64,000 nucleotides of DNA, taken from Minisyncoccota bacterium. GTDB taxonomy: Bacteria > Patescibacteriota > Minisyncoccia > Phycocordibacterales > UBA918. Positions 1-64,000 of this stretch are shown piece by piece; positions within the stretch are counted from its first letter, which is position 1, and every line of letters starts with the position of its first letter. The stretch lies in NCBI GenBank assembly GCA_041389045.1, contig JAWKSQ010000001.1, positions 267,063 through 331,062 on the forward strand, given 5' to 3'. The notes under the pieces are model-generated. The model saw only the letters and a list, made by a program, of their open reading frames with translations. It made no database searches and was not told where the DNA came from. The position numbers were made by a program, and so were the translations under genes.

Positions 1-136
1 TCTGCACCTCGCCTATCATCAAATGATTTTGTTTATGATCGTAGTTAGCTTGCTAATTACGACGACTCATATCAGATGTATATGCAAAGTTTCAGTTTTC
101 CCGTTCTTTCGCTCACCTGAGGGTGGGTCGACGATA

Positions 137-162
137 AAGGTCTCACTTTGTGAGGCCTTTTT
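137..162 (+). terminator. intrinsic terminator (hairpin + T-run) closing a transcript that starts off-window
   Basis: AAGGTCTCA / TGAGGCCTT stem (one G-U pair), 5-nt loop, then TTTTT. Confidence 0.5.
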
Positions 163-213
163 GCTTGCTGATTTTCAATACTTAGCTCGGTTTGGGAGTG
201 AAGGTGGGGAAGT

Positions 214-242
214 GGGGACGGAAAGCGAAGCTTTCCGTCCCC
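214..242. other. 13-bp perfect GC-rich hairpin, function unknown
   Basis: GGGGACGGAAAGC-GAA-GCTTTCCGTCCCC; preceded by a C-free G/A/T tract (190-213); no T-run on either side. Confidence 0.4.
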
Positions 243-300
243 AACATACAAAGGCTACTGCGTTTACGTGGTGGCCTTTTCTAATTTCCCCTTAAAAAGC

Positions 301-328
301 TTGCATAATTTTCATCTATCTGTATAAT
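301..328 (+). promoter_or_regulatory. candidate sigma70-type promoter of the 16S rRNA transcription unit
   Basis: TTGCAT (301-306) - 16 nt - TATAAT (323-328); no credible CDS between it and the 16S gene. Confidence 0.35.
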
Positions 329-644
329 GCTCAGCACTGTTCATCGGAGGTAAAAAAAGTAACGAATCGGCGTTTTAATGCGCCTTTCTTACCGCTTAGA
401 AATAAGTAATACCAACGAACGAGAACTAGTAGTTTGACAACACTTACGAACAAGCAACTGACTTTCTGTCGGATGATCTTGTTAGTAGGGATTACTCGAG
501 AAATTGAGTAATTGAATAAGTATATATATTGTTGCAACAGCAATGTATATACGTATCATACTTTTATCATTTTTTTTAAAAATGATTAATGGTATGCATC
601 AGCACAAATTATGAGGCAAAAGTTAAGCAAATTTATTTGTATTT

Positions 645-661
645 TCTTTTGTCTTATCCTT
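645..661 (+). promoter_or_regulatory. leader strand of the pre-16S processing helix
   Basis: TCTTTTGTCTTATCCTT is the exact reverse complement of 2387-2403 in the trailer (17/17 bp). Confidence 0.65.
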
Positions 662-791
662 AGGTAAAAAAATAGTTTGTTTGAGCGCGGGAAGTAGTAC
701 AGTACCGCAATGCTCGCAAACGCAAGGTTCAATAAAGGCGAACTTGTTGATGGTAAAACATCGACAAGTCTCGTCCCACGAGACTTGTCTT

Positions 792-2248
792 AAATTAGAG
801 TTTGATCCTAGCTCAGGATGAATGCTGGCGGCGTGGATGAGGCATGCAAGTCGAATGGGTTTAGGCCCATGGCAGACGAGGTAGGAACACGTAGGTACGT
901 ACCCCAAAGTCAGGGATAACCCGTCGAAAGACGGGATAATACTTGATAGTCTCTTCGGAGTAAAGATTTATCGCTTTGGGAACGGCCTGCGGGCTATCAG
1001 CTTGTTGGTAAGGTAACGGCTTACCAAGGCTACGACGGCTAGGGGAGGTGAGAGCCTGACCCCCACCGATGGAACTGCGACACGGTCCATACTCCTACGG
1101 GAGGCTGCAGTCGAGAATCTTCCGCAATGGGCGAAAGCCTGACGGAGCGACGCCGCGTGGTGGATGAAGTCCCTCGGGACGTAAACACCTTTTATGAGGG
1201 AGGAAATTTTGACGTTACCTCATGAATAAGGGGCTCCCAACTCTGTGCCAGCAGGAGCGGTAATACAGAGGCCCCAAGCATTATCCGGATTTACTGGGCG
1301 TAAAGGGTGCGTAGGCGGTTATATTAGTCAGGTGTTAAATCCTGGGGCTCAACCCCAGACTCGCATTTGAAACGGTATAACTAGAAGGAGTCAGAGGCAA
1401 GCAGAACTCATGGTGTAGGGGTGAAATCCGTTGATATCATGGGGAATACCAAATGCGAAGGCAGCTTGCTGGGACTTTCTTGACGCTGAGGCACGAAAGC
1501 GTGGGTAGCGAAGCGGATTAGATACCCGCGTAGTCCACGCCCTAAACGCTGTCTGTTGGCTATGGGGAGTATCGACCCTCTCTGTGGCGAAGCTAACGCG
1601 TTAAACAGACCGCCTGGGTAGTACGATCGCAAGATTAAAACTCAAAGGAATAGACGGGGGCTCGCACAAGCGGTGGATCATGTGGCTTAATTCGTCGATA
1701 AGCGAAAAACCTTACCAAGGCTAGAAACCATACTGCACGCTCTGGGAAACCAGAGAAGCCTTCGAGGGTGTATGGCAGGTGATGCATGGCCGTCGTCAGT
1801 TCGTGGCTTGAGCTGTTCCCTTAAGTGGGGAAACGAACGCAACCCTCGTTGCCTGTTATAAGTGTCAGGCGAGACTGCTCCCTCACGGGAGAGGAAGGTG
1901 AGGATGACGCCAGGTCAGCATGTCCCTTGATGCCTTGGGCTGCACACGTGATACAATGGGTGGTACAACGGGACGCAATGTGGTAACACGGAGCAAATCC
2001 TAATAAAACCATCCTCAGTTCGGATTGAGGGCTGCAACTCGCCCTCATGAAGCCGGAATCGCTAGTAATCGCGGATCAGCATCGCCGCGGTGAATACGTT
2101 CCCGAGCCTTGTACTCACCGCCCGTCAAGTCAGGGGAGTCGGGAGTACCCGAAGTCCCACCTAGCGTGGGCCGACGGTAAGCTCGATAACAAGGACTAAG
2201 TCGTAACAAGGCACGGCTAGCGGAAGCTGGTCGTGGATTAATTCCAAT
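792..2248 (+). rRNA. 16S ribosomal RNA (about 1.46 kb, no large insertion; ends approximate)
   Basis: Universal blocks present: AGAGTTTGATCCTAGCTCAG (797), ACTCCTACGGGAGGCTGCAG (1091), GTGCCAGCAGGAGCGGTAATAC (1245), ATTAGATACCCGCGTAGTCC (1517), AAACTCAAAGGAATAGACGGGGG (1638), TGTACTCACCGCCCGTCA (2110), AAGTCGTAACAAGG (2198), helix 45 with GGAA loop (2212-2235). Confidence 0.95.
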
Positions 2249-2386
2249 TGGATACGTCGGATTATTGGGGTAACCCTTTAACTCACGGCTAATTGGTCGA
2301 TGTTTTATGCCTCAATTGAGCATAAAACGAGAGATGATACTCAATTCTCTGAAATGGTATCAGACACTAGGGAAAGACCAGACCAA

Positions 2387-2403
2387 AAGGATAAGACAAA
2401 AGA
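2387..2403 (+). promoter_or_regulatory. trailer strand of the pre-16S processing helix
   Basis: AAGGATAAGACAAAAGA, exact complement of 645-661. Confidence 0.65.
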
Positions 2404-2445
2404 GACGAGGCATTAGCCTCTTAACTTTTCATAATTTGCTTGATA

Positions 2446-2488
2446 AGAAACAGACCGATTTTAACTTCGTTAAAATCGGTCTGTTTCT
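2446..2488. terminator. bidirectional terminator hairpin between 16S and the convergent CDS
   Basis: 20-bp perfect stem AGAAACAGACCGATTTTAAC / GTTAAAATCGGTCTGTTTCT, 3-nt loop. Confidence 0.7.
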
Positions 2489-2517
2489 GTGTCCGCTTCT
2501 TTAGTTTTGGATAGACC

Positions 2518-2913
2518 TTAGCAAGGTCCAGTTGATCCTGGTGGGCAGTTACTTGGCAGTTTGTTAGCGCGTTCGTAGTAGTCTGACACCGGAGCGGTTC
2601 GGCCGTCTAGGCCAGTAGTCTTTACTAGCATGTTGACTAGTCCCCAAAAAATGACCAGGAAAACAAAAGCGGTAATGCTATAGATAGCTAGTGACTTAGC
2701 TTTTTTTCGTCCGTCTTCGTTACTACCTTCAATAATAAAAAATCGTACCGCGTTTATGACAAAGACTAAGAAAGCCATCCCGAAGAGGAAAGGGATAATC
2801 ACCGTGTTAAAGAAGACGGGGAGGTTGGTCAGCATCGTTTGTATGGTTTGAGCCGAAACGAGGACGGGAAAGACTAGTAATGAGGCTGTCAGAGTCAGTA
2901 GTGATTTTTTCAT
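2518..2913 (-). CDS. secreted small membrane protein, TrbC/VirB2-like (T4SS-pilin-like) topology
   Basis: 131 aa; signal peptide MKKSLLTLTASLLVFPVLVSAQ, two hydrophobic helices flanking a charged loop (EGSNEDGRKKAK), Cys-containing tail; TATACT -10 box 9 nt upstream of ATG. Confidence 0.45.
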   Translation of the reverse strand: MKKSLLTLTASLLVFPVLVSAQTIQTMLTNLPVFFNTVIIPFLFGMAFLVFVINAVRFFIIEGSNEDGRKKAKSLAIYSITAFVFLVIFWGLVNMLVKTTGLDGRTAPVSDYYERANKLPSNCPPGSTGPC

Positions 2914-2975
2914 AATGTTTACAGTATAGCGTACCTTAAGTCTATTTTGGATACAAAAATGGCCCGATTGTGTCT

Positions 2976-3004
2976 TTGACTATATGAATAATATATTATA
3001 TAAT
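2976..3004 (+). promoter_or_regulatory. candidate promoter for 3064 CDS
   Basis: TTGACT - 17 nt - TATAAT. Confidence 0.4.
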
Positions 3005-3063
3005 ATTAATGGGAAAGTATCGTTAACCAGGCGCTTACTTTTTAAGGCGCCTAATTTGAGGAG

Positions 3064-3360
3064 ATGAAGATGAAAAAGGACTTATGGGCGGTGACCACTG
3101 TGATTGTTCTGACCTACGTGAAGGCTGCGGGGATGGCAATTTCCTTTACCGCTATGGCTATTTTTGCTTATCTGATCGTCCAACATGGATACGTAGTATC
3201 TGATTGGGAGATGTTGTCGCGTCACGTGGTCGGCTTGGTGGCTTCATCTGTATTACTCTGGATTTTCTTCACTCTAAGTCCTACTCAGCGCTGTTTTGAC
3301 TGGGGATGGGAAAGGGTGAGGGAACAGGAGAATACCTCAACAGCCACTTTGTGGCGGTAG
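3064..3360 (+). CDS. small integral membrane protein, unknown function (start probably ATG 3070)
   Basis: 98-aa ORF with 3 hydrophobic segments; GAGGAG 6 nt before ATG 3070; followed by strong hairpin. Confidence 0.5.
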   Translation: MKMKKDLWAVTTVIVLTYVKAAGMAISFTAMAIFAYLIVQHGYVVSDWEMLSRHVVGLVASSVLLWIFFTLSPTQRCFDWGWERVREQENTSTATLWR

Positions 3361-3367
3361 TGAAGAA

Positions 3368-3396
3368 GGGCCCGGCGCGCAAAGCGCGCCGGGCCC
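3368..3396. terminator. GC-only hairpin after 3064 CDS (putative terminator, no T-run)
   Basis: GGGCCCGGCGCGC-AAA-GCGCGCCGGGCCC, 13-bp perfect stem. Confidence 0.45.
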
Positions 3397-3453
3397 CAGT
3401 CTATTTACACAATATAATAAAAACACTGAAAAATAAGTCCAAAATGGCATACA

Positions 3454-3482
3454 TTGACGAAAATGTCAAAGTATGCTATAAT
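3454..3482 (+). promoter_or_regulatory. candidate promoter of the G+C-rich islet
   Basis: TTGACG - 17 nt - TATAAT, TGC immediately upstream of the -10. Confidence 0.4.
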
Positions 3483-3522
3483 AAAATTTGGATTAACAAC
3501 AGCGCTAATAAGCGCCTAGTAC

Positions 3523-3624
3523 ATGAAAAATATACCCCGTTGGGCTGAGTGGTTGGTAAATGCCACCATTCTGATCCTGTTGTCTTCAGCGCCGTGGCTC
3601 GGCGCTATCCTCAATCATCTTTGA
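3523..3624 (+). CDS. possible 33-aa hydrophobic peptide (below ORF-track cutoff)
   Basis: MKNIPRWAEWLVNATILILLSSAPWLGAILNHL; its stop lies inside the GAAGGAG preceding the next ORF. Confidence 0.2.
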   Translation: MKNIPRWAEWLVNATILILLSSAPWLGAILNHL

Positions 3625-3634
3625 AGGAGATCAT

Positions 3635-3877
3635 GTGATTGATTTTTCGACATTGGGTCGTTGGGAGCGATTCGCTGTCATGCGTGCGCTCGACCTGCTC
3701 TTGATTTTCGCCGCCTGGACAGCGGTGGGTGGTCTCATTGGTATCGCTGTCTTTGGACAGCTGGCCAACTGGGGCGAGTTCCTTTTAGGGTCGTTCACGC
3801 TCGGGCTGGTGCTCGAGATGCGGCCCAAACGGGATCCGGTCCACCGCCTGTGGCGGCGGATCAAGGGATGGCTCTAG
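3635..3877 (+). CDS. small membrane protein, unknown function, G+C-rich, GTG start
   Basis: 80-aa ORF with two TM segments; GAAGGAG 8 nt upstream of GTG; overlapping ORFs in other frames are attributed to the high G+C. Confidence 0.4.
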   Translation: MIDFSTLGRWERFAVMRALDLLLIFAAWTAVGGLIGIAVFGQLANWGEFLLGSFTLGLVLEMRPKRDPVHRLWRRIKGWL

Positions 3878-3895
3878 GCTTGTAGCCTAGAGCAG

Positions 3896-3943
3896 GCCGG
3901 AGGTGGTGAGGGTTCGTTTGGACCACTCCGCCTCCGGCTTTTT
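3896..3943 (+). terminator. intrinsic terminator after the G+C-rich islet
   Basis: GCCGGAGG...CCTCCGGC imperfect stem followed by TTTTT. Confidence 0.5.
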
Positions 3944-4010
3944 ACATTTTCAATTTTTTACTTAGTTGCTAGAAAGGCCTGTCTCGAGAGGTGGGCCTTT
4001 CTAGCAATCT

Positions 4011-4036
4011 TTTGCGTAATTTGTCCGCGCTCTAGG
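4011..4036. repeat. displaced copy of the tRNA-Ile 3' end plus 13 nt of 3' flank
   Basis: TTTGCGTAATTTGTCCGCGCTCTAGG, 26/26 identical to 4341-4366. Confidence 0.9.
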
Positions 4037-4340
4037 TGAAAAATGCTGGGAGTATTTTGCAAGACTTACTCCGATAGTTTAAGAACGAAGTGACATAAAC
4101 TAGCCAATGAGTGGCCAGCTTCTGTAAGAAGTCGAACCTATCTCCTTACAGGAGCAGTACACCTTTTGTCTATTCTTTTCGTCTAACTCAAGACTAGATC
4201 AAAAGGTTCTAAAACAGTTTCCCAAACTGTTTTAGCCCTCCGAGTATCAGGAGTCTGACCAATTTTTAATGACTATAGGGAATATAAAAATGGAAGTGGC
4301 CCTTGTGGCCCTCTAGCCAACCCTTTAGTAAATGTTTTGG

Positions 4341-4366
4341 TTTGCGTAATTTGTCCGCGCTCTAGG
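4341..4366. repeat. second copy of the 26-nt direct repeat (overlaps the functional tRNA 3' end)
   Basis: identical to 4011-4036. Confidence 0.9.
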
Positions 4367-4427
4367 ATTCGAACCTAGGACCCTCCGAGTATCAGTCGAA
4401 TGCTCTAGCCAACTGAGCTAAGCGCGG
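4354..4427 (-). tRNA. tRNA-Ile (anticodon GAU), CCA not encoded
   Basis: Hand fold of the reverse complement: acceptor CCGCGCT/AGCGCGG, D-arm GCTC-AGTTGGCTA-GAGC, anticodon arm TTCGA-CTGATAC-TCGGA, variable GGGTC, T-arm CTAGG-TTCGAAT-CCTAG, discriminator A. Confidence 0.9.
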
Positions 4428-4680
4428 ACAAATTAAACAAAAACATTTGCATCTTACGTGATATTTCCGCCAACCCTATCGCTTCATACCCCAGGGCACC
4501 TTCTCTGTCTCTGACATTCACCTTGTAAATATCGGCGATTCGCCTTGCGACCGGAAAAATTGCTTCCCGCAATTTTTAGCTCGCGCGGACATGGGTTTCT
4601 AAAACCGTGACAGTGCTGGCTACTATAGCAAATAAGTCTTAAAAATGTAAGGGCTAGCCTAAGTTATAAAGTCTGTTAGT

Positions 4681-4703
4681 AAAAACCACTGCGCGAGCAG
4701 TGG
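4681..4703 (-). terminator. intrinsic terminator of the 4728 CDS
   Basis: CCACTGC-GCGA-GCAGTGG stem followed by a T-run on the minus strand. Confidence 0.5.
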
Positions 4704-4727
4704 CTTTTACTTTTCATGTTAAAACGT

Positions 4728-4973
4728 CTATTGAACTTTAGTGGCGGCGGTTGCAGTACTAGGATTTACGCCGACGATTTCTTCAACATTTTGTAGTCGA
4801 GTCTCAAAACTCATGTTGCTAGACTCTAGGTCTTGAACTACGACTTTTAAATTTAAAGCTAAGAGTCCGACAAAGCCGGCAAAGCTTATGCACAATGTCC
4901 ACGCAATTGGTTGGAAGTACTTATAGTGTTCGAGTTTTTTTGGTTGCATATAGTTAAGTATAGCAAACGGCAT
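4728..4973 (-). CDS. small membrane protein, unknown function (true start probably the second ATG at 4949)
   Basis: 81-aa ORF with one TM; an extended -10 TGCTATACT (4957-4965, minus) lies 7 nt upstream of the ATG at 4949. Confidence 0.45.
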   Translation of the reverse strand: MPFAILNYMQPKKLEHYKYFQPIAWTLCISFAGFVGLLALNLKVVVQDLESSNMSFETRLQNVEEIVGVNPSTATAATKVQ

Positions 4974-5062
4974 AAATAAAGAGTCGCTTTTCCACTGTCG
5001 TCAATACTTTTAAAATACCGTCTCATAGTGGTATTTAGGTCAAAATTACGTATGATAGTGAC

Positions 5063-6430
5063 ATGTTAGGTCAAGAATTATTTAAGGGGAAGAAAATCAC
5101 GGTCATGCGCATCGGCCTTCTAGGTCGTGGTATTGGGGACACGGCTTATATCGCTGAAGCAGGCGCAGAGGTGCTCGTAGTTGATAGTGCCTCACAAGCG
5201 GTGATGCAACCAGCGGTAGATGCTTTAGCAGAGTATCCCAACATTACTTTTAAGTTTGGTCCTTACGACTTCGCTGACTTTAAGGATGCTGATATGGTAA
5301 TAGTCGGAGCCGGGGCTCCGCTAGATGAACCGGTTTTGGTAGAGGCAAAAAAAGCCGGGGTAAGTTTAAAGCAAAGTGCCGCTCTTTTTGCAGAGATTTC
5401 GGGTGTGCCGATTATTGGTGTGACTGGAACGCGTGGTAAGTCAACGGTGACACTGATGATTCACCATGTTCTGTCTATGGTGACTGAAGGAGCGCCAGTG
5501 CTTTTGGGGGGGAATATTCGTGGAGTATCTAATTTGCAATTACTAAAAGAAGTGAAAGAAGATTCACTTTGTGTGATGGAGCTCGACTCTTGGCAGTTGC
5601 AAGGATTTGGTTGGGCGGAGATAAGTCCACAAGTAGCTGTCTTCACTAGCTTCATGCCTGATCATATGAATTATTACCATGACGACATGGATTTGTATTT
5701 TAAGGATAAAGCGAATATTTATTTGTATCAGGAAGATAGTGGGGTGCTCATCACTACCCCTGACGTATTTACCTGGATACAAAAATTGTCTGGGACTTTA
5801 GGACAAGAACTTATTTTGGCTGACGCTTCAGCTATCCCGGAGGATTGCTTGCTCGCAATGCCGGGGGAACATAATCGTCTCAACGCCGCTTTGGCCTACG
5901 AAGCTCTAAAAGCCACCGGACTGACTGATGAGGAAATTTTTGATGGTCTAGCTAGTTTCCCGGGAGTGCCAGGTAGACTCGAATATTTAGGTAGTCATAA
6001 TGGAATTAAAATTTATAACGACAACAACGCCACCACTCCGACCGCCACAGCTGTCGGTATAAAAGCTGTGGCAGAAAATAAGAATGTGATTCTGATTATG
6101 GGTGGAGCCGATAAGGGTTTGGATATAGGTCCGCTTATTGAGGCTTTGGATGACAATGTTAAAAGCGTGATTATATTGCCTGGTACCGGTAGCGATAACT
6201 TGAGGCAAGAGCTAGAGACAACAGAAAAATATAGTACGGTTAACCGTACTATATTTCAGCCCGTCTCTTCACTTAAAGAGGCGGTGGAGGCCGGGTTGGC
6301 CAAAGGCCAACCCGGCGACGTCCTTCTATTTTCGCCGGCCTTCGCGTCGTTTGGAATGTATAAAAATGAGTACGAACGAAATGACGAGTTTGTGGAAATA
6401 ATTAAGTCGCTTGAAAATGAAACAAAATAA
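5063..6430 (+). CDS. murD: UDP-N-acetylmuramoylalanine--D-glutamate ligase
   Basis: 455 aa; Mur ligase P-loop GVTGTRGKST, NDNNATTP, C-terminal SPAFASFGMYKNEYERNDEF typical of MurD; TATGAT 6 nt upstream of ATG. Confidence 0.85.
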   Translation: MLGQELFKGKKITVMRIGLLGRGIGDTAYIAEAGAEVLVVDSASQAVMQPAVDALAEYPNITFKFGPYDFADFKDADMVIVGAGAPLDEPVLVEAKKAGVSLKQSAALFAEISGVPIIGVTGTRGKSTVTLMIHHVLSMVTEGAPVLLGGNIRGVSNLQLLKEVKEDSLCVMELDSWQLQGFGWAEISPQVAVFTSFMPDHMNYYHDDMDLYFKDKANIYLYQEDSGVLITTPDVFTWIQKLSGTLGQELILADASAIPEDCLLAMPGEHNRLNAALAYEALKATGLTDEEIFDGLASFPGVPGRLEYLGSHNGIKIYNDNNATTPTATAVGIKAVAENKNVILIMGGADKGLDIGPLIEALDDNVKSVIILPGTGSDNLRQELETTEKYSTVNRTIFQPVSSLKEAVEAGLAKGQPGDVLLFSPAFASFGMYKNEYERNDEFVEIIKSLENETK

Positions 6431-7556
6431 TCCAAGTTTTGATCCAGGCTCAGATTCTACTGCAAAAAGTAGTAGTAAAAGTCAAAATTCACTAATAGTA
6501 TTTATTGGGACGACTATAATATTAATGTTGATGGGTTGGTCTTTTTACATTAGTTTAGTTGATAGAAGTAAATTATATGATGAAATCGTGATGGTAACCG
6601 ATCAACATCACATATCGACTAAAGATTCGGAACAGGAAAGTATTGCCGATCAAAAAGTAACTGCTGATTTGGACGATGTAGTTATTTGGCAGGACAACAG
6701 TCGTTGGAAAAAAATAACTAACCAAAAATTTGGTTACCAATATGATATCCCCGATTTAGAGGTGGCTAATTTATTTAGAGTGGAGACGCATTTTTCAACT
6801 AGTAGTCTATCCGATTATGTTAATTCGTTGTGGTATATCAATAGTACGGAAATTAATGAATATATTCCAAATAAATCTGTTTCAGACATTGAAAGAAGAG
6901 ATATAAATTCGCAAGAATCCTATAGCTTTACGGTTACTGGTTCATTTTCCTTTAGTGAGTTGAGCGGATATATAATATCATCCCCAAAAAATAAGTTTGT
7001 TTTTTTAGAGACAGAATCTGGAGTTAAAATTATAGTTAACTACCCGGTAGAAAAAAGCGAACTATTTGACATGGCGTTAAGTACTTTTATAATCGACAGT
7101 AGTCTTATTCCAGAAAAATTATTACCTGGTTTTTGGGAAGACGTTGTGTCAGATAATTTGTCTTTTTCTGTACCCACCAATATTTTTCAGTTAGTAGAAG
7201 CTAGCATTGAGCGAGTCACTCATTCCACCTCGTCTATAAAATCATATTCATTCAATAATCCAGACTATGGCAATTTAAGTGTAAACATTAGTGGCGAAAA
7301 TTTTGATAAAGAAAGTTTTGATGAAAGGAATAGGGATAGGTTGGTTTTTTTGGGTGAGGTTTTTTTGGCTGATAGATATTGGTACCGCTACAAGGGAGGG
7401 GATGCAGGCTGTGTTTGGGGATTAACCCGAACAGGCTTTGATGGAGGCTTAGTAGAGGTTACATTTTCTGCTTGCTATGACGATGTTTACCCTATCTATG
7501 AAGAAGAAGATTTAGTTAATGAAGTTATTAATTCGTTTAAATTCATGGGTATATGA
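6411..7556 (+). CDS. membrane-anchored hypothetical protein
   Basis: 381-aa intact ORF; N-terminal TM (LIVFIGTTIILMLMGWSFYISLV); no motif recognised; sits between murD and murC. Confidence 0.55.
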   Translation: MKMKQNNPSFDPGSDSTAKSSSKSQNSLIVFIGTTIILMLMGWSFYISLVDRSKLYDEIVMVTDQHHISTKDSEQESIADQKVTADLDDVVIWQDNSRWKKITNQKFGYQYDIPDLEVANLFRVETHFSTSSLSDYVNSLWYINSTEINEYIPNKSVSDIERRDINSQESYSFTVTGSFSFSELSGYIISSPKNKFVFLETESGVKIIVNYPVEKSELFDMALSTFIIDSSLIPEKLLPGFWEDVVSDNLSFSVPTNIFQLVEASIERVTHSTSSIKSYSFNNPDYGNLSVNISGENFDKESFDERNRDRLVFLGEVFLADRYWYRYKGGDAGCVWGLTRTGFDGGLVEVTFSACYDDVYPIYEEEDLVNEVINSFKFMGI

Positions 7557-8857
7557 AACCAAATAATACTAAAAAAGTTCATTTCATAGGGATTGGCGGT
7601 ATTGGCATCAGTGCCTTGGCTCGGCATTATTTGCATGAGGGTTTTGTGGTACAGGGTTCCGATAGTAACAAGACAAGCAATAGTGAAAAATTGGAGGCGG
7701 TTGGAGTAAAGGTGTTTTATGAACAGACATCGGCTCACATAAAAGATGATATTGATTTAATTATTTATAGTGACGGTGTAACAGAAAAGACGGCTGGTTG
7801 GAGCGGAACTGCAGCTGCTCGCGCTTCAGGGTATCAAAACAATGAGTTACTTTGAGGCCTTAGCACAAATTGCCAACGAATATTATTTGATAGCAGTGGC
7901 AGGTACGCATGGTAAGACTACCACTACTGCCATGCTGGCGGACATCTTTGAAGAGGCCAGTTATGACCCAACGGTAGTAGTAGGTTCTTTACGCAGTAAA
8001 ACCGGTAGTAACTACCGTGCCGGGCAGAGTAAATATTTCATAGTAAAGCGGATGAATACCTGAGGCACTTTTTATATTTTGTACCAGATGTACTTTGATA
8101 AATAATCTTGATTTTGATCACCCGGACTATTTTAAGGATCTAGCTGACGTGCAATCGGCCTTTAAAGAATTGGTAGCTAAAGTACCAGAGGATGGGTTTA
8201 TTGTCGCTAACACTAAAGATCCAAAGGTAGTACCCGTACTAGAAGTCGGCCTTGGCTACAGTAGTTGATTATTCGCAAAATTTAAACCTAACACGTCCGT
8301 TACTGCAACCAGGTCTTCACAATAGATTAAATGCGGCCGGTGCAGAGACGGTGGCAAAAGCAGTTGGTATTAAGTCTAATTATATTGAAACAGCCCTCAC
8401 TAATTTGTCGGTACCGCCAGACGTTTTGAATACAAAGGGAAGTTAATGGAGCTTTAGTCTATGATGATTATTCTCACAACCCGCAAAAGGTGGCAGCAGC
8501 AATTGCTGGAGCGAGGGAGGTTGCACCAGATCGTAAATTAACTGTAGTGTTTCAACCTCATACTTATTCGCGCACCCACGAATTATTTGGTGAGTTTGCT
8601 ACCGCACTTTCTACCGCCGATAAAGTGTTGCTACTGCCAATCTACGCCGCTCGAGAAGAAAATACTTCTGGTGTCACTAGTGAAAAGTTAGTCGAAGCAA
8701 TTAATGTCCTGGGGCAAAAAGCCGAAGCTTTGCCAGACTTCACTACCGTCATAGAACAAATAAAAGGATCGGTAACTGAAAAAGATTTGGTACTAGTAAT
8801 GGGAGCGGGGATGTAACTAAAATTGCGACAGAACTGACTAATAAATTGTACAATTGA
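7553..8857 (+). pseudogene. murC: UDP-N-acetylmuramate--L-alanine ligase, broken by about 7 one-nt frameshifts (possibly assembly artefacts)
   Basis: MurC-like pieces in shifting frames: VHFIGIGGIGISALA, IAVAGTHGKTTTTAM, ADEYLRHFLYFVPDVL, LINNLDFDHPDYF, QPGLHNRLNAAGA, TVVFQPHTYSRT, VLVMGAG-DVTKIATELTNKLYN; several breaks lie in short homopolymers. Confidence 0.85.
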
Positions 8858-8880
8858 CTTATACAATTAAATTGTATAAG
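8854..8880 (+). promoter_or_regulatory. promoter/operator of the Phd-RelE pair
   Basis: TTGACT (8854-8859); 23-bp palindrome CTTATACAATT-A-AATTGTATAAG (8858-8880) ending in TATAAG 8 nt from ATG 8889. Confidence 0.5.
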
Positions 8881-8888
8881 ATATAGGT

Positions 8889-9140
8889 ATGATTAAAACC
8901 ATTCAAGCTTCAGAATTACGTAGTGGATTTAAGAGTGCCCTTGGCCATGTAAAAAAGACCAAGGAACCTTTAGTGATTACTGAGAGAGGGTGCCGACTTC
9001 GGTCTTGGTCAGTATTGATGAATACGAAGATTATCCTATCAGCCCGTGATCCAAAGTTTTTGGCTTCGATTAAGGCTTCTCGTAGTGAGTATAAAGAAGG
9101 CAAGGTATTTTCCTTCGACGATGTATTTGGTAAGGTCTAA
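8889..9140 (+). pseudogene. Phd/YefM-family antitoxin with an internal out-of-frame patch (two compensating shifts)
   Basis: MIKTIQASELRSGFKSALGHVKKTKEPLVITERG ... DPKFLASIKASRSEYKEG in frame; the expected PTSVLVSIDEYEDY segment is readable only in another frame. Confidence 0.6.
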
Positions 9141-9144
9141 CACT

Positions 9145-9399
9145 ATGGCCTACACGATTGTTATTACAAAGAAAGCAAAACGTGATATTGATAATTTAGA
9201 ACCCATAATAAAGAACCGACTTGGTAAAAAACTAAAACAAGTTATGGCCATGGATGATATTTCACAGTTGTCAGACAACTTGTGGATAGTCGGATTGGTT
9301 CCTACAGACTACGAGTAGGTGATTATCGGATACTCTTTGATTTGGAAAAAATCAGATCATAATTTTGCGAGTCAGCATCGTAAGGACGTATATAAATAA
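9145..9399 (+). pseudogene. RelE/ParE-family toxin, multiply frameshifted
   Basis: MAYTIVITKKAKRDIDNLEP..., then YRLRVGDYRILFDLEK and HRKDVYK* appear in other frames. Confidence 0.6.
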
Positions 9400-9402
9400 T
9401 TT

Positions 9403-10110
9403 ATGCAAATGGGAAACTTTCAGTCGTCGCGACGCCAATCGGGAATATGGAGGATATTACTCTTCGGGCTCTTCGTGTGCTTAGTGAGGTGGATTACGTG
9501 CTGTGTGAGGATACTAGGGTAACTGGTAATTTACTCAAGCATCACGGAGTCGTAGCAAAGTTAAAAGCGCTATGACGCTCACGCTTCAGAAAGTGTGCAT
9601 GAGGGGATTTTGGCGGATCTGGAAACTGGGAAGCATATTGCGCTCGTGAGTGATGCTGGCACTCCAGGGGTGAGTGATCCGGGGGTGCTTTTGGTTGCGC
9701 GCGCCCGCGAAGCGGGCGCGCTAGTCGAAGCTGTTCCTGGCGCTTCGGCTCTTACCGCCGCTTTTTCTATTTCTGGTATTATTGGAAATGGTTTCGTTTT
9801 TATTGGTTTTGTCCCACACAAGAAGGGAAGACAAACTTTTTTTAAAGAAATCGCCGAAGAAGAACGACCAGTGATTTTCTATGAATCTCCCCATCGGATT
9901 ATAAAAACCTTAACTTCTCTGGCCGAAATCCTAACACCAAAACAAAATAAAGGTGACGAAGGACTTCCAATCGATTGGAAAGTTATTGTGGCTCGTGAGC
10001 TGACTAAAATGTTTGAGGAGGTGGTGGAGGGAACTCCAGAGGAGGTGCTTGAATATTTTACTTTAAATCCAGATAAAGTCCGTGGGGAGTTTGTCGTGAT
10101 GGTGACTTAG
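9403..10110 (+). pseudogene. rsmI: 16S rRNA (cytidine1402-2'-O)-methyltransferase, two frameshifts
   Basis: [45 protein letters not shown], then [38 protein letters not shown] in shifted frames; first break in the run GGGAAAC. Confidence 0.8.
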
Positions 10111-10164
10111 GAATTTTTATCCACTTTTCGCATCGAAAGTGATTTTGGGTTATACTGCAGGGAA

Positions 10165-10413
10165 TTGATTATGACTAAAGAAACCCTCGTCTTTTTCCTC
10201 GGAATCTTCCTTACTTTAGTACCATTTTTAGGCTTCCCAGAGGCCTGGCGCCAATATGCTGTGACAGCAGTAGGGGCCGTTTTAATTCTGGTCGGTTACG
10301 TTATGCGTCGAGCGGTTTATCTGGAGCGAATAAGTAAAGGTAATGGTGAAAGAGGAAACGATTCGTTTGTGGAGACAACGAAGCCGCTTTTTGATGAGGG
10401 TGAGCTACAATAG
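10165..10413 (+). CDS. small two-TM membrane protein (start probably ATG 10171)
   Basis: 82-aa ORF; TATACT -10 upstream. Confidence 0.45.
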   Translation: MIMTKETLVFFLGIFLTLVPFLGFPEAWRQYAVTAVGAVLILVGYVMRRAVYLERISKGNGERGNDSFVETTKPLFDEGELQ

Positions 10414-10419
10414 TCAGAT

Positions 10420-11760
10420 ATGACAAAACCGGTCATATTTTCAGTAGTCGGACTGGCTTCAGTCTTAGCAGTGTTAAGTAATGTGCCGATACCTCGGAGT
10501 GATCTTACTTATGACCGGGCAGTGACGGTAGTTGATGCCAACCAGACAGACATAAGTGTGTTAGAAAAAGCAGAAGTGCCTCCACCGATAGATAACCGTA
10601 AGGTAGTGAAACATGTACCGTTACCTAGTCAGGTAAAATCTATCTACATGACGTCTTGTGTTGCTGGCACACCAAGCTTTAGAGAAAAATTAATCAAGTT
10701 AATGGAAGAGACGGAGATTAATTCGGTGGTGATAGATATTAAAGACTACTCCGGGACCATTTCCTTTCCCCCAGTCTCACCAGCTTGGCAATATGCTTGG
10801 GAAAACGCTCGTTGTGGTACTAGGGATATGGAGGACTTAATAGCTACTATTCACGCTAAGGGTTTTTTTGTGATTGGCCGCATTACCGTTTTTCAGGATC
10901 CTGTTTATGCTGTGACGCACCCGGAATTGGCGGTTCTGAAGGCTTCTGACGGTAGTGTCTGGAAGGATGGAAAGGGTCTGTCATTCATTGATGTGGCCTC
11001 GAAGCCTTACTGGGATCATATTATTGAACTTTCGGTCAATGCTTATAACATAGGTTTTGATGAATTAAATTTTGACTACGTACGGTATCCGTCTGATGGC
11101 AATATGCAAGATATTGCTTTTCCGAATAGCATGAAAAGTGAGTATGGCGCCGATAAGCAAGCTAACTTGGAAGCGTTCTTTAAATATTTAAATGAAACGT
11201 TGGATGATGAAACTTTATATATTGCTGTAAGGCACGAAAATACTGGACGAGCCTCTAGTACCCCCTATACGTCTGCTGATTTATTTGGGATGACTACTAC
11301 CAACTTCGATGATCTCTCGATTGGTCAGGTGCAAGATAGGGCGGCACCTTACTTTGATTTTATAGCGCCAATGGTTTATCCCTCGCATTATCCAAAAAGT
11401 TTTCTAGGTCTCGGTAATCCTAATGATTATCCATACAAGGTGGTGAACTACGCTATGCAGGCGGGGGTTAATCGAATGATGTCCTCAACGACGCCGATGA
11501 AGGGATTTTTACATGAACGGGTAGGGACTTCGACCCCAGCCGTTTATAGTAAGCCAGTTTATACGGCTGACAAGCTTCGAACCTGGATACAAGACTTTGA
11601 TTATGGAGGTGACTACGATGCGGTGGATGTAAGAGCGCAAATACAAGCTAGTTACGATGCTGGAGTGAATTCGTGGATGTTGTGGGCACCAAGTAATATT
11701 TATACTAAAGAGGCGCTTTTCGGCCCCGGGGTTTTGGAGGTTGCTATTAACCCGATCTAG
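10420..11760 (+). CDS. membrane-anchored putative glycoside hydrolase (DUF4015/COG1306-like TIM barrel)
   Basis: 446 aa; N-terminal TM; VVIDIKDYSGTISF, GRITVFQDP, FDELNFDYVRYPSDG resemble that family (from memory). Confidence 0.5.
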   Translation: MTKPVIFSVVGLASVLAVLSNVPIPRSDLTYDRAVTVVDANQTDISVLEKAEVPPPIDNRKVVKHVPLPSQVKSIYMTSCVAGTPSFREKLIKLMEETEINSVVIDIKDYSGTISFPPVSPAWQYAWENARCGTRDMEDLIATIHAKGFFVIGRITVFQDPVYAVTHPELAVLKASDGSVWKDGKGLSFIDVASKPYWDHIIELSVNAYNIGFDELNFDYVRYPSDGNMQDIAFPNSMKSEYGADKQANLEAFFKYLNETLDDETLYIAVRHENTGRASSTPYTSADLFGMTTTNFDDLSIGQVQDRAAPYFDFIAPMVYPSHYPKSFLGLGNPNDYPYKVVNYAMQAGVNRMMSSTTPMKGFLHERVGTSTPAVYSKPVYTADKLRTWIQDFDYGGDYDAVDVRAQIQASYDAGVNSWMLWAPSNIYTKEALFGPGVLEVAINPI

Positions 11761-11828
11761 ACTACTCACTTTATAGATTCTGTGGCTAAGCGACCGATTT
11801 GGGTGGGTAGCTACGGTATGATAACTAG

Positions 11829-13315
11829 ATGACAGATGATGATTCAAGTCAGCGTCGCTTTTATGCTGTTTCTTATAAAGATGACATTCCGAAACCTGGT
11901 AAAGGAGCGCTTATTCCGTATGATAAACAGAAAACGGCTTTGGCGGTGCGAAGGATAGACAAGTACGCCGGATTAATTTTGGTTCCACTGGCAGCTTTAC
12001 TATTTTTGTTTACTGCGAGCTTGGTCGGGGTGAAAGTGACGGCGGGCATTAGTACTGCTTCACTACCGATGGTGTCAGTGGTGAATCCTTTTACTGAGGA
12101 AGTGAAGCCACTTAATTATGGAGTGCAGGTAGCACTTACTCAACCAAGCTTTTTTGCCGAGACGATTGAAGCTTTTGTAGAAGAAAAAGTTACTTTTATT
12201 GAAGCTGATCTTACTACGATGCAACTCAGGTACTTCGTGGATGGAGTGCTGGTAGAAAATATTCCGATTGAAGCGAAAGGGAAGGAAGGTTCGTGGTGGC
12301 AGACACCAGCTGGTCTCTATAAGATAGAATTCAAAAGAAGAACCACTATTCGACTTTCGGTCACGTCTATCAACCATGGAGTATGGCCTTCCAGGGTAAC
12401 TTCTTCATCCACGGCTGGCCTGAGTATACTGATGGTACACCAGTACCAGAAGGTTTCTCTGGTGGTTGTATTCGCCTTAGTACTGAAAATGCCGAACGAC
12501 TATATAACTTAGTTAAAGTTGATACACCAGTTTTAGTTCATGAGGAAAATTTAGCAGAGGAACCTTTTGTTTATGAGCCAAAGATTCCTGAACTAAAAAC
12601 CCCACACTACATGATAGCGGATGTGGAGAGTAGTACGGTCTTGGCGGCCAGTGATCTCGATAAGCCAGCGCCGATTGCTTCTATTACCAAGCTTATGACC
12701 GCTCTGGTGGCAGCGGAATTTATCAACTTGGACAACTCAATTTCTGTCACCCAGCCAAGTTTTGTAGAATCACTCATCCCCCGTCTCGGCGATAGAAATA
12801 AGGTCTCGATGTATAGCTTACTCCAGCTACTGTTGGTTGAGTCTTCGAATGAAGCGGCGGAAGTGATTGCTTCGCAGTTAGGTAAGGCTAGGTTTGTTAG
12901 CTTGATGAACCAAAAGGCTGAGGCTTTAGGGATGAAAAATACTCACTTTGCCGACCCTTCTGGTCTCTCAGCCGAAAATACTTCGTCACTCAGTGATTTA
13001 CTCCGTTTGGCGCAGTATCTGTATAAAAACCGCAGTTTTATTTTGGAACTAACCGCCAATCAGAATTTACCCTCCGCCTACATCAGTGGTGAGTTTGGTG
13101 AACTAGTTAATTTCAATAGTATTGAAGGATTAGATAATTTTATTGGCGGTAAAGTAGGGGAGACATTGGCGGCTGGACAGACTTCACTTAGTCTACATCG
13201 TCTGCGAGTTAAAGATACTGACCGGATATTGGCAGTGGTGATACTCGGTTCGGTTGATCGCAATGCGGACGTACTTGAACTCTATAAGTATGCTGAAGAG
13301 AGGTTTTCTAAGTAG
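11829..13315 (+). pseudogene. L,D-transpeptidase (YkuD) fused to a PBP5-type D,D-carboxypeptidase; one frameshift near 12335 in an A-run
   Basis: ORFs 11829..12512 and 12383..13315 join through KKNHYSTFGHVYQPWSMAFQGNFFIHGWP...SGGCIRL (YkuD His/Cys), then SITK (SxxK), SSN (SxN), KVG (KTG variant); TATGAT 6 nt before ATG. Confidence 0.7.
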
Positions 13316-13330
13316 AGTGTAACTTATAAA

Positions 13331-13362
13331 AGCCCCAACACCTTAAGGTGTTGGGGCTTTTA
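13331..13362 (+). terminator. intrinsic terminator
   Basis: AGCCCCAACACC-TTAA-GGTGTTGGGGCT then TTTTAT. Confidence 0.7.
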
Positions 13363-13382
13363 TTTGCTATACTAAATACAAC

Positions 13383-15377
13383 ATGGCATTTGATCCGGAA
13401 AAAATTACTTTCTTCGCTAAGACTGACGCTCGGGGACAGCAGATACCATTTGGTATTAAAGCTAAAGACAGACAGCGTCACATGTACGTGGTCGGGAAAA
13501 CGGGTATGGGTAAGTCGACCTTGCTTGAAAACATGGCGGCGCAGGATATTCAAAATGGCGAAGGTATGGCCTTCATTGATCCGCACGGCTCGGCGGCCGA
13601 AACTCTTCTAGACTATGTTCCAGAGCATCGCCTAAACGACGTGGTTTATTTTGCACCGTTTGACTTGGCTAACCCGATTTCTTTTAACGTGATGGAAGAT
13701 GTCGGTGCAGATAAACGACACTTGGTAGTGTCGGGACTAATGTCTACTTTCAAGAAAATTTGGGTCGATGCTTGGAGTGCGCGTATGGAGTACATTCTCA
13801 CTAACGCACTGTTGGCGCTCATTGAGTATCCCGACACTACTTTACTTTCAGTCAATAGACTCTTTTCAGACAAAGTCTATCGCAAGCAAGTAGTTGACTA
13901 CATTAAAGATCCAGCTGTGAAGGCCTTTTGGGTAGAAGAGTTCGCCAACTACACCGACCGTTTTGCGGCTGAAGCCTTACCGGCGATTCAAAACAAAATC
14001 GGTCAGTTTACCGGTAATCCACTGATTCGAAATATTATCGGCCAGCCTCATTCTAGTTTTGATATTCGAAAAATTATGGATGAGAAGAAAATTCTCATCA
14101 TGAACTTATCGAAAGGTTTGGTTGGGGAAACAAATGCCAATTTACTTGGTTCGATGCTGACAACTCGTATTTACTTGGCAGCGATGAGTCGGGCAGACTT
14201 ACCGGTGGAGCAGATGAAGACTATGCCAAACTTTTATTTCTACGTGGATGAGTTCCAGTCTTTTGCCAACGCTACTTTCGCTAATATTCTATCTGAAGCC
14301 AGAAAGTACCACCTCAATCTAATTATCGCTCATCAGTATATTGAACAAATGGAGGAAGAGGTACGCGATGCAGTGTTTGGTAACGTTGGTACAACTGTGA
14401 CGTTTCGGGTCGGTCCCTTTGATGCTGAAGTCTTGGAAACAGTCTTCACACCGCGCTTCTTGGCGGCCGATTTAGTAAATCTTGGCTTTGCACAAATTTA
14501 TCTAACCTTAATGATAGATGGTATTGGGTCACAACCATTTTCGGCGGTTACCTTGCCTCCAGTGGAAAGGCCCCACGTCTCTTGTAAAGACATGGTCATC
14601 GCTGCGAGCAGAAGAAACTATACCAAGCCACGGGAAATAGTAGAAAAACTGGTGACAGACTTGCATACCCCTGTAGTGGAGGTAAAGCCTAATCATGTCC
14701 AAAAACCTAAACCGAAAGATGCACCTCCAGCTTCTATTAATCAGACCCAAGCCAATAATTCACCAAAAAAAGATTTTCGACCAGAACGAGAAAATAAAAG
14801 TAATACTCCACATCAACAAAGATCAAACGAGACTAAAGATGCGACCCCTAGACCCCATCAGACTTCAAGTCAGCCAACAAAGACTCAGCCAACTACACAA
14901 AATTCACACCAAAAGTCAGCCAGACCGACAGATAGTGATCGAGACAAGCCGGCCAAATCTCCACTCGAGGACTTACGCTCGGTTTTAGCTAAAATTAGTA
15001 ATAAAGATACTCCTACTTCGCCAAAAACCACTGAGTCTAAACCGGAAGTAAAATCAGCTCCAGAGACCAAAAAACCTGACCATCGGGAAGGCCTAGCTTC
15101 AGTACTCAAGAAGATGGATATCGTTAAAGACTCTCCAGTGAAGGAGGGTGTGAATCAAAATCATCAACAGCCAGTTAATGAAGCAACTAAAAAAGTTGAT
15201 ACCGGACCAGTTACTGCCGATAAAGATGAGCTAGCTCGTTTGGTGGCAGAAACAGAAGCGGCTTTTTCAGCTCTAGATTCAAGTAATGTAGGTACGAAAG
15301 ACGGTCCGTTAGCAGTCAAAAAAATCGAAAAAATGTTTAAGCAGTCCGGTAACGAGCGTTCACCCTTCGCCTCATAA
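13383..15377 (+). CDS. VirD4/TraD-like (T4SS coupling-protein-type) P-loop ATPase with about 230-aa disordered tail
   Basis: 664 aa; Walker A VGKTGMGKST, Walker B-like FYFYVDEFQSF, AHQYIEQ; tail rich in P/K/T/Q/S; TGCTATACT extended -10 9 nt before ATG. Confidence 0.6.
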   Translation: MAFDPEKITFFAKTDARGQQIPFGIKAKDRQRHMYVVGKTGMGKSTLLENMAAQDIQNGEGMAFIDPHGSAAETLLDYVPEHRLNDVVYFAPFDLANPISFNVMEDVGADKRHLVVSGLMSTFKKIWVDAWSARMEYILTNALLALIEYPDTTLLSVNRLFSDKVYRKQVVDYIKDPAVKAFWVEEFANYTDRFAAEALPAIQNKIGQFTGNPLIRNIIGQPHSSFDIRKIMDEKKILIMNLSKGLVGETNANLLGSMLTTRIYLAAMSRADLPVEQMKTMPNFYFYVDEFQSFANATFANILSEARKYHLNLIIAHQYIEQMEEEVRDAVFGNVGTTVTFRVGPFDAEVLETVFTPRFLAADLVNLGFAQIYLTLMIDGIGSQPFSAVTLPPVERPHVSCKDMVIAASRRNYTKPREIVEKLVTDLHTPVVEVKPNHVQKPKPKDAPPASINQTQANNSPKKDFRPERENKSNTPHQQRSNETKDATPRPHQTSSQPTKTQPTTQNSHQKSARPTDSDRDKPAKSPLEDLRSVLAKISNKDTPTSPKTTESKPEVKSAPETKKPDHREGLASVLKKMDIVKDSPVKEGVNQNHQQPVNEATKKVDTGPVTADKDELARLVAETEAAFSALDSSNVGTKDGPLAVKKIEKMFKQSGNERSPFAS

Positions 15378-15378
15378 C

Positions 15379-16779
15379 ATGCTTATGCAGAAATTACTTA
15401 GACATTTCTGCTTAATCATCATCCTGCTTCCGTTACCGACCCTGGCCGCCGTCACTATCAATGAGGTGGCTTGGATGGGTGACTCTACTTCAGCTAATCA
15501 TGAATGGATTGAACTTTATAATTCCGGTGATACAGCCAGTTGATTTGTCTGGGTGGGTGCTTAGTGATGGACAAAATTTAAATATTAACCTTAGTGGTAG
15601 CCTTGGCGCTAAGGCATATGGGGTATTAAAAGAACTAGTGAAGAGTCAGCGCCTGGGACGGCGTTTTTAATTTATACGGGGGCCTTAGTTAATACTGGAG
15701 CTACTCTGACTATCAAAAACCCGGCTGGGACTATAGTTGAGCAGGTAGCTGGTGGAGAAAATTGGTCTAATATTGGTGGAGATAATGCTACTAAAGAAAC
15801 GGCGCAGTATACCTCAGCGGGATGGGTGACTGCTGTGGCGACGCCGGGTCAGCAAAATAAATCAAGTAAATCCGAAGTTGTAGAAGTTGCCGAAACTCCA
15901 GAAAATGATACTGAACAGACAAGTGTCCCTATTAATAAAACTGTGAGTAAAAGCAGTAGTGACACGGTTTTCTTTAAAGACTTAGATTCGAAATTAATAC
16001 TCAAGCCAGATATTAAAACTGTTGCTTATGTCAATCAGAAAATACCTTTTAAAGTTGAGGCTAGTGGCCTAGGTCGAGATCTGCTCGCTTCATTAGTTTA
16101 TACCTGGAACTTCGGTGATTCGTTTGAAGCGTACGGTAAAGAAACTCAGCATTCTTATTCTTATCCAGGCAAATATGTGGTCACTCTACACGGGAAGGTG
16201 GCAGAGAATGAAGCAATTGTTAAGGCTGAGATTATGGTATTACCAGTCACTTTTTCTATTTCAAGAAATGATCAAGGTGATGTACAAATAAATAATAACG
16301 CACCTTACGATATTGATATTTCCGGCTACAAGTTGATTGGTGCAAAAACAGTAGTGATGCCAGCACGAACAATTATGTTGGCAAAAGGAACTGTGACTAT
16401 AGATAGGGAAAGGTTGGAGTTGGGTAATAGACCGAGTCAAATTTACCTATATGATAGTAGCTTACATCTGGTTGCCTCAGACTTACCGTCTGGCGAGTCC
16501 AAGGCAGAATTATCGGTCAGTAGTGAGTCAAGATCTTTACCTTTGCCTGTTTCTAGTCATACAGCATCTCAATCCAAAACCAACTTTACTTTTGCAACTA
16601 CAACTGAAACTTTAGAAACCACGGATAATCCGGTATTGCCTCCAGAGGAATTTGTGGGGACTGAGTCAAATGTTATTGAGAAGGAGCCAACTAAATCAAA
16701 AGATATACAGTGGCCGTATGCATTATTTATAGCGTTGTTATTAGGGGCTTTTACCGTGATTATTTATAGTAAAAATTAG
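15379..16779 (+). pseudogene. secreted LTD (lamin-tail-domain) + PKD-domain surface protein with C-terminal TM anchor; two frameshifts (about 15545, 15625)
   Basis: Signal peptide, INEVAWMGDSTSANHEWIELYN, DLSGWVLSDG, LVNTGATLTIKNPAGTIVEQV, then in-frame ORF 15826..16779 with YTWNFGDS...YPGKYVVTLH (PKD) and terminal TM. Confidence 0.7.
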
Positions 16780-16851
16780 GACGAATAATTAGACCTTTAA
16801 AGTCAACAAAGTAAAGGTACGTAAATAAGAATGGCTTAGTTATAGACTGGT

Positions 16852-17856
16852 ATGAATAAAAAGAAAGTAGTGGTGGTTGGTGGTGGTACTGGTACCCACA
16901 CCGTCCTTAAGGGACTTAAAAAATATTCCGACACATTGGATATTACCGCCATTGTTAGTATGGCTGACTCCGGTGGTTCAACCGGCCGGTTACGTGATGA
17001 ATTTGGACAGTTACCAGCTGGTGATGTGCGTAACGCCCTTACTGCTTTGGCGGCAGACGGAGATGACTATGATATTCTCTTACGTCAGCTGTTCCTCTAT
17101 CGTTTTGACCGGGGGGAAGGACTAAGTGGTCACAATTTCGGCAATCTGTTTTTGACAGTTTTGACTGATATTCTGGGTAGTGAGACTGAAGCTATTGAGG
17201 CGGCATCAAGGATCCTACGTGTATCGGGTAGGGTGGTACCAGTAACTACAGACCCTGCCCATCTAGTAGCAACTTATGCTGATGGCAGTGTGGTGGTGGG
17301 GGAGCATGACATAGAGATTTTAGCAGATACAGCTTTGTATGAACCTGAAAACCGAATCGTAAGTCTAACTCTAACTCCAGAGGCCTTTATTAATCCTGAA
17401 GCTACTAAAGTGCTAAAGGAAGCCGATTTGATTATTTTGGGTCCAGGAGACCTCTATACCAGTGTGTTAGCCAATTGCGTGGTAAATGGTTTTAGCGAGG
17501 CTCTAACTTCCTCAGAAGCCACAATAGTGTACGTGTGTAATCTGATGTCAAAACGAGGACAAACAGTAGGAATGAATGCTGCTGAACATTTGGCAGAAGT
17601 GATAAAGTATTCTGGTGCGGTACCTGACGCAATGATTGTAAACAATCGTGAGTTTGCTGACGATCTTTTGCATAAGTACGCGCTTGAAGGTAATCATCCT
17701 ATTTTGAATAATTGTACTGCTGACGAACCAGTGGTGTGCTCGCTCCCGCTTGTGGCAGAGGAAGAGGTGAGATTAGATAGTGGGGACGTTCTCATGAGAA
17801 GTTTAATTAGACATGACGCTGATCGATTAGCTGAAGTACTCCTTACTTTTTTGTAG
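16852..17856 (+). CDS. YvcK/CofD-family protein (UPF0052, gluconeogenesis factor-like)
   Basis: 334 aa; VVVVGGGTGTHTVLKGLK, SMADSGGSTGRLRDE. Confidence 0.8.
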   Translation: MNKKKVVVVGGGTGTHTVLKGLKKYSDTLDITAIVSMADSGGSTGRLRDEFGQLPAGDVRNALTALAADGDDYDILLRQLFLYRFDRGEGLSGHNFGNLFLTVLTDILGSETEAIEAASRILRVSGRVVPVTTDPAHLVATYADGSVVVGEHDIEILADTALYEPENRIVSLTLTPEAFINPEATKVLKEADLIILGPGDLYTSVLANCVVNGFSEALTSSEATIVYVCNLMSKRGQTVGMNAAEHLAEVIKYSGAVPDAMIVNNREFADDLLHKYALEGNHPILNNCTADEPVVCSLPLVAEEEVRLDSGDVLMRSLIRHDADRLAEVLLTFL

Positions 17857-17899
17857 TGTTTGTTAACTGGAATCTTGATTGGAGAAACACAATTAGCGT

Positions 17900-19255
17900 T
17901 TGGCACGTTATACTATAGAGAACATGAAAGGTAGAGATCTTTTACGTAAGGATGCATCTGAGTTTGAGCGTTCAAGTCTAGAATATATTTTAGAAAAGGA
18001 ACGAAGAAGCCAAGATACCACCCGGTACCTCTCAGTTGAGGAGGCAATTAATGATGATGCGGTTTATGTGGCTAAGTCTAGTCGTGACATTACCAGGGTT
18101 CTTTTTATCTCTCGTGATGAGTCACTGTTAAATCCCACCCAGCAGTCACTTGATGGTTATATCAACATTGCTGATTTGTTTGATGAAGTACATATTTTGA
18201 TTTTGAGGCAGGGTATCCCTACCAAAGCGCCAGTAATTAGGGTGGCTGATAATGTCTGGCTTTATACAGCGACAGACAAGAATTGGTGGGGGACGCCTCT
18301 GGCTGGTAAAAAATTAGCTGAGTCACAGTTGGTGTTTGCAGAAGGTTTTAGACCAGACCTGATTGTGGCTCGTGATGCTTTTGAATCTGCTCTTCTCGCT
18401 ATTATGCTTGGTAAAGAATATGGGCGACCAGTCCAGGTACATGTACTGGAAGATTACACAGCTCCTAACTTTACGATGCATGATAAAGCTAATCGCTGGC
18501 GTCGGTATCTAGCTCGGTACACTATACCGCGAGTTAAAAGTGTTAGAACCACCACTCGTTTAGTGGCAGAAATGTTGAGTAAGAAGTTTAAGATCTTTGA
18601 TCTGGCTTTATTACCTAAATTTAATAATTATGAATCATTAATTAAACAAACATCGACACTTGATTTACGACAAAAGTATCAACCGTTCGTCTTTATCATG
18701 TTGTATATCGGACAGCTAGATTATAAGTCCAAGTTTTACAGAGCAATGGATTCAGCTCGATTTGGTTTGCGTAATCCCCATTTAGGTATGCTGGTTTTAG
18801 GTCATGGTGAGGCTGAACGAGAGTACCGCAAGCGGGCAGAGATTCTAGAAATAAAGAACCAAGTGGTGTTTGAGACTGGTCCGCTAGATACTGTGCCTTA
18901 TCTTAAGTCAGCTAATGTGCTCATTGTGCCAGATACTGATCCAGAAAGTGAAGAAATTGTACTGCAGGGTGCCGCCGCTGGTATTCCGATGATAATGGCG
19001 AGGACGCCGGCGCGTGAAGACGTGTTCATGGACGGTGAGTCAGCTTTTTTATGTGACCCTGAATCAACGGATGAGTTTAGTTTGAAGCTAAATATACTGA
19101 TGAATGATGTTCCGTTACGTAAGCTTATGGCTGAGTCAGCACAAGATATGATTAAGTCTAAGTTTCATGAAGATCCCGAATTATACAAAGCACTCTATCG
19201 AGAGAGTATTGAAGAGGTGCTATTCTTAAATGATAAACCAAAAACAGATAAATAA
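17900..19255 (+). CDS. GT-B (GT4-like) glycosyltransferase (start more likely ATG 17924)
   Basis: C-terminal GT1 motif region ...LIVPDTDPESEEIVLQGAAAGIPMIMARTP...; TATACT 9 nt before ATG 17924. Confidence 0.6.
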   Translation: MARYTIENMKGRDLLRKDASEFERSSLEYILEKERRSQDTTRYLSVEEAINDDAVYVAKSSRDITRVLFISRDESLLNPTQQSLDGYINIADLFDEVHILILRQGIPTKAPVIRVADNVWLYTATDKNWWGTPLAGKKLAESQLVFAEGFRPDLIVARDAFESALLAIMLGKEYGRPVQVHVLEDYTAPNFTMHDKANRWRRYLARYTIPRVKSVRTTTRLVAEMLSKKFKIFDLALLPKFNNYESLIKQTSTLDLRQKYQPFVFIMLYIGQLDYKSKFYRAMDSARFGLRNPHLGMLVLGHGEAEREYRKRAEILEIKNQVVFETGPLDTVPYLKSANVLIVPDTDPESEEIVLQGAAAGIPMIMARTPAREDVFMDGESAFLCDPESTDEFSLKLNILMNDVPLRKLMAESAQDMIKSKFHEDPELYKALYRESIEEVLFLNDKPKTDK

Positions 19256-19258
19256 TAT

Positions 19259-20116
19259 ATGCACGCTAGACACACTTTAGTTTCCTTTTTTGGACTTGGT
19301 TCTGCTACAGCTGCGCCACTTTTGTATACGTACATTAAAGAGCATCCACAAGTTGGGCTGACTGAAGTCGATACTAATTTCTTTAGTGACGCGAAGATTT
19401 TTGCTAAAGGTTTAGACTGGTATGAAAACCATTTTGCTAAGGGTGAGGGCATTAGTCTGTACGGTGAGTTGGCTAGTAATTATCTAGCGAGTACTCAATC
19501 GGCCGGCCTGATTGCTAGAACCTACCCCAATGCTAAATTATTTGCGATCATTGAGAATCCACTAGTAAGTGTACGAGTAGATTATGTCGAGGCTAGAAGA
19601 TCAGGCAAGATTAATGCCAAGACCTCCTTAGCTATGTTCCTGAAACTTCATCCAGAAGTGTTGTTACGGGCGGCATACGGTAGACAACTAGCACATTACT
19701 TTTCCTACTATTCACCAAATGACTTCTTAGTGTTGTTGGCAGCAGATGTGCGGAAGAAGCCGTTAGAGAGTATCAAAGCTGTTTATACACATTTGGAACT
19801 AGAGACCACTTTCGTACCGTCGTCCTTGAGGCACTTAGTTCCAATTGAAATCGATGACACAAAAAAGAAGCCGGGTTTAATCAAACGTTTTGTTCTGTTG
19901 ATTAAAAGAGGGGTAAAGTTTTTCTATACCAAACTAAGGGGAGTGGTAAAACCACCGGAGGTACCAATCGAAACTGCTTCCGTGATAGCTCGGAAAATTC
20001 CTTTGTCCCCAGAGTTAGAAAAGTTCTTAAAAGATTATTATCGTAAGGATGTTAAGCAACTCAATTCACTGTTACATCGAAATGTGGAATCGGAATGGGG
20101 CTTTGATGATGAGTAA
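19259..20116 (+). CDS. sulfotransferase-family-like protein
   Basis: 285 aa; N-terminal loop + EHPQV...NFF...KGLDWYENHF and IENPLVSVRVDY resemble Sulfotransfer domains (from memory), but PAPS-binding residues look substituted. Confidence 0.45.
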   Translation: MHARHTLVSFFGLGSATAAPLLYTYIKEHPQVGLTEVDTNFFSDAKIFAKGLDWYENHFAKGEGISLYGELASNYLASTQSAGLIARTYPNAKLFAIIENPLVSVRVDYVEARRSGKINAKTSLAMFLKLHPEVLLRAAYGRQLAHYFSYYSPNDFLVLLAADVRKKPLESIKAVYTHLELETTFVPSSLRHLVPIEIDDTKKKPGLIKRFVLLIKRGVKFFYTKLRGVVKPPEVPIETASVIARKIPLSPELEKFLKDYYRKDVKQLNSLLHRNVESEWGFDDE

Positions 20117-20142
20117 GATAATCAGTGTTAGAATGACAGTCT

Positions 20143-21091
20143 ATGCCTAAGACAATTCTGGTGACGGGGGGAGCTGGTTATATTGGTTCAGCTTGTGTTG
20201 ATTTACTCCATCAGACTGGACACAAATTGGTGGTTTTAGACAACCTTTCCAGCGGACAACCCGATAAGCTTCCCAAAGAGGTTGATTTTATTTCCGGTGA
20301 TATTACGAATATTCTGGAGATAAAATCCGTTTGTCAGAAATATCAGTTTGATACAGTCATTCACTGTGCCGCTAAAAAGGCGGTGGGGGAGAGTGAATTA
20401 GATCCAAGCCTTTATTTTTATAATAACGTAGTTGGTTCTTTAAATGTGCTGGCCACTATGGAGGAATTTCAGATACCACAAATAATTTTTTCTTCTACCG
20501 CTGCTGTTTATGAACCGTCACCGGAAGGCTTGCCGGTTGAGGAGGATGCTACTTTAAACCCAGTCAATGTGTATGGTCGGACAAAACTAATGGTGGAAGC
20601 GATGATTAAAGATTATGCCCGTCTAGGTAAAATCAAAAGCTACACTATTTTCCGGTATTTCAATGTCGCTGGAGACGCTGGACTAAATTACCAAGAAAGG
20701 AATGCGCAAAACGTTTTTCCGCTCTTAGCTAGAGCGGTTACGACCGAGGGTGAGTTTTTGATTTTTGGTACTGACTTCGACACCCCAGATGGTACAGGGG
20801 TCAGTGATTATATGCACTTACTTGATTTGGTAGAAGCCCACTCACTGGCTCTAGAAAAGGAGATAAACGGTGTTTTTAATCTTGGTACAGGAAAGGGATA
20901 TAGTGTGCGGGAACTGGTAGAGGCTTTCTCAAAAGTGGCTGGAAAAGACATGAATGCGCGAGAGAGTTGCCAGGAGGCCTGGAGACCCAGCGATACTGAC
21001 GGCGGATGCTTCTAAAGCCTCTAGCAAACTTGGCTGGAAGCCGACACATACTTTAGAGGAGATGGTAGAAAGTACTTTAGCTACTTATTAG
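20143..21091 (+). pseudogene. galE: UDP-glucose 4-epimerase, one frameshift near 20957
   Basis: ILVTGGAGYIGS, YGRTK; the C-terminus VARRPGDPAILTADASKASSKLGWKPTHTLEEMVESTLATY* is readable in the +1 frame. Confidence 0.8.
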
Positions 21092-21093
21092 GC

Positions 21094-21888
21094 TTAGTTA
21101 GTAAGCCTTTCCAAGGCAACTTGTATTTTACGTGCTAGGTAGTAAAGGTTAAATTTAATCCAGGCCAACTTGTAGTTGGGATAGATATTTTTAAAAGGTT
21201 TTATAATACTAAGGACGATTAGGGGGATTTGTAGTTTCTTGGTAGCCGTTTCTCTACTACCGTGGACACGGTGGCCAGTTAAGTATTCTGGGATATTTTG
21301 GAGCTCACCTAAAGTTCCTAATTGGAGGAATAAATCCAGTTCTTCCGCATAAGCATAGGGTCGATAACCTTGAGTTTTCTCAACGGCAGTTTTTTGCATC
21401 AAGACACTCGAGTTAGCGAATTGGTTTCGAATGAGAATATTTTTTCGGATCGTCTTATCATTTGCTCCATATTTATTTTTACTAACTTCTGTTCCGTCAG
21501 CGTCAATAATTTTAATATAGGTACCAACGACAGTTAGCTTCGGATTTAGTTCCATTAATTCTACTTGTTTCTGAAGTTTATTAGGGCTCAGCCAAACATC
21601 GTCACTATCCAGAATGGCTAAGTATTTACCTTTGGCTAATTTAAGACTTTCGTTGCGCCGGTAAACAATCCCTCGATTTACCGAATCTTTGACGTACTTA
21701 ATTCGACTATCATTAAATTCTATAACCACTTTCTCTGTGTCGTCGGTTGATCCATCATCCAGAATAATCAGTTCAAAATTAGCATAAGTTTGAGTTAAGA
21801 CACTCCCGATTGCTTGACCTAAATAATTAGCCCGATTGTAGGTGAGTATGATAATACTGACTAGGAGGTTTTGGCCATTACTTGTCAT
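21094..21888 (-). CDS. GT2 glycosyltransferase
   Basis: VSIIILTYNRANYLGQAIGSVLTQTYANFELIILDDGSTDDT, DSDD. Confidence 0.8.
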   Translation of the reverse strand: MTSNGQNLLVSIIILTYNRANYLGQAIGSVLTQTYANFELIILDDGSTDDTEKVVIEFNDSRIKYVKDSVNRGIVYRRNESLKLAKGKYLAILDSDDVWLSPNKLQKQVELMELNPKLTVVGTYIKIIDADGTEVSKNKYGANDKTIRKNILIRNQFANSSVLMQKTAVEKTQGYRPYAYAEELDLFLQLGTLGELQNIPEYLTGHRVHGSRETATKKLQIPLIVLSIIKPFKNIYPNYKLAWIKFNLYYLARKIQVALERLTN

Positions 21889-21951
21889 AGAATACTAGGT
21901 ATTATACTGCATATTTAAAGTGGTGCTAAATTACTTGATTCTTATAAAGCT

Positions 21952-22818
21952 TTATTTTGGGAGTTGTAGCCAGGATTCTGGGATGAGATTTTTGTCATAG
22001 GGCGATAAATTGAACCAAGGGGTAGGTGCTATCACCACTTTATTTGGATTTGGATTGAGCCAGCCACTCCACCAACTAAAGCTACTGTTAGCGATGATAT
22101 TGTGTTGGCACATACTCATTAAGATTAAGTCTTCGGCGTCAGTCATACCGGTACCTTTCACAAATACTGCCTTGTTACCAAGAGGTAGATTTTCTTTTAC
22201 CCAAGGTAAATCATCAGAAAAGACGAAGTAAGTTGGCTCAGGTAGGACTTTTTCTATCTCAGCCATGGCGTTTTTGTAAAAATCTAACGAACAGGGTCCA
22301 AATTCTTTTTCCACCCGGGGATTCTTGATGTAATCTCCACGCCTGACATGCAAAGCCACGGCTGGTGAATTTTTAATTTGCTCTGCAAAGATAGCTCCAG
22401 CTTCACTGAAGGGCTTTGACAGGGTAAATTCCTTGAGCAGAATTTCTTTAATGTCGGTAAAGTATAGTGGTGACTGCCAAAATCCATCGAGAAAAATGTC
22501 GCCGGTTTTTTCTAAAATATCTTTTTCATACACCGTGTGAGTTCTCCGTAAAATATGTAAATTCGACCAACGCAGTCCTTTAGAGATAATCCCGAATGGG
22601 TATTTTAGGGCTCTGACTTCTTCTGGCTCGGCGATATTTTTAATAATGTTAAATTGTTCAAGAGAGAAAGGTCGATATATATCACCTAGTTCATTGGCTC
22701 TTCGCAAGCCGTCGGTATCTAGCTTGAGGAGGTCATTATTTTTTTGAGCCAACTTTCGACCGAGGGCGTATTGGAACATTTGATTACCTAGACCTCCTTT
22801 AAGATTAACTATTATCAT
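21952..22818 (-). CDS. GT11 alpha-1,2-fucosyltransferase
   Basis: MIIVNLKGGLGNQMFQYALGRKLA, HVRRGDY, SFSWWSGWL. Confidence 0.8.
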   Translation of the reverse strand: MIIVNLKGGLGNQMFQYALGRKLAQKNNDLLKLDTDGLRRANELGDIYRPFSLEQFNIIKNIAEPEEVRALKYPFGIISKGLRWSNLHILRRTHTVYEKDILEKTGDIFLDGFWQSPLYFTDIKEILLKEFTLSKPFSEAGAIFAEQIKNSPAVALHVRRGDYIKNPRVEKEFGPCSLDFYKNAMAEIEKVLPEPTYFVFSDDLPWVKENLPLGNKAVFVKGTGMTDAEDLILMSMCQHNIIANSSFSWWSGWLNPNPNKVVIAPTPWFNLSPYDKNLIPESWLQLPK

Positions 22819-23729
22819 AAATATGGCTGATTATCTGTGCTTTCTTCAGGAATAAAAAGAAGGTTATCGTATTGGTAACTATGTTTCAATTGGTGAGGTT
22901 TAACTGTACCATCAACTGCTATCTCATAAGGCAGGTAATTATTCGCCTTAAGTAAGGAGAATGCTTGGTTGCGATTATCTTCCCAGGCGGCTCCGTTGGC
23001 AACTTCAATAATTATTAGAGGGCGCTTTTTGTTCGGATTATATTTTAATAATTGCTCACTACCTTGAAGGACCTCGTATTCAAAACCTTCAGAGTCGATT
23101 TTTATAATTGACGGAGAAATGTTTTTGGTTGCACAATAAGTGTCTAGGGTAATGGCTTCAACTGTTATCTTCTTACCTTTTTTTGACAACGCATCAGCCC
23201 CTGCCATATGACCACTATTATAAGCCCCATAACCCGGTCCGTAGTCAGTAAAACTGATAGTTTTTTTAACTTCAGCCACCGCACGATTTTCTAAAGTTAT
23301 ATTACTAAAATTAGCAGTGTTATGTTTTAACAGTTTAAATGTCCAGGGAGTTGGTTCAAAGCAGTAAATATGTCCAGTCTCTCCGGTTAAGCGCGCCAGT
23401 AAAACAGCATAACTACCAATATGTGATCCAATATCAAGGATAGTTTTGCCTTCAGTAACGTAGCGTATGAAGAAACTCGTTAAGTTAGCTTCACCGTAGC
23501 CATAGTAATAAAAAGTATTGCATTCTGGCAAATAGCCCTTGATACTATCTCCAGTTAGAAGAAGGGAGGTTTTGGGGAACGGTAGTATTCTCGCGATGGC
23601 AGCCAGAAAATAATATTTTAAAGTACGAAAAGGCTCGTGTTTTAATCGCAGGACACGACTTAACGACCGTACTTTTTCGCGGGCGACAATGGTGTCGATA
23701 TATTTTTTCCTAGTGCTATCTGGCATCAT
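22815..23729 (-). CDS. FkbM-family methyltransferase
   Basis: ILDIGSHIGSYAVLLA, FEPTPWTFKLLKHN, IKIDSEGFEYEVLQG; ATGA overlap with downstream gene. Confidence 0.7.
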   Translation of the reverse strand: MMPDSTRKKYIDTIVAREKVRSLSRVLRLKHEPFRTLKYYFLAAIARILPFPKTSLLLTGDSIKGYLPECNTFYYYGYGEANLTSFFIRYVTEGKTILDIGSHIGSYAVLLARLTGETGHIYCFEPTPWTFKLLKHNTANFSNITLENRAVAEVKKTISFTDYGPGYGAYNSGHMAGADALSKKGKKITVEAITLDTYCATKNISPSIIKIDSEGFEYEVLQGSEQLLKYNPNKKRPLIIIEVANGAAWEDNRNQAFSLLKANNYLPYEIAVDGTVKPHQLKHSYQYDNLLFIPEESTDNQPYL

Positions 23730-24921
23730 TATTTTGAATTATGGTTTGGTACAAATCGATATACCTGGTTGTCATAAGTGATAGGTTATAACTGGTACGG
23801 ATTTTTACCGCCGAGGCTTTTGCCAGGTGCTCAATCTCGGCTGGGGTGAGTGACATGATATAGTCTAGGCCAATCTGTAAATCATGAGGGTCTTTATATT
23901 TCGCTATGTACCCGTTCTCTTTATGCACGAGAACTTCCTTTACGCCACCCACATCAAATGAAACAATTGGCAGCCCGCAACTCATGGCTTCTAGTATAAC
24001 AAGTGGGAAGTTTTCCGCGACTGACGTAAATAGTAAGGCGTCGGCGGCACTAAAGTAAAGGGCGGTTTCCTCGGGGGTACTCTTTGGTCTAAACAGGCAG
24101 TTTCCAGCTTGATAACTTAACGAGTCTAGATTTCCTACATTGAGGTAGAGACGATCTTTTTTGTCGATATCATTTTTAATTAACTCTTCAGCGTATGTCC
24201 AGCCTTTCCAAGGATTATCTTTTCCTCCGACCGCCAGAAATAGTATGATTTTTTTGTCTGGTGGGAGGTTTAAGGTTTCGCGAGCCAGAGCTTTAGGAGT
24301 TTTAGTAAATTTGTTGATGTCGATTCCGTTTGGTATCAGATAAGTTGGTTGTTTTCCTAATATCGTCTTTTTAACCCGCTCAGATAACCAGTGAGAGGGA
24401 GTAACGATATGTAGCTTTGATTGACGGTAGATACTGTTTTTGATTTCAGCTAGATGTTTTGTATAGGGCCAGAGGATTTTTGGTTGAATCTCTTTGCTCG
24501 GGCAGGTGTATAAACCATACTTCATATCTTCACCTTGCAATGTACAGGCGCAATGAGGCGTAATTGCCCATTCATCATGTAAAGTCCAGACAACTGGCTT
24601 GAGCTTACTCATTTTTTCTAGAGTGCGAAGATTAAAAAAACGACCATGAAGATTGTGACAATGTACTAAATCTGCCTTTTTAAACTGTTCTGTTTCTATA
24701 ATCCAATCGGTGTTCACAAATGATTCTGTGTTTAAAATATAGTCCAACACTTTTCTCCAGCGTGTCTTAGGAATAACGGTTACTGCCGGATCTTGACTGC
24801 GTTTGTCAGCCACAAAAAATGATACCGAATGCCCGCTTTTTTCAAGCGCTTTTTTTATTTCCCAAGATATTACTGCGGCTCCACCAAGGATATCTGTGGT
24901 ACCTATAAATAAGACATTCAT
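23716..24921 (-). CDS. GT4 (GT-B) glycosyltransferase
   Basis: 401 aa; GGAAVISWEI, C-terminal E..FPLVILEAMSCGLPIVSFDVGG. Confidence 0.75.
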   Translation of the reverse strand: MNVLFIGTTDILGGAAVISWEIKKALEKSGHSVSFFVADKRSQDPAVTVIPKTRWRKVLDYILNTESFVNTDWIIETEQFKKADLVHCHNLHGRFFNLRTLEKMSKLKPVVWTLHDEWAITPHCACTLQGEDMKYGLYTCPSKEIQPKILWPYTKHLAEIKNSIYRQSKLHIVTPSHWLSERVKKTILGKQPTYLIPNGIDINKFTKTPKALARETLNLPPDKKIILFLAVGGKDNPWKGWTYAEELIKNDIDKKDRLYLNVGNLDSLSYQAGNCLFRPKSTPEETALYFSAADALLFTSVAENFPLVILEAMSCGLPIVSFDVGGVKEVLVHKENGYIAKYKDPHDLQIGLDYIMSLTPAEIEHLAKASAVKIRTSYNLSLMTTRYIDLYQTIIQNNDAR

Positions 24922-25831
24922 AAATTTTTTTTAATTATAAAGCTTAAACGGGCGAATAATTTTTCAAAAAAAGTTGGTCTAATAGTTTGGTAGAAATTTT
25001 GAATCGCTTCTTTAACTTCATTTTTTTCATTTAAATTAGATATGGAAATAGAGGGCTTTTTATGACAAATTTTTGTCTCAAAACTCTGGTTTTTATTGGC
25101 ATTAGTTCCACTAGCATCATGGCCAATATTTTGGATTAATGAGCAGTACGGGGTAACCGCTAAGCCGCGATGTAGCACAATAGTAGCGTACCATTTAATG
25201 GCCCAGGTTTTTATATCGCCTCGCGCATTGGCACGGAGAGTACTGGAAAAACGAAATGTCCCGTCAATGTCTAAATAGTCTATAAGTTCTTCTGTTTCCA
25301 GTTTTTTGAGTAGTAAATTTGCATCATTCATAAAATAGTCCCACCGATCTTTCCAAGTCGCCCAACCCCAAGATAGTGCTTGTCGATATACGTAACATTC
25401 TTCAGGTGAAGGCTTAAACTCGGCCGGTAAACAAAAACCATTGATGTGCATGATTTCGGGAACGTCTTTGTAATGATTAAGAGCCTCGTACATAAACTGT
25501 AAAAAATAGGGTGATGTTACCAAATCATCCTCAAGCACTATAACTGAGCCATATTCTTTAGTTAGCCTAGTGACGCCAGACGTGATTGATTCAGCTAGAC
25601 CTTTGTTTTTGCTATGTTCAATTATTTCTACAATGGGTAGAGAGTTATTCGTATGGATAATTTCTCTTACTTTTTTACCCCGAGCTCTGCTTCGTCGTCT
25701 TTAGCGGCATCAGAGAAAATGTAGACAGGAAAGTTGGCTATACCAAAGTTGTTTGCTAAAGCCTGGATGGTTTTTTCGGTGTGGTCAGGGCGATTATAAA
25801 CAAAGAGTGCTACGGGAGGATAATTTTTCAT
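24918..25831 (-). pseudogene. GT-A-fold glycosyltransferase (paralogue of 31045..31995), one frameshift in an A-run near 25675
   Basis: MKNYPPVALFVYNRPDHTEKTIQAL...AELGVKK then VREIIHTNN...VIVLEDDLVTSPYF continues into ORF 24918..25538. Confidence 0.65.
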
Positions 25832-27383
25832 TTTGTGGGTCTAAAAAATAGGAAATTCACACCATCTTCACTAAACTCGATAAAGCCTTGTTCTTGTAGC
25901 TTTCTTCTTACTCGATGAGTATCTTCTGGTGTGAATTCAGACACTGTACCATGGTGAAATTCAACGATAAGTTGAGAGATTTTACCAAGTGTGGTTGGTG
26001 ATACGTTGTTTAGTACGTCGTATTCACTCCCTTCGATATCAATCTTTAATAAATCGATCTTAGGTACTTTTAATAACTCAATAATATCGTCAATAGTTAC
26101 AGATTCTACTTCGTAGGATTGTACATCGGTAGTCTTACTGTTCACGTGGGTGTTGAAGATTGAACCACTTTCGCTGTGTGCGTTCTCAAAAAAGTGTAGT
26201 TTTTCATGTTTACCCCCAGGGCGTATTGGTAGTATGAGAAGTTTGGAACAGTGTCAGCAATTTCGGCCAGATGATGACTGTGTTTTTTGGTTGGGTCGAT
26301 ACCGATACTCTTTACACCAAACTTGTCTATTAAAGCTAAAGAAAAGTCTGCCGTATAGCCAGTTCCGACATCCACCACGATACTGTCTTTGGTAAGTGTG
26401 TCATAAATCCAATAACATGGTGCAACGGCTGTTAAGGCGTGTTCTTTACGCACGTGGCTAAGTTTAAGTTTCCAGGAGGTATTTTCATACTTGGCTTTCA
26501 GTAGACCGATATTGTCTTTTAATTTCCACCAAAAGTAAGGAAGAGTAATTAATTTTAGAGCCAGCTTAGTCACCGAATAAGAGCGAATATTAAAACGAGG
26601 AATGGTAAATTTAGAAGAGGCGCCAGTAGTAAACTTTTGATCGTTAAGATAGGCGAAGTGAAACCCAAACTTCTGAACTGCCGCGATTGAAGCGGAGTTT
26701 ATGTCATAGATACCGCCAAAGGGGTAGGCGAAATAGTTTATAGTTTTTCCGGTAATGCTTTCGAGGATAGTCTTCCCAGTTTTAATATCATAGTCTTGTT
26801 GTGCGGGAGTTTGTGACGAAAGTCGTGGGTGGGTATGGGTGTGAGCACCAATGGTAATTAAAGGGTGATTGCTGAGCGATTTGAGTTGGTCCTCACTAAC
26901 AAAACAAGCTCTGTCTTGCTCAAGATATTGCTTATCCCAAGGGTGGTGAGCTTTTTCACCAAGTTGCGAGGTGGTGACGAAAATCGTAGCGGGTAAGTTG
27001 TGTTTTTCTAAGATAGGCAAAGCCTGACTTAAGTTGTCGACATATCCATCATCAAAGGTAATTGCCAGCTCTCGACCACTGATCAGGCCTTCAGTCAGGC
27101 GGGTATTTAGTTCTGGTAGGGATACAACTTCGTAAAACTTCTGATAGAAGTTTAGGTGTTCCTCAAAAGTTTCTCGGTCAACATTTAAAAATAGTGGATC
27201 AGCAGAGACATTACCGACTCGGTGATAGAGAACGATAACAGCGGTTTTTTTGGTGAGACGAGTTAAAAAATTTACTAAGGTAACTTTTAGCGTATAGATT
27301 AAAAAAAATAAACGGTGAGCGACTGAGTAAAGTTCAATCTTTTTTAAAACCGGTCTAATGTATGTCAGTAGGAAGTTTCGCAT
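25828..27383 (-). pseudogene. polysaccharide deacetylase (NodB) fused to an FkbM methyltransferase, one frameshift in a T-run near 26165
   Basis: ELAITFDDGYVDN, HTHTHP; VVDVGTGYTADFS; after the shift ...IDLLKIDIEGSEYDVL. Confidence 0.65.
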
Positions 27384-28096
27384 TATTTTTTAGCTAAAAC
27401 GGTAATGATCGTCGGGAAATTAGGGTCGTCTTTAGTGAAAACTCCTTTGCTAGTGTCTTCCTGTGCCAATCCAGCAAAAAAGTAAATCCCTGTTCGAGCA
27501 TTACCTTTTGATTCTATCTTTAAATTTTTAGCGTCAAAGACTTTACCAAACAGATATCTAGCAGAGGCAGTGGTAAATCGCCAGAAGTCACCGTCAGTAC
27601 CTGATACACAATCAATGCGACTGATGGCTGGTAGAGTGACTAGCATTGAACCTCCAGGTTTAAGTACACGCTGGCATTCCCTTAGGGCAGCGTCCACATC
27701 GTCAATGAATTGGAAAACCTGTGTCAATACAATGGTGTCATATTGATTATCAGGTACCGTAGACATTTTCCTGAGGTCACAGATAATTGTCGCTGCAGTG
27801 TTTGTATGATCAATATCTAAGATATCACCTTTGGTTACTCGCGCACCACCGTATTTTTTTGTATAGTCATTATTTAACAGCTCAAGGCAATGACCGCGAA
27901 TTAGTTCTTGGTGATTTTCTAAGAATTGTTCAATATAAAAGCGATCAATTGGTTTACCTCTATCTAGACCATACCAGTTACTTAGGGGGGTAGTTTTCCG
28001 GCTAAGAAAATAAATTACCGGAGACTTAACTAGCGTGCGATAAAAATATTTCGCAAGCTTGTGGAGAGGTGGGTATTTTTTAATCAGTGATTTCAT
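27383..28096 (-). CDS. class I SAM-dependent methyltransferase
   Basis: 237 aa; YDTIVLTQVFQFIDD, VLKPGGSMLVTLP. Confidence 0.65.
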   Translation of the reverse strand: MKSLIKKYPPLHKLAKYFYRTLVKSPVIYFLSRKTTPLSNWYGLDRGKPIDRFYIEQFLENHQELIRGHCLELLNNDYTKKYGGARVTKGDILDIDHTNTAATIICDLRKMSTVPDNQYDTIVLTQVFQFIDDVDAALRECQRVLKPGGSMLVTLPAISRIDCVSGTDGDFWRFTTASARYLFGKVFDAKNLKIESKGNARTGIYFFAGLAQEDTSKGVFTKDDPNFPTIITVLAKK

Positions 28097-29057
28097 GTTT
28101 TCTCTGGGCTATTAAGTAGTAGTTATCAGTTAGATAGCTGGTTTCAGCTTGGTAAATATTTTTATATTTTTCAGGTAGGGCTGTTACCTGTTCTGAAAAA
28201 GCAAACGATTCGTTTACCTTCTGATAGGCAATGAACAAGAAATTAGCTTTAAAGTACTCTAGATCTTTTATGAGATTTTGGGTTGCTTTATTTGACTCCG
28301 AGATTGCCCAGGTACTAAAAAAAACATCGGGTCGATAAACTTTAGCCATATTTGTTATGCTGGTCCGGCTAATTGGTACAATGTTTATTTTCCCCGGTAT
28401 TATTCCGGTCGTTTCATCATAAAGTACTGTACTGGCAGTCCCCAAAGTTGTCTTAAGATAAACCAGTTGAATAAATGAAAAGACTGGGATATCAATTATC
28501 GTATAAGTCATTTCTGGGTTAAGTGCTTTGGCTAAACGAGCCATATTTCCATAACCCCCACCTAGCTCACAGGCAGACTTAATTGTGCTTAATGACTGCT
28601 TAGACTCGTGTTCAAACTTTGCTAAGTGATATAGATGGTGAATGGTATTCCCCGAGCTTAAAAATTGCCAATCATTTAAAATGGGCGACCCAACCGAATG
28701 CTCTTTAAGTAAAAGCTTCGCTTTATCGTATCCGAAATGCTCTAGAATCAGCTTTTTCTGAATTCTCTTTGCGGCCGTGGGTAAATGGGCGAACATGGTG
28801 CTTTTAAGAATAGGATTTCTTAAAAATGAAAATGAGAACTTTTTTTCAAAGAATGACTCAATTTCGTCAGTATTTTTCTTCCAGCTCGGCATTAAAAACT
28901 CATTGTAATCAAAAGAAGATTTTCTGGCTTGATACAAACTGAGGGCTGCTCTATATTCTTCTAAAAATGATTTCTGGCTGTCTTGGGTAATGAAAAGGGA
29001 GATTAGGATAGAATAGCTGTGTCTAAAAATTTTTGCGGGAAGTGAAGTTACTGACAT
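28080..29057 (-). CDS. putative sugar O-methyltransferase-like protein
   Basis: 325 aa; CELGGGYGNMARL glycine-rich loop; operon context. Confidence 0.35.
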   Translation of the reverse strand: MSVTSLPAKIFRHSYSILISLFITQDSQKSFLEEYRAALSLYQARKSSFDYNEFLMPSWKKNTDEIESFFEKKFSFSFLRNPILKSTMFAHLPTAAKRIQKKLILEHFGYDKAKLLLKEHSVGSPILNDWQFLSSGNTIHHLYHLAKFEHESKQSLSTIKSACELGGGYGNMARLAKALNPEMTYTIIDIPVFSFIQLVYLKTTLGTASTVLYDETTGIIPGKINIVPISRTSITNMAKVYRPDVFFSTWAISESNKATQNLIKDLEYFKANFLFIAYQKVNESFAFSEQVTALPEKYKNIYQAETSYLTDNYYLIAQRKHEITD

Positions 29058-29060
29058 GTG

Positions 29061-30224
29061 TTATCTTTTAAAGTGACGATAAATCTTATAGAGAGGTTTT
29101 AAGTAAGTTGGTATTTTTAAATATCTAGGTCTATTTAATAGACCTAGATCTGTCAGGTATTTTACTACACTTTTATTGATTTTATCTTGTTGGTGACCGA
29201 TAAGACCCTCCGAGATGCGGAGATACATATAGAGTAAAAGAGGGGTTTGACTACCGTTTTTGGCTAAACAAGCACCAAGCAAAGTGAGCGCCTCTGAGTA
29301 TTTTTCTCGCTGCACTAAGCTGATCATTTCAATAAAACTTTGGGAGAGGTCGGAATAAGTCTCCGACTGGTTGGTCAACAGAGGTTTACCGCTTTGGGCA
29401 TAGTCGACAATCTTAGCACGAAGATTTGTGTTTTGACCGTGATAGTTTAAGTTAAAGATATCAAAAGAGATAATCATTTCGATTACGGCATTATGAAAAG
29501 ATGAGAGGATTGGTTCTAGGGCCAGATAGCTATTTATTGAAATGAGTCCTTGCTCATATTCGCGTTCGTAGTAGGACTTATGAGAGGTTTGGTTTTGGCG
29601 ATGGTAATAAAAAGTATTTGGACAAACAGAGGCTTTTAGACTCTTGGCAAGGAAGCCTAGACCAAATGTTTGGGTATCAAACCCGTGAGCAGTCGGGTAG
29701 CCACCAATGACAGAAAAGGCATTTTTTGTGTACATGAAGTTTACTTGCGTCAAAAAACCAGCCTCGGTGTTAAAGAGATCATTTAGTGAGACAATTTCCT
29801 CTTTGGGAGAATTGGGTACAATCTCTACATTTTTAAAATTAGTACTAAAAAATCTAGTTTCTGCAAAAAGGACGCCGTCTAGTTTTTTATCACACAAAAA
29901 AGTGTACATGCGAATAAGTGTCTGTGGGGGCAACACGTCGTCGCTATCTAGACAAAAGATTGTTGTAGCTAAAGTTTTTGATACAGCAGTGTTTCTAGCG
30001 GCCCCGCCACCTTGATTGGTCTGATGGGTGAGTAGGGTGATATTTGGATAGGTAGCTTTAATATTCTTAAGCAGAAGACCAGTACCGTCAGTTGAAGCAT
30101 CATCGACTAAGACAATTTCAAAATCATCACTGGCAAAGCCTTGTGTGTAGCAGGACTTAACTGCTTCAAGAAGGGTCTTTTCGCAATTGTAACAAGGTAT
30201 GATAATAGACAGTTTAGGCGCCAT
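29061..30224 (-). CDS. GT2 glycosyltransferase with helical C-terminal extension
   Basis: LSIIIPCYNCEKTLLEAVKSCYTQ...FEIVLVDDASTDGT, LDSDD. Confidence 0.75.
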   Translation of the reverse strand: MAPKLSIIIPCYNCEKTLLEAVKSCYTQGFASDDFEIVLVDDASTDGTGLLLKNIKATYPNITLLTHQTNQGGGAARNTAVSKTLATTIFCLDSDDVLPPQTLIRMYTFLCDKKLDGVLFAETRFFSTNFKNVEIVPNSPKEEIVSLNDLFNTEAGFLTQVNFMYTKNAFSVIGGYPTAHGFDTQTFGLGFLAKSLKASVCPNTFYYHRQNQTSHKSYYEREYEQGLISINSYLALEPILSSFHNAVIEMIISFDIFNLNYHGQNTNLRAKIVDYAQSGKPLLTNQSETYSDLSQSFIEMISLVQREKYSEALTLLGACLAKNGSQTPLLLYMYLRISEGLIGHQQDKINKSVVKYLTDLGLLNRPRYLKIPTYLKPLYKIYRHFKR

Positions 30225-31035
30225 AGATTTTTTTGAAAGCCAGGTTCTGTGTCGTGGTTTTGTATTTATTATCTCGTAGTTTAGATTCTGAGTGATAAGT
30301 TAGAATTTCTAATCCTTTCAAGAGTGGGGTGACAAGTAAGAACAATACTGGTTTAAACCATCGGTATAGGAAATTCTTCGAGAATCTCTTGTCTCTGCGG
30401 GAGAGACCATAAATTATCCTTTTTACTTTACTTCTAACTGGACCTTCTTCGTAGGTTAAAAACATCAGTTCATAGCCATTTTTTTTCATTAAGATAACTA
30501 TCTCCTCAGTTGTGTAGTGTTTTATGTGTCCGTAAGTTTTTTCTTTATAATATATAGCTGACTCAGGGGCGGGGCCGCATTTTAGGGGGTTGGGGGTCAT
30601 TATATATACAACACCGCCATAGGTTTGGAGGGCTGCTATCTTTTCTACAAACGCCTTGATGTCTGGTATGTGTTCATATATATCAGCTAGTAATATAAAA
30701 TCGGCCACTTCACGATTATTATAATTTTCAATTAAATCTTGGAAAATTTGTATGTTGGAGTGATTCTGCTTCAGCTTTTCGTGCTCTTCATGGTTGGTTA
30801 TTTCTACCAGAGTAGCTTTTTTAAAATATTGTGAAAATGAAGTTAGGTAATGACCAGAGCCACCACCAATATCAAGGCAATGATCCCATTTTTCAGAGAT
30901 GTTTAAAGCATGAAGCATATACTCTAAAGAAATCTTGACTGTGATATTGGGAATATCTTCAGAGTACTGAGCATCAATTAAGTTCCTCCGGTAGTTTTTA
31001 AAGATATTTATCTTTGGATACATTGGCTTTGACAT
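30214..31035 (-). CDS. class I SAM-dependent methyltransferase
   Basis: CLDIGGGSGHY, ADFILLADIYEHIPD. Confidence 0.6.
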   Translation of the reverse strand: MSKPMYPKINIFKNYRRNLIDAQYSEDIPNITVKISLEYMLHALNISEKWDHCLDIGGGSGHYLTSFSQYFKKATLVEITNHEEHEKLKQNHSNIQIFQDLIENYNNREVADFILLADIYEHIPDIKAFVEKIAALQTYGGVVYIMTPNPLKCGPAPESAIYYKEKTYGHIKHYTTEEIVILMKKNGYELMFLTYEEGPVRSKVKRIIYGLSRRDKRFSKNFLYRWFKPVLFLLVTPLLKGLEILTYHSESKLRDNKYKTTTQNLAFKKIYGA

Positions 31036-31044
31036 ACATTTTTG

Positions 31045-31995
31045 TCATCTAAATAATTTCTTTAAAACTTTTGTAATTCCCACTAACACTAACATTCGTA
31101 CAAAATAGTGCCATATTTTATCCCGCCACCGATTACCGAGAGTGGTATAAAATTGCTTAAGTTTTTTTACTGCTTCAGAATTTTCAGCAATGACACTTTC
31201 CATTGCTATATCCTCACTTTGATCTAATTCAACGGTGAATTGACTCTTGCCAAGGATGCGGTTAAGGGCGGTGAAATGCGTCCCGTTATAGAGGCCGTTA
31301 TTTTTAGTGAGGGCACCGGGGGAATTTACAGTGAGACCGTCATTTCTTACTATAGCAATGTTCCAGCATATATCCCACGGGATAATGGGGTGTTTGAGGT
31401 TACCTAGGCATTTAAAAATACCATCAAGTTCAATATAGTTGATCTTCTCGGGCGTCAAAGCTGTCAGGGCTTCTGCCTCAGATTGAAACCAGGTAAATTT
31501 ATCCCAACGGTCCTTCCAGGTCGCCCAACCCCCGCCGGTATTTTCCGCATAGCGCCAAAGGAACGTCTTTCGCTCTGGCCAATCAATAAAGGTGAAGGTG
31601 CCAATATGCATAACCCGCTTGTGTGAGTCATAGAAATCAAGGGCTTGATTCATGAAGGTTAAGAAATAGGGAGAGGTGACACCGTCGTCTTCAAGGACAA
31701 TCACTCGGCCAAATTTATTAACGGTGTTCGTTACTCCGTCGATGATATTGCGCTCAATATAAAAATTTTCTGGCCTTTCAACTACGGTAAAGCTCTTAAA
31801 TCCAGTGACGGTCTTAAGGTATGCCCGCACAGCGGCAACTGCTTTCTCCGCTCGGCTATTCTTAGGTCCATCAGAAAAAACTATCACGTCTGTTTCTGGC
31901 GCTAAATAATTTTTCTGCAAAGCTTCGATAACCTCCCTAGTATTTCCGGGGCGATTGTAGACAAATACAGCAACAGGTGATAATTCTTTTTCCAT
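31045..31995 (-). CDS. GT-A-fold glycosyltransferase
   Basis: VAVFVYNRPGNTREVIEAL, VIVLEDDGVTSPYF, GGWATWKDRWD; paralogue of 24918..25831. Confidence 0.6.
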   Translation of the reverse strand: MEKELSPVAVFVYNRPGNTREVIEALQKNYLAPETDVIVFSDGPKNSRAEKAVAAVRAYLKTVTGFKSFTVVERPENFYIERNIIDGVTNTVNKFGRVIVLEDDGVTSPYFLTFMNQALDFYDSHKRVMHIGTFTFIDWPERKTFLWRYAENTGGGWATWKDRWDKFTWFQSEAEALTALTPEKINYIELDGIFKCLGNLKHPIIPWDICWNIAIVRNDGLTVNSPGALTKNNGLYNGTHFTALNRILGKSQFTVELDQSEDIAMESVIAENSEAVKKLKQFYTTLGNRWRDKIWHYFVRMLVLVGITKVLKKLFR

Positions 31996-32822
31996 TATGT
32001 TTGATTTGAGGACGTGGTTCTGTGAATCGCTCTTGGGTGATTACAGGGGGTATTAGTAAGTATAAGTTTGGCATGAGGGACTCGATTTGTTTCTGGAGGT
32101 GGTGTCATGTAAGATTTTCCATAAATAGTAGCAAGATGTTCGTGATAGTTATTTGGTGCTGGATACATTTTTCCCTCAAATTCAACATCAACAATTGGAT
32201 ATAAATATTGCAAAGGAACAGAGAACATGTAACCGTTGTCTTCAGGTGTCATGCCATAGCCATATTTTTTAAGAGGGGAAAGTAGTAGCCAAATAAATTT
32301 ACAAATACCATAAATAATAAAATTTATAAATATGTTCTTTCTATTCACTACGGCTTTATATCTACTACGTACAGTAGTGAACATTAGGACTTTTTGAAAT
32401 AGCCTCGGCATTTTGGGATATTCTACAGATGGAAATATATCTATAAATATACCCTGATGATATTTGGTTCCTCGTTCTTCGTGAGTTTCAATAAATGTAG
32501 AATGGCAATCACGTAGTTTTGTAAAATATTGCTTAAATGCCGAATCGGTTTTTGGTGTCTGCAAGAAAATATCCTTTGGTAACTCTGCTTCAGCAATTTT
32601 TAAAAACTCTCGATAATCTTTCATGGGCATTGAAACATCGATATCGTCATCCCAAGGTATGAATTTACCGTTTCGAACGGCGCCAAGTAATGTACCGTAG
32701 TCAAGCCAATAAACAAGATTATTTTTTTTACAAATACGATCTAACTCGTTAAGTATACGAAGTTGAATTTTCCGCAACTCAGCGATGTCCTCGGTTTTAA
32801 TTATAGTAGTTGGCGTTACCAT
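31995..32822 (-). CDS. LicD-family phosphotransferase (phosphocholine/phospho-alcohol transfer to glycans)
   Basis: LDYGTLLGAVRNGKFIPWDDDIDVSMP. Confidence 0.75.
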   Translation of the reverse strand: MVTPTTIIKTEDIAELRKIQLRILNELDRICKKNNLVYWLDYGTLLGAVRNGKFIPWDDDIDVSMPMKDYREFLKIAEAELPKDIFLQTPKTDSAFKQYFTKLRDCHSTFIETHEERGTKYHQGIFIDIFPSVEYPKMPRLFQKVLMFTTVRSRYKAVVNRKNIFINFIIYGICKFIWLLLSPLKKYGYGMTPEDNGYMFSVPLQYLYPIVDVEFEGKMYPAPNNYHEHLATIYGKSYMTPPPETNRVPHAKLILTNTPCNHPRAIHRTTSSNQT

Positions 32823-32824
32823 CG

Positions 32825-33445
32825 TTATTTTTTAGTAGCAATTATACGTAAAAAAGTGTAATCAGTACCGTTATGAGGAGCAAAACCTTTTTTCTCTTCT
32901 TGAGTTACAACATGAAATCCCTGATTTGTTAACTTGTTAATTAATATTTCACGATTAACAAAACGACGATAATGGTCATTATAAATAAAAGCGTTTGATT
33001 GACCTGGAACAGGTTCACCTAATTTAAAAATCTCATTTTTATGACCCCGAGCTTCTATGCATAAGTATCCGTTGTCAGATAAATTTCTGTGTGACCATGC
33101 TATAACTTTGTCTTCCTGTTCTTCAGTAATTGAATGAAGTGTAAACCTTGAATATACGACATTAAATTCTCCTAAGTCATCTAGTTTTGTGAAATCAGTT
33201 GCTAGAAACTTCAAATTTTCATTTACTAAGTTTTCTTTTAAATCTGGAGCCTCACATTGATCAGTTGCTAAAACATTTAAACCGTGGTTTGCAAAATATA
33301 AGCAATCCCGTCCATTACCACAACCAAGTTCAATAATAGACTGTCCTTCTTTTAGGTAGTTATCTAAAACATGTTGTGCAAAAAGCGAAGGCTTACGTTC
33401 AGCTCCAACATTATTGTAATAGTTTTCCCAGTACTTTTTATCCAT
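32825..33445 (-). CDS. class I SAM-dependent methyltransferase
   Basis: IIELGCGNGRDCLYFANHGLNVLATD. Confidence 0.65.
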   Translation of the reverse strand: MDKKYWENYYNNVGAERKPSLFAQHVLDNYLKEGQSIIELGCGNGRDCLYFANHGLNVLATDQCEAPDLKENLVNENLKFLATDFTKLDDLGEFNVVYSRFTLHSITEEQEDKVIAWSHRNLSDNGYLCIEARGHKNEIFKLGEPVPGQSNAFIYNDHYRRFVNREILINKLTNQGFHVVTQEEKKGFAPHNGTDYTFLRIIATKK

Positions 33446-33577
33446 AAATTTGCAGTTGTGTAAAAGTCATATTATAAATTGATTCATTAGTTTCCCATTA
33501 CCCGCGAGGTTATGCAAGTATATAAGTTTCATTATCCTATAACATAATTCTAAGAAGTCAGTTACATAACTAAACTT

Positions 33578-34909
33578 TCACTTTTTATGAAGAGAATGCA
33601 AATCATCTCTGAATTGTCTTAAAAATAATAACCCAAGTGGGATTACAGAGTAAGAGAATAGAGTGGAAATAGCGGCTCCCACGGCCCCATAGCGAGGAAT
33701 CATAAATAGATTTAAAGAGATGTTAATCAACGCACCGGTCAGGGTAAGATATAGGTGAATTCGGCCTTTGTTTTCAGTAATAAGATACTGTTGTACCAAT
33801 ATACCCAGTATTCCAACAGCTCCCGACCAGATATAAATTTGAAGTAATATGATGGATTCAATAAATTTTTCACCAAATAAGATTAAAATAATTGGACGGG
33901 CGAATATGAAAACAAACAACGTGACAGCTAAAGTGATTGCCATTACAAGTATCGTTAGGGCTCTGTACCTCTGCAGGTATGAAAGACGACTGATTTTTTT
34001 AGCACTGACTAAGGCAGGGAAGACAGAGCTAATGATAAGGGCAGGGATAAAGCTCCAAATGTTGGATATTCTAACCGCGACATCATACAAGCCAACCGAG
34101 GTTGAGCCTAGGTATTGTTGTAGCATTACTTGGTCAATTCGCGCATAGATATAACTAAAAAAGCCAGCAAACAAAAAAGGCCACGAGTCGTTCATTAGTT
34201 GTTTAAAGATAGACCACTCAAACTTCCACTCTAAGGGGTTTTGCTTAAACTTGTTTATATAAATGTATAGTGACCAAACAGTAGATATCAGAGCTTCAAT
34301 TACTAATAGTCCGGCAAAGAATAGAACACCTTTATCAAAAACTATCACTAAAATTTTTAAAATTGGAATAAAAAAAGCAATAAAGATTGTGGCGTGTGAG
34401 GTATACCGTGCCTGGACCTTGGCTTGGAATAGTATGGCAATCGTACCGAGTGGGTTGATTAAAAAAGTAAAAGCGGTAATGGCAACTAATTGGGTAAGTA
34501 AGGTTTCATTATCAATTGATAAGGAAAGTACAATGGATAAAACAAAAGCAAAAAAACCAAAAATGAATTTTGCTAAGACGGCGGTACCGATAAGCCCATG
34601 TTCCTTTTCAGGTTTTGCAGTTAAGTCCCGATAGAGTATTTGGTCTATCCCTAGAGAGGCAAAGACCGACAATATTGATACAAAACTTTGGGCATAACTA
34701 ATTTTCCCTAGGTTTTCTGGGCCAAGGTATCTAGCAACCATAGCCATGGTGAGAAAAGAAGTTACAAAAGTGGCCCCTCTAGCTGCAAATAGCCACCCTG
34801 TATTTTTGAAATATTTTTTAAAGCCATCTTTATTCCAATCGCTAACAAGTCGCTCATAAAGCCAGTTAGGTAGTAGCTTAAGCGCAGCGGAGTTTAAGAG
34901 TTGATACAT
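33578..34909 (-). CDS. Wzx-type (MOP superfamily) polysaccharide flippase
   Basis: 443 aa, about 12 TM segments, typical N-terminal KNTGWLFAARGATFVTSFL. Confidence 0.7.
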   Translation of the reverse strand: MYQLLNSAALKLLPNWLYERLVSDWNKDGFKKYFKNTGWLFAARGATFVTSFLTMAMVARYLGPENLGKISYAQSFVSILSVFASLGIDQILYRDLTAKPEKEHGLIGTAVLAKFIFGFFAFVLSIVLSLSIDNETLLTQLVAITAFTFLINPLGTIAILFQAKVQARYTSHATIFIAFFIPILKILVIVFDKGVLFFAGLLVIEALISTVWSLYIYINKFKQNPLEWKFEWSIFKQLMNDSWPFLFAGFFSYIYARIDQVMLQQYLGSTSVGLYDVAVRISNIWSFIPALIISSVFPALVSAKKISRLSYLQRYRALTILVMAITLAVTLFVFIFARPIILILFGEKFIESIILLQIYIWSGAVGILGILVQQYLITENKGRIHLYLTLTGALINISLNLFMIPRYGAVGAAISTLFSYSVIPLGLLFLRQFRDDLHSLHKK

Positions 34910-35118
34910 AAAGTGTATAGTATATAAATAGTACTATACAGATTAAATTTAAGTTACTAAAACCTAGACCAATGGGCATAAGGGCTTTTGTAATACTTCT
35001 AGTATACCCAATAAAATTTAAGTAAAAGTGTTTACTATATAGCCCACCATTAGGTTTGACTTTTAGGTAAATTATGTGATAATGCAGGTTGGGTTCATTC
35101 AACTATTAGGAGGTTGCT

Positions 35119-35718
35119 GTGTTTATTACTAAACAAAGTCCAGCGAAAGCAGTGGTGAAACGGCTTGGTGATGTGGCCGATGTTGATTCCTCAATCCGAG
35201 AGATTGCCATCAAGTTGAAGGAGAGGATTTTGGAGAGGTCAGACACACCACCGGCAGTACGCCACTATTTGAGCGGTGGAGCTGAGGCAGCGACCCGATA
35301 CTACTTGGACAATGATCTAAGTTCCGGCAATCTTCCTTCGGGGAGACAGGAACGGCTGCAGTTTGATGAGTTCAGGCGGTTATCGGCAGTAGCGGAGGAA
35401 CCACTACTGTCGGCTGGTTTTTCGAAGGTGGACATAAATGTCTATCAGACGATTTATCTCCTCACTCACCCGAACTACCGACGGCAAGCCAAGGACCTGT
35501 CTGCGCTTCTGGTTCATAACCATGAGAACCATTTCCTTATCCTGCTTGAGACCTCGTGTTATAGCTACGGACTCCGCAGGGAAGGAGATTACCTTGGGGA
35601 TGCAATATCGGTTGCTCAACACTATGTCAGTCTTAGTCAGGCGTCAAAGTCGCCGGAAAAGGCAAAGAAAAGAAAGACGTCTTGGCTGAGAAAGTGGTTT
35701 CCTTACCTGTTTCAATAA
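35119..35718 (+). CDS. hypothetical protein, compositionally atypical (G+C-rich, GTG start, strong SD)
   Basis: 199-aa ORF; AGGAGG 6 nt upstream of GTG; opposite strand to the surrounding glycan operon; followed by a terminator. Confidence 0.5.
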   Translation: MFITKQSPAKAVVKRLGDVADVDSSIREIAIKLKERILERSDTPPAVRHYLSGGAEAATRYYLDNDLSSGNLPSGRQERLQFDEFRRLSAVAEEPLLSAGFSKVDINVYQTIYLLTHPNYRRQAKDLSALLVHNHENHFLILLETSCYSYGLRREGDYLGDAISVAQHYVSLSQASKSPEKAKKRKTSWLRKWFPYLFQ

Positions 35719-35737
35719 GGGACCCTCAACAAACGAA

Positions 35738-35770
35738 AAGGCCAGCCACACTCCCGTGTGTCTGGCCTTT
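35738..35770. terminator. bidirectional terminator between convergent 35119 CDS and fcl
   Basis: AAAGGCCAGCCACAC-TCCC-GTGTGTCTGGCCTTT (one mismatch). Confidence 0.6.
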
Positions 35771-35837
35771 CATAATTTAAATTTAAGGTAGCTTATTTGA
35801 GACTTTGAATAGTGGTAGGCTGCAATCTCTCAGCAAT

Positions 35838-36764
35838 TTAGAGGGAATTAAGGTACCACTCATAAGTACTCTTTATACCTTCTTTAAGAGAGATCTGGTG
35901 TTTGAAACCAAGCGAGTGGAGTTTTGATACATCGAGGAGTTTACGTGGTGTGCCGTCCGGTTTTTCCGTGTCCCATTTTATTTCGCCCTCAAATCCGACG
36001 ACTTCTTTGATGGTTTCGGCTAGTTCCTTAATCGTACAGTCTTCACCAGTGCCGATATTTACAATACCCGCGTCATTGTAGGTCTCCATTAGGTGTAGGC
36101 AGGCTGCTGCCAGATCATCAACATGCAAAAATTCACGCATGGGTGAACCAGAACCCCAGAGAGTGACGTTTGGTGCACTAGTTTCTTTGGCTTCATGAAA
36201 ACGACGGATGAGAGCCGGTAGGACATGTGAAGTTTCGAGATCAAAGTTGTCATTTGGTCCATAAAGATTGGTGGGCATGACACTGATGAAATTGCTCCCA
36301 TATTGTCGCCGATAACTTTGACACATGATGATACCAGCGATCTTAGCAATGGCGTAGGCATCGTTAGTTGGTTCTAGAGCACCAGTCAATAAGTATTCCT
36401 CTTTCATTGGCTGTGGGGCCAATTTAGGATAGATACAAGAACTGCCAAGAAATAGAAGTTTTTTGACTTTATTATTATATGACTCATTAATTACATTTGT
36501 TTGCACTTGGAGATTTTCGTAAATAAAGTCTGCGGGGTATGTTTTATTAGCCATAATACCACCAACTTTAGCAGCAGCTAAAAAAACAGATTCTGGTTTT
36601 TCATTCGCAAAAAAGTCTGAGACGTCTTTTTGATTAAGAAGGTTTAACTCCTCTCTAGTTTTAGTAATTATGTTAAAAAAGCCTTGAGAGGTAAGAGAGC
36701 GAACTATAGCAGAGCCGACAAGTCCTCGATGCCCAGCAACATATATCTTGGATGTTTTTTGCAT
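35838..36764 (-). CDS. fcl: GDP-L-fucose synthase
   Basis: 308 aa; [22 protein letters not shown], next to gmd. Confidence 0.85.
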
Positions 36765-36901
36765 ATAAGAAATAGAACTGAATTAGTTTAATAATTGTAA
36801 CATCCTTAGTTGGTAAAAGAGAGTTTAAAGAAATTACTTGATTTTAAATGTAATCTATGTTATAATAATCAAGTGAGCTAATGTTCAACTAAGGAGTTCT
36901 T

Positions 36902-37051
36902 ATGAATGTAGGTAAGGTTATGTTCTGGGGGTTTATTGGCTGGTGGCTAATCCCTGGAGTCATGATTGTTCAGTCAATAGAAGATTATGTCTTCTACGGA
37001 AATGAAACAATTGAAGAAAGGAAGACTCGCCACAATTTTGAGAAATTGTGA
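36902..37051 (+). CDS. possible 49-aa membrane peptide (below ORF-track cutoff)
   Basis: MNVGKVMFWGFIGWWLIPGVMIVQSIEDYVFYGNETIEERKTRHNFEKL; AAGGAG 5 nt upstream. Confidence 0.3.
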   Translation: MNVGKVMFWGFIGWWLIPGVMIVQSIEDYVFYGNETIEERKTRHNFEKL

Positions 37052-37104
37052 TAAGCACAGACCCAGACCTTGGACAGCTATGTCCGAGGTCTATTTTTAG
37101 ACTA

Positions 37105-38160
37105 TCAATATAGAATTTGTTTTCCTGACCTTAATAGTTCAAAGTCAGCTTTGGTCATTCGTTTAGCCAAATCAGCGAATTTTATTTGTGCTTCCCAGCC
37201 GAGCTTCTCTTTGGCTTTGCTTGGGTCACCTAAAAGGAGATCAACTTCAGTCGGACGGAAATATTTGGGATTAATTTTAATAATCGGGTTACAGGTTTTC
37301 TTATCAATACCAACTTCATTGATTCCTTCTCCTTCCCAAGCAAGCTTAATGTCTAACTCTTCGCAAGCGGCTTCAATAAATTCTCGTACAGTATGAGTTT
37401 CACCGGTGGCGATGACAAAATCTTCAGCGGTATCATGCTGAAGCATGCGCCACATCGCGTCAACATATTCAGGCGCGTAGCCCCAGTCACGTTTGGCGTC
37501 CATATTACCTAGCTCTAAGATATCTTGTTGTCCAAGTTTTATTTTGGATAGTCCTAGCGTAATTTTTCTGGTCACAAAATTATAACCGCGTCTCTCACTT
37601 TCATGATTAAATAGTATTCCGTTACAGGCAAACATATTGTAAGCCTCACGATAGTTTTTTATAATCCAAAAGCTATAGAGTTTTGCCACTCCATAGGGAC
37701 TACGTGGATAGAAAGGAGTGTTTTCCGTTTGTGGCGTTTCTTGAACTAAGCCGTAAAGCTCTGACGTCGAAGCTTGGTAGAATTTAGTTTTGTTACTCAG
37801 GCCTTGCTTCTTGATAGCTTCAAGAATGGTCAGAGTTCCAAGCGCATCTGTCTCGGCGGTTAGTTCCGGTAAGTCAAAAGAAATACGAACATGACTTTGG
37901 GCAGCTAGATTATAGACCTCATCGGGTTCGATGTCTCGAATCAAAGAGGAAATGTTGGTTGTGTCTGTTAAATCACCATAGTGGAGAAATAGGGTTTTGT
38001 CGTGCACTTCAGGATTATTAAAAAGATGATTAATCCTGGCCGTCCTAATTGAACTAGATGGTCTTTGTACACCATGTACCTCGTAGCCCTTCTCTAGGAG
38101 TAATTCTGCTAAATAAGATCCATCTTGTCCCGTGATGCCGGTGATTAACGCTTTTTTCAT
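37105..38160 (-). CDS. gmd: GDP-mannose 4,6-dehydratase
   Basis: 351 aa; [39 protein letters not shown]. Confidence 0.9.
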
Positions 38161-38258
38161 GTCGTGTATAGTATCATTTTTAAAAATTTTTTGTCACCGT
38201 CACACCCTTTATCTTAGTTGTAACTATCTGTATAACTAGAATGTTACAGATATAGAAT

Positions 38259-38993
38259 ATGAATAAAATAAATAGCAACAGACAAAAGAAAATTGTGATT
38301 TCCGGTGGGTTTGATCCAGTCCATCCAGGGCACATAGCAATGATTGAATCGGCTAAAGAGTATGGTGAGGTACATATAGTGGTTAATAGTGATGATTGGT
38401 TAATTCGGAAAAAAGGTTTTTTCTTTCAACCTTGGACTGACCGAAAGAAAATCCTCGAAGCTTACACACCACATATCCATACCGTCGATGACACGGACGG
38501 AACGGTTTGTGAGGCTCTTAGGCGGATTAAGCCAGATTATTTTGGCAATGGGGGAGATCGTACAAATAAAAATACTCCAGAACTGGAGGTGTGTAAAGAA
38601 CTTGGTATTGAAACAATCTTTGAACTCGGGGGTGGAAAGTTTAGTTCTAGTACGATGATAAATGGCCGTCAAAGAGTGGTGACACGTTGGGGCTCTTACG
38701 ATGTGATACTGGATATGCCGGAGCTTAAGGTCAAAATACTGAATATTGCGCCCGGTAAAAAGTTGTCACTACAAAAGCATAAACTCCGCAGTGAATTTTT
38801 CTTTATGCCAAATGGGGAGGTGCGCATGAATTTGCCAGGGGTTTGGCATGCACCTAAGGCTCCAGATAATAAAGAACTTGTCATACTAGAAGTGCAAGTT
38901 GGTCTATCGGAAGAAACTGATATTGAAAGAATCTCTGAAGAAGATGATAGTTATGAACATGAAGTAGCTAAGAAAGTACAGCTTAATCGTTAA
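38259..38993 (+). CDS. cytidylyltransferase-like nucleotidyltransferase fused to a cupin (type II phosphomannose-isomerase-like) domain
   Basis: ISGGFDPVHPGHIAMIESAKEYG (HxGH motif); C-terminal RWGSYDVIL...LSLQKHKLRSEFFF...VWHAP cupin-like. Confidence 0.55.
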   Translation: MNKINSNRQKKIVISGGFDPVHPGHIAMIESAKEYGEVHIVVNSDDWLIRKKGFFFQPWTDRKKILEAYTPHIHTVDDTDGTVCEALRRIKPDYFGNGGDRTNKNTPELEVCKELGIETIFELGGGKFSSSTMINGRQRVVTRWGSYDVILDMPELKVKILNIAPGKKLSLQKHKLRSEFFFMPNGEVRMNLPGVWHAPKAPDNKELVILEVQVGLSEETDIERISEEDDSYEHEVAKKVQLNR

Positions 38994-39085
38994 GAGATTT
39001 AATTTTTTAGGAGGAACTCCTTCTGTATCATAGATAAACTTTCTAAGTCCTTTTAGACTAACGAGGATTGGCTGAATGACAGCAT

Positions 39086-39125
39086 TTGACACATATACTA
39101 CAAAGTATATACTTTGTAGTATATG
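39086..39125 (+). promoter_or_regulatory. promoter plus palindromic operator of the DinJ/YafQ-like pair
   Basis: TTGACA (39086-39091) - 16 nt - TATACT (39108-39113); 34-bp perfect palindrome CATATACTACAAAGTAT/ATACTTTGTAGTATATG (39092-39125) that includes the ATG. Confidence 0.6.
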
Positions 39126-39392
39126 AATACTGTAATTAGTGTGAAGGTTGATAAGGCCACCAAAGAAGCTGCTCAGGAGGTGGCTAAAAGTATGGGTTTG
39201 AACCTCAGTACTTTACTGAACTCTTATTTGAAACAGGTTATTGCCACTAGGCGAGTTGAGTTGTATGCCCCGGAACCAATGACACCAAAGTTAGAAAAGA
39301 CTTTGAGGCGGGTTAAAAAAGAGATGGCCGAATCTAAAGACCGGAAATTCTTTACGACCGTTGATGACTTAATGACAGACTTAAATAGTTAG
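39123..39392 (+). CDS. RelB/DinJ-family antitoxin
   Basis: 89 aa; ISVKVDKATKEAAQEVAKSMGLNLSTLLNSYLKQV (ribbon-helix-helix type). Confidence 0.7.
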   Translation: MNTVISVKVDKATKEAAQEVAKSMGLNLSTLLNSYLKQVIATRRVELYAPEPMTPKLEKTLRRVKKEMAESKDRKFFTTVDDLMTDLNS

Positions 39393-39395
39393 TTT

Positions 39396-39653
39396 ATGCT
39401 TGTTGTTACGTCTCCTACTTTTGATAAACAATTTAAAAAACTTTCTCATAAAGTCCAACAACAATTTAAAGCCAGATTATCACTTTGGTTGGAAAATTCT
39501 GAACACCCCACTTTACGAGTACACCCACTTAAGGGTAGCTTAAGCGGGTATTGGAGTATGAATATAAGTGGTGACTATATAGTGATATATTATTTTCAAG
39601 GCGACGAAACAGTCGTTTTGGCTTTAATCGGTACGCATAGTCAGTTGTATTAA
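39396..39653 (+). CDS. RelE/YafQ-superfamily mRNA-interferase toxin
   Basis: 85 aa; HPLKGSLSGYWSMNISGDYIVIYYF...LIGTHSQLY. Confidence 0.7.
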   Translation: MLVVTSPTFDKQFKKLSHKVQQQFKARLSLWLENSEHPTLRVHPLKGSLSGYWSMNISGDYIVIYYFQGDETVVLALIGTHSQLY

Positions 39654-39739
39654 CAGCAGGTAACCAAATTTTAGACAAGACAGTTCTAAGAGTGTGTGTT
39701 TATTATAAATTCGAATTATTTGCTGAGGGTTTTATTTTT

Positions 39740-40587
39740 ATGCTGGAATACAAAATTGGTTTTATTGGGCAGGGGTTTATCGGAAAGAACATGGCGGATG
39801 ATTTTGTGGAGCGTGGCTACGAGGTGGTACGGTTTGCGCTCGAGGAGAAGTATATCGGCAATCGCGAAGTGATTGCCGATTGTGACTTTGTTTTTATTGC
39901 AGTCCCTACTCCAACCACTCCACAGGGTTTTGATATTTCAGTAGTGGAAAGTGTTTTACCCCTAATTGGTAAGGGAAGACAGCGGTAATCAAGTCAACCA
40001 TTTTGCCTGGTACTGCCAAGGCCTTGCAAGCAAAGTTTCCTGATATTAATGTGATTCATTCGCCAGAGTTTTTGCGTGAACTACATGCTCGTGATGATGC
40101 TCGCCATCCACCGCGAACGATTATTGGTCTGCCAGAAAAAAATACGAAATACCAGGCTCTGGCTGATGAGTTACTGACAATCTTACCAAAGTCACCGTAC
40201 CAATTAGTCTGTACTGCAGAGGAAGCTGAATTAATTAAGTATGGCGGTAACTGCTTCTTAACTTTGAAGTTAGTGTATATGAATTTACTTTATGATTTAG
40301 CTGAGGCAACTGGAGCAGACTATAACGTGGTGGCGGAAGCAGTGGGGGCTGATAGTCGAATCGGTAGTAGTCATATGCAGGTAGTATCAGAAGACGGAAA
40401 GCGCGGAGCAGGTGGACACTGTTTTCCTAAGGACTTAGCGGCTCTGCGTGAGGTCTATGAAAAATCAATGGAAGTTAGTATGGGAACTGACTTACTCAAA
40501 GCGATTGAAAATAAAAACAACGAACTCTTGCGTAGTACAGACAAGGATCTTGATTTACTAAAGGAAATTTATGGTAGCCATGTCTAA
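39740..40587 (+). pseudogene. short UDP-glucose/GDP-mannose dehydrogenase-family protein (no C-terminal UDP-binding domain), one frameshift near 39978
   Basis: KIGFIGQGFIGKNMA (Rossmann), FIAVPTPT, IGKGKTAVIKSTILPGT restored by adding one A, GGHCFPKDL catalytic Cys. Confidence 0.7.
40507..40575 (+). repeat. current ugd 3' end, upstream copy of an imperfect direct repeat
   Basis: core TTGCGTAGTACAGACAAGGA (40528-40547) identical to 41732-41751; flanks about 75-80 percent similar by eye. Confidence 0.75.
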
Positions 40588-41677
40588 GTCAACATTGGTT
40601 ACCTCAGATTCGTATAATGCGTTTTGGGAGAAACTATCGCCCGCGTACCCTGTCTCACAAGGCAGAATGCGTGTACCAATAGTTACAGAATTGCAACAAT
40701 TACCAAACGTCTCAGTGTCGGAATTGTGTGGTGAATTGACAAAGGTACTTGAACAACTTATTGCTACAGCAGCTCTTCCTGGAGCTGCTGTAGCAAGGCT
40801 AAAGAAGGCTGGTGAAGATGTTATTGTCCCGTACATAGATGATACTTATACTGGTGTTGTTCGTTTTGATTGTGTACTGAACGAACGAAACGAACTAAAG
40901 ATTCTTGAGCTTAATGCAGACTATCCAGATGGTCTACTACTCCACGATAAAACATACAGCGTGTTAAGTGAGGCACTGTGTTCAGTACATGAAGACGCAT
41001 TTCTGTCATACTTTCCCGTACAGACATTGATTCACATTTCTTATGCTAAAGACGCACACTTTCTCGACGCGTACTATACGGAAGCAGAAGTGCTTGCGCG
41101 GAATGGACATCAAGTATCAATAGGCTCTGGGGAACCAACACTTAAACCGACGTGGCATCGGCGTTGTGTAGAGTCTTCAAAAATCACTGCTGGTGATATG
41201 GAGTGGTGCGAGCATGATCGTACTCAACATCTGAATTCGTTTGCTCTTCGGACACTTGGGTATAAGGACTTACTCGCAACCCTGTCCCATCCCTACGTTC
41301 TCAAGACTTTTGTAGTTAACTCTGCAACACGGCCGTTACTACTTGCTAATCAGTCTGAGTACGTTTTAAAACCTGCTAATGGTTGTGAAGGGCAGGGGAT
41401 ATTTTTTGGCCATGCTCATGATGCTGTAACTTGGGCAAAAATTATAGGTAATCTACCTATAGGTTACATAGCACAAGAATATGTACAGTTACCTCGTCAA
41501 AAAGTATCAGTGTACGAAGATGGTAATGTGATAGAGAAGGAGCTGTATTTTGATATCTGCCCACATTTTTTTATCAAGGACGGTAAAGTCGCTAATACCG
41601 GACATTTACTAATGCGTTTTTCTAAGTCACCCGTGGTGAACGTAGCGTTGGGGGAGCTGTCGGCTACCATTCTTTAA
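40571..41677 (+). CDS. ATP-grasp-fold protein (glutathionylspermidine-synthase-like / circularly permuted type), specific function unknown
   Basis: 368 aa; VVRFDCVLNERNELKILELNADYPDG, YVLKPANGCEGQGIFFG; ATG overlaps the ugd stop. Confidence 0.45.
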   Translation: MVAMSKSTLVTSDSYNAFWEKLSPAYPVSQGRMRVPIVTELQQLPNVSVSELCGELTKVLEQLIATAALPGAAVARLKKAGEDVIVPYIDDTYTGVVRFDCVLNERNELKILELNADYPDGLLLHDKTYSVLSEALCSVHEDAFLSYFPVQTLIHISYAKDAHFLDAYYTEAEVLARNGHQVSIGSGEPTLKPTWHRRCVESSKITAGDMEWCEHDRTQHLNSFALRTLGYKDLLATLSHPYVLKTFVVNSATRPLLLANQSEYVLKPANGCEGQGIFFGHAHDAVTWAKIIGNLPIGYIAQEYVQLPRQKVSVYEDGNVIEKELYFDICPHFFIKDGKVANTGHLLMRFSKSPVVNVALGELSATIL

Positions 41678-41711
41678 TATAGTTTGTTTCGTTAACTTAA
41701 TGTAAGTAAGT

Positions 41712-41785
41712 AAAAATAAAATAATTAACTTTTGCGTAGTACAGACAAGGACGTTGATTTACTGAATGCGATTTATGGTTCTTAA
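41712..41785 (+). pseudogene. orphan relic of an older ugd 3' end
   Basis: reads ...LRSTDKDVDLLNAIYGS* versus the current ugd tail ...LRSTDKDLDLLKEIYGSHV*. Confidence 0.7.
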
Positions 41786-41801
41786 TAAATAATTTTGGAT
41801 A

Positions 41802-41836
41802 AAGACCGGGCGTGGGCGCAGCCCACGCCCGGTCTT
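41802..41836 (+). terminator. strong hairpin terminator
   Basis: 16-bp perfect stem AAGACCGGGCGTGGGC-GCA-GCCCACGCCCGGTCTT. Confidence 0.65.
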
Positions 41837-41856
41837 ATCATGTATAATTAACAGTA

Positions 41857-42243
41857 ATGTATGCTTTCCTGATAGTTACTTTTTTACTAGGAGCTGGAGT
41901 AGGAGTTTATTTATCACGACACGGTTTATTTGGTCTAGGTAATTCTAATAATTTATCAAGCGATAATCCGTTTTTGAATGAAGCTGATACGGAGGAAGCA
42001 GATGAACTTAGAGCAGAAAGTGCTCTCTCGATACAAACTAGGATTCAAAAGCGAAAAATGCGTATCCTCGCCAAGGCCGAGGCAGAGGGTAGGATTACTA
42101 ATGATGGTGTGGAAGATTTATTTTGTATTAGTGATAATACTGCTGGTCGTTATTTGACTCAGTTGGTAAAAGAGAATCATTTAACAAAAGTTGGTACTAC
42201 TGGCCGTGGCGTGTATTACGAACCGGTAAAAGTGCCAAAATAG
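41857..42243 (+). CDS. membrane-anchored winged-HTH protein
   Basis: 128 aa; N-terminal TM, C-terminal ITNDGVEDLFCISDNTAGRYLTQLVKENHLTKVGTTGRGVYY; TATAAT 8 nt before ATG. Confidence 0.5.
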   Translation: MYAFLIVTFLLGAGVGVYLSRHGLFGLGNSNNLSSDNPFLNEADTEEADELRAESALSIQTRIQKRKMRILAKAEAEGRITNDGVEDLFCISDNTAGRYLTQLVKENHLTKVGTTGRGVYYEPVKVPK

Positions 42244-42286
42244 CCCTAAACACCCCAAATGTACTACATTTGGGGTGTTTAGGGCC
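42243..42286 (+). terminator. strong hairpin terminator
   Basis: about 21-bp perfect stem GCCCTAAACACCCCAAATGTA / TACATTTGGGGTGTTTAGGGC. Confidence 0.65.
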
Positions 42287-42442
42287 TGATACCAGTCGTT
42301 TTTCAGGGAAATCTAAGTGAGTTAATGTAATGTCTGGTTCGGCCAAATCAGTAATATTCAGTGATAAAAACGCTGGACTACTCAAACCTTTTTTCGTCTA
42401 GAGTATCTTCATCCTACCTGACTATGGTATATTTTTACCCAT

Positions 42443-44623
42443 ATGAACGATTTTTTAAGAGTCTTAGCATGGGGTGGAGTATTCGCGGTGCCGTTTTTAA
42501 CAATGTTTGTGGTTAATGATTATTTCTTTCCGTTTATTACTGGTAAAAACTTCGCCTTCCGAATAATTGTTGAAATAGCTTTTGTTGCGTGGGCACTACT
42601 GGCGGTCGTGGACGCCAAGTACCGACCAAGGTTCTCTTGGCTTCTGACCAGCTTTGCTACTTTACTAATCGTGATGTTTTTTGCTAACGCTTTTGGTCGA
42701 GATCCTCAGACTAGTTTTTGGAGTAATTTCGAAAGAATGGACGGTTATGTCACTTTGGTCCATGTCTTTTTATATGTTGTAGTGCTTGGGAGTTTACTCA
42801 CGACCAAAAAACATTGGAATATTTTCCTCAACACCACTCTAGGTGTGGCTTTTGTGGTGGCGATGTATGGTCTGTCTGGACAAACCGCTCCCGGCGCCCG
42901 TATTGAGAGTTTTCTTGGTAACTCCGCTTATCTAGCCATCTACATGTTCTTCCATATTTACATCGCCTTCTGGCTGTTTGTGGAACATCGTTCTGCCTTA
43001 CTCCGTACTGTTTATGGACTGCTTGCTTTCATGTTTATTTATACCCTGATTGAGACTGGTACTCGTGGTACCACGCTCGGTCTTATTTCGGGTACGATTG
43101 TAATGGTTGGTTATATTGGTTTGTTTGGTTCAAGATTTCCGGAATTTAGAAAGTATGCCATTGGAGCCTTTGTACTACTCTTGGTAGCTGTCGGGTCTTT
43201 CTATTCAGCTCGTGATTCTGACTTTATTCAGAGTAGTCCAAACCTAGCTCGTATTGCTAATATTGACTTAGGTAAGGACTTAGAAGTACGAGGTACTATT
43301 TGGGGGATGGCTTGGTCGGGGGTGAAAGAACGTCCACTACTTGGTTGGGGTCAGAGTAACTTCAACTACATTTTTAATGAGCAATATGACCCTTTCTTAT
43401 ATGGACAAGAACAGTGGTTTGACCGAGTACACAACATCTTTCTAGATTGGTTGGTGACTGGTGGTTTTCTTGGTCTGATTGCTTACCTTAGTATTTTTGT
43501 TGCTTGTGTCTACTATTTAATAATTGTTCCTCTCAGGCGACCAGAAGACCAAACTTTTACTACCCTTGAACGGGGAGTGATTTTGGGTATTTTGGCGGGG
43601 TACATGACACACAACTTGGTGGTGTTTGATAACATCATTAGTTATATTTTCTTTGCGGTTATTCTGGCTCTTATTCATAGCCGGGTAGGTGAACATATGC
43701 CACAGTTCGACACCATCAAAATTGATAAAAACTTATTCAATCAATTTGTGGTACCAGTGGCGATGGTGTTGGTGGGAGCGCTTATCTATACCATGCATGT
43801 CCCAGGTATTTTGGCAGCGGGAGACATTATCGATGGTTATCGGTCTCAAACGGCGGAAGGTAAGTTGGCTAAATTTGAATTAGCACTATCTCGGGGCTCA
43901 TTTGCTCATCAGGAGATTACTGAACAGATTGCCCAACAAGCCATGGGTATCGGTAGTGATGCCAACGTAAAAGAAGAGACTCGTCAAAAATTTATTACTA
44001 GAGCTGAAGAAGAATTAAATAAGTTGGTGGCAGAAAAACCAGGCGATGCCCGGGTGCATGTTTTCTTCAGTACTTTCTATCGAGCGCTAGGTAATCTTGA
44101 TGAGGCTGCGACTCAGATGGATATTGCTCGTGAACTGTCGCCACGTAAACAATCCATTATCATGCAACAGGCTATCATTAAGTATAGTCAAGGTGACATG
44201 GAAAAAGCCAAAGAACTATTCAGGGAAGCATTTATTTTGGATGAAAGGAATGATGAGGCTCGAGAATATTATGCGGCGATGTTATTTGCCATCGGTGAAG
44301 CTGACAGCGCTAAGGCTCTGATTACTGAGGATCGAATTATGGATCGGTTTGCGATGAATGATTTCATACTCAGTTCAGTGAATAGTGCTGGCGACACGGT
44401 CTTCCTAAGTGAATTGTACGAGTCTCGGATAAAACAACAGCCGGACTCAGCTCAGAACTGGGCTTCTTTAGCTTTTCTTTATTACCAAAATAAGGATAAT
44501 GAAGCAGCGATTAGTACTCTCGAGAGTGCCAAGACTCAGATACCGACTTTTGCTAAAGCAGCTAATTGCTTCATAGATAACATCAAAGCTGGTAATGAGC
44601 CACAGGAAGGCTGTCAGAATTAG
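42443..44623 (+). CDS. O-antigen-ligase/polymerase-like (Wzy_C) polytopic membrane protein with C-terminal TPR domain
   Basis: 726 aa; about 12 TM segments, large loop, then TPR-like repeats (ALGNLDEAATQMDIARELSP..., AQNWASLAFLYYQNKDNEAAI). Confidence 0.6.
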   Translation: MNDFLRVLAWGGVFAVPFLTMFVVNDYFFPFITGKNFAFRIIVEIAFVAWALLAVVDAKYRPRFSWLLTSFATLLIVMFFANAFGRDPQTSFWSNFERMDGYVTLVHVFLYVVVLGSLLTTKKHWNIFLNTTLGVAFVVAMYGLSGQTAPGARIESFLGNSAYLAIYMFFHIYIAFWLFVEHRSALLRTVYGLLAFMFIYTLIETGTRGTTLGLISGTIVMVGYIGLFGSRFPEFRKYAIGAFVLLLVAVGSFYSARDSDFIQSSPNLARIANIDLGKDLEVRGTIWGMAWSGVKERPLLGWGQSNFNYIFNEQYDPFLYGQEQWFDRVHNIFLDWLVTGGFLGLIAYLSIFVACVYYLIIVPLRRPEDQTFTTLERGVILGILAGYMTHNLVVFDNIISYIFFAVILALIHSRVGEHMPQFDTIKIDKNLFNQFVVPVAMVLVGALIYTMHVPGILAAGDIIDGYRSQTAEGKLAKFELALSRGSFAHQEITEQIAQQAMGIGSDANVKEETRQKFITRAEEELNKLVAEKPGDARVHVFFSTFYRALGNLDEAATQMDIARELSPRKQSIIMQQAIIKYSQGDMEKAKELFREAFILDERNDEAREYYAAMLFAIGEADSAKALITEDRIMDRFAMNDFILSSVNSAGDTVFLSELYESRIKQQPDSAQNWASLAFLYYQNKDNEAAISTLESAKTQIPTFAKAANCFIDNIKAGNEPQEGCQN

Positions 44624-44630
44624 GCTGTAG

Positions 44631-45656
44631 TTGTCTATGACTTTGGCCATTAAAGAGAATGTTTCGCTGAAAGACTACACCACCCTTAAAACCGGTGGTG
44701 TTGGTCTTTACTTGGTGGAAGTTGGTTCGGTGGAGGAGTTAGGACAGGCAGTTGATTTAGCAAAGCAACACCAACTGCCTGTCCTGGTTATTGGAGAAGG
44801 TTCAAACTTCTTGATTTCGGACGAAGGTTTCAGTGGTTTGGTAATTAAGGTAAATATTTTAGGTAGGGATTATGTAGAGGACGGTGAGACGGTTACTTTT
44901 ACTTGTGGCGCTGGAGAGACGCTAGACAAAATTGTGGCCGAAACTGTTACAAAGGGTTATTGGGGTTTAGAAAATCTTTCGGCGATACCAGGTACAGTTG
45001 GTGCGACTCCGGTACAAAATGTGGGTGCATATGGAGTAGAAATAAAAGATGTGGTGAAGACAGTGGAGACGTTTCATCTACTAACCAAAGAAAAAAAAGT
45101 TTTTACTAATCATGAGTGCAGATTTGGTTATCGTGATTCTTTTTTTAAAACTGATGAAGGAAGAAATTATGTTATTACCAAAGTAAGTTTTGTTCTCAGT
45201 AAAAACGCAAAACCAAAAATTGATTATGCTGATTTACAAAAATTTTTTTCTGGCTCAGAAATCTCTTTGGAAAAAATTCGTCAGGCGATAATTTCTATTA
45301 GAGCAAATAAATTTCCTGACTGGAAAGTAGTCGGTACGGCGGGTTCTTTTTTTAAAAACCCGATAGTCGATAAGGTAGTAGTAGATTCAATTTTACTTCG
45401 GTACCCTGATCTACCGGTATATCAGGTAGACGAAAATAGCTTTAAAATACCGCTTGGTTTTGTGCTTGATAAAATTTGCAATCTAAAAGGTTACCGAGTA
45501 GGACAAGTTGGACTCTATGAAAATCAAGCTCTGGTCTTAGTGAATTATGGTGAAAATAATGCTACTGAAATCAAAAATTTCGTTACAGAGATAACAAAAA
45601 TTGTGGCAGAAAAAACGGGAATAAAAATTGAACCTGAAGTTAGGTTTGTGTTTTAA
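44631..45656 (+). CDS. murB: UDP-N-acetylenolpyruvoylglucosamine reductase
   Basis: 341 aa; LKDYTTLKTGGVGLY, VLVIGEGSNFLISDEGF, GATPVQNVGAYG. Confidence 0.85.
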   Translation: MSMTLAIKENVSLKDYTTLKTGGVGLYLVEVGSVEELGQAVDLAKQHQLPVLVIGEGSNFLISDEGFSGLVIKVNILGRDYVEDGETVTFTCGAGETLDKIVAETVTKGYWGLENLSAIPGTVGATPVQNVGAYGVEIKDVVKTVETFHLLTKEKKVFTNHECRFGYRDSFFKTDEGRNYVITKVSFVLSKNAKPKIDYADLQKFFSGSEISLEKIRQAIISIRANKFPDWKVVGTAGSFFKNPIVDKVVVDSILLRYPDLPVYQVDENSFKIPLGFVLDKICNLKGYRVGQVGLYENQALVLVNYGENNATEIKNFVTEITKIVAEKTGIKIEPEVRFVF

Positions 45657-45726
45657 ACTCCACAAAACTTTTTTATTAAAATTAATTACCAAAAAATATT
45701 TTTTATAAAATTTTTTTCGAAAATTC

Positions 45727-45735
45727 TTATCCACA
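45727..45735 (+). promoter_or_regulatory. single perfect DnaA-box consensus in a very AT-rich spacer
   Basis: TTATCCACA inside 45657-45780, which is dominated by A/T runs. Confidence 0.25.
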
Positions 45736-45878
45736 AATTTTTTTTATAAAAGTGATTGTGTAAATATTTTTTACACGTGATAATAGTAGTAAGCAAAAAT
45801 CTTCTCTTACGGAATTGTTCTTTGAGAATCGAGAAGGTCTTGCGGTCGAACTTTATTCACTAATACTCTCATCACAAC

Positions 45879-46052
45879 ATGCCAGCAACAAAAAAGAAGG
45901 CAGTCAAGAAAGTAGCGAAAAAGACCGCAAAGAAGGTCGCTAAGAAGACTGTCAAGAAGGTAGCAAAGAAGGCTACAAAGAAGAAGGCTGTCAAGAAGGT
46001 AGCAAAGAAGGCTGCTAAGAAGACAACCAAGAAGAAGGCTTCAAAAAAGTAA
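45879..46052 (+). CDS. 57-aa lysine/alanine-rich histone-H1-like (AKKA-repeat) basic protein
   Basis: MPATKKKAVKKVAKKTAKKVAKKTVKKVAKKATKKKAVKKVAKKAAKKTTKKKASKK*; followed by hairpin + T-run (46098-46128); shorter than the ORF-track cutoff. Confidence 0.6.
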   Translation: MPATKKKAVKKVAKKTAKKVAKKTVKKVAKKATKKKAVKKVAKKAAKKTTKKKASKK

Positions 46053-46162
46053 TCACTGCAGATGGTTCATACCATTTGCGAGTAAAGTTGATAGCATAAT
46101 CGCCCTCCACAGGCGATTTTGCTTTTTTGTAATAATAAGCCAGAGCGTATATACTAGGCCCT

Positions 46163-48700
46163 ATGTCATTTTTAGATAAATTTTTTGGTCCTACCTACGA
46201 TAAGGAATTAAAAGCCGCCGAACCTTTGGTGGCGAAGATTAATGCTAAGGAAGAGGTTTTTGCTACTTTAAATAATGAAGAGCTAATAGCTAAGTTTGCT
46301 GAGCTGAAAGAACGGGTGTCAAAAGGAGCGGACCTCGATGAGGTTTTAGTTGACGCTTTTGCTCTCACGAGAGAAGCGGCTAAACGGACACTTGGACTGC
46401 GTCACTACGATGTGCAACTTATTGGTGGCATCATTTTACACCGAGGGAAGATTACCGAAATGCGTACTGGTGAAGGTAAGACTTTAGTTGGTACCTTACC
46501 AGCTAGTCTGAATGCTTTGACTGGTAAAGGTGTCCATATCGTGACAGTTAATGACTACCTTTCACGTCGTGACGCGGTGTGGATGGGGCAAATTTATAAT
46601 GCGCTAGGACTATCGGTTGGAGTAATTAATCATGACACTTCATATCTATATGACCCAAATCACGCTGAAAAGGATGCCTTACGCGACGAAGTAGGTTCAT
46701 ACAAGGTGGTTTATGATTTTTTGCGTCCTTGTACGAGACAAGAAGCTTATGCGGCGGATGTTACTTATGGTACCAACAGTGAATTCGGTTTTGACTATTT
46801 GCGGGACAATATTGAATATGAGGCGACTCATCTAAGACAGCATTCCCATGCTTACGCCATCGTTGATGAAATTGACTCTATCTTGATCGATGAAGCGAGA
46901 ACCCCGCTCATCATTTCAGCTCCGGCCCATGATTCAGAAAACCTCTATGGTCTATTTACTAGTATTGCCAATAATCTTAAACCCGAAGAACACTACACTG
47001 TCGATGAAAAAATGAAGAGTATCGCACTTACCGATGCGGGTATTGAGGTGGCCGAGAAGATGCTTAACGTTGATAATATTTACACTGAAAAGGGTATTAA
47101 GTATGTTCACCACCTAGAAACAGCTGTCAGGGCCAAAGCATTATTTAATCGAGATAAAGAGTACGTGGTCCGCGATAACGAAGTGGTGATAGTAGATGAA
47201 TTTACCGGTCGCTTGCAACCAGGACGCCGTTGGTCAGAAGGTTTACATCAAGCGGTGGAGTCTAAGGAAGGGGTTCCGATTCAAAAGGAATCCAAGACCT
47301 TTGCTTCCATCACTTATCAGAATTATTTCCGCATGTACGGTAAGTTGTCTGGTATGACTGGTACCGCCCTCACTAGTCAGGAAGAGTTCTTTACAGTCTA
47401 CAACTTGGAAGTTATTCCGATTCCGACGAACAGAAAGATTGCTCGTATAGATCACACTGACTTAATTTACCAAAACGAAAAGGGTAAATTTGCAGCCATT
47501 ATAAATAAGGTCAAAGAAGTACATGCGAAGGGTCAACCAATCTTGATTGGTACTGCCTCAATTGAATCAAACGAACGCTTGTCTATTGCTCTAGATAAGG
47601 CTGGGGTCACTCACACTATGCTCAATGCGAAGAACCATGAACGTGAAGGTGAGATTATTGCTGCGGCGGGTAAGATTGGTGCAGTAACTCTCGCTACTAA
47701 CATGGCTGGTCGAGGTGTAGATATCAAGCTAGGAGGGCCAGAAGCCACTCCAGAGGAGGTTGAGGCAGTTAAAGCGCTTGGTGGGCTGTTCGTGCTGGGT
47801 ACTGAGCGTCATGAGGCTAGGCGCATCGATAATCAGCTGAGAGGACGGGCTGGTAGACAGGGGGATCCGGGTGAAACCCAGTTCTTCGTTTCTATGGACG
47901 ATTCTTTGATGCGAGTCTTTGGTGGTGATCGGGTTAAAAGTTTGATGGGTACCTTCCGCATCCCTGAAGATCAGCCAATCGAAATGAAGATGCTCTCGAA
48001 TACCCTTGAAGGGGCACAGACTCGGATTGAAGGATTCCACTTTGATGCTCGGAAGCAGATTTTGGCTTATGACGACATCCTCAATATGCAGAGAAAGGTT
48101 GTTTATGCTAGACGACACAAATTACTTATAAATGATGAAACAGAACTCGATGCGTTAATGAGTGAAGTAAAAGATCTAACAGATGAAGCGGGTGCAGTGT
48201 TTTTGGCTAAACAAGCTGAGCTTGGGGAGGAGGTATTTCGAAATCTCTTCAGACGGCTGGCCTTACAGATGATTGATACGCTGTGGGTCGAGCACTTAGA
48301 GGTAATGAGTTACACTCGTAACAGCGTCAACTTACGAGCGTACGGTCAGCGTGATCCTTTGATCGAGTATCGAAAAGAAGGTACTAGGCTCTTCAAGGAG
48401 ATGCAACAGGCGACACTCTTCCGTATTGTCGAGATATTACCTAAGTTACAACCAGTCTTAGTTGAACGTGAAGAGGCGGTAATGAAGAAAGAGTCTGAAG
48501 CAGCTCAAGCAGCCGCTGGAGACAATCGGTCATCAGCGGAGAAAGTTCAGTCTCCAGTGCGCAGTACTGAGGTACCTGGTCGCAATGATTTAGTCACCAT
48601 TACTAATGGGACTGAAACAGTGACGGTGAAGTACAAGAAAGCCGAACCACTACTATCGACCGGAAAATATAAAGTAGTAGCTAATAACACAAAGTCATAA
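46163..48700 (+). CDS. secA: preprotein translocase ATPase SecA
   Basis: 845 aa intact; MRTGEGKTLV, DEIDSILIDEARTPLIIS, ATNMAGRGVDIKLGG; TATACT 7 nt before ATG. Confidence 0.95.
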   Translation: MSFLDKFFGPTYDKELKAAEPLVAKINAKEEVFATLNNEELIAKFAELKERVSKGADLDEVLVDAFALTREAAKRTLGLRHYDVQLIGGIILHRGKITEMRTGEGKTLVGTLPASLNALTGKGVHIVTVNDYLSRRDAVWMGQIYNALGLSVGVINHDTSYLYDPNHAEKDALRDEVGSYKVVYDFLRPCTRQEAYAADVTYGTNSEFGFDYLRDNIEYEATHLRQHSHAYAIVDEIDSILIDEARTPLIISAPAHDSENLYGLFTSIANNLKPEEHYTVDEKMKSIALTDAGIEVAEKMLNVDNIYTEKGIKYVHHLETAVRAKALFNRDKEYVVRDNEVVIVDEFTGRLQPGRRWSEGLHQAVESKEGVPIQKESKTFASITYQNYFRMYGKLSGMTGTALTSQEEFFTVYNLEVIPIPTNRKIARIDHTDLIYQNEKGKFAAIINKVKEVHAKGQPILIGTASIESNERLSIALDKAGVTHTMLNAKNHEREGEIIAAAGKIGAVTLATNMAGRGVDIKLGGPEATPEEVEAVKALGGLFVLGTERHEARRIDNQLRGRAGRQGDPGETQFFVSMDDSLMRVFGGDRVKSLMGTFRIPEDQPIEMKMLSNTLEGAQTRIEGFHFDARKQILAYDDILNMQRKVVYARRHKLLINDETELDALMSEVKDLTDEAGAVFLAKQAELGEEVFRNLFRRLALQMIDTLWVEHLEVMSYTRNSVNLRAYGQRDPLIEYRKEGTRLFKEMQQATLFRIVEILPKLQPVLVEREEAVMKKESEAAQAAAGDNRSSAEKVQSPVRSTEVPGRNDLVTITNGTETVTVKYKKAEPLLSTGKYKVVANNTKS

Positions 48701-48702
48701 GT

Positions 48703-49036
48703 ATGAAATTAATTACTAAATTAGCATTGACCACCCTGACCTTGCTGGTGGTAGCCAGATATCTTCCTGGTATAAGCATTGACGGTTGGTACCCAGCTTT
48801 AATTGCGGCAGTTATTCTCGGCCTCCTTAACCTTGTTTGTTAGGCCGATTCTCATCTTGCTTACTTTACCAATTACTATCTTAACGATCGGATTGTTCGT
48901 CATAATTATTAACGCTATGTTGTTTGCCTTTGCCGCCTCGTTTATAGAAGGCTTTACAGTAACTAGTTTTGGCTACGCTGTTTTAGGTTCTCTGATAGTT
49001 AGTATGGTCAGTACTGTAGCTAATCGTTACCTATAA
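48703..49036 (+). pseudogene. DUF360 / phage-holin-4-family small membrane protein, one frameshift near 48838
   Basis: MKLITKLALTTLTLLVVARYLPGISIDGWYPALIAAVILGLLNL then VRPILILLTLPITILTIGLFVIIINA... in ORF 48803..49036. Confidence 0.6.
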
Positions 49037-49096
49037 AATAGATAGTAAAATATAGTTATAACGGAGTATTGTTATTCTTTTAACAGATAAGTAAAT

Positions 49097-49128
49097 AAAA
49101 AACCTGCCGACTATCGGCAGGTTTTTTA
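49097..49128. terminator. bidirectional-type terminator
   Basis: AAAAAACCTGCCGA-CTA-TCGGCAGGTTTTTT. Confidence 0.7.
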
Positions 49129-49313
49129 TTTAACTAATAACTACTTTGATAAGTAATCCGTAAATAGGAATAAGCAATTAGTTCTTAGAATGTTTCTTCA
49201 CTCAAATTTAGATTAAAGCTTGGTAAGCACATGAATGATGAGTAGCTGAGAAGGTCCCGGGAATAGTGCTGATCTCCTGTACAAGGGTCATCATCCGTGA
49301 TATCAATGTAGCC

Positions 49314-50270
49314 ATGTTTGTCGATAGTCTAACCTTACATATGAAAGCCGGCGACGGGGGTGACGGAGTCACGCGTTGGAGACATGAAAAGTTTCGACCA
49401 ATGGCTGGTCCTGCTGGCGGTAATGGGGGTCGCGGTGGCGACGTTTTTTTGCGTGCTGTCCGGGACGTTAACTTACTGGCTAAGTACACTGGCGACAAAA
49501 ACTTCGAAGCACAGTCAGGTGAAGACGGTCAAGATAAGAGTAAGTTTGGTAAGAACGGTGATGATCTCTACGTAGACGTACCGGTGGGCTCAATTGTCAC
49601 TGACCTGACCCGTGAACGAGTTTACGAGTTACTAGAGGAGGGGTTAGAAATAAAAATTCTTAAGGTGGAAGTGGCGGTGTCGGCAACGAACAGTTCAAGA
49701 CAGCAACCAATCGCTCCCCAGAGGAATCGACAGAAGGACGGGATGGTGAGGAAGGAGACTTTTTAGTCGAGTTGTCACTCGTAGTAGATATCGGTTTAGT
49801 GGGAATGCCGAACGCCGGCAAGTCTACATTACTGAATTCTTTAACCAACGCTCAAGCAAAAGTCGGAGCTTACCCGTTTACCACTGTTGAACCGAACTTA
49901 GGTGACCTCTATGGGTACACTATTGCTGATGTGCCAGGGTTAATCAGTGGAGCGGCTTCCAGGTAAAGGGCTCGGACATACGTTTCTCCGACACATTTCT
50001 CGTACAAAAATGATCCTCCACTTAGTCTCGCTTGAGACAGAGGAGTCGATTAATCAGTATTATACCATTCGAGAGGAGCTGTCCCAGTATGCAAAAGAAT
50101 TAGAGGATAAGGAAGAATGGATTATTTTTACAAAAATGGACCTTACAAATCAAGACTATATTGATAGGGTGGTTAGTGATGTTGACAAACTTGAGAAACG
50201 TGTGTTTGTTATCTCTACTGAAACGGGTGATGGAGTAAAAGAATTGCGGATGCGCTTGTTAAGCACCTAA
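49314..50270 (+). pseudogene. obg: GTPase Obg, at least two frameshifts (about 49662 and 49948)
   Basis: MFVDSLTLHMKAGDGGDGV...GGNGGRGGDV; [14 protein letters not shown] restored by one G; [15 protein letters not shown]; [15 protein letters not shown]. Confidence 0.85.
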
Positions 50271-50372
50271 GAGAATCGTAGAATAGACAGACTAACTTGT
50301 AGGTTTTCTACAATTTTCAAATTTAGTTTCGACCATTTTGTTAGTTTGATTAGTTTTTAAGTATTTAAATTT

Positions 50373-51812
50373 ATGAGTAGTAAGTACAAAACCACTATTG
50401 GCCTCGAAGTTCATGCCGAATTAGCAACCAACAGTAAAATGTTTTGTGGCTGTAGGAACGATCCTCATCACGGTGAACCTAACTCATATATATGTCCAGT
50501 CTGTTTAGCTCATCCGGGTACACTCCCGGTACCTAATGAAGAAGCGATAGCGATGGTGCTGTTGTTTGGTAATGCAGTGGGGGCTCGGGTAGCTTCATTT
50601 TCTGAGTTTGACCGAAAGAATTATTTTTACCCAGACATCCCAAAGGCCTACCAGATAAGTCAATACCAATTTCCGTTTTTGTCAGGTGGTAGTGTCAAAG
50701 GTGTAGAACTCACTAGAGTACACTTAGAAGAAGATACTGCTCGCAGTCAGCATGATCATGACGGAGTTAGTTTGGTAGACTTCAACCGAGCCGGGGTACC
50801 ACTCATGGAGTTGGTTACCGAACCTGTAATTCACGACGCTAAGACAGCGGGAGATTTTGCTCGGGAATTACAGTTAATTCTCCAGACCTTAAAAATTTCA
50901 AATGCTCAAATGGAGAGAGGGGAGATGCGGGTGGAAGCCAATATCTCTGTTAGTACTACTGATGAGCTCGGCACTAAAGTTGAAGTTAAGAATCTCAACT
51001 CCTTTAAGTCAGTAGAAGGGGCCATTGCCTATGAAGTAGATAGACAGATATCACTACTTGAAAAGGGTGATTCTGTAGCCCAGGAGACTCGAGGTTGGGA
51101 CGAAGTTAAGCTACGAACTTTTTCACAGCGCTCAAAAGAGACGGCAAAAGACTATCGTTACTTTCCCGACCCGGATTTACCGAAGATGAAAATCGACACG
51201 TATCCCTATTTTAGTAATGCTCGTTTAAACGAGATAATGCCAGAATTACCAAGTAATAAAAGGATAAAATATGAAAATCTCGGTATACCGAGCAATCAGA
51301 TAGAGTTGATAATTTGTACACCAAGTATCGGTAACTTCTTTGAAGAGTTAGTTGGTTTGCTTTCTAAAAGTAGTAGTGTAGGAAGTAGTGTAGGCGATTC
51401 CAAAGTACTTAATCTGGCAGCAAATTATCTGACTTCTGATGTTTTATCATTAGTTCAGTCTGGCAAAACGCTCGATCTTTCGCCACAGCACTTTTTAGAT
51501 CTGGTCACAATGACTAGTAAAGGGGAGATTAATTCCAGAATTACTAAAGACATTCTAGCTGAAATTATTGATAAGGATATCGATCCAGTTGCGCTCGCTA
51601 AAGATAGAAACTTATTACAGTCTTCAGACCCGGAAGCTTTGCAGTCTGTCGTTAGTGAAGTGTTGTCTGAAAACCCAAGTGTGGTAGCTGACTATCACGC
51701 TGGAAAAGCGCCAGCTATACAGTACTTAGTTGGTCAGGGTATGAAGAAGACCAGAGGTTCTGCAAACCCAGCAGTATTCGCCGAGCTCTTGGTTAAAGCA
51801 CTGAGTAAGTAA
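50373..51812 (+). CDS. gatB: Asp-tRNA(Asn)/Glu-tRNA(Gln) amidotransferase subunit B
   Basis: 479 aa; TIGLEVHAELATNSKMFCGC, RVHLEEDTA, NRAGVPLMELVTEP. Confidence 0.9.
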   Translation: MSSKYKTTIGLEVHAELATNSKMFCGCRNDPHHGEPNSYICPVCLAHPGTLPVPNEEAIAMVLLFGNAVGARVASFSEFDRKNYFYPDIPKAYQISQYQFPFLSGGSVKGVELTRVHLEEDTARSQHDHDGVSLVDFNRAGVPLMELVTEPVIHDAKTAGDFARELQLILQTLKISNAQMERGEMRVEANISVSTTDELGTKVEVKNLNSFKSVEGAIAYEVDRQISLLEKGDSVAQETRGWDEVKLRTFSQRSKETAKDYRYFPDPDLPKMKIDTYPYFSNARLNEIMPELPSNKRIKYENLGIPSNQIELIICTPSIGNFFEELVGLLSKSSSVGSSVGDSKVLNLAANYLTSDVLSLVQSGKTLDLSPQHFLDLVTMTSKGEINSRITKDILAEIIDKDIDPVALAKDRNLLQSSDPEALQSVVSEVLSENPSVVADYHAGKAPAIQYLVGQGMKKTRGSANPAVFAELLVKALSK

Positions 51813-51892
51813 CATAGTATCTATAGGTTATAAACAGCTAAGGTAAGTTATCTCGTTTACACGAAGTTTGTTTGCTATACTTTGCTTAGTAT

Positions 51893-52894
51893 ATGGAAGT
51901 AGTTACTATTGATGGAGTGGAGTATCTTAAAGCTACGCAAGCAGCTAAGCGTTTTAAATATACCAGTGATTACATTGGGCAATTGTGCCGAGGGAAAAAG
52001 ATAGACGCTAAGCTAGTTGGACGTACCTGGTATATCAACCCGCTTTCTTTAGAGACACATAAAAAAGGACTCTACACGAAAAATGTGGAGGTGCCTGCAA
52101 GCGAGATAAGTATAGAAAATAAGGGCGGTAAAGAAATATCTCGGATAGACATAGAACCAGTTATTAGAAAGGAGACGGCAAAAATTGCATCTGGCATTTT
52201 ACCTAAGTCTAATTTTTCTAAAAGAATTGATTGGAAGCCAGTAAAGTATGAGCCTGATACATCCGAGTTGTTGCCAAATTTAAAAGCTATTAAAAATACA
52301 GATGAAATATCAAGAATAAAGGTTGATATTGCTGATTCAGAGAAAATTACCGTACGAAATAGCCCTGGTCCTACAAAAATGGTAGCAGATCCACTACCAA
52401 CAATTTCATTGGCTGGGTCACTTAAAATTCAGTCGATTGATGATGATTTTAAGGGGGTAGATTTTGATAATAGGTTGGAAAATATAGTTAAGTCGGAAGA
52501 GAAAGTTGATAAGGAAATAGACTTAAAAGTTAGATTCAAGAAGAGTGATGAGGTTGAAGAAGTACAAATTCATCGACCCACGACTATTAAAAGCAATCAA
52601 AAGACTTCAACTAAAGAAATTACCGAAAGTGAGGCGACTTATCGAGTTGATATAAGCCACTCAGCTTTTCCGGCCTCATTTACGCCTAAAGTCGTTAATC
52701 CTCGAAATACGATAGTGGAGAAAAATTTTGACAGAGCAGATATAAAAAATAGCCCCACGAGCTTTTTACCGTACTTGTTGGTCGCTGTTTGCGGCCTGGT
52801 CTGTTTACTGACTGTTTCGTTTATTGAGATAGTAGTTTTAGCTGATTCTGAGAGGCAAGATTTTTCTTTCAATATTTCTAAAATTGAGCTTTGA
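51893..52894 (+). CDS. membrane-tethered protein with N-terminal excisionase/MerR-like HTH
   Basis: IDGVEYLKATQAAKRFKYTSDYIGQLCRGKKIDAKLVGRTWYINPLSL; C-terminal TM (LPYLLVAVCGLVCLLTVSFIEIVVL); TGCTATACT 11 nt before ATG. Confidence 0.55.
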   Translation: MEVVTIDGVEYLKATQAAKRFKYTSDYIGQLCRGKKIDAKLVGRTWYINPLSLETHKKGLYTKNVEVPASEISIENKGGKEISRIDIEPVIRKETAKIASGILPKSNFSKRIDWKPVKYEPDTSELLPNLKAIKNTDEISRIKVDIADSEKITVRNSPGPTKMVADPLPTISLAGSLKIQSIDDDFKGVDFDNRLENIVKSEEKVDKEIDLKVRFKKSDEVEEVQIHRPTTIKSNQKTSTKEITESEATYRVDISHSAFPASFTPKVVNPRNTIVEKNFDRADIKNSPTSFLPYLLVAVCGLVCLLTVSFIEIVVLADSERQDFSFNISKIEL

Positions 52895-52979
52895 TTTTTT
52901 TACTAAAAATACTTAAAAGTTATTAACATTTTATAACAGCTTTTTGTCCGATTTACTTTTATAATTAAAGGTAAATCGT

Positions 52980-53783
52980 ATGTCGACAAGTATTGAAATA
53001 GACGGAGTAAATTTAATTCCAGTGAAGGAGGCTACTTCACTAGTTTCGTACTCTAAGGACTACATCTCTAGGTTGGCACGTGAAGGAAAAATTGTTGCTT
53101 CCCAGGTCGGTCGTCAATGGTTCGTTGATGCTGTGTCATTGAAGAATTTTGCTGATTCTGCCAGTCTGCAAGAAGAGGCACGAAAGGGAGAACTCAGAGC
53201 CGAGCGCAAGCGAGAGCTGCAAGCTCAAGAAAAGTTTCATAATCTTGAAAATTTTTCGAGTAGCATTTCTCGTAGACACAGAGTGGAGGCTCTTGGAGTT
53301 TCGGTGGCAACGCTTTGTCTTGGTTTAGTGGTGGGTGTCAGTGTCTATACCTCCTCGCTCTTTGCGTTACCTACATCTTCTGCACCTGACTCAGTAGCCT
53401 TCGTCTCCTCTCCACTTAAGTTGGAAAAGTTAGCTGATCCGGCAGTCAATGATTCTGTACCTGTAGTAGTGTCTGAGCCATCTGACATAGCTATCTTTTC
53501 TAGTGTCGAGAAGTATCCGGTATTTGAGACTGTTAGTGAAACTAGGATTTTAGAGGGTGATGTGCCAGGAATTTTACTGTTTGCTCAAGCCGGCGAGTTG
53601 CATGATCCTGCTTCAGTTGAGGCACTTTTTTCTGATGCAGTTAAGGTGAATTTTACTAGTGACAATACTGGCACAGTTTCTTTTGAGAAAGAAAAGGGCA
53701 ACACCACGGAAGTTCCATTTGTGACAGTACCGTCACAAGTTGAGCATGATGGTTTGTCCGAAGTAAGTACTGCGGCGCTATAA
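52980..53783 (+). CDS. paralogous membrane-tethered HTH protein
   Basis: IDGVNLIPVKEATSLVSYSKDYISRLAREGKIVASQVGRQWFVDAVSL; central TM (LGVSVATLCLGLVVGVSVYT). Confidence 0.55.
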   Translation: MSTSIEIDGVNLIPVKEATSLVSYSKDYISRLAREGKIVASQVGRQWFVDAVSLKNFADSASLQEEARKGELRAERKRELQAQEKFHNLENFSSSISRRHRVEALGVSVATLCLGLVVGVSVYTSSLFALPTSSAPDSVAFVSSPLKLEKLADPAVNDSVPVVVSEPSDIAIFSSVEKYPVFETVSETRILEGDVPGILLFAQAGELHDPASVEALFSDAVKVNFTSDNTGTVSFEKEKGNTTEVPFVTVPSQVEHDGLSEVSTAAL

Positions 53784-53789
53784 ATCGAT

Positions 53790-55640
53790 ATGAATTCTTT
53801 ACTAGCACAAAAGAAAATCAGCACTCTTCTCACCGGAGCTTTTGGGTTATTAATTGTTCTCGCTTTAAATACCAACTTGGCTTTGGCTCAGGCTAATCCG
53901 CAAATTAATTACCAAGGCAAGCTCACTAACGGCAGTGGAGTCGCTGTACCAGACGGTACATACAACATGCGTTTCTGGATTTTGACTTCACCAAGTATCG
54001 CCACCAGCTCAGCGCTCTGGACTGAGTCTCTTACTGCTTCCGACACCAAAGTTCAAGTGACGAATGGTCTCTTCTCAGTGATGCTTGGTTCTAGTACACC
54101 ACTAACTTCCGTCGACTGGAATCAAACTCTCTACCTCGGCGTGGAGATCGGTGGTACTTCTACACCAGCTTGGGATGGGGAAATGAGTCCACGAAAGATT
54201 CTCGGGACTGTTCCGGCCGCTTTTGTGGCTAATTACGCAAACGTTGCTGGTAGTGCTAGCACCTCAGACAGTGCTACAACCGCTGTGAGTGCCAGTAGCT
54301 CAGATACGCTTGCTGGTATTGCTTCATCCTCTTTCCTTCGTTCTGACGAGGCCGATACTATGGAAGCTACCTCAACTTCACCGCTACTGTCACTGATCCA
54401 AAACGGTACCGGGAAGTTACTGAGTCTCTTCCGGGGACTCACAGAGGTCTTCACTGTTGGAAACAACGGCCATGTTGGAGTGGGTACTAGTACCCCGGGT
54501 TCATTGTTCTCAGTGCAAGGGACAGCTGGCTCAAGCACACCACTCTTCACGGTTGCTTCGAGTACTGGCACAGCATTAATGGGCATACTCAGTAATGGTA
54601 ATGTCGGTATTGGTACTAACTCAGCTGGAGAAAAACTGGAAGTAGTTGGTAACATCATTTCCAAGGGAACTGAGTGGACACTTAGGACTAGTACGACAAC
54701 AAACTCTTGGCACTCTGTCACCTACGGTAACGGTCTTTTTGTAGCGGTTGCTTTTACTGGCGGTGTCATGACTTCACCAGATGGAATAAATTGGACGCCA
54801 AGAACTGCGGCAGCTGCAAATCAATGGACTTCCATCACCTACGGCAATGGTATCTTCGTGGCGGTTTCAAATAATGGTACAGACCGCGTCATGACTTCAC
54901 CAGATGGAATAAATTGGACTAGTAGGAAAAGTATCACCTCTAATCGATTATGGTCGGCGGTCACTTACGGTAACGGTCTTTTTGTAGCGGTTGAGACTGG
55001 CGCTGCCGGTTCTGATCAAGTTATGACATCTCCAGATGGTATTACATGGACTAACAGATCAGCTACAGGTGCAGCATGGTCATCTATTGCTTATGGTAAT
55101 GGACTCTTTGTAGCTGTATCTTCCGATGGTAGTGGCACAATGACATCTGTCGACGGTATAGTTTGGAATTATCCTTCCTCTCCTACTTCAAATGCCTGGT
55201 CTGCTATTACCTACGGTAACGGTCTCTTTGTGACTGTTGCCTCAACCGGTTCTGGTGATCGAGTCATGATTTCACCAGATGGTGTAACTTGGGCAACAAG
55301 CACTAGCGTTGCAGATAACTCTTGGCACTCTGTCACCTACGGCAACGGCCTGTTTGTGGCAGTTTCCAATGATGGTTCTGGTAATCGTGTCATGACTTCA
55401 CCGGATGGAATTACTTGGAAGACTAGATCAACGAGTGGTATTGATAAAAGTTATCTTGGAGTAACGTATGGCAGTGGCATCTTTGTAGCTGTAGCTTCTA
55501 CTGGTTCTGGTCAAGACGTCATGACTTCCGGCAAGGTAGACTACTCAGTTCTTGCTCACAACAACATCTACCAAGGTGGCATGTCAGTCTTTGGTAATTT
55601 ACGGTCGGTTCATCTACCAATAGTAATCCTTTCTCGATAG
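53790..55640 (+). CDS. secreted fibre/adhesin: N-terminal fibre domain + 7-bladed beta-propeller (supermodule 1); the 3' end is set by a 1-nt indel
   Basis: Signal peptide; INYQGKLTNGSGVAVPDGTYNMRF; 7 repeats of W.S(V/I)TYGNGLFVAV...VMTSPDGI(N/T)WT; ORF stops 40 nt after a base missing relative to the copy at 60871-60880. Confidence 0.7.
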   Translation: MNSLLAQKKISTLLTGAFGLLIVLALNTNLALAQANPQINYQGKLTNGSGVAVPDGTYNMRFWILTSPSIATSSALWTESLTASDTKVQVTNGLFSVMLGSSTPLTSVDWNQTLYLGVEIGGTSTPAWDGEMSPRKILGTVPAAFVANYANVAGSASTSDSATTAVSASSSDTLAGIASSSFLRSDEADTMEATSTSPLLSLIQNGTGKLLSLFRGLTEVFTVGNNGHVGVGTSTPGSLFSVQGTAGSSTPLFTVASSTGTALMGILSNGNVGIGTNSAGEKLEVVGNIISKGTEWTLRTSTTTNSWHSVTYGNGLFVAVAFTGGVMTSPDGINWTPRTAAAANQWTSITYGNGIFVAVSNNGTDRVMTSPDGINWTSRKSITSNRLWSAVTYGNGLFVAVETGAAGSDQVMTSPDGITWTNRSATGAAWSSIAYGNGLFVAVSSDGSGTMTSVDGIVWNYPSSPTSNAWSAITYGNGLFVTVASTGSGDRVMISPDGVTWATSTSVADNSWHSVTYGNGLFVAVSNDGSGNRVMTSPDGITWKTRSTSGIDKSYLGVTYGSGIFVAVASTGSGQDVMTSGKVDYSVLAHNNIYQGGMSVFGNLRSVHLPIVILSR

Positions 55641-55648
55641 CATCAACG
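55530..55648 (+). repeat. junction repeat J, copy 1
   Basis: 119 nt versus 120 nt at 60801-60920: one substitution and one 1-nt indel; encodes GKVDYSVLAHNNIYQGGMSVFGNLRVGSSTNSNPFSIAS. Confidence 0.85.
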
Positions 55649-56612
55649 CTGGCATAACTACTTCTCCATTACATTGCTTCCATCTTCGGCGCATCATCTC
55701 CAAACCAAACCGCTACCACCAATCCGACTTTCCATTGCTTCTAGTACTGGTTCTTCACTTCCACAGCCTAACTGTAAATCAAGCTTGGTAAGCTCTTAGG
55801 AATTCAGGCAATCTACCAGGTACACAACTTTGTAATTCACTTTTTCTAACAGTTCAATGTTTTAGGAACTGGTTCGGCTACATCGTTACTGACAACTCAT
55901 TCAAGTACAGGTTTTCAATATTTAATGGCTTACCAAATGGATCTGCAGCTGGGATCTTAATACCACCGGTTCAAATAACTCTTTCATAGGAGTTCAGGCC
56001 GGCATCAACACTACTGGCTCTGACAACATATCGATTGGTAAAGACGCTTTATATTTAAATTTAAGTAACGCCAGCATTGCCACTCGCTTTCCACCTTATA
56101 TAAACTATCGGAGTAACAATGGTTCAATTGGGCTACACTAATACTTGGAATAGATTTGCTAACGCAGTTGCCGGATATGGTGCTAGTCCATCGTCGGTGG
56201 AACGCCCTCAATTGGTAACTCATAATGTGGTATAGGCACCACTACCCCAGTTCAACACTCACTATCCGTGGTACGGCTGGAAACAATCTACTTTATTGCT
56301 TCGAGTACGGGAATCACTATTTTGCAAAATGGTAACGTCGGAGGTTTTTAACCAGTGCTAACACTTTTGACTATGTTGCAAAATGGTAACGTCGGAGTGG
56401 GTAAATTCTTTATTCTCACTAGCCCTTCTACTGGACGGTTGGTTTTTATCTGGGTGAGTTGACGGAAACTCTGGAAATTTATGGGGTGGTCGAGAACTTA
56501 GTGACGGATCAGAGATGTCAATTAATTGGTGGACTCGTAATCTTTATGACAAATTAACCAGTGTTGAGTTGATAACGGTAATGTTGGTATCGGTCCACCA
56601 TCTGTTCTGTAG
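55641..56612 (+). pseudogene. heavily degraded beta-helix/linker part of supermodule 1
   Basis: Recognisably homologous to 57960-59000 and 60920-61760 (e.g. ATCCGTGGTACGGCTGGAAACAAT) but with many small gaps and stops in all frames. Confidence 0.6.
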
Positions 56613-58966
56613 TAGGTGACGCTCGTATTACCGGCGCACTTCGCGATAGTGCTAATAGCGCTGGTACATCCGGCTACGTCCTTCAGACCACCGGTAGTGG
56701 TACTCAGTGGGTCGCCACCTCATCCCTTGGTATAACCGGTTCCGCCGGAGTTCTGTGCGGAGCAGTTGGTTTGCGACTCAGATGGCTATCAGCTACTACG
56801 CTTGGTACTTCCACTCTACTAGACAACGGTCTAGTCGCTGGTATCAACGCTACTTCATCTAGCTATTCTTTCAACGTCCAAGGTGCTTCAGGTATCAATC
56901 CATTCCGTGTCGCATCCTCAACCGGGACATCCTTGTTATCTGTTTTAAATAATGGTGAGGTGGAAGTTCTTGGGCAAGTAATTTCTAAAGGTCTAAGTTG
57001 GACCAATATCACCAGTTATCCTGTAGGTAATAGCAGTTGGAGCTCCATTACCTATGGTAATGGACGCTTTGTAGCGGTTGGTGATAATGGTACCGATCTA
57101 ATTATGCATTCAAGTGATGGAATAAATTGGGCAACCACCACTGCTTTTGGTGCAGATGATGATTGGACCTCAGTCACCTACGGCAACGGCCTCTTTGTTG
57201 CAGTAGCTAGTGATGGGACCGATATAGTTATGACTTCCCCTGATGGAATTAATTGGACCGCCCGTTCTGCTGTGGGTAATAATGATGATTGGTGGGATGT
57301 TACCTACGGCAACGGTCTCTTCGTGGCGGTAGGTAGTTCTGGAGATTATGTCATGACTTCCCCTGATGGTATTAATTGGACCGCTCGCTCTGCTGCTGGT
57401 AATAATGATTATTGGACATCAATCACCTATGGCGATGGTCTCTTCGTGGCGGTAGGTAGGTCTGGAGATCGAGTCATGACTTCCCCTGATGGTATTAATT
57501 GGACCGCTCGCTCTGCTGCTGGTAACGATGATTGGTGGAGTTCTGTCACCTACGGCAATGGTCTCTTCGTGGCGGTAGGTAGTTTTGGTGATCGAGTCAT
57601 GACTTCCCCTGATGGTATTAATTGGACCGCTCGCTCTGCGACAAGTGATAGTTGGTCAGGGGTCACTTACGGGGATGGTTTATTTGTTGCTGTGAGTAAC
57701 TATGGCAGTGACTCAATCATGACTTCCCTGATGGTATCAATTGGACTGTCCGAAATACTAATGGAGATGGTTTAAGAGATGTTATATTTGCTAATGGAAC
57801 TTTTGTGTCTGTAGGTGACTATGTAGGCTTAATCTCCGGCAAAGCCGACTACAGTGTCCTCGCCCACAACAACATCTACCAAGGTGGTATGTCAGTCTTT
57901 GGTAATCTTACCGTATCGGTTCATCTACCAACGTAATCCTTTCTCGATAGCATCAACTACCGGTTCAAATCTATTCTCTATTACCAACAGTGGTCGAGCG
58001 ATCTTTGGTACTACCACCGCCACAACGCCAACATCTTCCTTAACGGTGGCTCAGCGACCACAAAACGTTGCAGATTCAAACTCCATTGCGATTGGTAATG
58101 AAGCCCTTACATATACCTCAACCACCTCTACATCACTTCGAAACATTGCACTCGGTTACCAAGCACTTTATGGTTCTTCTACAGCACTAATGACTGGAGC
58201 TGATAACTTCGCAGTCGGATATCAAGCAGGATATGCAAACACCACAGGGTCGTTTAACACTTTCATTGGCTCTGGAGCAGGTAGAGCTAATACTGCCGGT
58301 GCAGGTAACTCATTTATTGGTCTTCAGGCTGGATATGCAAACACTACAGGTTCTAATAATTTTTTCGTTGGTAGTTTATCAGGTGATGTTAATACTACTG
58401 GATCAAGTAATATGTTCGTAGGTTATGATGCTGGTGGAAGTAATACTACTGGATCAAGTAATTTGTTTGTAGGATATCGATCTGGTTTAAGCAACACAAC
58501 AGGATCAGACAACTTTGCAGTTGGTTATGAATCTGCACGTAATAATTCTACTGGTTTAAATAATATAGCTATAGGTAATAGTGCCTTGTTTTATAATACT
58601 ACCGGCTCAGATAATATAGCTCTTGGAGCTACGTCTTTAGTGTTTAACACTACCGGTAACGCCAACATCGCCTTTGGTACTTCCACCCTTTATAACACTA
58701 CCGGCTCTAATAACATCGGTCTTGGTCGCTTCGCTGGATATACTAATACCTCAGGTGGAAGCAACCTCTACCTCGGCGCCTTCGCTGACGCAGCTGCTGG
58801 TACATATAGTTCTTCCACCGCCATCGGTGCTGGCTCCATCGTCGGTCGCTCGAACGCCCTCATCTTGGGTGGTACCGGGAACTCATACGTCAACGTTGGT
58901 ATCGGCACTACCACCCCAGCTTCGACTCTCACTATCCGTGGTACCCGCTGGAAACAATCTTCTTAA
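56613..58966 (+). pseudogene. fibre supermodule 2 (stalk, 7-bladed propeller, 17-residue NTTG beta-helix repeats) with about 4 frameshifts
   Basis: ITGALRDSANSAGTSGYVLQTTGSGTQWVATSSLG; ORFs 56771..57775 and 57854..58966; break at 57722 is CCCC to CCC in ACTTCCCCTGATGG. Confidence 0.65.
57104..57730 (+). repeat. 123-bp tandem repeats (propeller blades), central copies near-identical
   Basis: GT(C/T)ATGACTTCCCCTGATGG recurs at 57227, 57350, 57473, 57596 and (with 1-nt loss) about 57717. Confidence 0.85.
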
Positions 58967-60851
58967 TATCGCTTCTAGTACCGGTGTATCACTATTTTCA
59001 ATTCTTCAAAATGTTGGGGATTGGGACCAGTGCGCCGGTAAATTAACTGTCTGGTGATACAAATTTAATCGGACAGATTTGTTTTATGTAGCCGCGTTTT
59101 CACAGACAACTTCTTGGTAGATAACTTAAATAATAAATTTTTGTCAGATGATTGGTAATGGGTAATACTGGTAATTTAAATGTTAGTAATCAATATGTTA
59201 ATAATACTAAATTGGTTGTATTTGGGGATATTGGCTTCTAGAGGTTATGGAACACAACAGATAACTTTTTGGTAGATAATACCAATGATACTAATGGTCA
59301 GAACCTAGCTATCCATGCCGGGGTAATGCCGGTTATCGATTTTGACTCGGAGAAAAATGGTGGTGATTTATATTTAAGTGCTGGTTTAAGGGAACGGAAT
59401 TGAGTTCCAATGGTAATGTGATTTTGGTTATAATGGTAATTCATTTGTTGGTAATATCGGCATTGCTACCACCACTCCATCTAGCAAACTCACCGTCGCA
59501 GGCGATACATATATAGGTGGCTCACTTAGTGTCTCTGGTGCCTTAAAAGATTCCTCTAACGCCTCCGGTACTGCTGGCTATGTTCTTCAGACCACCGGTT
59601 CAGGCACTCAGTGGGTCGCCACTTCATCACTCGGCTTTGGTTCCAGCCTTTCTGGTGGAGCGGTTGGTTTTGCGACCAGATGGCTCTCAGCTACTACGCT
59701 TGGTACTTCCACTCTACTAGACAACGGTCTAGTCTCTGGTATTAATGCTACTTCATCTAGTTACTCTTTAACGTTCAAGGTAGATCCGGGGTTAATCCAT
59801 TTAATGTGGCTTCGAGTACTGGAGCTTCGTTATTAGCTGTTTTAATAACGGCAACATATCGAACTGAGACAGCGGGCGAGAGACTAGAAGTCGTTGGTAA
59901 CATTATTTCTAAAGGAACTGAGTGGACCTTGAGGACGAGTACGACGACGAATCAGTGAAAGATGTCACCTATGGTAATAGGTTGTTTGTACTAGAGGGAC
60001 CTATTCTGCAACCAATCAATTTTATGACTTCACGATGGTATTACATGGACATCGCGTACAAGTACCAGTTAATAATGTATGGCAGTCATAACTTACGGAA
60101 ATGGCCTCTTTGTGGCAGTGTCTAGTGAATCAAATGGTTCGATCGATAACCGTGTCGTAACTTCACCTGACGGAATAAATTGGACGGCGTTACGCTCAGC
60201 TCCAGATCTAATATGGAATACTGTAACTTACGGCAACGGTTTGTTTGTGGCAGTGGCTGGTAGCTCAGGTGATTATGTTATGACCTCACCAGACGGTATT
60301 ACTTGGACCGGTCGAAGTGCAGCTGGTAATAATGACTATTGGAGAGAAGTAACTTACGGTAACGGACTATTTGTAGCAGTTGTATCCAATGATGGTATGA
60401 TAATTACGTTATGACCTCACCTGACGGTATTACTTGGACACCTAGGTCCGTCACACTCCAATCCTTGGACATCAGTGACTTATGGCAACGGCCTGTTTGT
60501 TGCTGTATCTACTTCTGTTCTAGTAATTGTGAATAACCTCACCAAACGGAATAAACTTGGACATCGAGAACGAGTCCAACCTCGATATGGACATCACCTT
60601 ACGGCAACGGTCTGTTTGTGGCAGTAGGTAATGATGGTTCAGGGTAACAGTTGTAATGACCTCACCAGACGGTGTTGGTTGGACAATTCGTTTGATGCTT
60701 GTGGTAATGATACTTTTATGCTTACCTACGGCAACGGTACGTTTTGTTGCAGTTGAATTTTTCAGACGGTGAAAGGATGTTTTTCCTCCGGTTTTAGGCC
60801 GGCAAGGTAGACTACTCAGTTCTTGCTCACAACAACATCTACCAAGGTGGT
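58967..60851 (+). pseudogene. degraded linker, stalk and propeller of supermodule 3
   Basis: 59460-59790 is homologous to 56590-56890 (47 nt identical at 59689-59735 versus 56790-56836); propeller blades are readable only in short ORFs (59922.., 60079..60414); many stops. Confidence 0.6.
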
Positions 60852-60920
60852 ATGTCAGTCTTTGGTAATTTACGAGTCGGTTCATCTACCAATAGTAATC
60901 CTTTCTCGATAGCATCAACG
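60801..60920 (+). repeat. junction repeat J, copy 3
   Basis: see 55530-55648; a more diverged copy lies at 57839-57960. Confidence 0.85.
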
Positions 60921-63756
60921 ACTGGCTCTAACTTATTCTCCATTACCAATAATGGTCGGGCTATCTTCGGCGCATCATCTACTGCATCTAACATTTTCTT
61001 AAACGGTGGTTCTGCTACGACAAATGTCGCAGACTCAAATTCCATTGCGATTGGTAATGGTGCACTGACTTATACTTCAGTCTCCGCTACTGACTTAAAC
61101 AACATTGCTCTCGGTCACCAAGCTCTTTATGGTTCTTCGACTGCACTCATGACTGGTACGAATAACTTTGCGGCCGGATATCAAGCAGGTGGTTCAAATA
61201 CCACTGGTAGCGGTAACTCGTTTATTGGCTATTGGGCAGGTTATCTAAATACTACTGGTTCATTCAACTCTTTTGATGGTTTTGGCGCCGGATTAGCTAA
61301 TACCACCGGGTCATCAAATATCTTTACAGGATATAATACTGGTTTGAATAATATTTCTGGTTCAGACAATACTGCACTTGGCGCAACTGCTTTATATACA
61401 AATGTTACAGGTAACAATAACATTGCTTTAGGTAACAGTACTTTATTTAATTCAACTGGAAATAATAATATTGCCTTAGGTGCCTATGCTGGATACGGTA
61501 ACACTTCAGGCAATAACAATTTATTCCTTGGAGCCTTTGCTAATGCTTCAGCTGGCACTTACTCTACATCTACTGCTATCGGTGCTGGCTCTATCGTCGG
61601 TCGCTCGAACGCTCTTATTTTGGGTGGAACAGGGAATAATTATGTGAACGTTGGTATTGGTACCACCACCCCAGCTTCGACTCTCACTATCCGTGGCACT
61701 GCCGGCAACAACCTTTTAAATATTGCTTCGAGTACTGGCGCCTCACTACTCACTCTCTTCCAGGATGGTAATCTTTCTCTTGGTACCACCAGCTCAAACG
61801 GTCTCATCAACATGGAACGTTTATCCTTCACCGGTAATGGCACTGTGGCTGGTATTAACCAATACCTCACTTTCGCTAATAGTACCGCTAGTGCTGTCCA
61901 GTACGCTAACCAGACCTACTTAAGTAACTCTAGTACAGCGACCACCACTCTAGTCGGTAACATTATCCGCCTAGCAGACAGCACCACCTTCGGTAACACT
62001 GTACGAGGCTTTGAAGTCCAAACCGAAAGAGGAAACAATACTCTAGGTGAAAACACCGCCATCTCGGGCTTTGCTCGTACCTTTGGTGTACGAGGTGTGA
62101 CTGAAGGCGATGCTGGCGGTACCTTCGAGCCAGCTGGAGTCTATGGTGAGTCAAGAGGTTCAACTCAAGGTAACGCTATCCGTGGTTACTCATCAACCAT
62201 TACCACTTCTTCTCTACTTAAACTCTTCCAAGACACCTCCACCTTTACTGGTACTGGACTTCTCATGAACTTCGGTAACGCTGGTGGCTCTTTCTCTTCT
62301 ACTACCGCTTCTCGCTTCATTGACCTTAAGAACGCTGGTACTTCTATCTACACCGTGGGTGCCTACGGTATGCTCACTATTGGTAACGGTACTACTAATA
62401 ACGCCGGTCTGCAGATTGGCTACGGTGGTATCTGTGTCGATAATGATGGATCTTGTACCGCCTCGACCACCGGTCGTATTACCTCAGTGTCTTCAGCGAC
62501 TGGTAACTCTGACTTAGCGGAAATGTACTTCTCAAATGAAGACCTGGTCCCTGGTGAAATTGTCTACCTGAAGAGTGGTCTTTCTGTCGGTCGGGCTAAT
62601 GCTTCTAGCTCAGATAAGGTTCTTGGCGTCGTTTCTACCTTACCAGGTCTTCTCATGGGACAAGACGACGTTTCACTAAATAGTGGGGAAGAAGGACATC
62701 CAATTGCTCTTAAGGGACGTGTGCCAGTTAGGCTCTCTAATGAAAATGGTGACATTAAAGCTGGGGATGAACTTATGCTGTCTTCTATTCCTGGTGTGGC
62801 TATGAAGGCTTCTTCTACTGGCATCGTAGTTGGTCGCGCCCTAGAAGACTTCAATCCTGGACGCGCCTACAGTGAGACCTATATCAATCAATTCGGTGAA
62901 AGTATCATCGTCCCAGAATACACGCCAATTGACCGGGTGAATGACGCTCGCCTTGATGACGGTTGTTATTATGGTGGTGGTAATGCTTCGGGGAGAAGAA
63001 CCCTGTGTTCCACTCATTTCGACTACCACAGAAGCTAGATACGAAGAAGCCGATGCCCTAGCTTTGCAAACGGCTAAGGATAAAGCCTTGCGCACCCTCG
63101 CTAAGACTAAGAGTGAGACGATAGCTTTAAATAGTGAAGAAACCGTCAAGGTTGGCCAAATCGTGATGTTTGTTGATCTTAAGTACCGTTATCTCGATGA
63201 GAAGGGAATGAATATGTTAGCGGCCCTGTTAGCTACTGCCAGTACTACTGACACGACTAATAATAGTGTAGTAGAGACAGTATGGGAGAGACTAGTCAAT
63301 CTAGCTAATAACTTTGTGGATGGGGTACTGTCTATCTTCAAGCTTAAGGCGGAGAAGGTGGAGACAAGCGAACTCTGTGTGGACGGGGTCTGTATCAATG
63401 CTAGCGACCTACGCCAGCTACTAAATAATACTGGTTCCACAAACCAGTCGAATACAGGTAACCAAGGTGGAGGAAGTACGCTAGAAACTCCAGTGGAAGA
63501 GGAAAATGATGTTCCACCAGTTGTATCTGACACCGGTACCACCACCGCGACCGGTACAGAACCAGTGGTTGACGAGGCAGAGTCTGAGGAGGATGGAGAT
63601 CTTGAGTCAGAACAGGTAGAGAATACTGAAACAGAAGACGTAGAAGTAACAAATGATGAGGTAGTAGTAGAGGAGACGACAGAGGAAGAGTCAGCTAATA
63701 ATGAAGTAAATCAAACAGAGACAGGTACAGCTACCGATACAACAATTACTAGCTAA
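60852..63756 (+). pseudogene. fibre supermodule 3 beta-helix plus unique about 690-aa C-terminal region with acidic tail; one frameshift near 62990
   Basis: ORFs 60852..63038 and 62941..63756 join as ...GGGNASGEEPCVPLISTTTEARYEE...; contains NSDLAEMY...VLGVVSTLPGLLMG...ALKGRVPVRLSNENGDIKAGDELMLSSIPGVAMKA. Confidence 0.65.
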
Positions 63757-63950
63757 GTATTAAAAGAAAAGGCCCTGATAGGACGAAACCTAGCAGGGTG
63801 GACTTTTCCGTTGGTGATGTCCTAATTATAACAATTAGCCATCTAAAGTCAAACTAAAGGAGGATGGATAATAGGAAATTGGTGGAGAGGGAAGTTGGTG
63901 AAAGGAATGATAATGGGGTGTGTGGTGGTGAGTAAGAGGTGGTATTTGGA

Positions 63951-63999
63951 GGCTATCCCAAGACCCAAAAACCGCAGGTTTTTGGGTCTTGGGATAGCC
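63951..63999. other. 23-bp perfect hairpin at the window edge
   Basis: GGCTATCCCAAGACCCAAAAACC-GCA-GGTTTTTGGGTCTTGGGATAGCC; preceded by a C-free G/A/T tract of about 75 nt. Confidence 0.5.
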
Positions 64000-64000
64000 C

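Follow-up and report, generated by a model that had tools for sequence, protein, structure and literature searches.

Start-site selection in bacteria is described in textbooks as the outcome of pairing between the Shine-Dalgarno (SD) sequence and the anti-SD, which is almost universally conserved. The window analysed here, a stretch of DNA of 64,000 nucleotides from a Candidatus Paceibacterota (Parcubacteria, CPR) MAG, raises the question of how translation is initiated when the tail of the 16S rRNA has no CCUCC core, as an earlier note on this DNA had claimed. The gene and the elements of its 3' end are the following.

790-2248, + strand: 16S rRNA gene; RF00177 match of 1391.6 bits covering model positions 1-1533 of 1533, the 3' bound being defined by the model.
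2212-2235, + strand: helix 45, CACGGCUAGC-GGAA-GCUGGUCGUG, from the covariance model (CM) alignment.
2236-2242, + strand: linker GAUUAAU, which stands in for GAUCACC, from the CM alignment and the relatives.
2241-2245, + strand: homologue of the anti-SD core (CCUCC), AUUCC here, from the CM alignment.

The score, against a threshold of 50 bits, identifies a full-length bacterial SSU rRNA. Past helix 45, which in relatives is invariant or compensated (GGC/GUC to GGG/CUC, for example), the sequence reads GAUUAAUUCCAAU versus GAUCACCUCCUUU in bacteria; the helix and its GGAA loop are present, but are followed by GAUUAAUUCC instead of GAUCACCUCC, and since GAUUAAU takes the place of GAUCACC, the universal GAUCA is GAUUA here. 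Alignment to the bacterial SSU covariance model, the check suggested in the earlier note, bears out the missing core: when the 3' end is re-aligned locally, the tail GGAUUAAUUCCAAU is set against the consensus GGAUCACCUCCUUU with a posterior probability of '*' throughout. The additional claim that no CCTCC occurs in the following 250 nt also holds, with zero occurrences in the window between 2100 and 2600. The divergent tail is the finding itself, and the 16S gene stays in the RF00177 family.

The reading preferred here, with a probability of roughly 0.8, is that this is the single, functional 16S gene of a member of Candidatus Paceibacterota (Parcubacteria/Minisyncoccota, CPR), a lineage in which the anti-SD core disappeared long ago (CCUCC to AUUCC) and initiation proceeds without SD pairing. 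A rival explanation, favoured by the MAG origin of the window and by the single rRNA copy seen in its 64 kb, is that the tail stems from faulty assembly or binning, from a chimeric end or from a decaying rRNA pseudogene, the real 16S having CCUCC. This explanation is effectively refuted: the identical tail GATTAATTCC followed by AATTGGA is found in 107 independent contigs from many studies, the gene scores across the full model with compensated tertiary pairs, as in the 530-loop pseudoknot (UCC 1235-1237 with GGA 1254-1256; UGC/GCA and UAC/GUA in relatives), leader and trailer have conserved processing helices, and the same loss is reported in a published survey (PMC9297842).

The SecA encoded in the window is 100% identical to an NCBI protein of a 'Candidatus Paceibacterota bacterium' and has 120 homologues of 75-88% identity; the titles of the 16S relatives (Kaiser-, Nomura-, Lloyd-, Yanofsky-, Yonathbacteria or Paceibacteria) likewise indicate membership in the Parcubacteria/Paceibacteria. 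In this lineage about 240 independent contigs have non-canonical tails, as does every relative sampled; variants such as GAUCAUUU and GAUCAUAU are seen in relatives. Tails of the GATNADDTCC type were retrieved from 119 species genomes, nearly all Patescibacteria and including the complete genomes CP060229.1 (Nomurabacteria HK-STAS-PATE-25) and CP174360.1 (UBA2103), by a search pattern that itself demanded a non-canonical tail; among 120 metagenome contigs picked solely by their helix-45 sequence, CCUCC or GATCACCTCC was found in none. The loss of the anti-SD is fixed across a clade that is large, diverse and free-standing, with 42% GC; far from having simply decayed, the tail is conserved, and the replacement is under purifying selection.

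The earlier note had left undecided whether such a loss had been described for this lineage, and it has. In Tsurumaki et al. 2022 (RNA 28:1041, PMC9297842) the anti-SD motif is reported as missing in about half of Parcubacteria, CCTCCT being detected in only 48% of their 16S genes, and SD helices presumably do not form; bS21 is often absent, the loss of the anti-SD is linked to a group lacking uL1, and helix 26 is highly conserved although no SD helix forms, its role being called unknown by the authors. The 16S 3' end of the window has no CCTCCT and agrees with this Parcubacteria subgroup in lineage and in observation, and the core finding is therefore already known. As far as the accessible part of that paper extends, it deals with the presence or absence of the motif, whereas the replacement sequence, its conservation and pairing, the analysis of upstream regions and the leaderless promoters are added here; the searchable literature yielded no description of either the conserved base-paired replacement tail or promoters at leaderless distance, and a NAR 2025 paper on promoters in which CPR are mentioned contains nothing of relevance. 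In the window no gene was recognised as encoding a ribosomal protein. Era is a protein that binds GAUCACCUCC. According to one passage of PMC12641178, Paceibacteria 'mostly do not have era', like three further classes of CPR; in another passage the trends of era and rbfA are given as complementary between ABY1 and Paceibacteria.

The absence of an SD signal was examined in the 64 kb of the genome covered by the window, with each gene taken to begin at the foremost start codon of a long ORF, a source of noise. The duplex energy with the canonical tail in the region from -22 to -2 of 52 ORF starts has a mean of -2.29 kcal/mol, weaker than at random positions (-3.42) and at internal ATGs (-4.10), while SD-core 4-mers placed 4-12 nt upstream occur at 2/26 and 1/19 starts. 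AGGAG/GGAGG is present on both strands 157 times, versus 175 expected from base composition, and in 13 cases stands ahead of a start that opens an ORF of 40 aa or more, versus 10-18 cases for permuted control motifs. These values confirm the earlier observation that upstream regions are essentially devoid of GGAGG/AGGAG and support the SD-independent initiation that it proposed, which can now be sharpened to leaderless first cistrons plus internal starts that are coupled or A-rich.

The SD-bearing exceptions listed in the same note (3064/3070, 3635, 35119 and 36902) do exist; as a class they reach only chance frequency. Since an SD-like motif followed by a start is at the chance level, the proposal that these ORFs are recent imports is statistically unneeded; it is still plausible for two of the four, 3064 and 3635. 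Both lie inside a segment of 49.5% GC that has near-consensus sigma-70 promoters and GC-rich terminators and adjoins a tRNA-Ile with a duplicated 3' end. The region of about 2810-4020, which holds this segment, has no match in any of 239 relatives' loci, and blastn of 2950-4340 against phage and plasmid collections returned no match.

A different possibility is that SD and anti-SD have co-evolved, the mRNAs having acquired an upstream motif that pairs with the altered tail, for example GGAAUUAAUC or portions of it such as UUAAUC or GGAA. The strong conservation of the tail is what a functional pairing partner would display, and the 20 nt preceding starts are enriched in TAATT, ATTAA and TAATC. 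Against it, 5-mers of the tail's reverse complement occur at -20 to -4 in 18.5% of cases, versus 18.5, 18.5 and 17.7% for the reversed, sense and complement controls, and 6-mers in 6.0%, versus 6.8, 1.9 and 5.7% for the same controls, matched in composition. GGAAT and GAATT have no positional peak, no tail-complementary motif is enriched at -5 to -15, and the hybridisation energies with the real tail, a calculation that the earlier note had recommended and that was run on the window, are weaker in front of starts than at randomly chosen positions. Such a co-evolved pairing is therefore very improbable.

In the window as well as in relatives, genes that open a transcription unit carry a -10 box 6-12 nt ahead of the ATG. 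Examples from the window, together with a long operon, are listed below.

46150-46165, + strand: secA start, TATACT (46150-46155), 7 nt, ATG (46163); promoter of leaderless type.
13368-13385, + strand: start of a TrwB/VirD4-like ATPase gene, -10 box TATACT, 9 nt, ATG.
5051-5065, + strand: start of a Mur ligase gene, -10 box TATGAT, 6 nt, ATG.
41843-41859, + strand: start with -10 box TATAAT, 8 nt, ATG.
34907-34924, - strand: start of a polysaccharide-export gene, TATACT (34919-34924), 9 nt, ATG (34909).
21952-33445, - strand: long operon with intergenic gaps of -17, -14, -11, -4, -4, -4, -1, -1, +2, +3 and +9.

Of the 26 genes of the window that have a gap upstream, 10 show a -10-like hexamer ending 5-13 nt before the start, versus 1.9 expected (p = 9e-6); in relatives it is found in 114 of 462, versus 24-36 in control windows (p = 1e-14). 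The element is thus enriched over background at the distance typical of leaderless genes, and AUG is preferred: every -10-proximal start in the window is ATG, and in relatives the -10-proximal rate is 33% for ATG, 12% for GTG and 3.5% for TTG. The upstream k-mers enriched are TATAC, GGTAT, GCTAT and ATACT. A generic sigma-70 scan (-35 plus -10) gave 39 sites against 36.5 in shuffles, with no enrichment, and consequently the promoters must be dominated by the -10 element for the leaderless reading to hold. From the promoter-to-ATG spacing we infer that first genes would be expressed as leaderless mRNAs, with transcripts beginning at the AUG or within about 3 nt of it, and that 70S or 30S ribosomes carrying initiator tRNA may bind such messengers directly; the cistrons further down would depend on termination-reinitiation or on ribosome entry where the RNA is A-rich and unstructured. 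Internal starts, those of the long operon included, overlap or abut the preceding stop, and their upstream regions are A-rich and without SD.

The same starts can be explained by an SD-independent initiation in the manner of Bacteroidota, in which mRNAs are leadered, not leaderless, and entry takes place at A-rich unstructured starts with the help of bS1. Operon-internal starts have 40-46% A at -12 to -2 and T at -1 in 56-60% of cases, and a recognisable -10 box at leaderless distance precedes only 25-40% of first genes. As a general account this is nevertheless unlikely: the -10 hexamer peaks sharply at 6-9 nt, is tied to ATG and is conserved at orthologous secA promoters, where the block GCGTATATACTA is invariant in five loci, 7-10 nt ahead of the ATG. 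The two modes are moreover compatible, A-rich entry probably serving the internal cistrons next to leaderless first genes.

The sequences surrounding the remnant of the core are themselves structured, and the elements of the leader, the tail and the trailer are the following.

2243-2252, + strand: mini-hairpin UCC-AAUU-GGA, with pairs U2243-A2252, C2244-G2251 and C2245-G2250.
2244-2296, + strand: alternative trailer stem CCAAUUGG (2244-2251) / CUAAUUGG (2289-2296), from RNAfold and cofold.
2295-2301, + strand: GGUCGAU box, just 5' of the next hairpin and present in most lineages.
2302-2327, + strand: trailer hairpin GUUUUAUGC-CUCAAUUGAG-GCAUAAAAC, with two-sided changes in 9 pairs (RNAalifold).
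2388-2403, + strand: trailer strand AGGAUAAGACAAAAGA, read from the sequence as the complement of leader positions 645-660.
645-660, + strand: leader strand UCUUUUGUCUUAUCCU, complementary to 2388-2403; relatives' leaders have a similar UUUCUUUUGUYYCGUU box.
2445-2489, no strand given: perfect hairpin with a 20-bp stem, 3' of the 16S trailer, found from the sequence and from spurious miRNA-like hairpin matches.

The remnant UCC pairs with a GGA located 3-6 nt further 3', and the variants covary (UUCA/UGAA, CUCA/UGAG). Among unique tails of relatives selected by helix 45 only, a GGA comes after UCC in 24 of 26; after UCA there is a UGA in 32 of 46 and a GGA in 0 of 46. A first, ungapped MAFFT alignment of the short tails was rejected because loops of unequal length cannot be accommodated without gaps, and a fixed-register pairing test discriminated only weakly, the loop lengths being different; both were replaced by an arm-complement association test and a covariance-model alignment. 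The latter gives two-sided changes in 3 of 4 hairpin pairs and a covariation score above all 500 shuffles, uncorrected for phylogeny. The hairpin of the window has just 3 bp and is estimated to be of marginal stability; ViennaRNA on 2230-2262 gives -4.1 kcal/mol for a fold that differs from it.

The 8-bp trailer stem is specific to the subgroup of the window and competes with the mini-hairpin for the same nucleotides; inside it lies a variable hairpin with a GUAA tetraloop at its tip (about 2259-2284). In RNAalifold on 41 subgroup members all 8 stem pairs are kept and the changes are one-sided only, with no double compensations; the stem is still a valid alternative fold for the window. As a general cause of the conserved GGA it was rejected, the subgroups with AAUCGG, AAACGG and UUCAAUUUGAA tails having no complementary partner downstream.

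The mini-hairpin may participate in the processing of pre-16S or persist in the mature rRNA as its structured 3' end. The chances are about even that it and the downstream helices act in pre-rRNA processing only and are removed at maturation, leaving a short, unstructured mature tail, with no role in translation. The hairpin sits at the boundary of the Rfam model, is only marginally stable by itself, shares its bases with the 8-bp stem, and is embedded in a trailer with further covarying helices and a pairing to the leader; the strands at 645-660 and 2388-2403 are presumed to form the pre-16S processing stem, and the trailer at 2250-2405 is 70-95% identical in many relatives. Against a role restricted to processing, a hairpin of 3-4 bp covaries at a fixed 6 nt from helix 45 across subgroups whose trailers are otherwise unrelated, which suggests a function tied to the 16S end itself. 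Contig ends, taken as a proxy for the mature rRNA 3' end, do not fall near the tail. The next gene (2518-2913, - strand) matches the Pfam family T4SS_pilin; being on the opposite strand, it implies that no 23S rRNA follows.

A bolder proposal, possible though doubtful, is that the single-stranded anti-SD of Paceibacteria has been replaced by a built-in cis helix, UCC/GGA or, in the sister group, UCA/UGA, with 3-5 nt between the two arms, located 6 nt past helix 45 and kept in the mature 30S at the SD/anti-SD site of the platform as a permanent intramolecular mimic of the SD helix. If true, it would account for the conservation in Parcubacteria of helix 26, which contacts the SD helix, where no SD helix forms, and the ribosome would be specialised for leaderless and reinitiating translation.

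A large and environmentally abundant bacterial class without anti-SD offers a natural experiment in translation that dispenses with SD. For CPR genomes gene calling is affected, since start prediction by RBS models will fail, and the loss is relevant to the heterologous expression of CPR genes and to the interpretation of reduced CPR ribosomes. The conserved base-paired replacement tail and the promoters at leaderless distance may have value for a short follow-up.

SD-independent initiation in Bacteroidota is said to have been described by Baez et al. 2019 and Jha et al. 2021. The likeness consists of genes without SD and A-rich upstream regions; however, Bacteroidota retain CCUCC, unused and sequestered by bS21, bS18 and bS6, whereas here the sequence itself is gone. 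Prokaryotes rich in leaderless genes, among them Deinococcus, Mycobacterium/Actinobacteria and many archaea (compare Cortes et al. 2013), share TANNNT about 6-10 nt before the AUG, the absence of SD and a strong preference for AUG; Deinococcus and Mycobacterium/Actinobacteria, in contrast, keep a canonical anti-SD and use SD for leadered genes, while here the anti-SD is available for no gene. The 3' end of eukaryotic 18S rRNA is ...GGAUCAUUA-3'. It resembles the present tail in having GAU(C/U)A after helix 45, followed by A/U-rich bases and no CCUCC, a resemblance that is convergent only, the rest of the present rRNA being bacterial and scanning machinery being absent. Finally, the loss of the anti-SD in tiny-genome endosymbionts and mitochondria (Lim 2012, Amin 2018 and Nikolaeva 2021, cited by PMC9297842) likewise combines the disappearance of CCUCC in reduced genomes with the loss of ribosomal proteins; those losses are sporadic and tied to extreme AT drift, whereas the one described here is clade-wide at 42% GC.

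The 16S rRNA of this Minisyncoccota bacterium lacks CCUCC, the anti-Shine-Dalgarno (anti-SD) core, in the tail that follows helix 45. The gene and its neighbour are located as follows:

790-2248, + strand: 16S rRNA gene, full-length match to the Rfam bacterial SSU rRNA model (1391.6 bits)
2212-2235, + strand: helix 45, CACGGCUAGC-GGAA-GCUGGUCGUG, from local re-alignment of the 16S 3' end
2518-2913, opposite strand to 16S: T4SS-pilin-like gene

In the local re-alignment to the Rfam model the tail GGAUUAAUUCCAAU is aligned base for base, with maximal posterior probability, to the consensus GGAUCACCUCCUUU; therefore the counterpart of CCUCC is 2241-2245, which reads AUUCC. GAUUA is found where GAUCA is universal, and CCTCC is absent from 2100-2600, so that the missing core, noticed earlier from the sequence, is confirmed by the bacterial covariance model. 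A 16S pseudogene or an artefact is ruled out by the complete-16S score and by the compensated 530-loop pseudoknot, in which UCC (1235-1237) pairs with GGA (1254-1256), replacing the universally conserved GGC/GCC (E. coli 505-507/524-526); the variants UGC/GCA and UAC/GUA occur among relatives. The altered pseudoknot falls within the 515F primer site (GTGCCAGCAGGAGCGGTAA). Behind the 16S gene the trailer, a 20-bp perfect hairpin (2445-2489) and the pilin-like gene follow, with neither tRNA nor 23S rRNA, and therefore the rRNA genes are unlinked in this genome.

The SecA protein (46163-48700) matches at 100% identity an NCBI protein labelled 'Candidatus Paceibacterota bacterium', a phylum name now synonymous with Minisyncoccota (CPR/Patescibacteria); over 100 homologues share 75-88% identity with it, and some of these carry the names Nomurabacteria or Pacebacteria. 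The anti-SD loss is old and lineage-wide. A scan for any helix 45 with GATNADDTCC behind it, covering a single genome of each GTDB species, gave at least 119 contigs, and the matches listed are almost all Patescibacteria (Kaiser-, Nomura-, Lloyd-, Yanofsky- and Yonathbacteria, Paceibacteria, Elulimicrobium); the tails among the 119 listed are GATTAATTCC (79), GATCAATTCC (23), GATCATATCC (10), GATTATTTCC (6) and GATTAAATCC (1), counts biased by a pattern that favours non-canonical tails. For this reason metagenome contigs were scanned with a pattern made up of only the lineage's helix 45, with no condition on the tail: GATCACCTCC occurs in none of the 120 contigs, the commonest tails being GATTAATTCC (27), GAATAATTCA (19) and GATTAATTCA (13). 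A few contigs with non-canonical tails carry other labels: a Gammaproteobacteria MAG (L015) with GATCATATCC and then the 6-bp complement GGGATAT, a Limisphaerales MAG (L066) with GATTATTTCC, and an Azotimanducaceae MAG (L071) whose 16S is of Paceibacteria type, probably due to bin contamination.

Pairing between the tail and the regions upstream of genes was evaluated in 52 non-overlapping window ORFs of at least 100 aa (positions -22 to -2). With the canonical tail the mean duplex energy is -2.29 kcal/mol at starts vs -3.42 at random positions and -4.10 at internal ATGs, and with the real tail -2.53 vs -3.31 and -3.64 kcal/mol; with both tails the start-upstream regions pair worse than background. 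AGGAG/GGAGG occurs 157 times in the window vs 175 expected from composition, and in 13 cases it precedes the start of an ORF of 40 aa or more, vs 10-18 for permuted control motifs, in agreement with the earlier claim that such motifs are essentially missing before starts. A co-evolved SD is likewise rejected: in 265 ATG genes from 107 contigs with the GATTAATTCC tail (positions -20 to -4, three composition-matched controls), 5-mers of the tail reverse complement GGAATTAATC are found in 18.5% vs 18.5, 18.5 and 17.7%, and 6-mers in 6.0% vs 6.8, 1.9 and 5.7%, and therefore the AT-rich k-mers upstream of genes reflect composition and promoters.

Many genes with an upstream gap have -10-like hexamers (TATACT, TATAAT, TACAAT, TATGAT, TAGAAT) that end 6-12 nt upstream of the ATG; examples from a reading of the upstream regions are:

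Starts with a -10-like hexamer: 2913(-), 5063, 10420, 13383, 17924, 20143, 21888(-), 34909(-), 41857, 42443, 46163, 51893

A box ending 5-13 nt upstream is present in 10 of 26 window genes with an upstream gap vs 1.9 expected (binomial p = 9e-6), and in 114 of 462 in the relatives' loci vs 24-36 in control windows of the same size placed further upstream (Fisher p = 1e-14). Its frequency depends on the start codon (ATG 33%, GTG 12%, TTG 3.5%), its distance to the start peaks at 6-9 nt, and the top enriched upstream 5-mers (TATAC, GGTAT, GCTAT, ATACT) compose (T)GnTATACT. The orthologous secA promoters of five relatives (77-83% protein identity) all share an unchanged block, GCGTATATACTA, at 7-10 nt from the ATG; a terminator hairpin precedes the block, and no space is left for a ribosome-binding site. 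Bacterial RNA polymerase initiates about 7 nt past the -10 hexamer, so the mRNAs of these genes should be leaderless or have a leader of at most 3 nt. A generic -35/-10 scan of the window found no enrichment, so the promoters appear -10-dominated. Position -1 of ATG starts is T in 56-60% and G in 5-6% of cases, in the window and in the 239 relatives' loci, for first and operon-internal genes alike; this would fit a pyrimidine(-1)/A(+1) transcription start, and the bias may also reflect a preferred start context in addition to the promoter signal. Genes inside operons overlap the gene before them or abut it (gaps of -17, -14, -11, -4, -1, +2 and +3) and have A-rich sequence upstream, consistent with termination-reinitiation or entry on unstructured RNA. 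The absent SD signal and the leaderless promoter signature together support the SD-independent initiation proposed in the earlier note. In all five relatives the gene after secA is small and conserved and encodes a phage-holin-4 domain (PF04020; window 48700-49100, L240-L244).

Among the matches listed in the GTDB-species scan, GATTAATTCC is followed in most species by AATTGGA; the stretch UCCAAUUGGA is palindromic. In the metagenome set picked by helix 45, the triplet at tail positions 8-10 predicts the bases that come 3-6 nt downstream: of 26 unique tails with UCC, 24 have GGA there, and of 46 with UCA, 32 have UGA and none has GGA (Fisher p = 4e-17, with tails treated as independent and kinship ignored), and CUCA/UGAG, CUCU/AGAG and GUCA/UGAC are further arm pairs. 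When 100 metagenome contigs were aligned to a covariance model in which helix 45 is joined by a 6-nt linker to a 4-bp hairpin, both-sided changes were seen in three of four pairs, 86% of cells were paired and the covariation score was higher than in any of 500 shuffles or any slid register, in an alignment that, being fitted to the hairpin model, leans towards structure. In the window the element is shorter:

Mini-hairpin, + strand: U2243-A2252, C2244-G2251 and C2245-G2250, loop AAUU; 3 bp only, marginal alone

The same bases can enter a rival fold, found in the subgroup to which the window belongs (86 unique sequences), in which CCAAUUGG (2244-2251) and CUAAUUGG (2289-2296) form an 8-bp stem enclosing a variable GNRA-capped hairpin; beyond the stem lie a GGUCGAU box and a hairpin with strong covariation (2302-2327). 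The 8-bp stem is kept in 41 of 41 subgroup sequences tested, with one-sided changes only, and no partner for it was found in other subgroups; therefore the mini-hairpin is the general feature. The trailer has 70-95% identity to about 2405 in many relatives, and within it 2388-2403 is the complement of leader positions 645-660, an arrangement usual for a pre-16S processing stem, here a putative one. None of the contigs ends at the mini-hairpin, contig ends being taken as a proxy for the mature rRNA end.

The SD-bearing exceptions (3064, 3635, 35119, 36902), as a class, occur at chance frequency. Their recent import, suggested earlier, is plausible for 3064/3070 and 3635, which are GC-rich and unmatched in relatives; for 35119 and 36902 locally higher GC is the sole point in favour of import. 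The first two belong to the following segment:

2976-3004 and 3454-3482: near-consensus sigma-70 promoters (promoter scan, 11/12 matches)
3064-3360 and 3635-3877: small hydrophobic ORFs with SD-like motifs
3368-3396 and 3965-4008: GC-rich terminators
4353-4427, - strand: tRNA-Ile(GAT)

The stretch 2950-4010 has 49.5% GC vs about 42% elsewhere, and the region ~2810-4020 that holds it is matched in none of the 239 relatives' loci, where the flanking pilin-like, tRNA-Ile and Mur ligase genes adjoin the 16S. A perfect 26-nt direct repeat (4011-4036 and 4341-4366, 330 nt apart), whose second copy overlaps the tRNA-Ile 3' end and which encloses tRNA-like fragments such as CCCTCCGAGTATCAGGAG, looks like an att-type scar of integration. 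The sigma-70 promoters and SD-like motifs constitute an expression style unlike that of the leaderless host genes. ORFs 3064/3070 and 3635 gave no Pfam match, and the segment no match in phage or plasmid collections. GC content, lack of matches in relatives, promoters, terminators and the repeat at tRNA-Ile make an imported cassette plausible as the source of both ORFs. A 49-codon hydrophobic ORF with ATG at 36903 has AAGGAG 6 nt before the ATG, its own TATAAT (36861-36866) and a leader of about 30 nt; this unit (36861-37052) is flanked by two sugar-nucleotide dehydratase genes of the opposite strand.

The era product binds the GAUCACCUCC tail. [quoted passage not shown] The core finding, anti-SD loss in the lineage, is already known, because it has been published for Parcubacteria: in the relevant passages of Tsurumaki et al. 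2022 (PMC9297842) the anti-SD-less group overlaps the uL1-lacking one, SD helices are presumably not formed in it, bS21 is often missing in Parcubacteria, and helix 26, the contact site of the SD helix, shows high conservation for reasons unknown. The literature searched yielded no relevant paper joining 'leaderless' with CPR and no description of the replacement tail. Three results are added to this known system: a test for a co-evolved SD that came out negative, promoters with a leaderless signature, and a conserved hairpin, with covarying arms, that would take the place of the single-stranded anti-SD.

Follow-up and report, generated by a model that had tools for sequence, protein, structure and literature searches.

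A probable giant, internally triplicated phage-tail-fibre-like surface protein gene, interrupted by clustered frame breaks, in a Minisyncoccota genome

We analysed a 64,000-nucleotide stretch of contig JAWKSQ010000001.1 of a Minisyncoccota bacterium (assembly GCA_041389045.1, positions 267,063 to 331,062; hereafter the window), in which a repetitive locus occupies positions 53790-63756 and all features described here lie on the + strand. Directly upstream are two paralogous HTH genes (51893-52894 and 52980-53783), both with an N-terminal HTH_17-like domain (Pfam E=4e-5, under the curated cutoff) and a hydrophobic segment that is possibly a C-terminal TM segment. Translation, AF2 models and orthologs delimit the start of the fibre gene (53790..54671), which encodes a predicted Sec-type signal peptide (aa 1-34), a β-sandwich 'INYQGKLT' domain at residues of about 38-120 and a Ser/Thr/Ala-rich stalk of low confidence that bears the first GxGTxxP repeats; AF2 places a helix at 4-31 and strands at 39-120 (pLDDT 65-80). 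This single N-terminal signal/fibre domain and a single conserved C-terminal domain bracket three copies of a module composed of a 7-bladed propeller, a junction (J), 17-residue NTTG repeats and a GYVLQ linker. The threefold block, the 17-residue repeats, the lone N-terminal region with its signal peptide and the lone C-terminal region with its acidic tail had all been described in an initial annotation of this DNA and are present in the sequence; what that description of the locus omitted is that at least 30 to about 43 frame switches are needed to read through it.

Each of the propellers comprises seven blades of 41-42 aa, as judged from an AF2 model for copy 1 and from blade counts for copies 2 and 3. 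Structure prediction and fold search, which the initial annotation had proposed for the modules, resolved propeller 1 (54672..55529, intact, also matched by Pfam EPTP/DUF6242) into seven 4-strand blades at pLDDT >90, corresponding to seven YGxGxF blades in the sequence, with Ycf48 7-bladed propellers as the best Foldseek matches (E=1e-14). Propeller 2, which spans 56582..57830 together with the preceding linker 1 (GYVLQTTGSGTQWVATSSLG at 56672) and a short stalk, has one frame change, at about 57730 within its last blade. Propeller 3 (59797..60797, broken zone Z4, delimited by frameshift-aware alignment) carries 14 frame changes in about 1 kb, yet it retains seven recognisable blades with every YGNGLFVAV/MTSPDGITW motif and, once frame-corrected, is 67% identical to propeller 1 at the amino acid level, versus 54% for the intact propeller 2.

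The junction motif (KVDYSVLAHNNIYQGGMSVFGNL) was said to start at 55530, 57839 and 60801; the first and third positions hold, whereas the second is out of register, the GKVDY/GKADY start of J2 lying at about 57838-57841 (frame mod3=1). J1 (55530..55603, up to a 1-nt deletion relative to J3) and J3 agree without mismatch over 52 nt (55528/60799) and 45 nt (55604/60876), and their reported near-identity stands except for the 1-nt deletion in copy 1 (55603/55604), which is followed by a stop codon at 55638-55640 and by reason of which the 616-aa 5' ORF ends; the J1 tract also shows 2-nt and 7-nt differences. J2 (57835..57934, zone Z2) contains 2-3 frame changes. NTTG segment 1 coincides with broken zone Z1 (55604..56581, traced by frameshift-aware alignment and a Viterbi path) and matches copy 3 at 157/316 positions in the frameshift-aware alignment. 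Segment 2 (57935..59419) is intact from 57935 to 58947 and then enters broken zone Z3; it is 60% identical to copy 3 over 337 aa, and a homology search with 58990-59420 returned no homologs. Segment 3, which with J3 spans 60798..61649, is intact, is modelled by AF2 with regular strands every 17 residues (pLDDT about 80-88), and matches PHROG tail-spike and virion structural families at E=1e-10 to 1e-14. A further motif reported in all three copies, LTIRGTAGNNLLNIASSTG, is complete in one frame in copy 3 alone (61683), being cut by frameshifts in copies 1 (56258) and 2 (58928). Linker 2 (59420..59796) repeats GYVLQTTGSGTQWVATSSLG, with its GYVLQ motif at 59576, exactly where both occurrences had been placed, and is up to 72% identical to the linker motifs of many relatives; the identical tract noted around 56790/59689 is an exact match of 48 nt at 56789/59687.

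Behind the third module lies a distal domain (61650..62510) comprising the last GIGTTTP repeats and an NTVRGFEVQ...GLLMNFGN region, which has many invariant residues across orthologs, is modelled by AF2 at low confidence and has no match in Pfam or PHROG. It abuts a putative autocleavage site (62508..62513; NS|DLAEMYF, Ser571|Asp572 of a 746-aa frame) and a domain resembling the intramolecular chaperone of phi29 gp12 (Peptidase_G2-type; 62511..62993, AF2 pLDDT 80-91). At a G run (TCGGGGAGAA, 62994..62996), a lone frameshift through which all homologs read precedes the C-terminal tail (62995..63756), in which a conserved Cys-containing segment, a helical segment and an acidic low-complexity end lead to the stop codon and which is 31-62% identical to the tails of orthologs.

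Comparison of the locus among related genomes revealed a single uninterrupted giant ORF at the same position: at least 15 Paceibacteria genomes/species encode one such ORF of 1,624-3,714 aa with the same N- and C-terminus, in the shared order secA-obg-gatB-HTH-HTH-giant gene, with both HTH genes in the same order upstream. The N-terminal domain shares 44-63% identity with that of 15 giant orthologs and the distal/C-terminal domain 56-73% with all orthologs, and wherever a relative has the complete locus the giant gene is intact. On the basis of these intact ORFs, shared termini and shared gene order, the locus is the ortholog of a single giant gene. The linker motif occurs 2-16 times per ortholog, which makes tandem modules a trait of the family. 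The single ORFs, shared termini, synteny and recurring linker back the first of two readings offered by the initial annotation, namely one internally triplicated fibre of ~3,300 aa. We consider it probable that 53790-63756 is one gene (about 3,320 codons, or ~3,300 aa, when corrected) for a giant secreted phage-tail-fibre-like surface protein, triplicated internally and broken for the most part by errors of assembly.

As deposited, 53790-63756 is not one ORF: homology-guided counting gives about 43 frame changes in four patches and a stop-avoiding Viterbi path at least 30, the longest intact frames are 618, 397, 377 and 746 aa, and the NCBI annotation lists seven separate ORFs. This fragmentation would also be expected of a recent pseudogene, whose frameshifts are present in the cells and inactivate the fibre gene in the population, and such an origin is in keeping with an indel density of about 4.3 per kb against about 0.1 per kb in the rest of the window (~40x), with the weak association of the breaks with homopolymers, many indels lying away from them, and with the one in-frame stop left on the homology path (60795). 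Several observations nevertheless render decay unlikely. First, the lesions are nearly pure indels, whereas neutral decay at ~15 indels per kb predicts many substitutions as well, with motifs worn away and nonsense codons at several per kb; zone Z1 has about 17 frame changes and zero in-frame stops on the homology path, and propeller 3 has lost none of its blade motifs and resembles propeller 1 more closely than does the intact propeller 2. Second, the breaks are extremely patchy, unlike uniform decay: zone Z3 (58947-59420) holds about 8, stretches of 2.2 kb and 1.8 kb within the locus are untouched, and, were the rate uniform, the probability that no break would fall in the intact 7.2 kb is about 3e-24. 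Third, the gene is intact and conserved in all relatives with a complete locus. Finally, obg, an essential gene, has two frame changes in this window and is in a single frame in 10 relatives, and three further conserved genes of the window are frameshifted as well. On the strength of the near-pure indels, the intact propeller 3 motifs and the broken obg and other conserved genes, we infer that the breaks most likely reflect long-read-type errors in the consensus of the assembly rather than biology. A plain genome-wide error rate is insufficient given the ~40-fold excess at the locus, and a locus-specific cause (heterogeneous strains, gaps filled from raw long reads or unsuccessful polishing) has to be assumed.

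The second reading of the initial annotation, that the 616-aa 5' ORF is expressed and the downstream promoterless modules are silent donors for antigenic variation according to pilS, vls or MgPa logic, draws on short tracts of near identity by which recombination could be guided (J1/J3; the 48 nt at 56789/59687) and on the restriction of start codon and signal peptide to the first copy. It fares poorly, and we judge it highly improbable: the 5' ORF is a family member cut short, devoid of the distal and chaperone (folding) domains that every ortholog has in the same ORF as its N-terminus, and it is terminated by the 1-nt deletion in a tract that copy 3 otherwise matches fully; the sole C-terminal domain sits where the supposed cassettes end, as in single-ORF orthologs; neither promoter nor terminator matches show enrichment; and the dense indels in the supposed cassettes, which would be harmful if copied, fall on well-conserved coding sequence in an assembly where obg and other conserved genes are frameshifted too.

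Could the triplication itself have arisen in assembly, with divergent strain variants of one module placed in tandem? The assembly is demonstrably error-prone, breaks in relatives' short-read assemblies fall within this gene, and no three-propeller ortholog was found among the relatives, one of which (L015) has one propeller-J-NTTG module immediately ahead of the C-domain, as module 3 has here. Against this, the supermodules are far above chance in DNA identity but just 67-80% identical and of unequal length (2308 vs 2963 nt between J motifs), their junctions obey a regular linker-propeller-J-repeats-linker grammar, and independently assembled, uninterrupted orthologs hold many tandem modules with the same linker, which makes such an artefact very unlikely. 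A tandem array of three distinct paralogous genes, each for one fibre of about 1,000 aa, is scarcely credible: the database matches listed do range from 339 to 1,303 aa, those that best match the C-terminal region measuring about 500-1,300 aa, but many of the 600-1,300-aa matches lie on ~2-6 kb contigs, suggesting truncation, or start inside a propeller, complete loci yield 1,624-3,714 aa, and the 10 kb contain just one signal peptide/N-terminal domain and one C-terminal domain.

For the single-gene reading, the C-terminal domain suggests how the protein might mature. In profile comparison it aligns across the cleavage point to phi29 gp12 residues 674-742 (family profile versus PDB: 6qz9 E=0.0011, 3suc 0.0038, 3gqh 0.058) with S-D-x-A-E-x-F conserved, the conserved S-D of the family sitting on W-S-D-F-A-E-Y-F of gp12; the match to the solved gp12 C-terminal fragment 3gqh begins at its residue 3, 'AE'. 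The D, L, A, E, Y and F of the motif are invariant in 20 family members. In Foldseek the chaperone domain has 3gqh as its second match, a weak fold match (E=0.034, prob 1.0, TM 0.48); Pfam PF11962 (Peptidase_G2) matches 10 of 43 family members, the sequence in the window falling under every Pfam threshold for this domain. In IMG/VR, relatives of the C-terminal domain are limited to one contig, which matches the IMC part only. The alignment with an autocleaving chaperone and its S|D motif suggest a trimeric, self-processing fibre, which would be comparable to the mosaic adhesive trimer (MAT) fibres of Bdellovibrio. In such a model, chains would be exported by Sec, the C-terminal chaperone would nucleate trimer formation and help the repeat shaft to fold before cutting itself off at the conserved NS|DLAE site, and the mature fibre would, if cleavage occurs, end C-terminally in the distal domain. 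The product would be a long fibre bearing three propeller rings that may bind ligands on host or partner cells, and the middle of the protein would evolve through module duplication and local gene conversion (as in the J1-J3 tract).

Among known systems, silent-cassette loci (Neisseria pilE/pilS, Borrelia vlsE/vls, Mycoplasma genitalium MgPa/MgPar) share with this locus tandem partial copies of a surface gene and near-identical short tracts; here, however, a complete gene at an expression site is lacking, the copies lie between the N- and C-terminal domains as in single-ORF orthologs, and unrelated genes of the window carry frameshifts of the same type. The resemblance to phage tail fibres and trimeric adhesins noted in the initial annotation is borne out on the phage side, by PHROG matches and by profile matches to phi29 gp12 and Bdellovibrio Bd2133. 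Short Asn/Thr/Gly-rich repeats are also found in trimeric autotransporter adhesins of the YadA family, but membership is unsupported, as Pfam searches of every piece of the fibre gave no match to the YadA anchor, Hep_Hag or HIM. An outer membrane for a β-barrel anchor is not expected in a patescibacterium. Some homologs bear the JGI name 'trimeric autotransporter adhesin'. As for phage tail fibres and tailspikes, the NTTG repeats have matches among PHROG families of tail spikes and virion structural proteins, and more distant matches to the NTTG and C-terminal regions, named tail fibre proteins, carry Peptidase_S74 (PF13884) and PF26696, although the Pfam search found no S74 domain in the fibre protein, unlike in S74 tail fibres.

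In phi29 gp12, a pre-neck appendage/tailspike with a C-terminal autochaperone (MEROPS/Pfam Peptidase_G2, PF11962), the chaperone likewise follows a repeat/β-helix shaft, and cleavage occurs between Ser691 and Asp692 once the trimer has assembled. Sequence similarity to gp12 is marginal, and the fibre gene differs in being chromosomal and of a cellular organism, in its length (about 3,300 versus 854 aa), in a shaft of NTTG and GIGTTTP repeats and three β-propellers instead of one right-handed β-helix, and in about 250 extra residues past the chaperone (Cys-rich segment, helices and acidic tail). The mosaic adhesive trimer (MAT) fibres of Bdellovibrio bacteriovorus, e.g. Bd2133 (PDB 8ond), Bd3182 and Bd1334, have an experimentally demonstrated surface display and prey-handling role (PMC10769870), whereas the fibre described here is a prediction from sequence. 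MAT proteins are ~1,000 aa long with S74 or novel β-sandwich tips (PMC10769870); ours is three times longer, with a G2/gp12-type chaperone and inserted 7-bladed propellers. Its GN(L/V)GIGTxxPxxxLxV repeats match Bd2133 (E=5.7e-5, three repeats aligned). Like this fibre, MAT proteins are cell-encoded, long and phage-tail-fibre-like, in an organism that lives by contact with other bacteria, are modular with exchangeable ends, and in one subfamily terminate in an autoproteolytic chaperone (S74) (PMC10769870).

DNA self-comparison of the fibre locus (53790-63756) revealed module-to-module alignments that are 67-80% identical at offsets of 2308, 2904-2963 and 5248-5272 nt, along with arrays formed by propeller-blade repeats of 123-126 nt. 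The triplicated repeat structure proposed in the initial annotation, in which a propeller, a junction (J), 17-residue NTTG repeats and a GYVLQ linker recur as one module, is indeed present, with three occurrences of the J motif, two of the GYVLQTTGSGTQWVATSSLG linker and three of the LTIRG motif. Likewise, the near-perfect identity claimed for J1 and J3 (the junctions of copies 1 and 3) extends over ~121 nt with 1 substitution and one 1-nt gap, and the identical run between copies is an exact match of 48 nt (56789 versus 59687). The J1-J3 tract (55528-55650 versus 60799-60920) has a sharp 5' boundary and is embedded in modules 1 and 3 that are ~67% identical around it; it looks like the product of a recent intragenic gene conversion, a consensus artefact being less likely.

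In the AF2 model of propeller 1 (residues 295-585, pLDDT >90), seven four-stranded blades close the ring of an EPTP/DUF6242-like 7-bladed beta-propeller, which matches Ycf48 in Foldseek (E=1e-14) and EPTP in Pfam (2e-12). The blade count is seven in propellers 2 and 3 too, and the likeness of the propellers to peptide- or glycan-binding 7-bladed propellers (Foldseek) is of a generic kind. In copy 3 the NTTG repeats clearly recur every 17 residues, and AF2 modelled them as a regular solenoid (pLDDT ~80-88). The phage tail-fibre resemblance suggested earlier is borne out by matches of the NTTG repeats to phage tail-spike and virion structural PHROGs (1e-10 to 1e-14), and membership among the trimeric autotransporters is not supported, as no segment matches a YadA-type anchor Pfam. 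The window's own N-terminal domain, NTTG repeats, C-terminal domain and tail had no significant match in Pfam.

As deposited, the locus is not the single ORF that had been envisaged: its longest open frames span 618, 397, 377, 746 and 271 codons, and the NCBI annotation splits it into seven hypothetical proteins. The two largest locus ORFs are identical to MEZ4195127 (R3B53_01885, 616 aa) and MEZ4195133 (R3B53_01915, 728 aa), and besides these a collection of 5.8 billion proteins contained none that is >75% identical to either. To cross the locus without stops, a Viterbi path using a codon model trained on the locus has to switch frame 30-37 times. Homology-guided frameshift-aware alignment placed 14 switches in propeller 3 (59845-60761) and another 17 within NTTG segment 1 (55605-56470); adding ~3 for J2, ~8 for 58947-59420 and a single one for 62995 brings the sum over the zones to ~43 frame changes. 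Since blastx of 58990-59420 returned no homologs, the frame changes in that stretch were counted from the Viterbi path only. An alternative genetic code was rejected, as the interruptions are frame changes and not one recurrent stop codon.

Relatives of the locus were collected with a profile of the conserved C-terminal region (A2) that was scanned against GTDB with one genome per species, yielding 52 loci, all in Patescibacteria MAGs and the majority titled Paceibacteria/Paceibacterota, Kaiserbacteria, Nomurabacteria, Parcubacteria or 'uncultured Saccharibacteria'. In every locus whose contig reaches far enough upstream, the A2 match ends one uninterrupted ORF, with lengths of 3,714 (L009), 3,404 (L007), 3,103 (L003), 3,057 (L024), 2,928 (L011), 2,835 (L032), 2,775 (L018) and, at the low end, 1,624 aa (L005). 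A signal peptide and an 'INYQGKLT' domain that is 44-63% identical to window 53790-54620 open 15 giant ORFs, which all share the distal domain and tail at their other end. The C-terminal region is 56-73% identical over 400-450 aa to that of 21 loci (31-62% for the tail), and the homologs run on across the frameshift at 62995. Moreover, tblastn placed secA, obg, gatB and two HTH genes ahead of the giant ORF in relatives, as in the window, and in both the start of the giant ORF lies a few tens of bases at most from the second HTH gene. The locus thus shares with the ortholog group the N-terminal signal peptide and domain, the C-terminal domains and tail and the gene position, but not the uninterrupted ORF, which at least 30-43 frame changes break up in the window sequence.

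Since these ends match those of single-ORF relatives with the same neighbours, the single N- and C-terminal domains of the window are the two ends of one orthologous gene. The proposal of one giant protein was therefore right, the same two ends being found in single-ORF orthologs at the same position. Its competitor, an expressed 5' gene followed by pilS/vls-type silent donor cassettes, is not supported: there is no complete expressed copy, because the 616-aa 5' ORF is without the C-terminal domains that all orthologs have. This ORF stops by a 1-nt deletion in a tract that, but for this gap, is the same as in copy 3.

Each ortholog contains 2-16 occurrences of the GYVLQ/GIGTTTP linker motif, and propellers are present in only three of the scanned loci (L015, L002 and L029), L015 carrying a single propeller-J-NTTG module directly before its C-domain. 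Because the middles of the orthologs differ between species, with recurring linkers and few propellers, the triplication reads as a lineage-specific module expansion in an inherently modular family. Immediately upstream of the giant gene, 51893-53783 encodes two paralogous proteins, a pair kept there in many relatives. Both combine an excisionase-type HTH at the N-terminus (HTH_17-like, scoring under the Pfam cutoff) with a hydrophobic stretch that may be a C-terminal TM segment, and the pair may act as regulators or membrane partners of the fibre. A scan for promoters and terminators gave no more matches than shuffles.

Several ordinary genes of the window are interrupted as well. First, the essential GTPase gene obg (49314-50270), which is a single frame in ten related genomes, has two frame changes, at ~49676 and ~49966, in the short G/C runs AAGG(G)TGG and TCC(C)AGG(G)T; by comparison with these relatives, the broken obg stands as the clearest sign of assembly indel errors. 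Second, mid-domain frameshifts interrupt three further conserved genes, a YkuD + Peptidase_S11 gene (11829-13315, at ~12329), an LTD-like gene (15479-16779, at ~15634) and an FkbM methyltransferase gene on the minus strand (25828-26450, at ~26217). Outside the locus there are ~40 larger ORFs, and at least 4 genes among them, including the essential obg, are broken; such breaks are not credible as the true biology of a streamlined genome. The minus-strand stretch 21094-34909 is a long co-oriented gene run, including a polysaccharide deacetylase and the FkbM methyltransferase, and appears to be a cluster for cell-envelope glycans; the scan covered two of its ORFs. The window also holds a complete 16S rRNA gene (790-2248) with no adjoining 23S rRNA, and tRNA-Ile(GAT) lies 2 kb from it on the opposite strand (4354-4427), so that the rRNA operon is unlinked.

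As obg and three other ordinary genes of the same assembly have indel defects, and as the break at 62995 sits on a G run that every homolog reads through, we consider that the broken frames of the fibre locus probably reflect a quality problem of the deposited assembly. Their distribution points the same way: stretches of 1.8, 1.1, 1.0 and 2.2 kb are free of breaks, ~15 breaks/kb lie between them, and such patchiness (P ~3e-24 under a uniform rate) is more in keeping with consensus or polishing having failed locally than with neutral decay. Two observations speak instead for the frameshifts being real and the gene a recent pseudogene, namely that break density in the locus is ~40 times the window background and that break points lie only slightly nearer homopolymers than random positions, a tie so weak that it does not decide between error and mutation. 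Yet the damage in the broken zones is almost purely indels, with motifs kept and few stops, unlike decay under a normal mutation spectrum; at 15 indels/kb, real decay would be expected to have brought far more substitutions and, in each kb, several nonsense codons. Thus the frameshift-aware alignment has no in-frame stop in the first broken zone (55604-56581), and propeller 3, once its frame is corrected, is 67% identical to propeller 1 (54% for the intact propeller 2) and retains its blade motifs almost perfectly, with one stop left in a stretch that probably still has uncorrected shifts. Together with the extreme patchiness, this makes recent pseudogenization unlikely.

True population mosaicism, in which the four garbled patches (55604-56581, J2, 58947-59420 and propeller 3 at 59797-60797) would be fibre segments that differ between co-existing cells, strikes us as quite unlikely too. 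The population would then hold many mosaic module arrays, generated as the three supermodules recombine and undergo gene conversion, and an assembler merging such haplotypes into one consensus would garble exactly the variable segments. The 121-nt J1-J3 tract hints at such gene conversion, and, if true, mosaicism would mean a recombination-driven hypervariable host-contact fibre in a Patescibacterium.

Searched against the PDB, a profile of the whole C-terminal region of the fibre returned the repeat match to Bdellovibrio Bd2133 only, and the phage phi29 protein gp12 appeared after trimming to the best-modelled subdomain of 145 residues (profile A5; 6qz9, E=0.0011, residues 674-742). The A5-gp12 alignment spans the gp12 cleavage site and places the family's 'SDLAEMYF' on 'SDFAEYF' of gp12; the S-D-L-A-E-x-Y-F motif is invariant in 20 family members, and the solved C-terminal fragment of gp12 (3gqh) matches from its residue 3. 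In a Foldseek search with the 746-aa C-terminal frame, ~40% of whose AF2 model is low-confidence, 3gqh ranked second after an HFTV1 virion chain, albeit weakly (E=0.034, prob 1.0, TM(target) 0.48). At E<=0.05, PF11962 (Peptidase_G2) matches 10 of the 43 family members, of which P0126 reaches its curated cutoff exactly (25.0 bits versus 25). Membership of the window sequence in Peptidase_G2 is not demonstrable, as it lies below the Pfam threshold and has no PF11962 match even at E<=1. The highly conserved distal domain of 280 residues immediately ahead of the putative cleavage site, modelled by AF2 at low confidence (61900-62450), has no detectable relatives outside the clade in Pfam, PHROG or viral contigs.

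From the A5-gp12 alignment, the Foldseek rank of 3gqh and the Pfam matches within the family, we infer a gp12-like maturation of the fibre. The protein would be exported via its N-terminus, which looks like a Sec-type signal peptide on sequence inspection, and the C-terminal domain would assist trimer folding and then be cut off at the putative site Ser571|Asp572 (62508-62513); the AF2 model of the C-terminal frame is a monomer and says nothing on trimeric state. Trimerisation and cleavage, like adhesion, are predictions. The A5 region (62511-62930) also has a weak match (E=0.06) to GhpA (PDB 9flp), the 5,898-aa grappling-hook protein of predatory Aureispira and another giant contact-predation fibre. 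Among viral contigs, a single one (L053, IMGVR_UViG_3300025782_000015, 5001-5345) has a relative of the C-terminal domain, matching in the chaperone part only (36% identity, residues 282-402), and with this one weak viral relative the family is not a typical prophage gene.

In cultivated Saccharibacteria, type IV pili and a few adhesins have been implicated in partner contact (PMC10633639, PMC12206443). How Paceibacteria and other uncultured Patescibacteria recognize and attach to partner cells is largely unknown. With conserved ends and a modular middle that turns over quickly, the giant phage-tail-fibre-like protein is a plausible host-contact organelle, and it offers cryo-ET, proteomics and heterologous expression a concrete target. 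We found no published description of this Paceibacteria fibre family, which is absence of evidence only. In eight relatives (L010, L012, L016, L017, L020, L022, L025 and L028) the ORF touches the contig end, i.e. the contig ends inside the giant gene. As frameshifts split the gene into seven hypotheticals here and short-read assemblies of relatives often break inside it, the family is systematically fragmented and under-annotated, and such fibres are under-reported. The gene family deserves attention, even though its mechanism holds no surprise and what stands out most in this sequence is probably an artefact.

The fibre would follow the same working principle as phage tail fibres with intramolecular chaperones and the MAT fibres of Bdellovibrio. 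Experiments have shown the latter to be trimeric adhesive fibres of phage-like type that a contact-dependent predator displays on its surface (PMC10769870), and the GxGIGTxxP repeats match the beta-helix repeats of one of them, Bd2133 (8ond, E=5.7e-5). The C-termini differ: MAT fibres carry an S74 chaperone or the described NS74 tip, whereas the fibre described here has a gp12-like domain instead and no PF13884 match, which rules out an S74 fibre. It is best placed among the cell-encoded phage-like fibres, from which it stands apart by its much greater length, its gp12-type chaperone, its inserted propellers and the conserved place of its gene on Paceibacteria chromosomes.

Follow-up and report, generated by a model that had tools for sequence, protein, structure and literature searches.

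The window analysed here, a 64,000-nt stretch of a Minisyncoccota MAG held at NCBI, carries on its + strand a fibre locus deposited as separate hypothetical proteins, R3B53_01885 to R3B53_01915. A three-frame reading, with frameshift-aware alignments that are continuous across every junction, joins these into one conceptual giant gene of ~9,967 nt (~3,322 aa) at 53790..63756, which is broken into many ORFs by at least 40 frameshifts. The predicted product opens with a hydrophobic signal-like segment (signal peptide), continues through propeller and fibre modules that alternate, three of each, and closes with a conserved C-terminal domain and then an acidic tail. Two segments of the deposited sequence, 55641-56612 and 58967-60851, are dense in lesions, and both sit within this single, probably functional, modular surface-fibre gene. 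The copies that an earlier note on this DNA regarded as paralogues of the two segments are, as the alignments read, internal modules of the same gene.

Module organization of the fibre gene

The N-terminal part and propeller 0 (53790..55527) are clean, with 0 frame corrections and with matches to the Pfam EPTP and DUF6242 repeats; the propeller comprises seven blades of ~41 aa (W..VTYGNGLFVAV...VMTSPDGI.WT), and every difference in blade length is a multiple of 3. The linker repeat R1 (GKVDYSVLAHNNIYQGGMSVFGNLRVGSSTNSNPFSIAST, 55528..55648), delimited by repeat families D11 and D15 and by alignment, leads into lesion-dense patch 1 (55599..56620), which corresponds to fibre module 1; no fewer than 12 frameshifts fall in 55581-56399, and a further one at ~56595-56604. 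A clean stretch with the GYVLQTTGSGTQWVATSSLG junction and the six blades of propeller 1 follows (56621..57724; ORF 56771..57775, 0 corrections), in which only the last blade departs from indel lengths divisible by 3. The adjoining mini-patch (57725..58063) has five frameshifts and spans a third copy of the linker (57836-57911), which shares 82% identity with R1. Outside the two main segments, lesions of the locus lie at 57725, where C4 is contracted to C3 in ATGACTTC[C]CCTGATGG, at 57910, 57933, 58025 and 58063, and at 62988. The shifts at 58025 and 58063, only 38 nt apart, compensate each other and are concealed in the seemingly intact ORF 57854..58966.

Fibre module 2 (58064..58949), built of NTTGS.N repeats, is clean and 76-80% identical at the amino acid level to fibre module 3. 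Patch 2a (58950..59450) then holds most of the frame corrections, at least 7, that are required in 58967-59650, and a mostly clean junction (GNIGIATTTPSSKLTVAGD...GYVLQTTGSGTQWVATSSLG...IASSTG, 59451..59860) with one frameshift at ~59765 separates it from patch 2b (59861..60870). The latter is propeller 2, with seven blades, two of them clean (ORF 60079..60414), and 12 frameshifts in 59956-60751; a 13th shift called at 60876 is due to the reference ORF ending out of frame. Linker repeat R2 (60799..60920), likewise delimited by repeat families and alignment, is the intact counterpart of R1. A further clean stretch (60871..62987) comprises fibre module 3 together with the conserved C-terminal domain and forms part of ORF 60852..63038, which is R3B53_01915 (MEZ4195133.1). 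This deposited 728-aa protein is truncated by a single frameshift at 62988..62991, across which homologues continue uninterrupted (...CYYGGG.A.GEEPCVPL...). The true C-terminal continuation (62992..63756, within ORF 62941..63756) aligns to homologues up to the acidic tail, with 57-64% identity to P0009 and P0004 and one frameshift. A Peptidase_G2 IMC match in the C-terminal region scores 20.1 bits (E = 4.6e-4), under the 25-bit cut-off, and some homologues of the C-terminal domain carry precomputed PF11962 or PF13884 assignments.

Over 121 nt, R1 and R2 differ by one mismatch and by a single A that is missing in R1 after 55603 (70 of 71 positions are identical before this lesion), while the surrounding modules are 65-75% identical. 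The missing A does end ORF 53790..55640, as the earlier note had it, but restoring the base gains only ~6 codons before the next lesion intervenes. The sequence strings quoted in that note are present in the window, though their true starts (55634, 60906, 55599 and 60870) lie one base to the right of the positions it gave.

Distribution of frameshifts

The fewest frame switches that yield a stop-free path on the + strand number 7 in 55641-56612 and 15 in 58967-60851; secA and every flanking module need none. This bears out the excess of frameshifts first noted in the two segments. Composition-matched shuffles of the segments need 11.5 and 23.5 switches, respectively. By frameshift-aware protein-to-DNA alignment, at least 12 shifts are found in 55581-56399 and 13 in 59863-60900, or ~14 per kb. 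There is no ORF of at least 100 aa in 55641-56770, and the sole complete one in 58967-60851 is 60079..60414 (111 aa). Most of the window has no frameshifts, and of a minimal tally of 39 lesions within it, 22 fall in the two segments where 1.7 would be expected under an even distribution (Poisson P = 3e-17). Inside the giant gene, clean modules, 0.9-2.1 kb long, are interspersed with the dense patches. Because the modules compared are only 67-80% identical at the DNA level, gaps in their nucleotide alignments, which had been cited as lesions, are not lesions in themselves; it is the disruption of reading frames that counts as valid evidence. A reference-free Viterbi decoder based on codon usage was also tried and dropped, as it recovered only 23-36% of simulated indels and its score ranged from 8 to 65 per kb among intact modules, too weak to tell noise from decay.

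Frameshifts outside the fibre locus were described as sparse apart from one local cluster at 7553-10110. This holds for secA, but several other genes on the contig are broken. The murC gene (7553..8836, +) is divided into five ORFs by 7 frameshifts in 1.28 kb, 6 of which adjoin homopolymers and which, read against the orthologue, we take to be n±1 changes of run length; across its full length murC nonetheless retains 73-74% amino acid identity to intact orthologues and has no in-frame stop. The obg GTPase gene (49266..50270, +) is split by frameshifts into three ORFs, rsmI lies in two pieces, and the UDP-glucose dehydrogenase (ugd), holin and Phd/YefM (phd) genes are split as well. Since multiply frameshifted but otherwise highly conserved murC and obg genes are impossible in a viable cell, an error process is certainly present on this contig. 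The fibre patches, at 14.2 lesions per kb, are ~2.6 times denser in lesions than murC at 5.5 per kb (P = 0.013), and many of their events lie away from homopolymers or are 2 nt long. Homopolymers are not depleted in the patches, where runs of at least 4 are in slight excess. Given this density and the many lesions off homopolymers, the fibre patches need a further cause besides ordinary homopolymer error, and low coverage, mixed variants or gap-filling by few reads must be added.

Indels and substitutions in the degraded modules

Once its frame is corrected, propeller 2 has 0 nonsense codons and is as similar to propellers 0 and 1 (identities 0.64 and 0.625) as these intact modules are to each other (0.62). 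In simulations, 2% indels alone gave an identity of 0.605, and the addition of 10% or 20% substitutions lowered it to 0.49 and 0.41. A blade HMM built from outside homologues only scores propeller 2 at 294-340 bits, as compared with 336±17 for the simulation with indels alone and with 263±21, 205 and 103 bits when 5%, 10% and 20% substitutions are added. For propeller 2 the simulations reject the 10% or more of added substitutions that real decay would bring, and exclude 5% only partly. This test presumes a natural ratio of ~5-10 substitutions per indel, an assumption taken from bacterial mutation spectra in general. Differences in blade length that are not multiples of 3 are found in 0 of 9 cases among the 12 intact blades and in 9 of 15 among the 7 degraded ones, and the lesions interrupt otherwise conserved blocks.

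For patches 1 and 2a, the evidence consists of the lower bound from stop-free paths and a count of motifs. A search for a reference protein for these two stretches, over 70-120 homologues and 17 giant ORFs from relatives, gave short or weak alignments only, and none that was usable for patch 2a. Family motifs, in a set picked after the sequence had been seen, occur in patch 1 at 13.4 per kb, compared with 10.9-11.7 in intact modules, and are scattered over the three frames. The identity of patch 1 to fibre module 3 is 0.58, while fibre modules 2 and 3 share 0.76-0.80, a difference that 10-20% substitutions would fit too, although the full density of its motifs argues the other way, and its alignment to family members scores 126 against 524-610. 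The suggestion that the patches mix the window's own repeats is supported at most for the first 50-100 nt past the linker repeat; the remainder of 55650-56620 is a distinct module.

Comparison with relatives

Related genes in short-read MAGs are single ORFs, of 2,166 to more than 3,456 aa, that end in the same C-terminal domain, for which many proteins of Paceibacterota and Kaiserbacteria show 56-75% identity (E = 0 to 1e-140). In P0005, P0022 and P0062 the order propeller-linker-fibre-propeller-linker-fibre-C-terminal domain is contained within one ORF, near-identical repeated linkers included. Among Patescibacteria (CPR), giant tail-fibre-like proteins that combine EPTP/DUF6242-type blades with a phage-like C-terminal domain share with this gene the blade and linker motifs AHNNIYQGG and GYVLQTTGSGTQWVATSSLG as well as the alternation of modules. 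The fibre gene is unexceptional within a family widespread in Patescibacteria, but unlike its relatives it is not open. Giant genes are often hidden by assembly fragmentation, as one report describes (10.1101/2023.11.21.568195).

An independent assembly that carries this locus was not encountered: exact look-ups of three window proteins in an index of encoding contigs gave none, no second assembly of the species was found among GTDB representatives, where the closest relative is 72% identical, and protein searches started from either end of the gene returned no match of at least 90% other than the source itself.

Origin of the lesions

The two stretches 55641-56612 and 58967-60851 are, on this evidence, most likely an artefact of assembly or consensus. 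Long-read assembly errors are known to cause frameshifts and premature stops that pseudogenise genes, and the class of gene-fragmenting indel errors in long-read and hybrid assemblies has been described (PMC12007338). The present contig resembles that class in having conserved single-copy genes that are broken into pieces highly identical to their orthologues, and in having patchy lesions that in murC are dominated by n±1 homopolymer changes. Lesions in the fibre patches (14 per kb or above, probably 20-30, many off homopolymers) are far more frequent than in a typical polished consensus. The contig would appear to derive from a long-read or hybrid assembly that is mostly clean, in which some patches (murC, obg and others) may retain homopolymer length errors and the two fibre patches may retain near raw-read noise, with ~1.5-3% small insertions and deletions and few substitutions. 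The likeliest local cause would be that a repetitive, probably strain-variable gene could not be polished, or that only few long reads, or a mixed set of them, bridged it, as from low coverage or mixed strain variants. Patch 1 begins directly after one 121-nt linker copy and patch 2 stops directly before the other, and an assembly graph would branch exactly at these two linker-repeat edges. The consensus-breakdown candidate raised in the earlier note fits the shared lesion type of the housekeeping genes and a degraded propeller that lacks matching substitutions and nonsense codons. The further proposal of two different processes has limited support in that murC has homopolymer lesions and the fibre lesions are denser and mixed, but this difference is better explained by two grades of consensus quality than by an artefact alongside biology. 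A mis-assembly in the form of a tandem haplotype duplication was considered and rejected, as the modules that follow R1 and precede R2 share only 57-64% amino acid identity with their would-be alleles and the module order agrees with intact homologues.

Genuine decay, in which the fibre gene or its modules would be a real pseudogene with frameshifts fixed after loss of function, is unlikely. The lesions do cluster in a surface gene that is non-essential and probably evolves fast, and the divergence of patch 1 from its sister modules, together with its poor fit to family members, would be in keeping with decay. Nevertheless, propeller 2 keeps family-level conservation and no nonsense codon despite 12-13 frameshifts, with added substitutions of 10% or more rejected by simulation; clean modules between dense patches are not what neutral decay would leave once a first lesion had inactivated the gene; and the same contig holds the conserved but frameshifted murC and obg. 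A still less probable version of real lesions takes the 5.3 kb between the linkers as degenerate modules; exchange of modules or R1/R2 recombination would then toggle the population between a long form that is broken and a short one, of ~1,325 codons, that is open. That the degraded modules are silent cassettes, unexpressed donors for recombinational variation of an expressed fibre gene, whose removal by R1 x R2 recombination would yield an uninterrupted short form, is more improbable again. Such systems (Neisseria pilE/pilS, Borrelia vlsE/vls, Mycoplasma genitalium MgPa/MgPar) likewise have part-degraded copies of a surface protein near an intact copy, and short near-identical blocks, here R1 and R2. 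The near-identity of these two linkers amid divergent modules and their position flanking the variable interior are as recombination would require, and joining 53790-55598 to 60870-63038 does give a 1,325-codon ORF with no internal stop. However, near-identical repeated linkers occur inside intact homologues too, such as P0005, so the flanking blocks are not diagnostic. The cassettes of Neisseria, Borrelia and Mycoplasma genitalium lie outside the expressed gene and are usable in frame, in contrast to the segments seen here, which are internal to one gene, collinear and on the same strand, as in single-ORF relatives, and have clean modules between them. Half of the interior (56621-57724, 58064-58949) is clean, so that it is not silent throughout. 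With a frameshift every 35-80 nt they would be poor recombination donors, as nearly any conversion tract would be inactivating, and the locus has no excess of promoter-like (18 vs 18.8 in shuffled sequence) or terminator-like sites (10 vs 8.8). The continuity of the segments with the rest of one gene speaks against the decay or silent-cassette candidate of the earlier note.

A peculiarity of decoding, by which an alternative genetic code or programmed frameshifting would read through the interruptions, has next to no probability. Some Patescibacteria lineages recode UGA, but the interruptions here are changes of frame and not stop codons alone, at least 25 shifts being mapped in both directions; secA, gatB and similar long genes are open under table 11, and the shift sites have no visible common slippery motif. 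The direction and density of the shifts effectively refute this explanation.

The main value of an origin in the assembly consensus is as a caution. A locus deposited as a string of hypothetical proteins is most likely one surface-fibre gene of ~3,300 aa, and several housekeeping genes on the contig resemble pseudogenes for the same technical reason, such that counts of pseudogenes, gene lengths, paralogue families and 'silent cassettes' drawn from this assembly would mislead. If the lesions were real and the interior were switched by recombination or module exchange, this would be a recombinational system for turning on and off, or varying, the cell-surface fibre of an episymbiont. If reads were to place the patches at strain-variable modules, the patches would mark where the fibre varies in the population.

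Lesion density in the fibre gene

The two segments of the fibre locus that the earlier note described as dense in frameshifts and stops, 55641-56612 and 58967-60851, are confirmed as such in the deposited sequence by an ORF scan, a stop-free-path bound and frameshift-aware alignment, and the strings it quoted are present, each shifted rightward by one base from the position given. Long ORFs were sought in both segments and none survives. The reference-free bound, which is the fewest frame switches needed for a stop-free path on the + strand, is 7 in 55641-56612 and 15 in 58967-60851, and 0 in all flanking modules and in secA. Shuffling at constant composition raises the number of switches to 11.5 and 23.5, respectively; because the bound approaches these values, both segments look nearly non-coding. 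A frameshift-aware protein-to-DNA aligner detects 12 or more shifts in 55581-56399 (reference, fibre module 3) and 13 in 59863-60900 (reference, propeller 0), one of which, at 60876, is due to the reference ORF ending out of frame. The aligned density is about 14 shifts per kb, and simulations suggest a true indel density nearer 2-3%, since simulated indel pairs lying close together escape detection. If lesions were distributed evenly across the window, a minimal tally of 39 would put 1.7 in the two segments, where 22 are observed (P = 3e-17).

Architecture of the fibre gene

Three-frame reading and frameshift-aware alignments reveal 53790-63756 to be a single continuous coding sequence. A signal-like N-terminus and stalk come first. 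Propeller 0, with 7 blades, is joined by a linker (GKVDYSVLAHNNIYQGGMSVFGNL) to fibre module 1, and a GYVLQTTGSGTQWVATSSLG junction then leads to propeller 1. A second linker connects this propeller with fibre module 2, which is followed by one further module and a repeat of the GYVLQTTGSGTQWVATSSLG junction. Propeller 2 comes next, and a third linker separates it from fibre module 3; the sequence closes with a C-terminal domain, which is conserved, and an acidic tail. The homologous proteins P0005, P0022 and P0062, each a single ORF, run propeller-linker-fibre-propeller-linker-fibre-C-terminus, and in short-read-assembled relatives the same C-terminal domain ends single ORFs of 2,166, 2,345, 2,498, 3,404, >2,956 and >3,456 aa. 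Because homologues and relatives carry these modules in single ORFs, what had been called intact paralogues are, on sequence comparison, internal modules of one gene of ~3,322 aa and not separate genes.

Two deposited proteins derive from this gene. ORF 53790..55640 is R3B53_01885, and the product of ORF 60852..63038 has exactly the sequence of NCBI protein MEZ4195133.1, hypothetical protein R3B53_01915 of a Candidatus Paceibacterota bacterium MAG, encoded on a contig of 416,375 bp. The window thus belongs to the metagenome-assembled genome of an uncultured member of the Patescibacteria (CPR). One frameshift at ~62988 truncates the 728-aa R3B53_01915 at a point where homologues continue uninterrupted (...CYYGGG.A.GEEPCVPL...). 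The true C-terminus past this frameshift is ORF 62941..63756, which aligns with homologues to the tail; the continuation to 63756 adds ~255 aa, including a conserved ...ELCVDGVC... block and the acidic tail. Against the Peptidase_G2 autoproteolytic (IMC) domain, the C-terminal part scores only below threshold.

The linker is encoded by a 121-nt repeat of which two copies, R1 (55528-55648) and R2 (60799-60920), differ by one mismatch and one indel (a missing A), with a third copy at 57836-57911 (82%); the surrounding modules are otherwise 65-75% identical. P0005 also holds two near-identical linkers within one protein which, together with R1 and R2, suggests that the linker may undergo concerted evolution within fibre genes.

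Substitution tests of the fibre patches

Judging from bacterial mutation spectra, real decay is expected to bring ~5-10 substitutions per indel, together with nonsense codons and loss of family motifs. Propeller 2 shows the opposite. Once frame-corrected it has no stop and is 0.64 identical to propeller 0 and 0.625 to propeller 1, the intact propellers 0 and 1 themselves sharing 0.62. Intact propellers given 2% simulated indels only have an identity of 0.605 and 9.6 detected shifts; when substitutions are added to these indels, identity is 0.49 at 10% and 0.41 at 20%. A blade HMM trained only on homologues outside the window gives the corrected propeller 2 a score of 294-340 bits, compared with 336±17 for indel-only simulations and 263±21, 205±24 and 103±16 when 5%, 10% and 20% substitutions are added. 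When all blades are aligned as DNA, length differences that are not multiples of 3 make up 0 of 9 in the 12 intact blades versus 9 of 15 in the 7 degraded ones, and the lesions fall within conserved blocks (e.g., ATGAC.TCACC.GA.GG).

The degraded fibre module 1 (patch 1, 55599..56620) is 0.58 identical to fibre module 3, as against 0.76-0.80 between modules 2 and 3, a gap that substitutions of 10-20% would fit as well, and it differs in motif composition over its first third. Over three frames it carries 13.4 family motifs per kb versus 10.9-11.7 in intact modules, and simulated substitutions of 10% reduce this to 3.4. Since the motifs were picked after viewing the data, the full motif density is only supportive of noise over decay in patch 1. 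For patch 2a (58950..59450) no usable reference protein was found.

Lesions outside the two segments

The flanking modules and secA need no frame switch, but the rest of the window is not free of lesions: murC, obg, rsmI, ugd, the holin and Phd/YefM genes and 57725-58063 are all broken. murC is in five pieces; relative to an intact orthologue it has 7 frameshifts in 1,284 nt, has no in-frame stop and keeps 73-74% identity across its full length; 6 of the 7 shifts adjoin homopolymers and are one-base length changes (e.g., A4 to A3, T4 to T3, G5 to G4). The rsmI gene is in two pieces (9447-9575 and 9595-10110), and a Phd/YefM-type antitoxin gene (8889-9140) matches its Pfam profile over just positions 1-33 of 74. 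These three genes lie in a 2.5-kb low-quality patch within housekeeping DNA (7553-10110). Between 48703 and 50270, a gene of the holin family lies in two parts (48703..48843 and 48803..49036) and the GTPase gene obg occupies three ORFs (49266..49766, 49772..49966 and 49947..50270). At 39692-40587, a UDP-glucose/GDP-mannose dehydrogenase gene lies in two parts, the first matching N-domain profile positions 72-109 and the second positions 142-181 and the central domain, which implies a probable frameshift near 39990. Directly upstream lies a second small two-gene module, 39123..39392 (89 aa) and 39396..39653 (85 aa), which looks like an intact toxin-antitoxin pair.

Within the fibre gene, five further shifts occur at 57725-58063, including one in which C4 contracts to C3. 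Two of them, at 58025 and 58063, compensate each other and are hidden inside the "intact" ORF 57854..58966, where the twelve residues between the shifts read TPTSSLTVAQRPQ and the family sequence ANIFLNGGSATT is found in another frame; thus, open ORFs of this assembly may still hold errors.

A cell would not be viable with murC and obg multiply broken, yet both are highly conserved, and an error process therefore certainly acts on this contig. On the - strand, 21094-38160 is a 17-kb block of back-to-back ORFs in which no fragmentation is visible, which makes the lesion patches local features rather than a property of the whole contig. The window also encodes secA and gatB as well as a complete 16S rRNA gene (790-2248); no Rfam-detectable 23S rRNA follows within the window and a tRNA gene (4354-4427) lies ~2 kb downstream on the opposite strand, so that the rRNA genes appear unlinked.

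Origin of the fibre patches

Genuine pseudogenisation of the fibre gene, one of the candidates raised earlier, leaves unexplained why there are indels without substitutions, why clean 0.9-2.1 kb modules alternate with dense patches, and why housekeeping genes are broken. That the segments are silent cassettes is contradicted by their place in a single-gene architecture, by the density of frameshifts and by the presence of clean modules in the interior. Joining R1 to R2 does yield an open ORF of 1,325 codons, and for this reason a recombinational long/short switch between the two repeats is retained as a reading, albeit a very improbable one. The shifts, by their number and direction, exclude recoding as well as programmed frameshifting.

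The other candidate, a consensus artefact, is favored by the indel-only propeller 2 and by the broken murC and obg. Patch 1 begins directly after R1 and patch 2 ends directly before R2. The 121-nt repeat and ~20 similar blades could be the point at which a short-read graph breaks and short-read polishing becomes ambiguous, and a hypervariable surface gene may be where co-existing strains differ; either would leave few long reads, or conflicting ones, behind the consensus. Mixing between repeats is supported only for the first 50-100 nt after R1, which resemble a blend with fibre-3 sequence; beyond them, patch 1 forms a distinct module. The proposal of two different processes has limited support: lesions are more closely spaced in the fibre patches than in murC (14.2 vs 5.5 per kb, P = 0.013) and some of those in the fibre are non-homopolymer or 2-nt events, which fits two grades of consensus quality (murC unpolished but well covered, the fibre poorly covered or mixed) rather than artefact plus biology.

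No second assembly of the species was found among the proteins, encoding contigs and GTDB representatives searched. On evidence internal to the contig, the two fibre patches are probably an assembly or consensus artefact, and the lesions are most likely not a feature of the organism's biology. The useful outcome is thus a corrected model of the fibre gene and a quality warning for the MAG.
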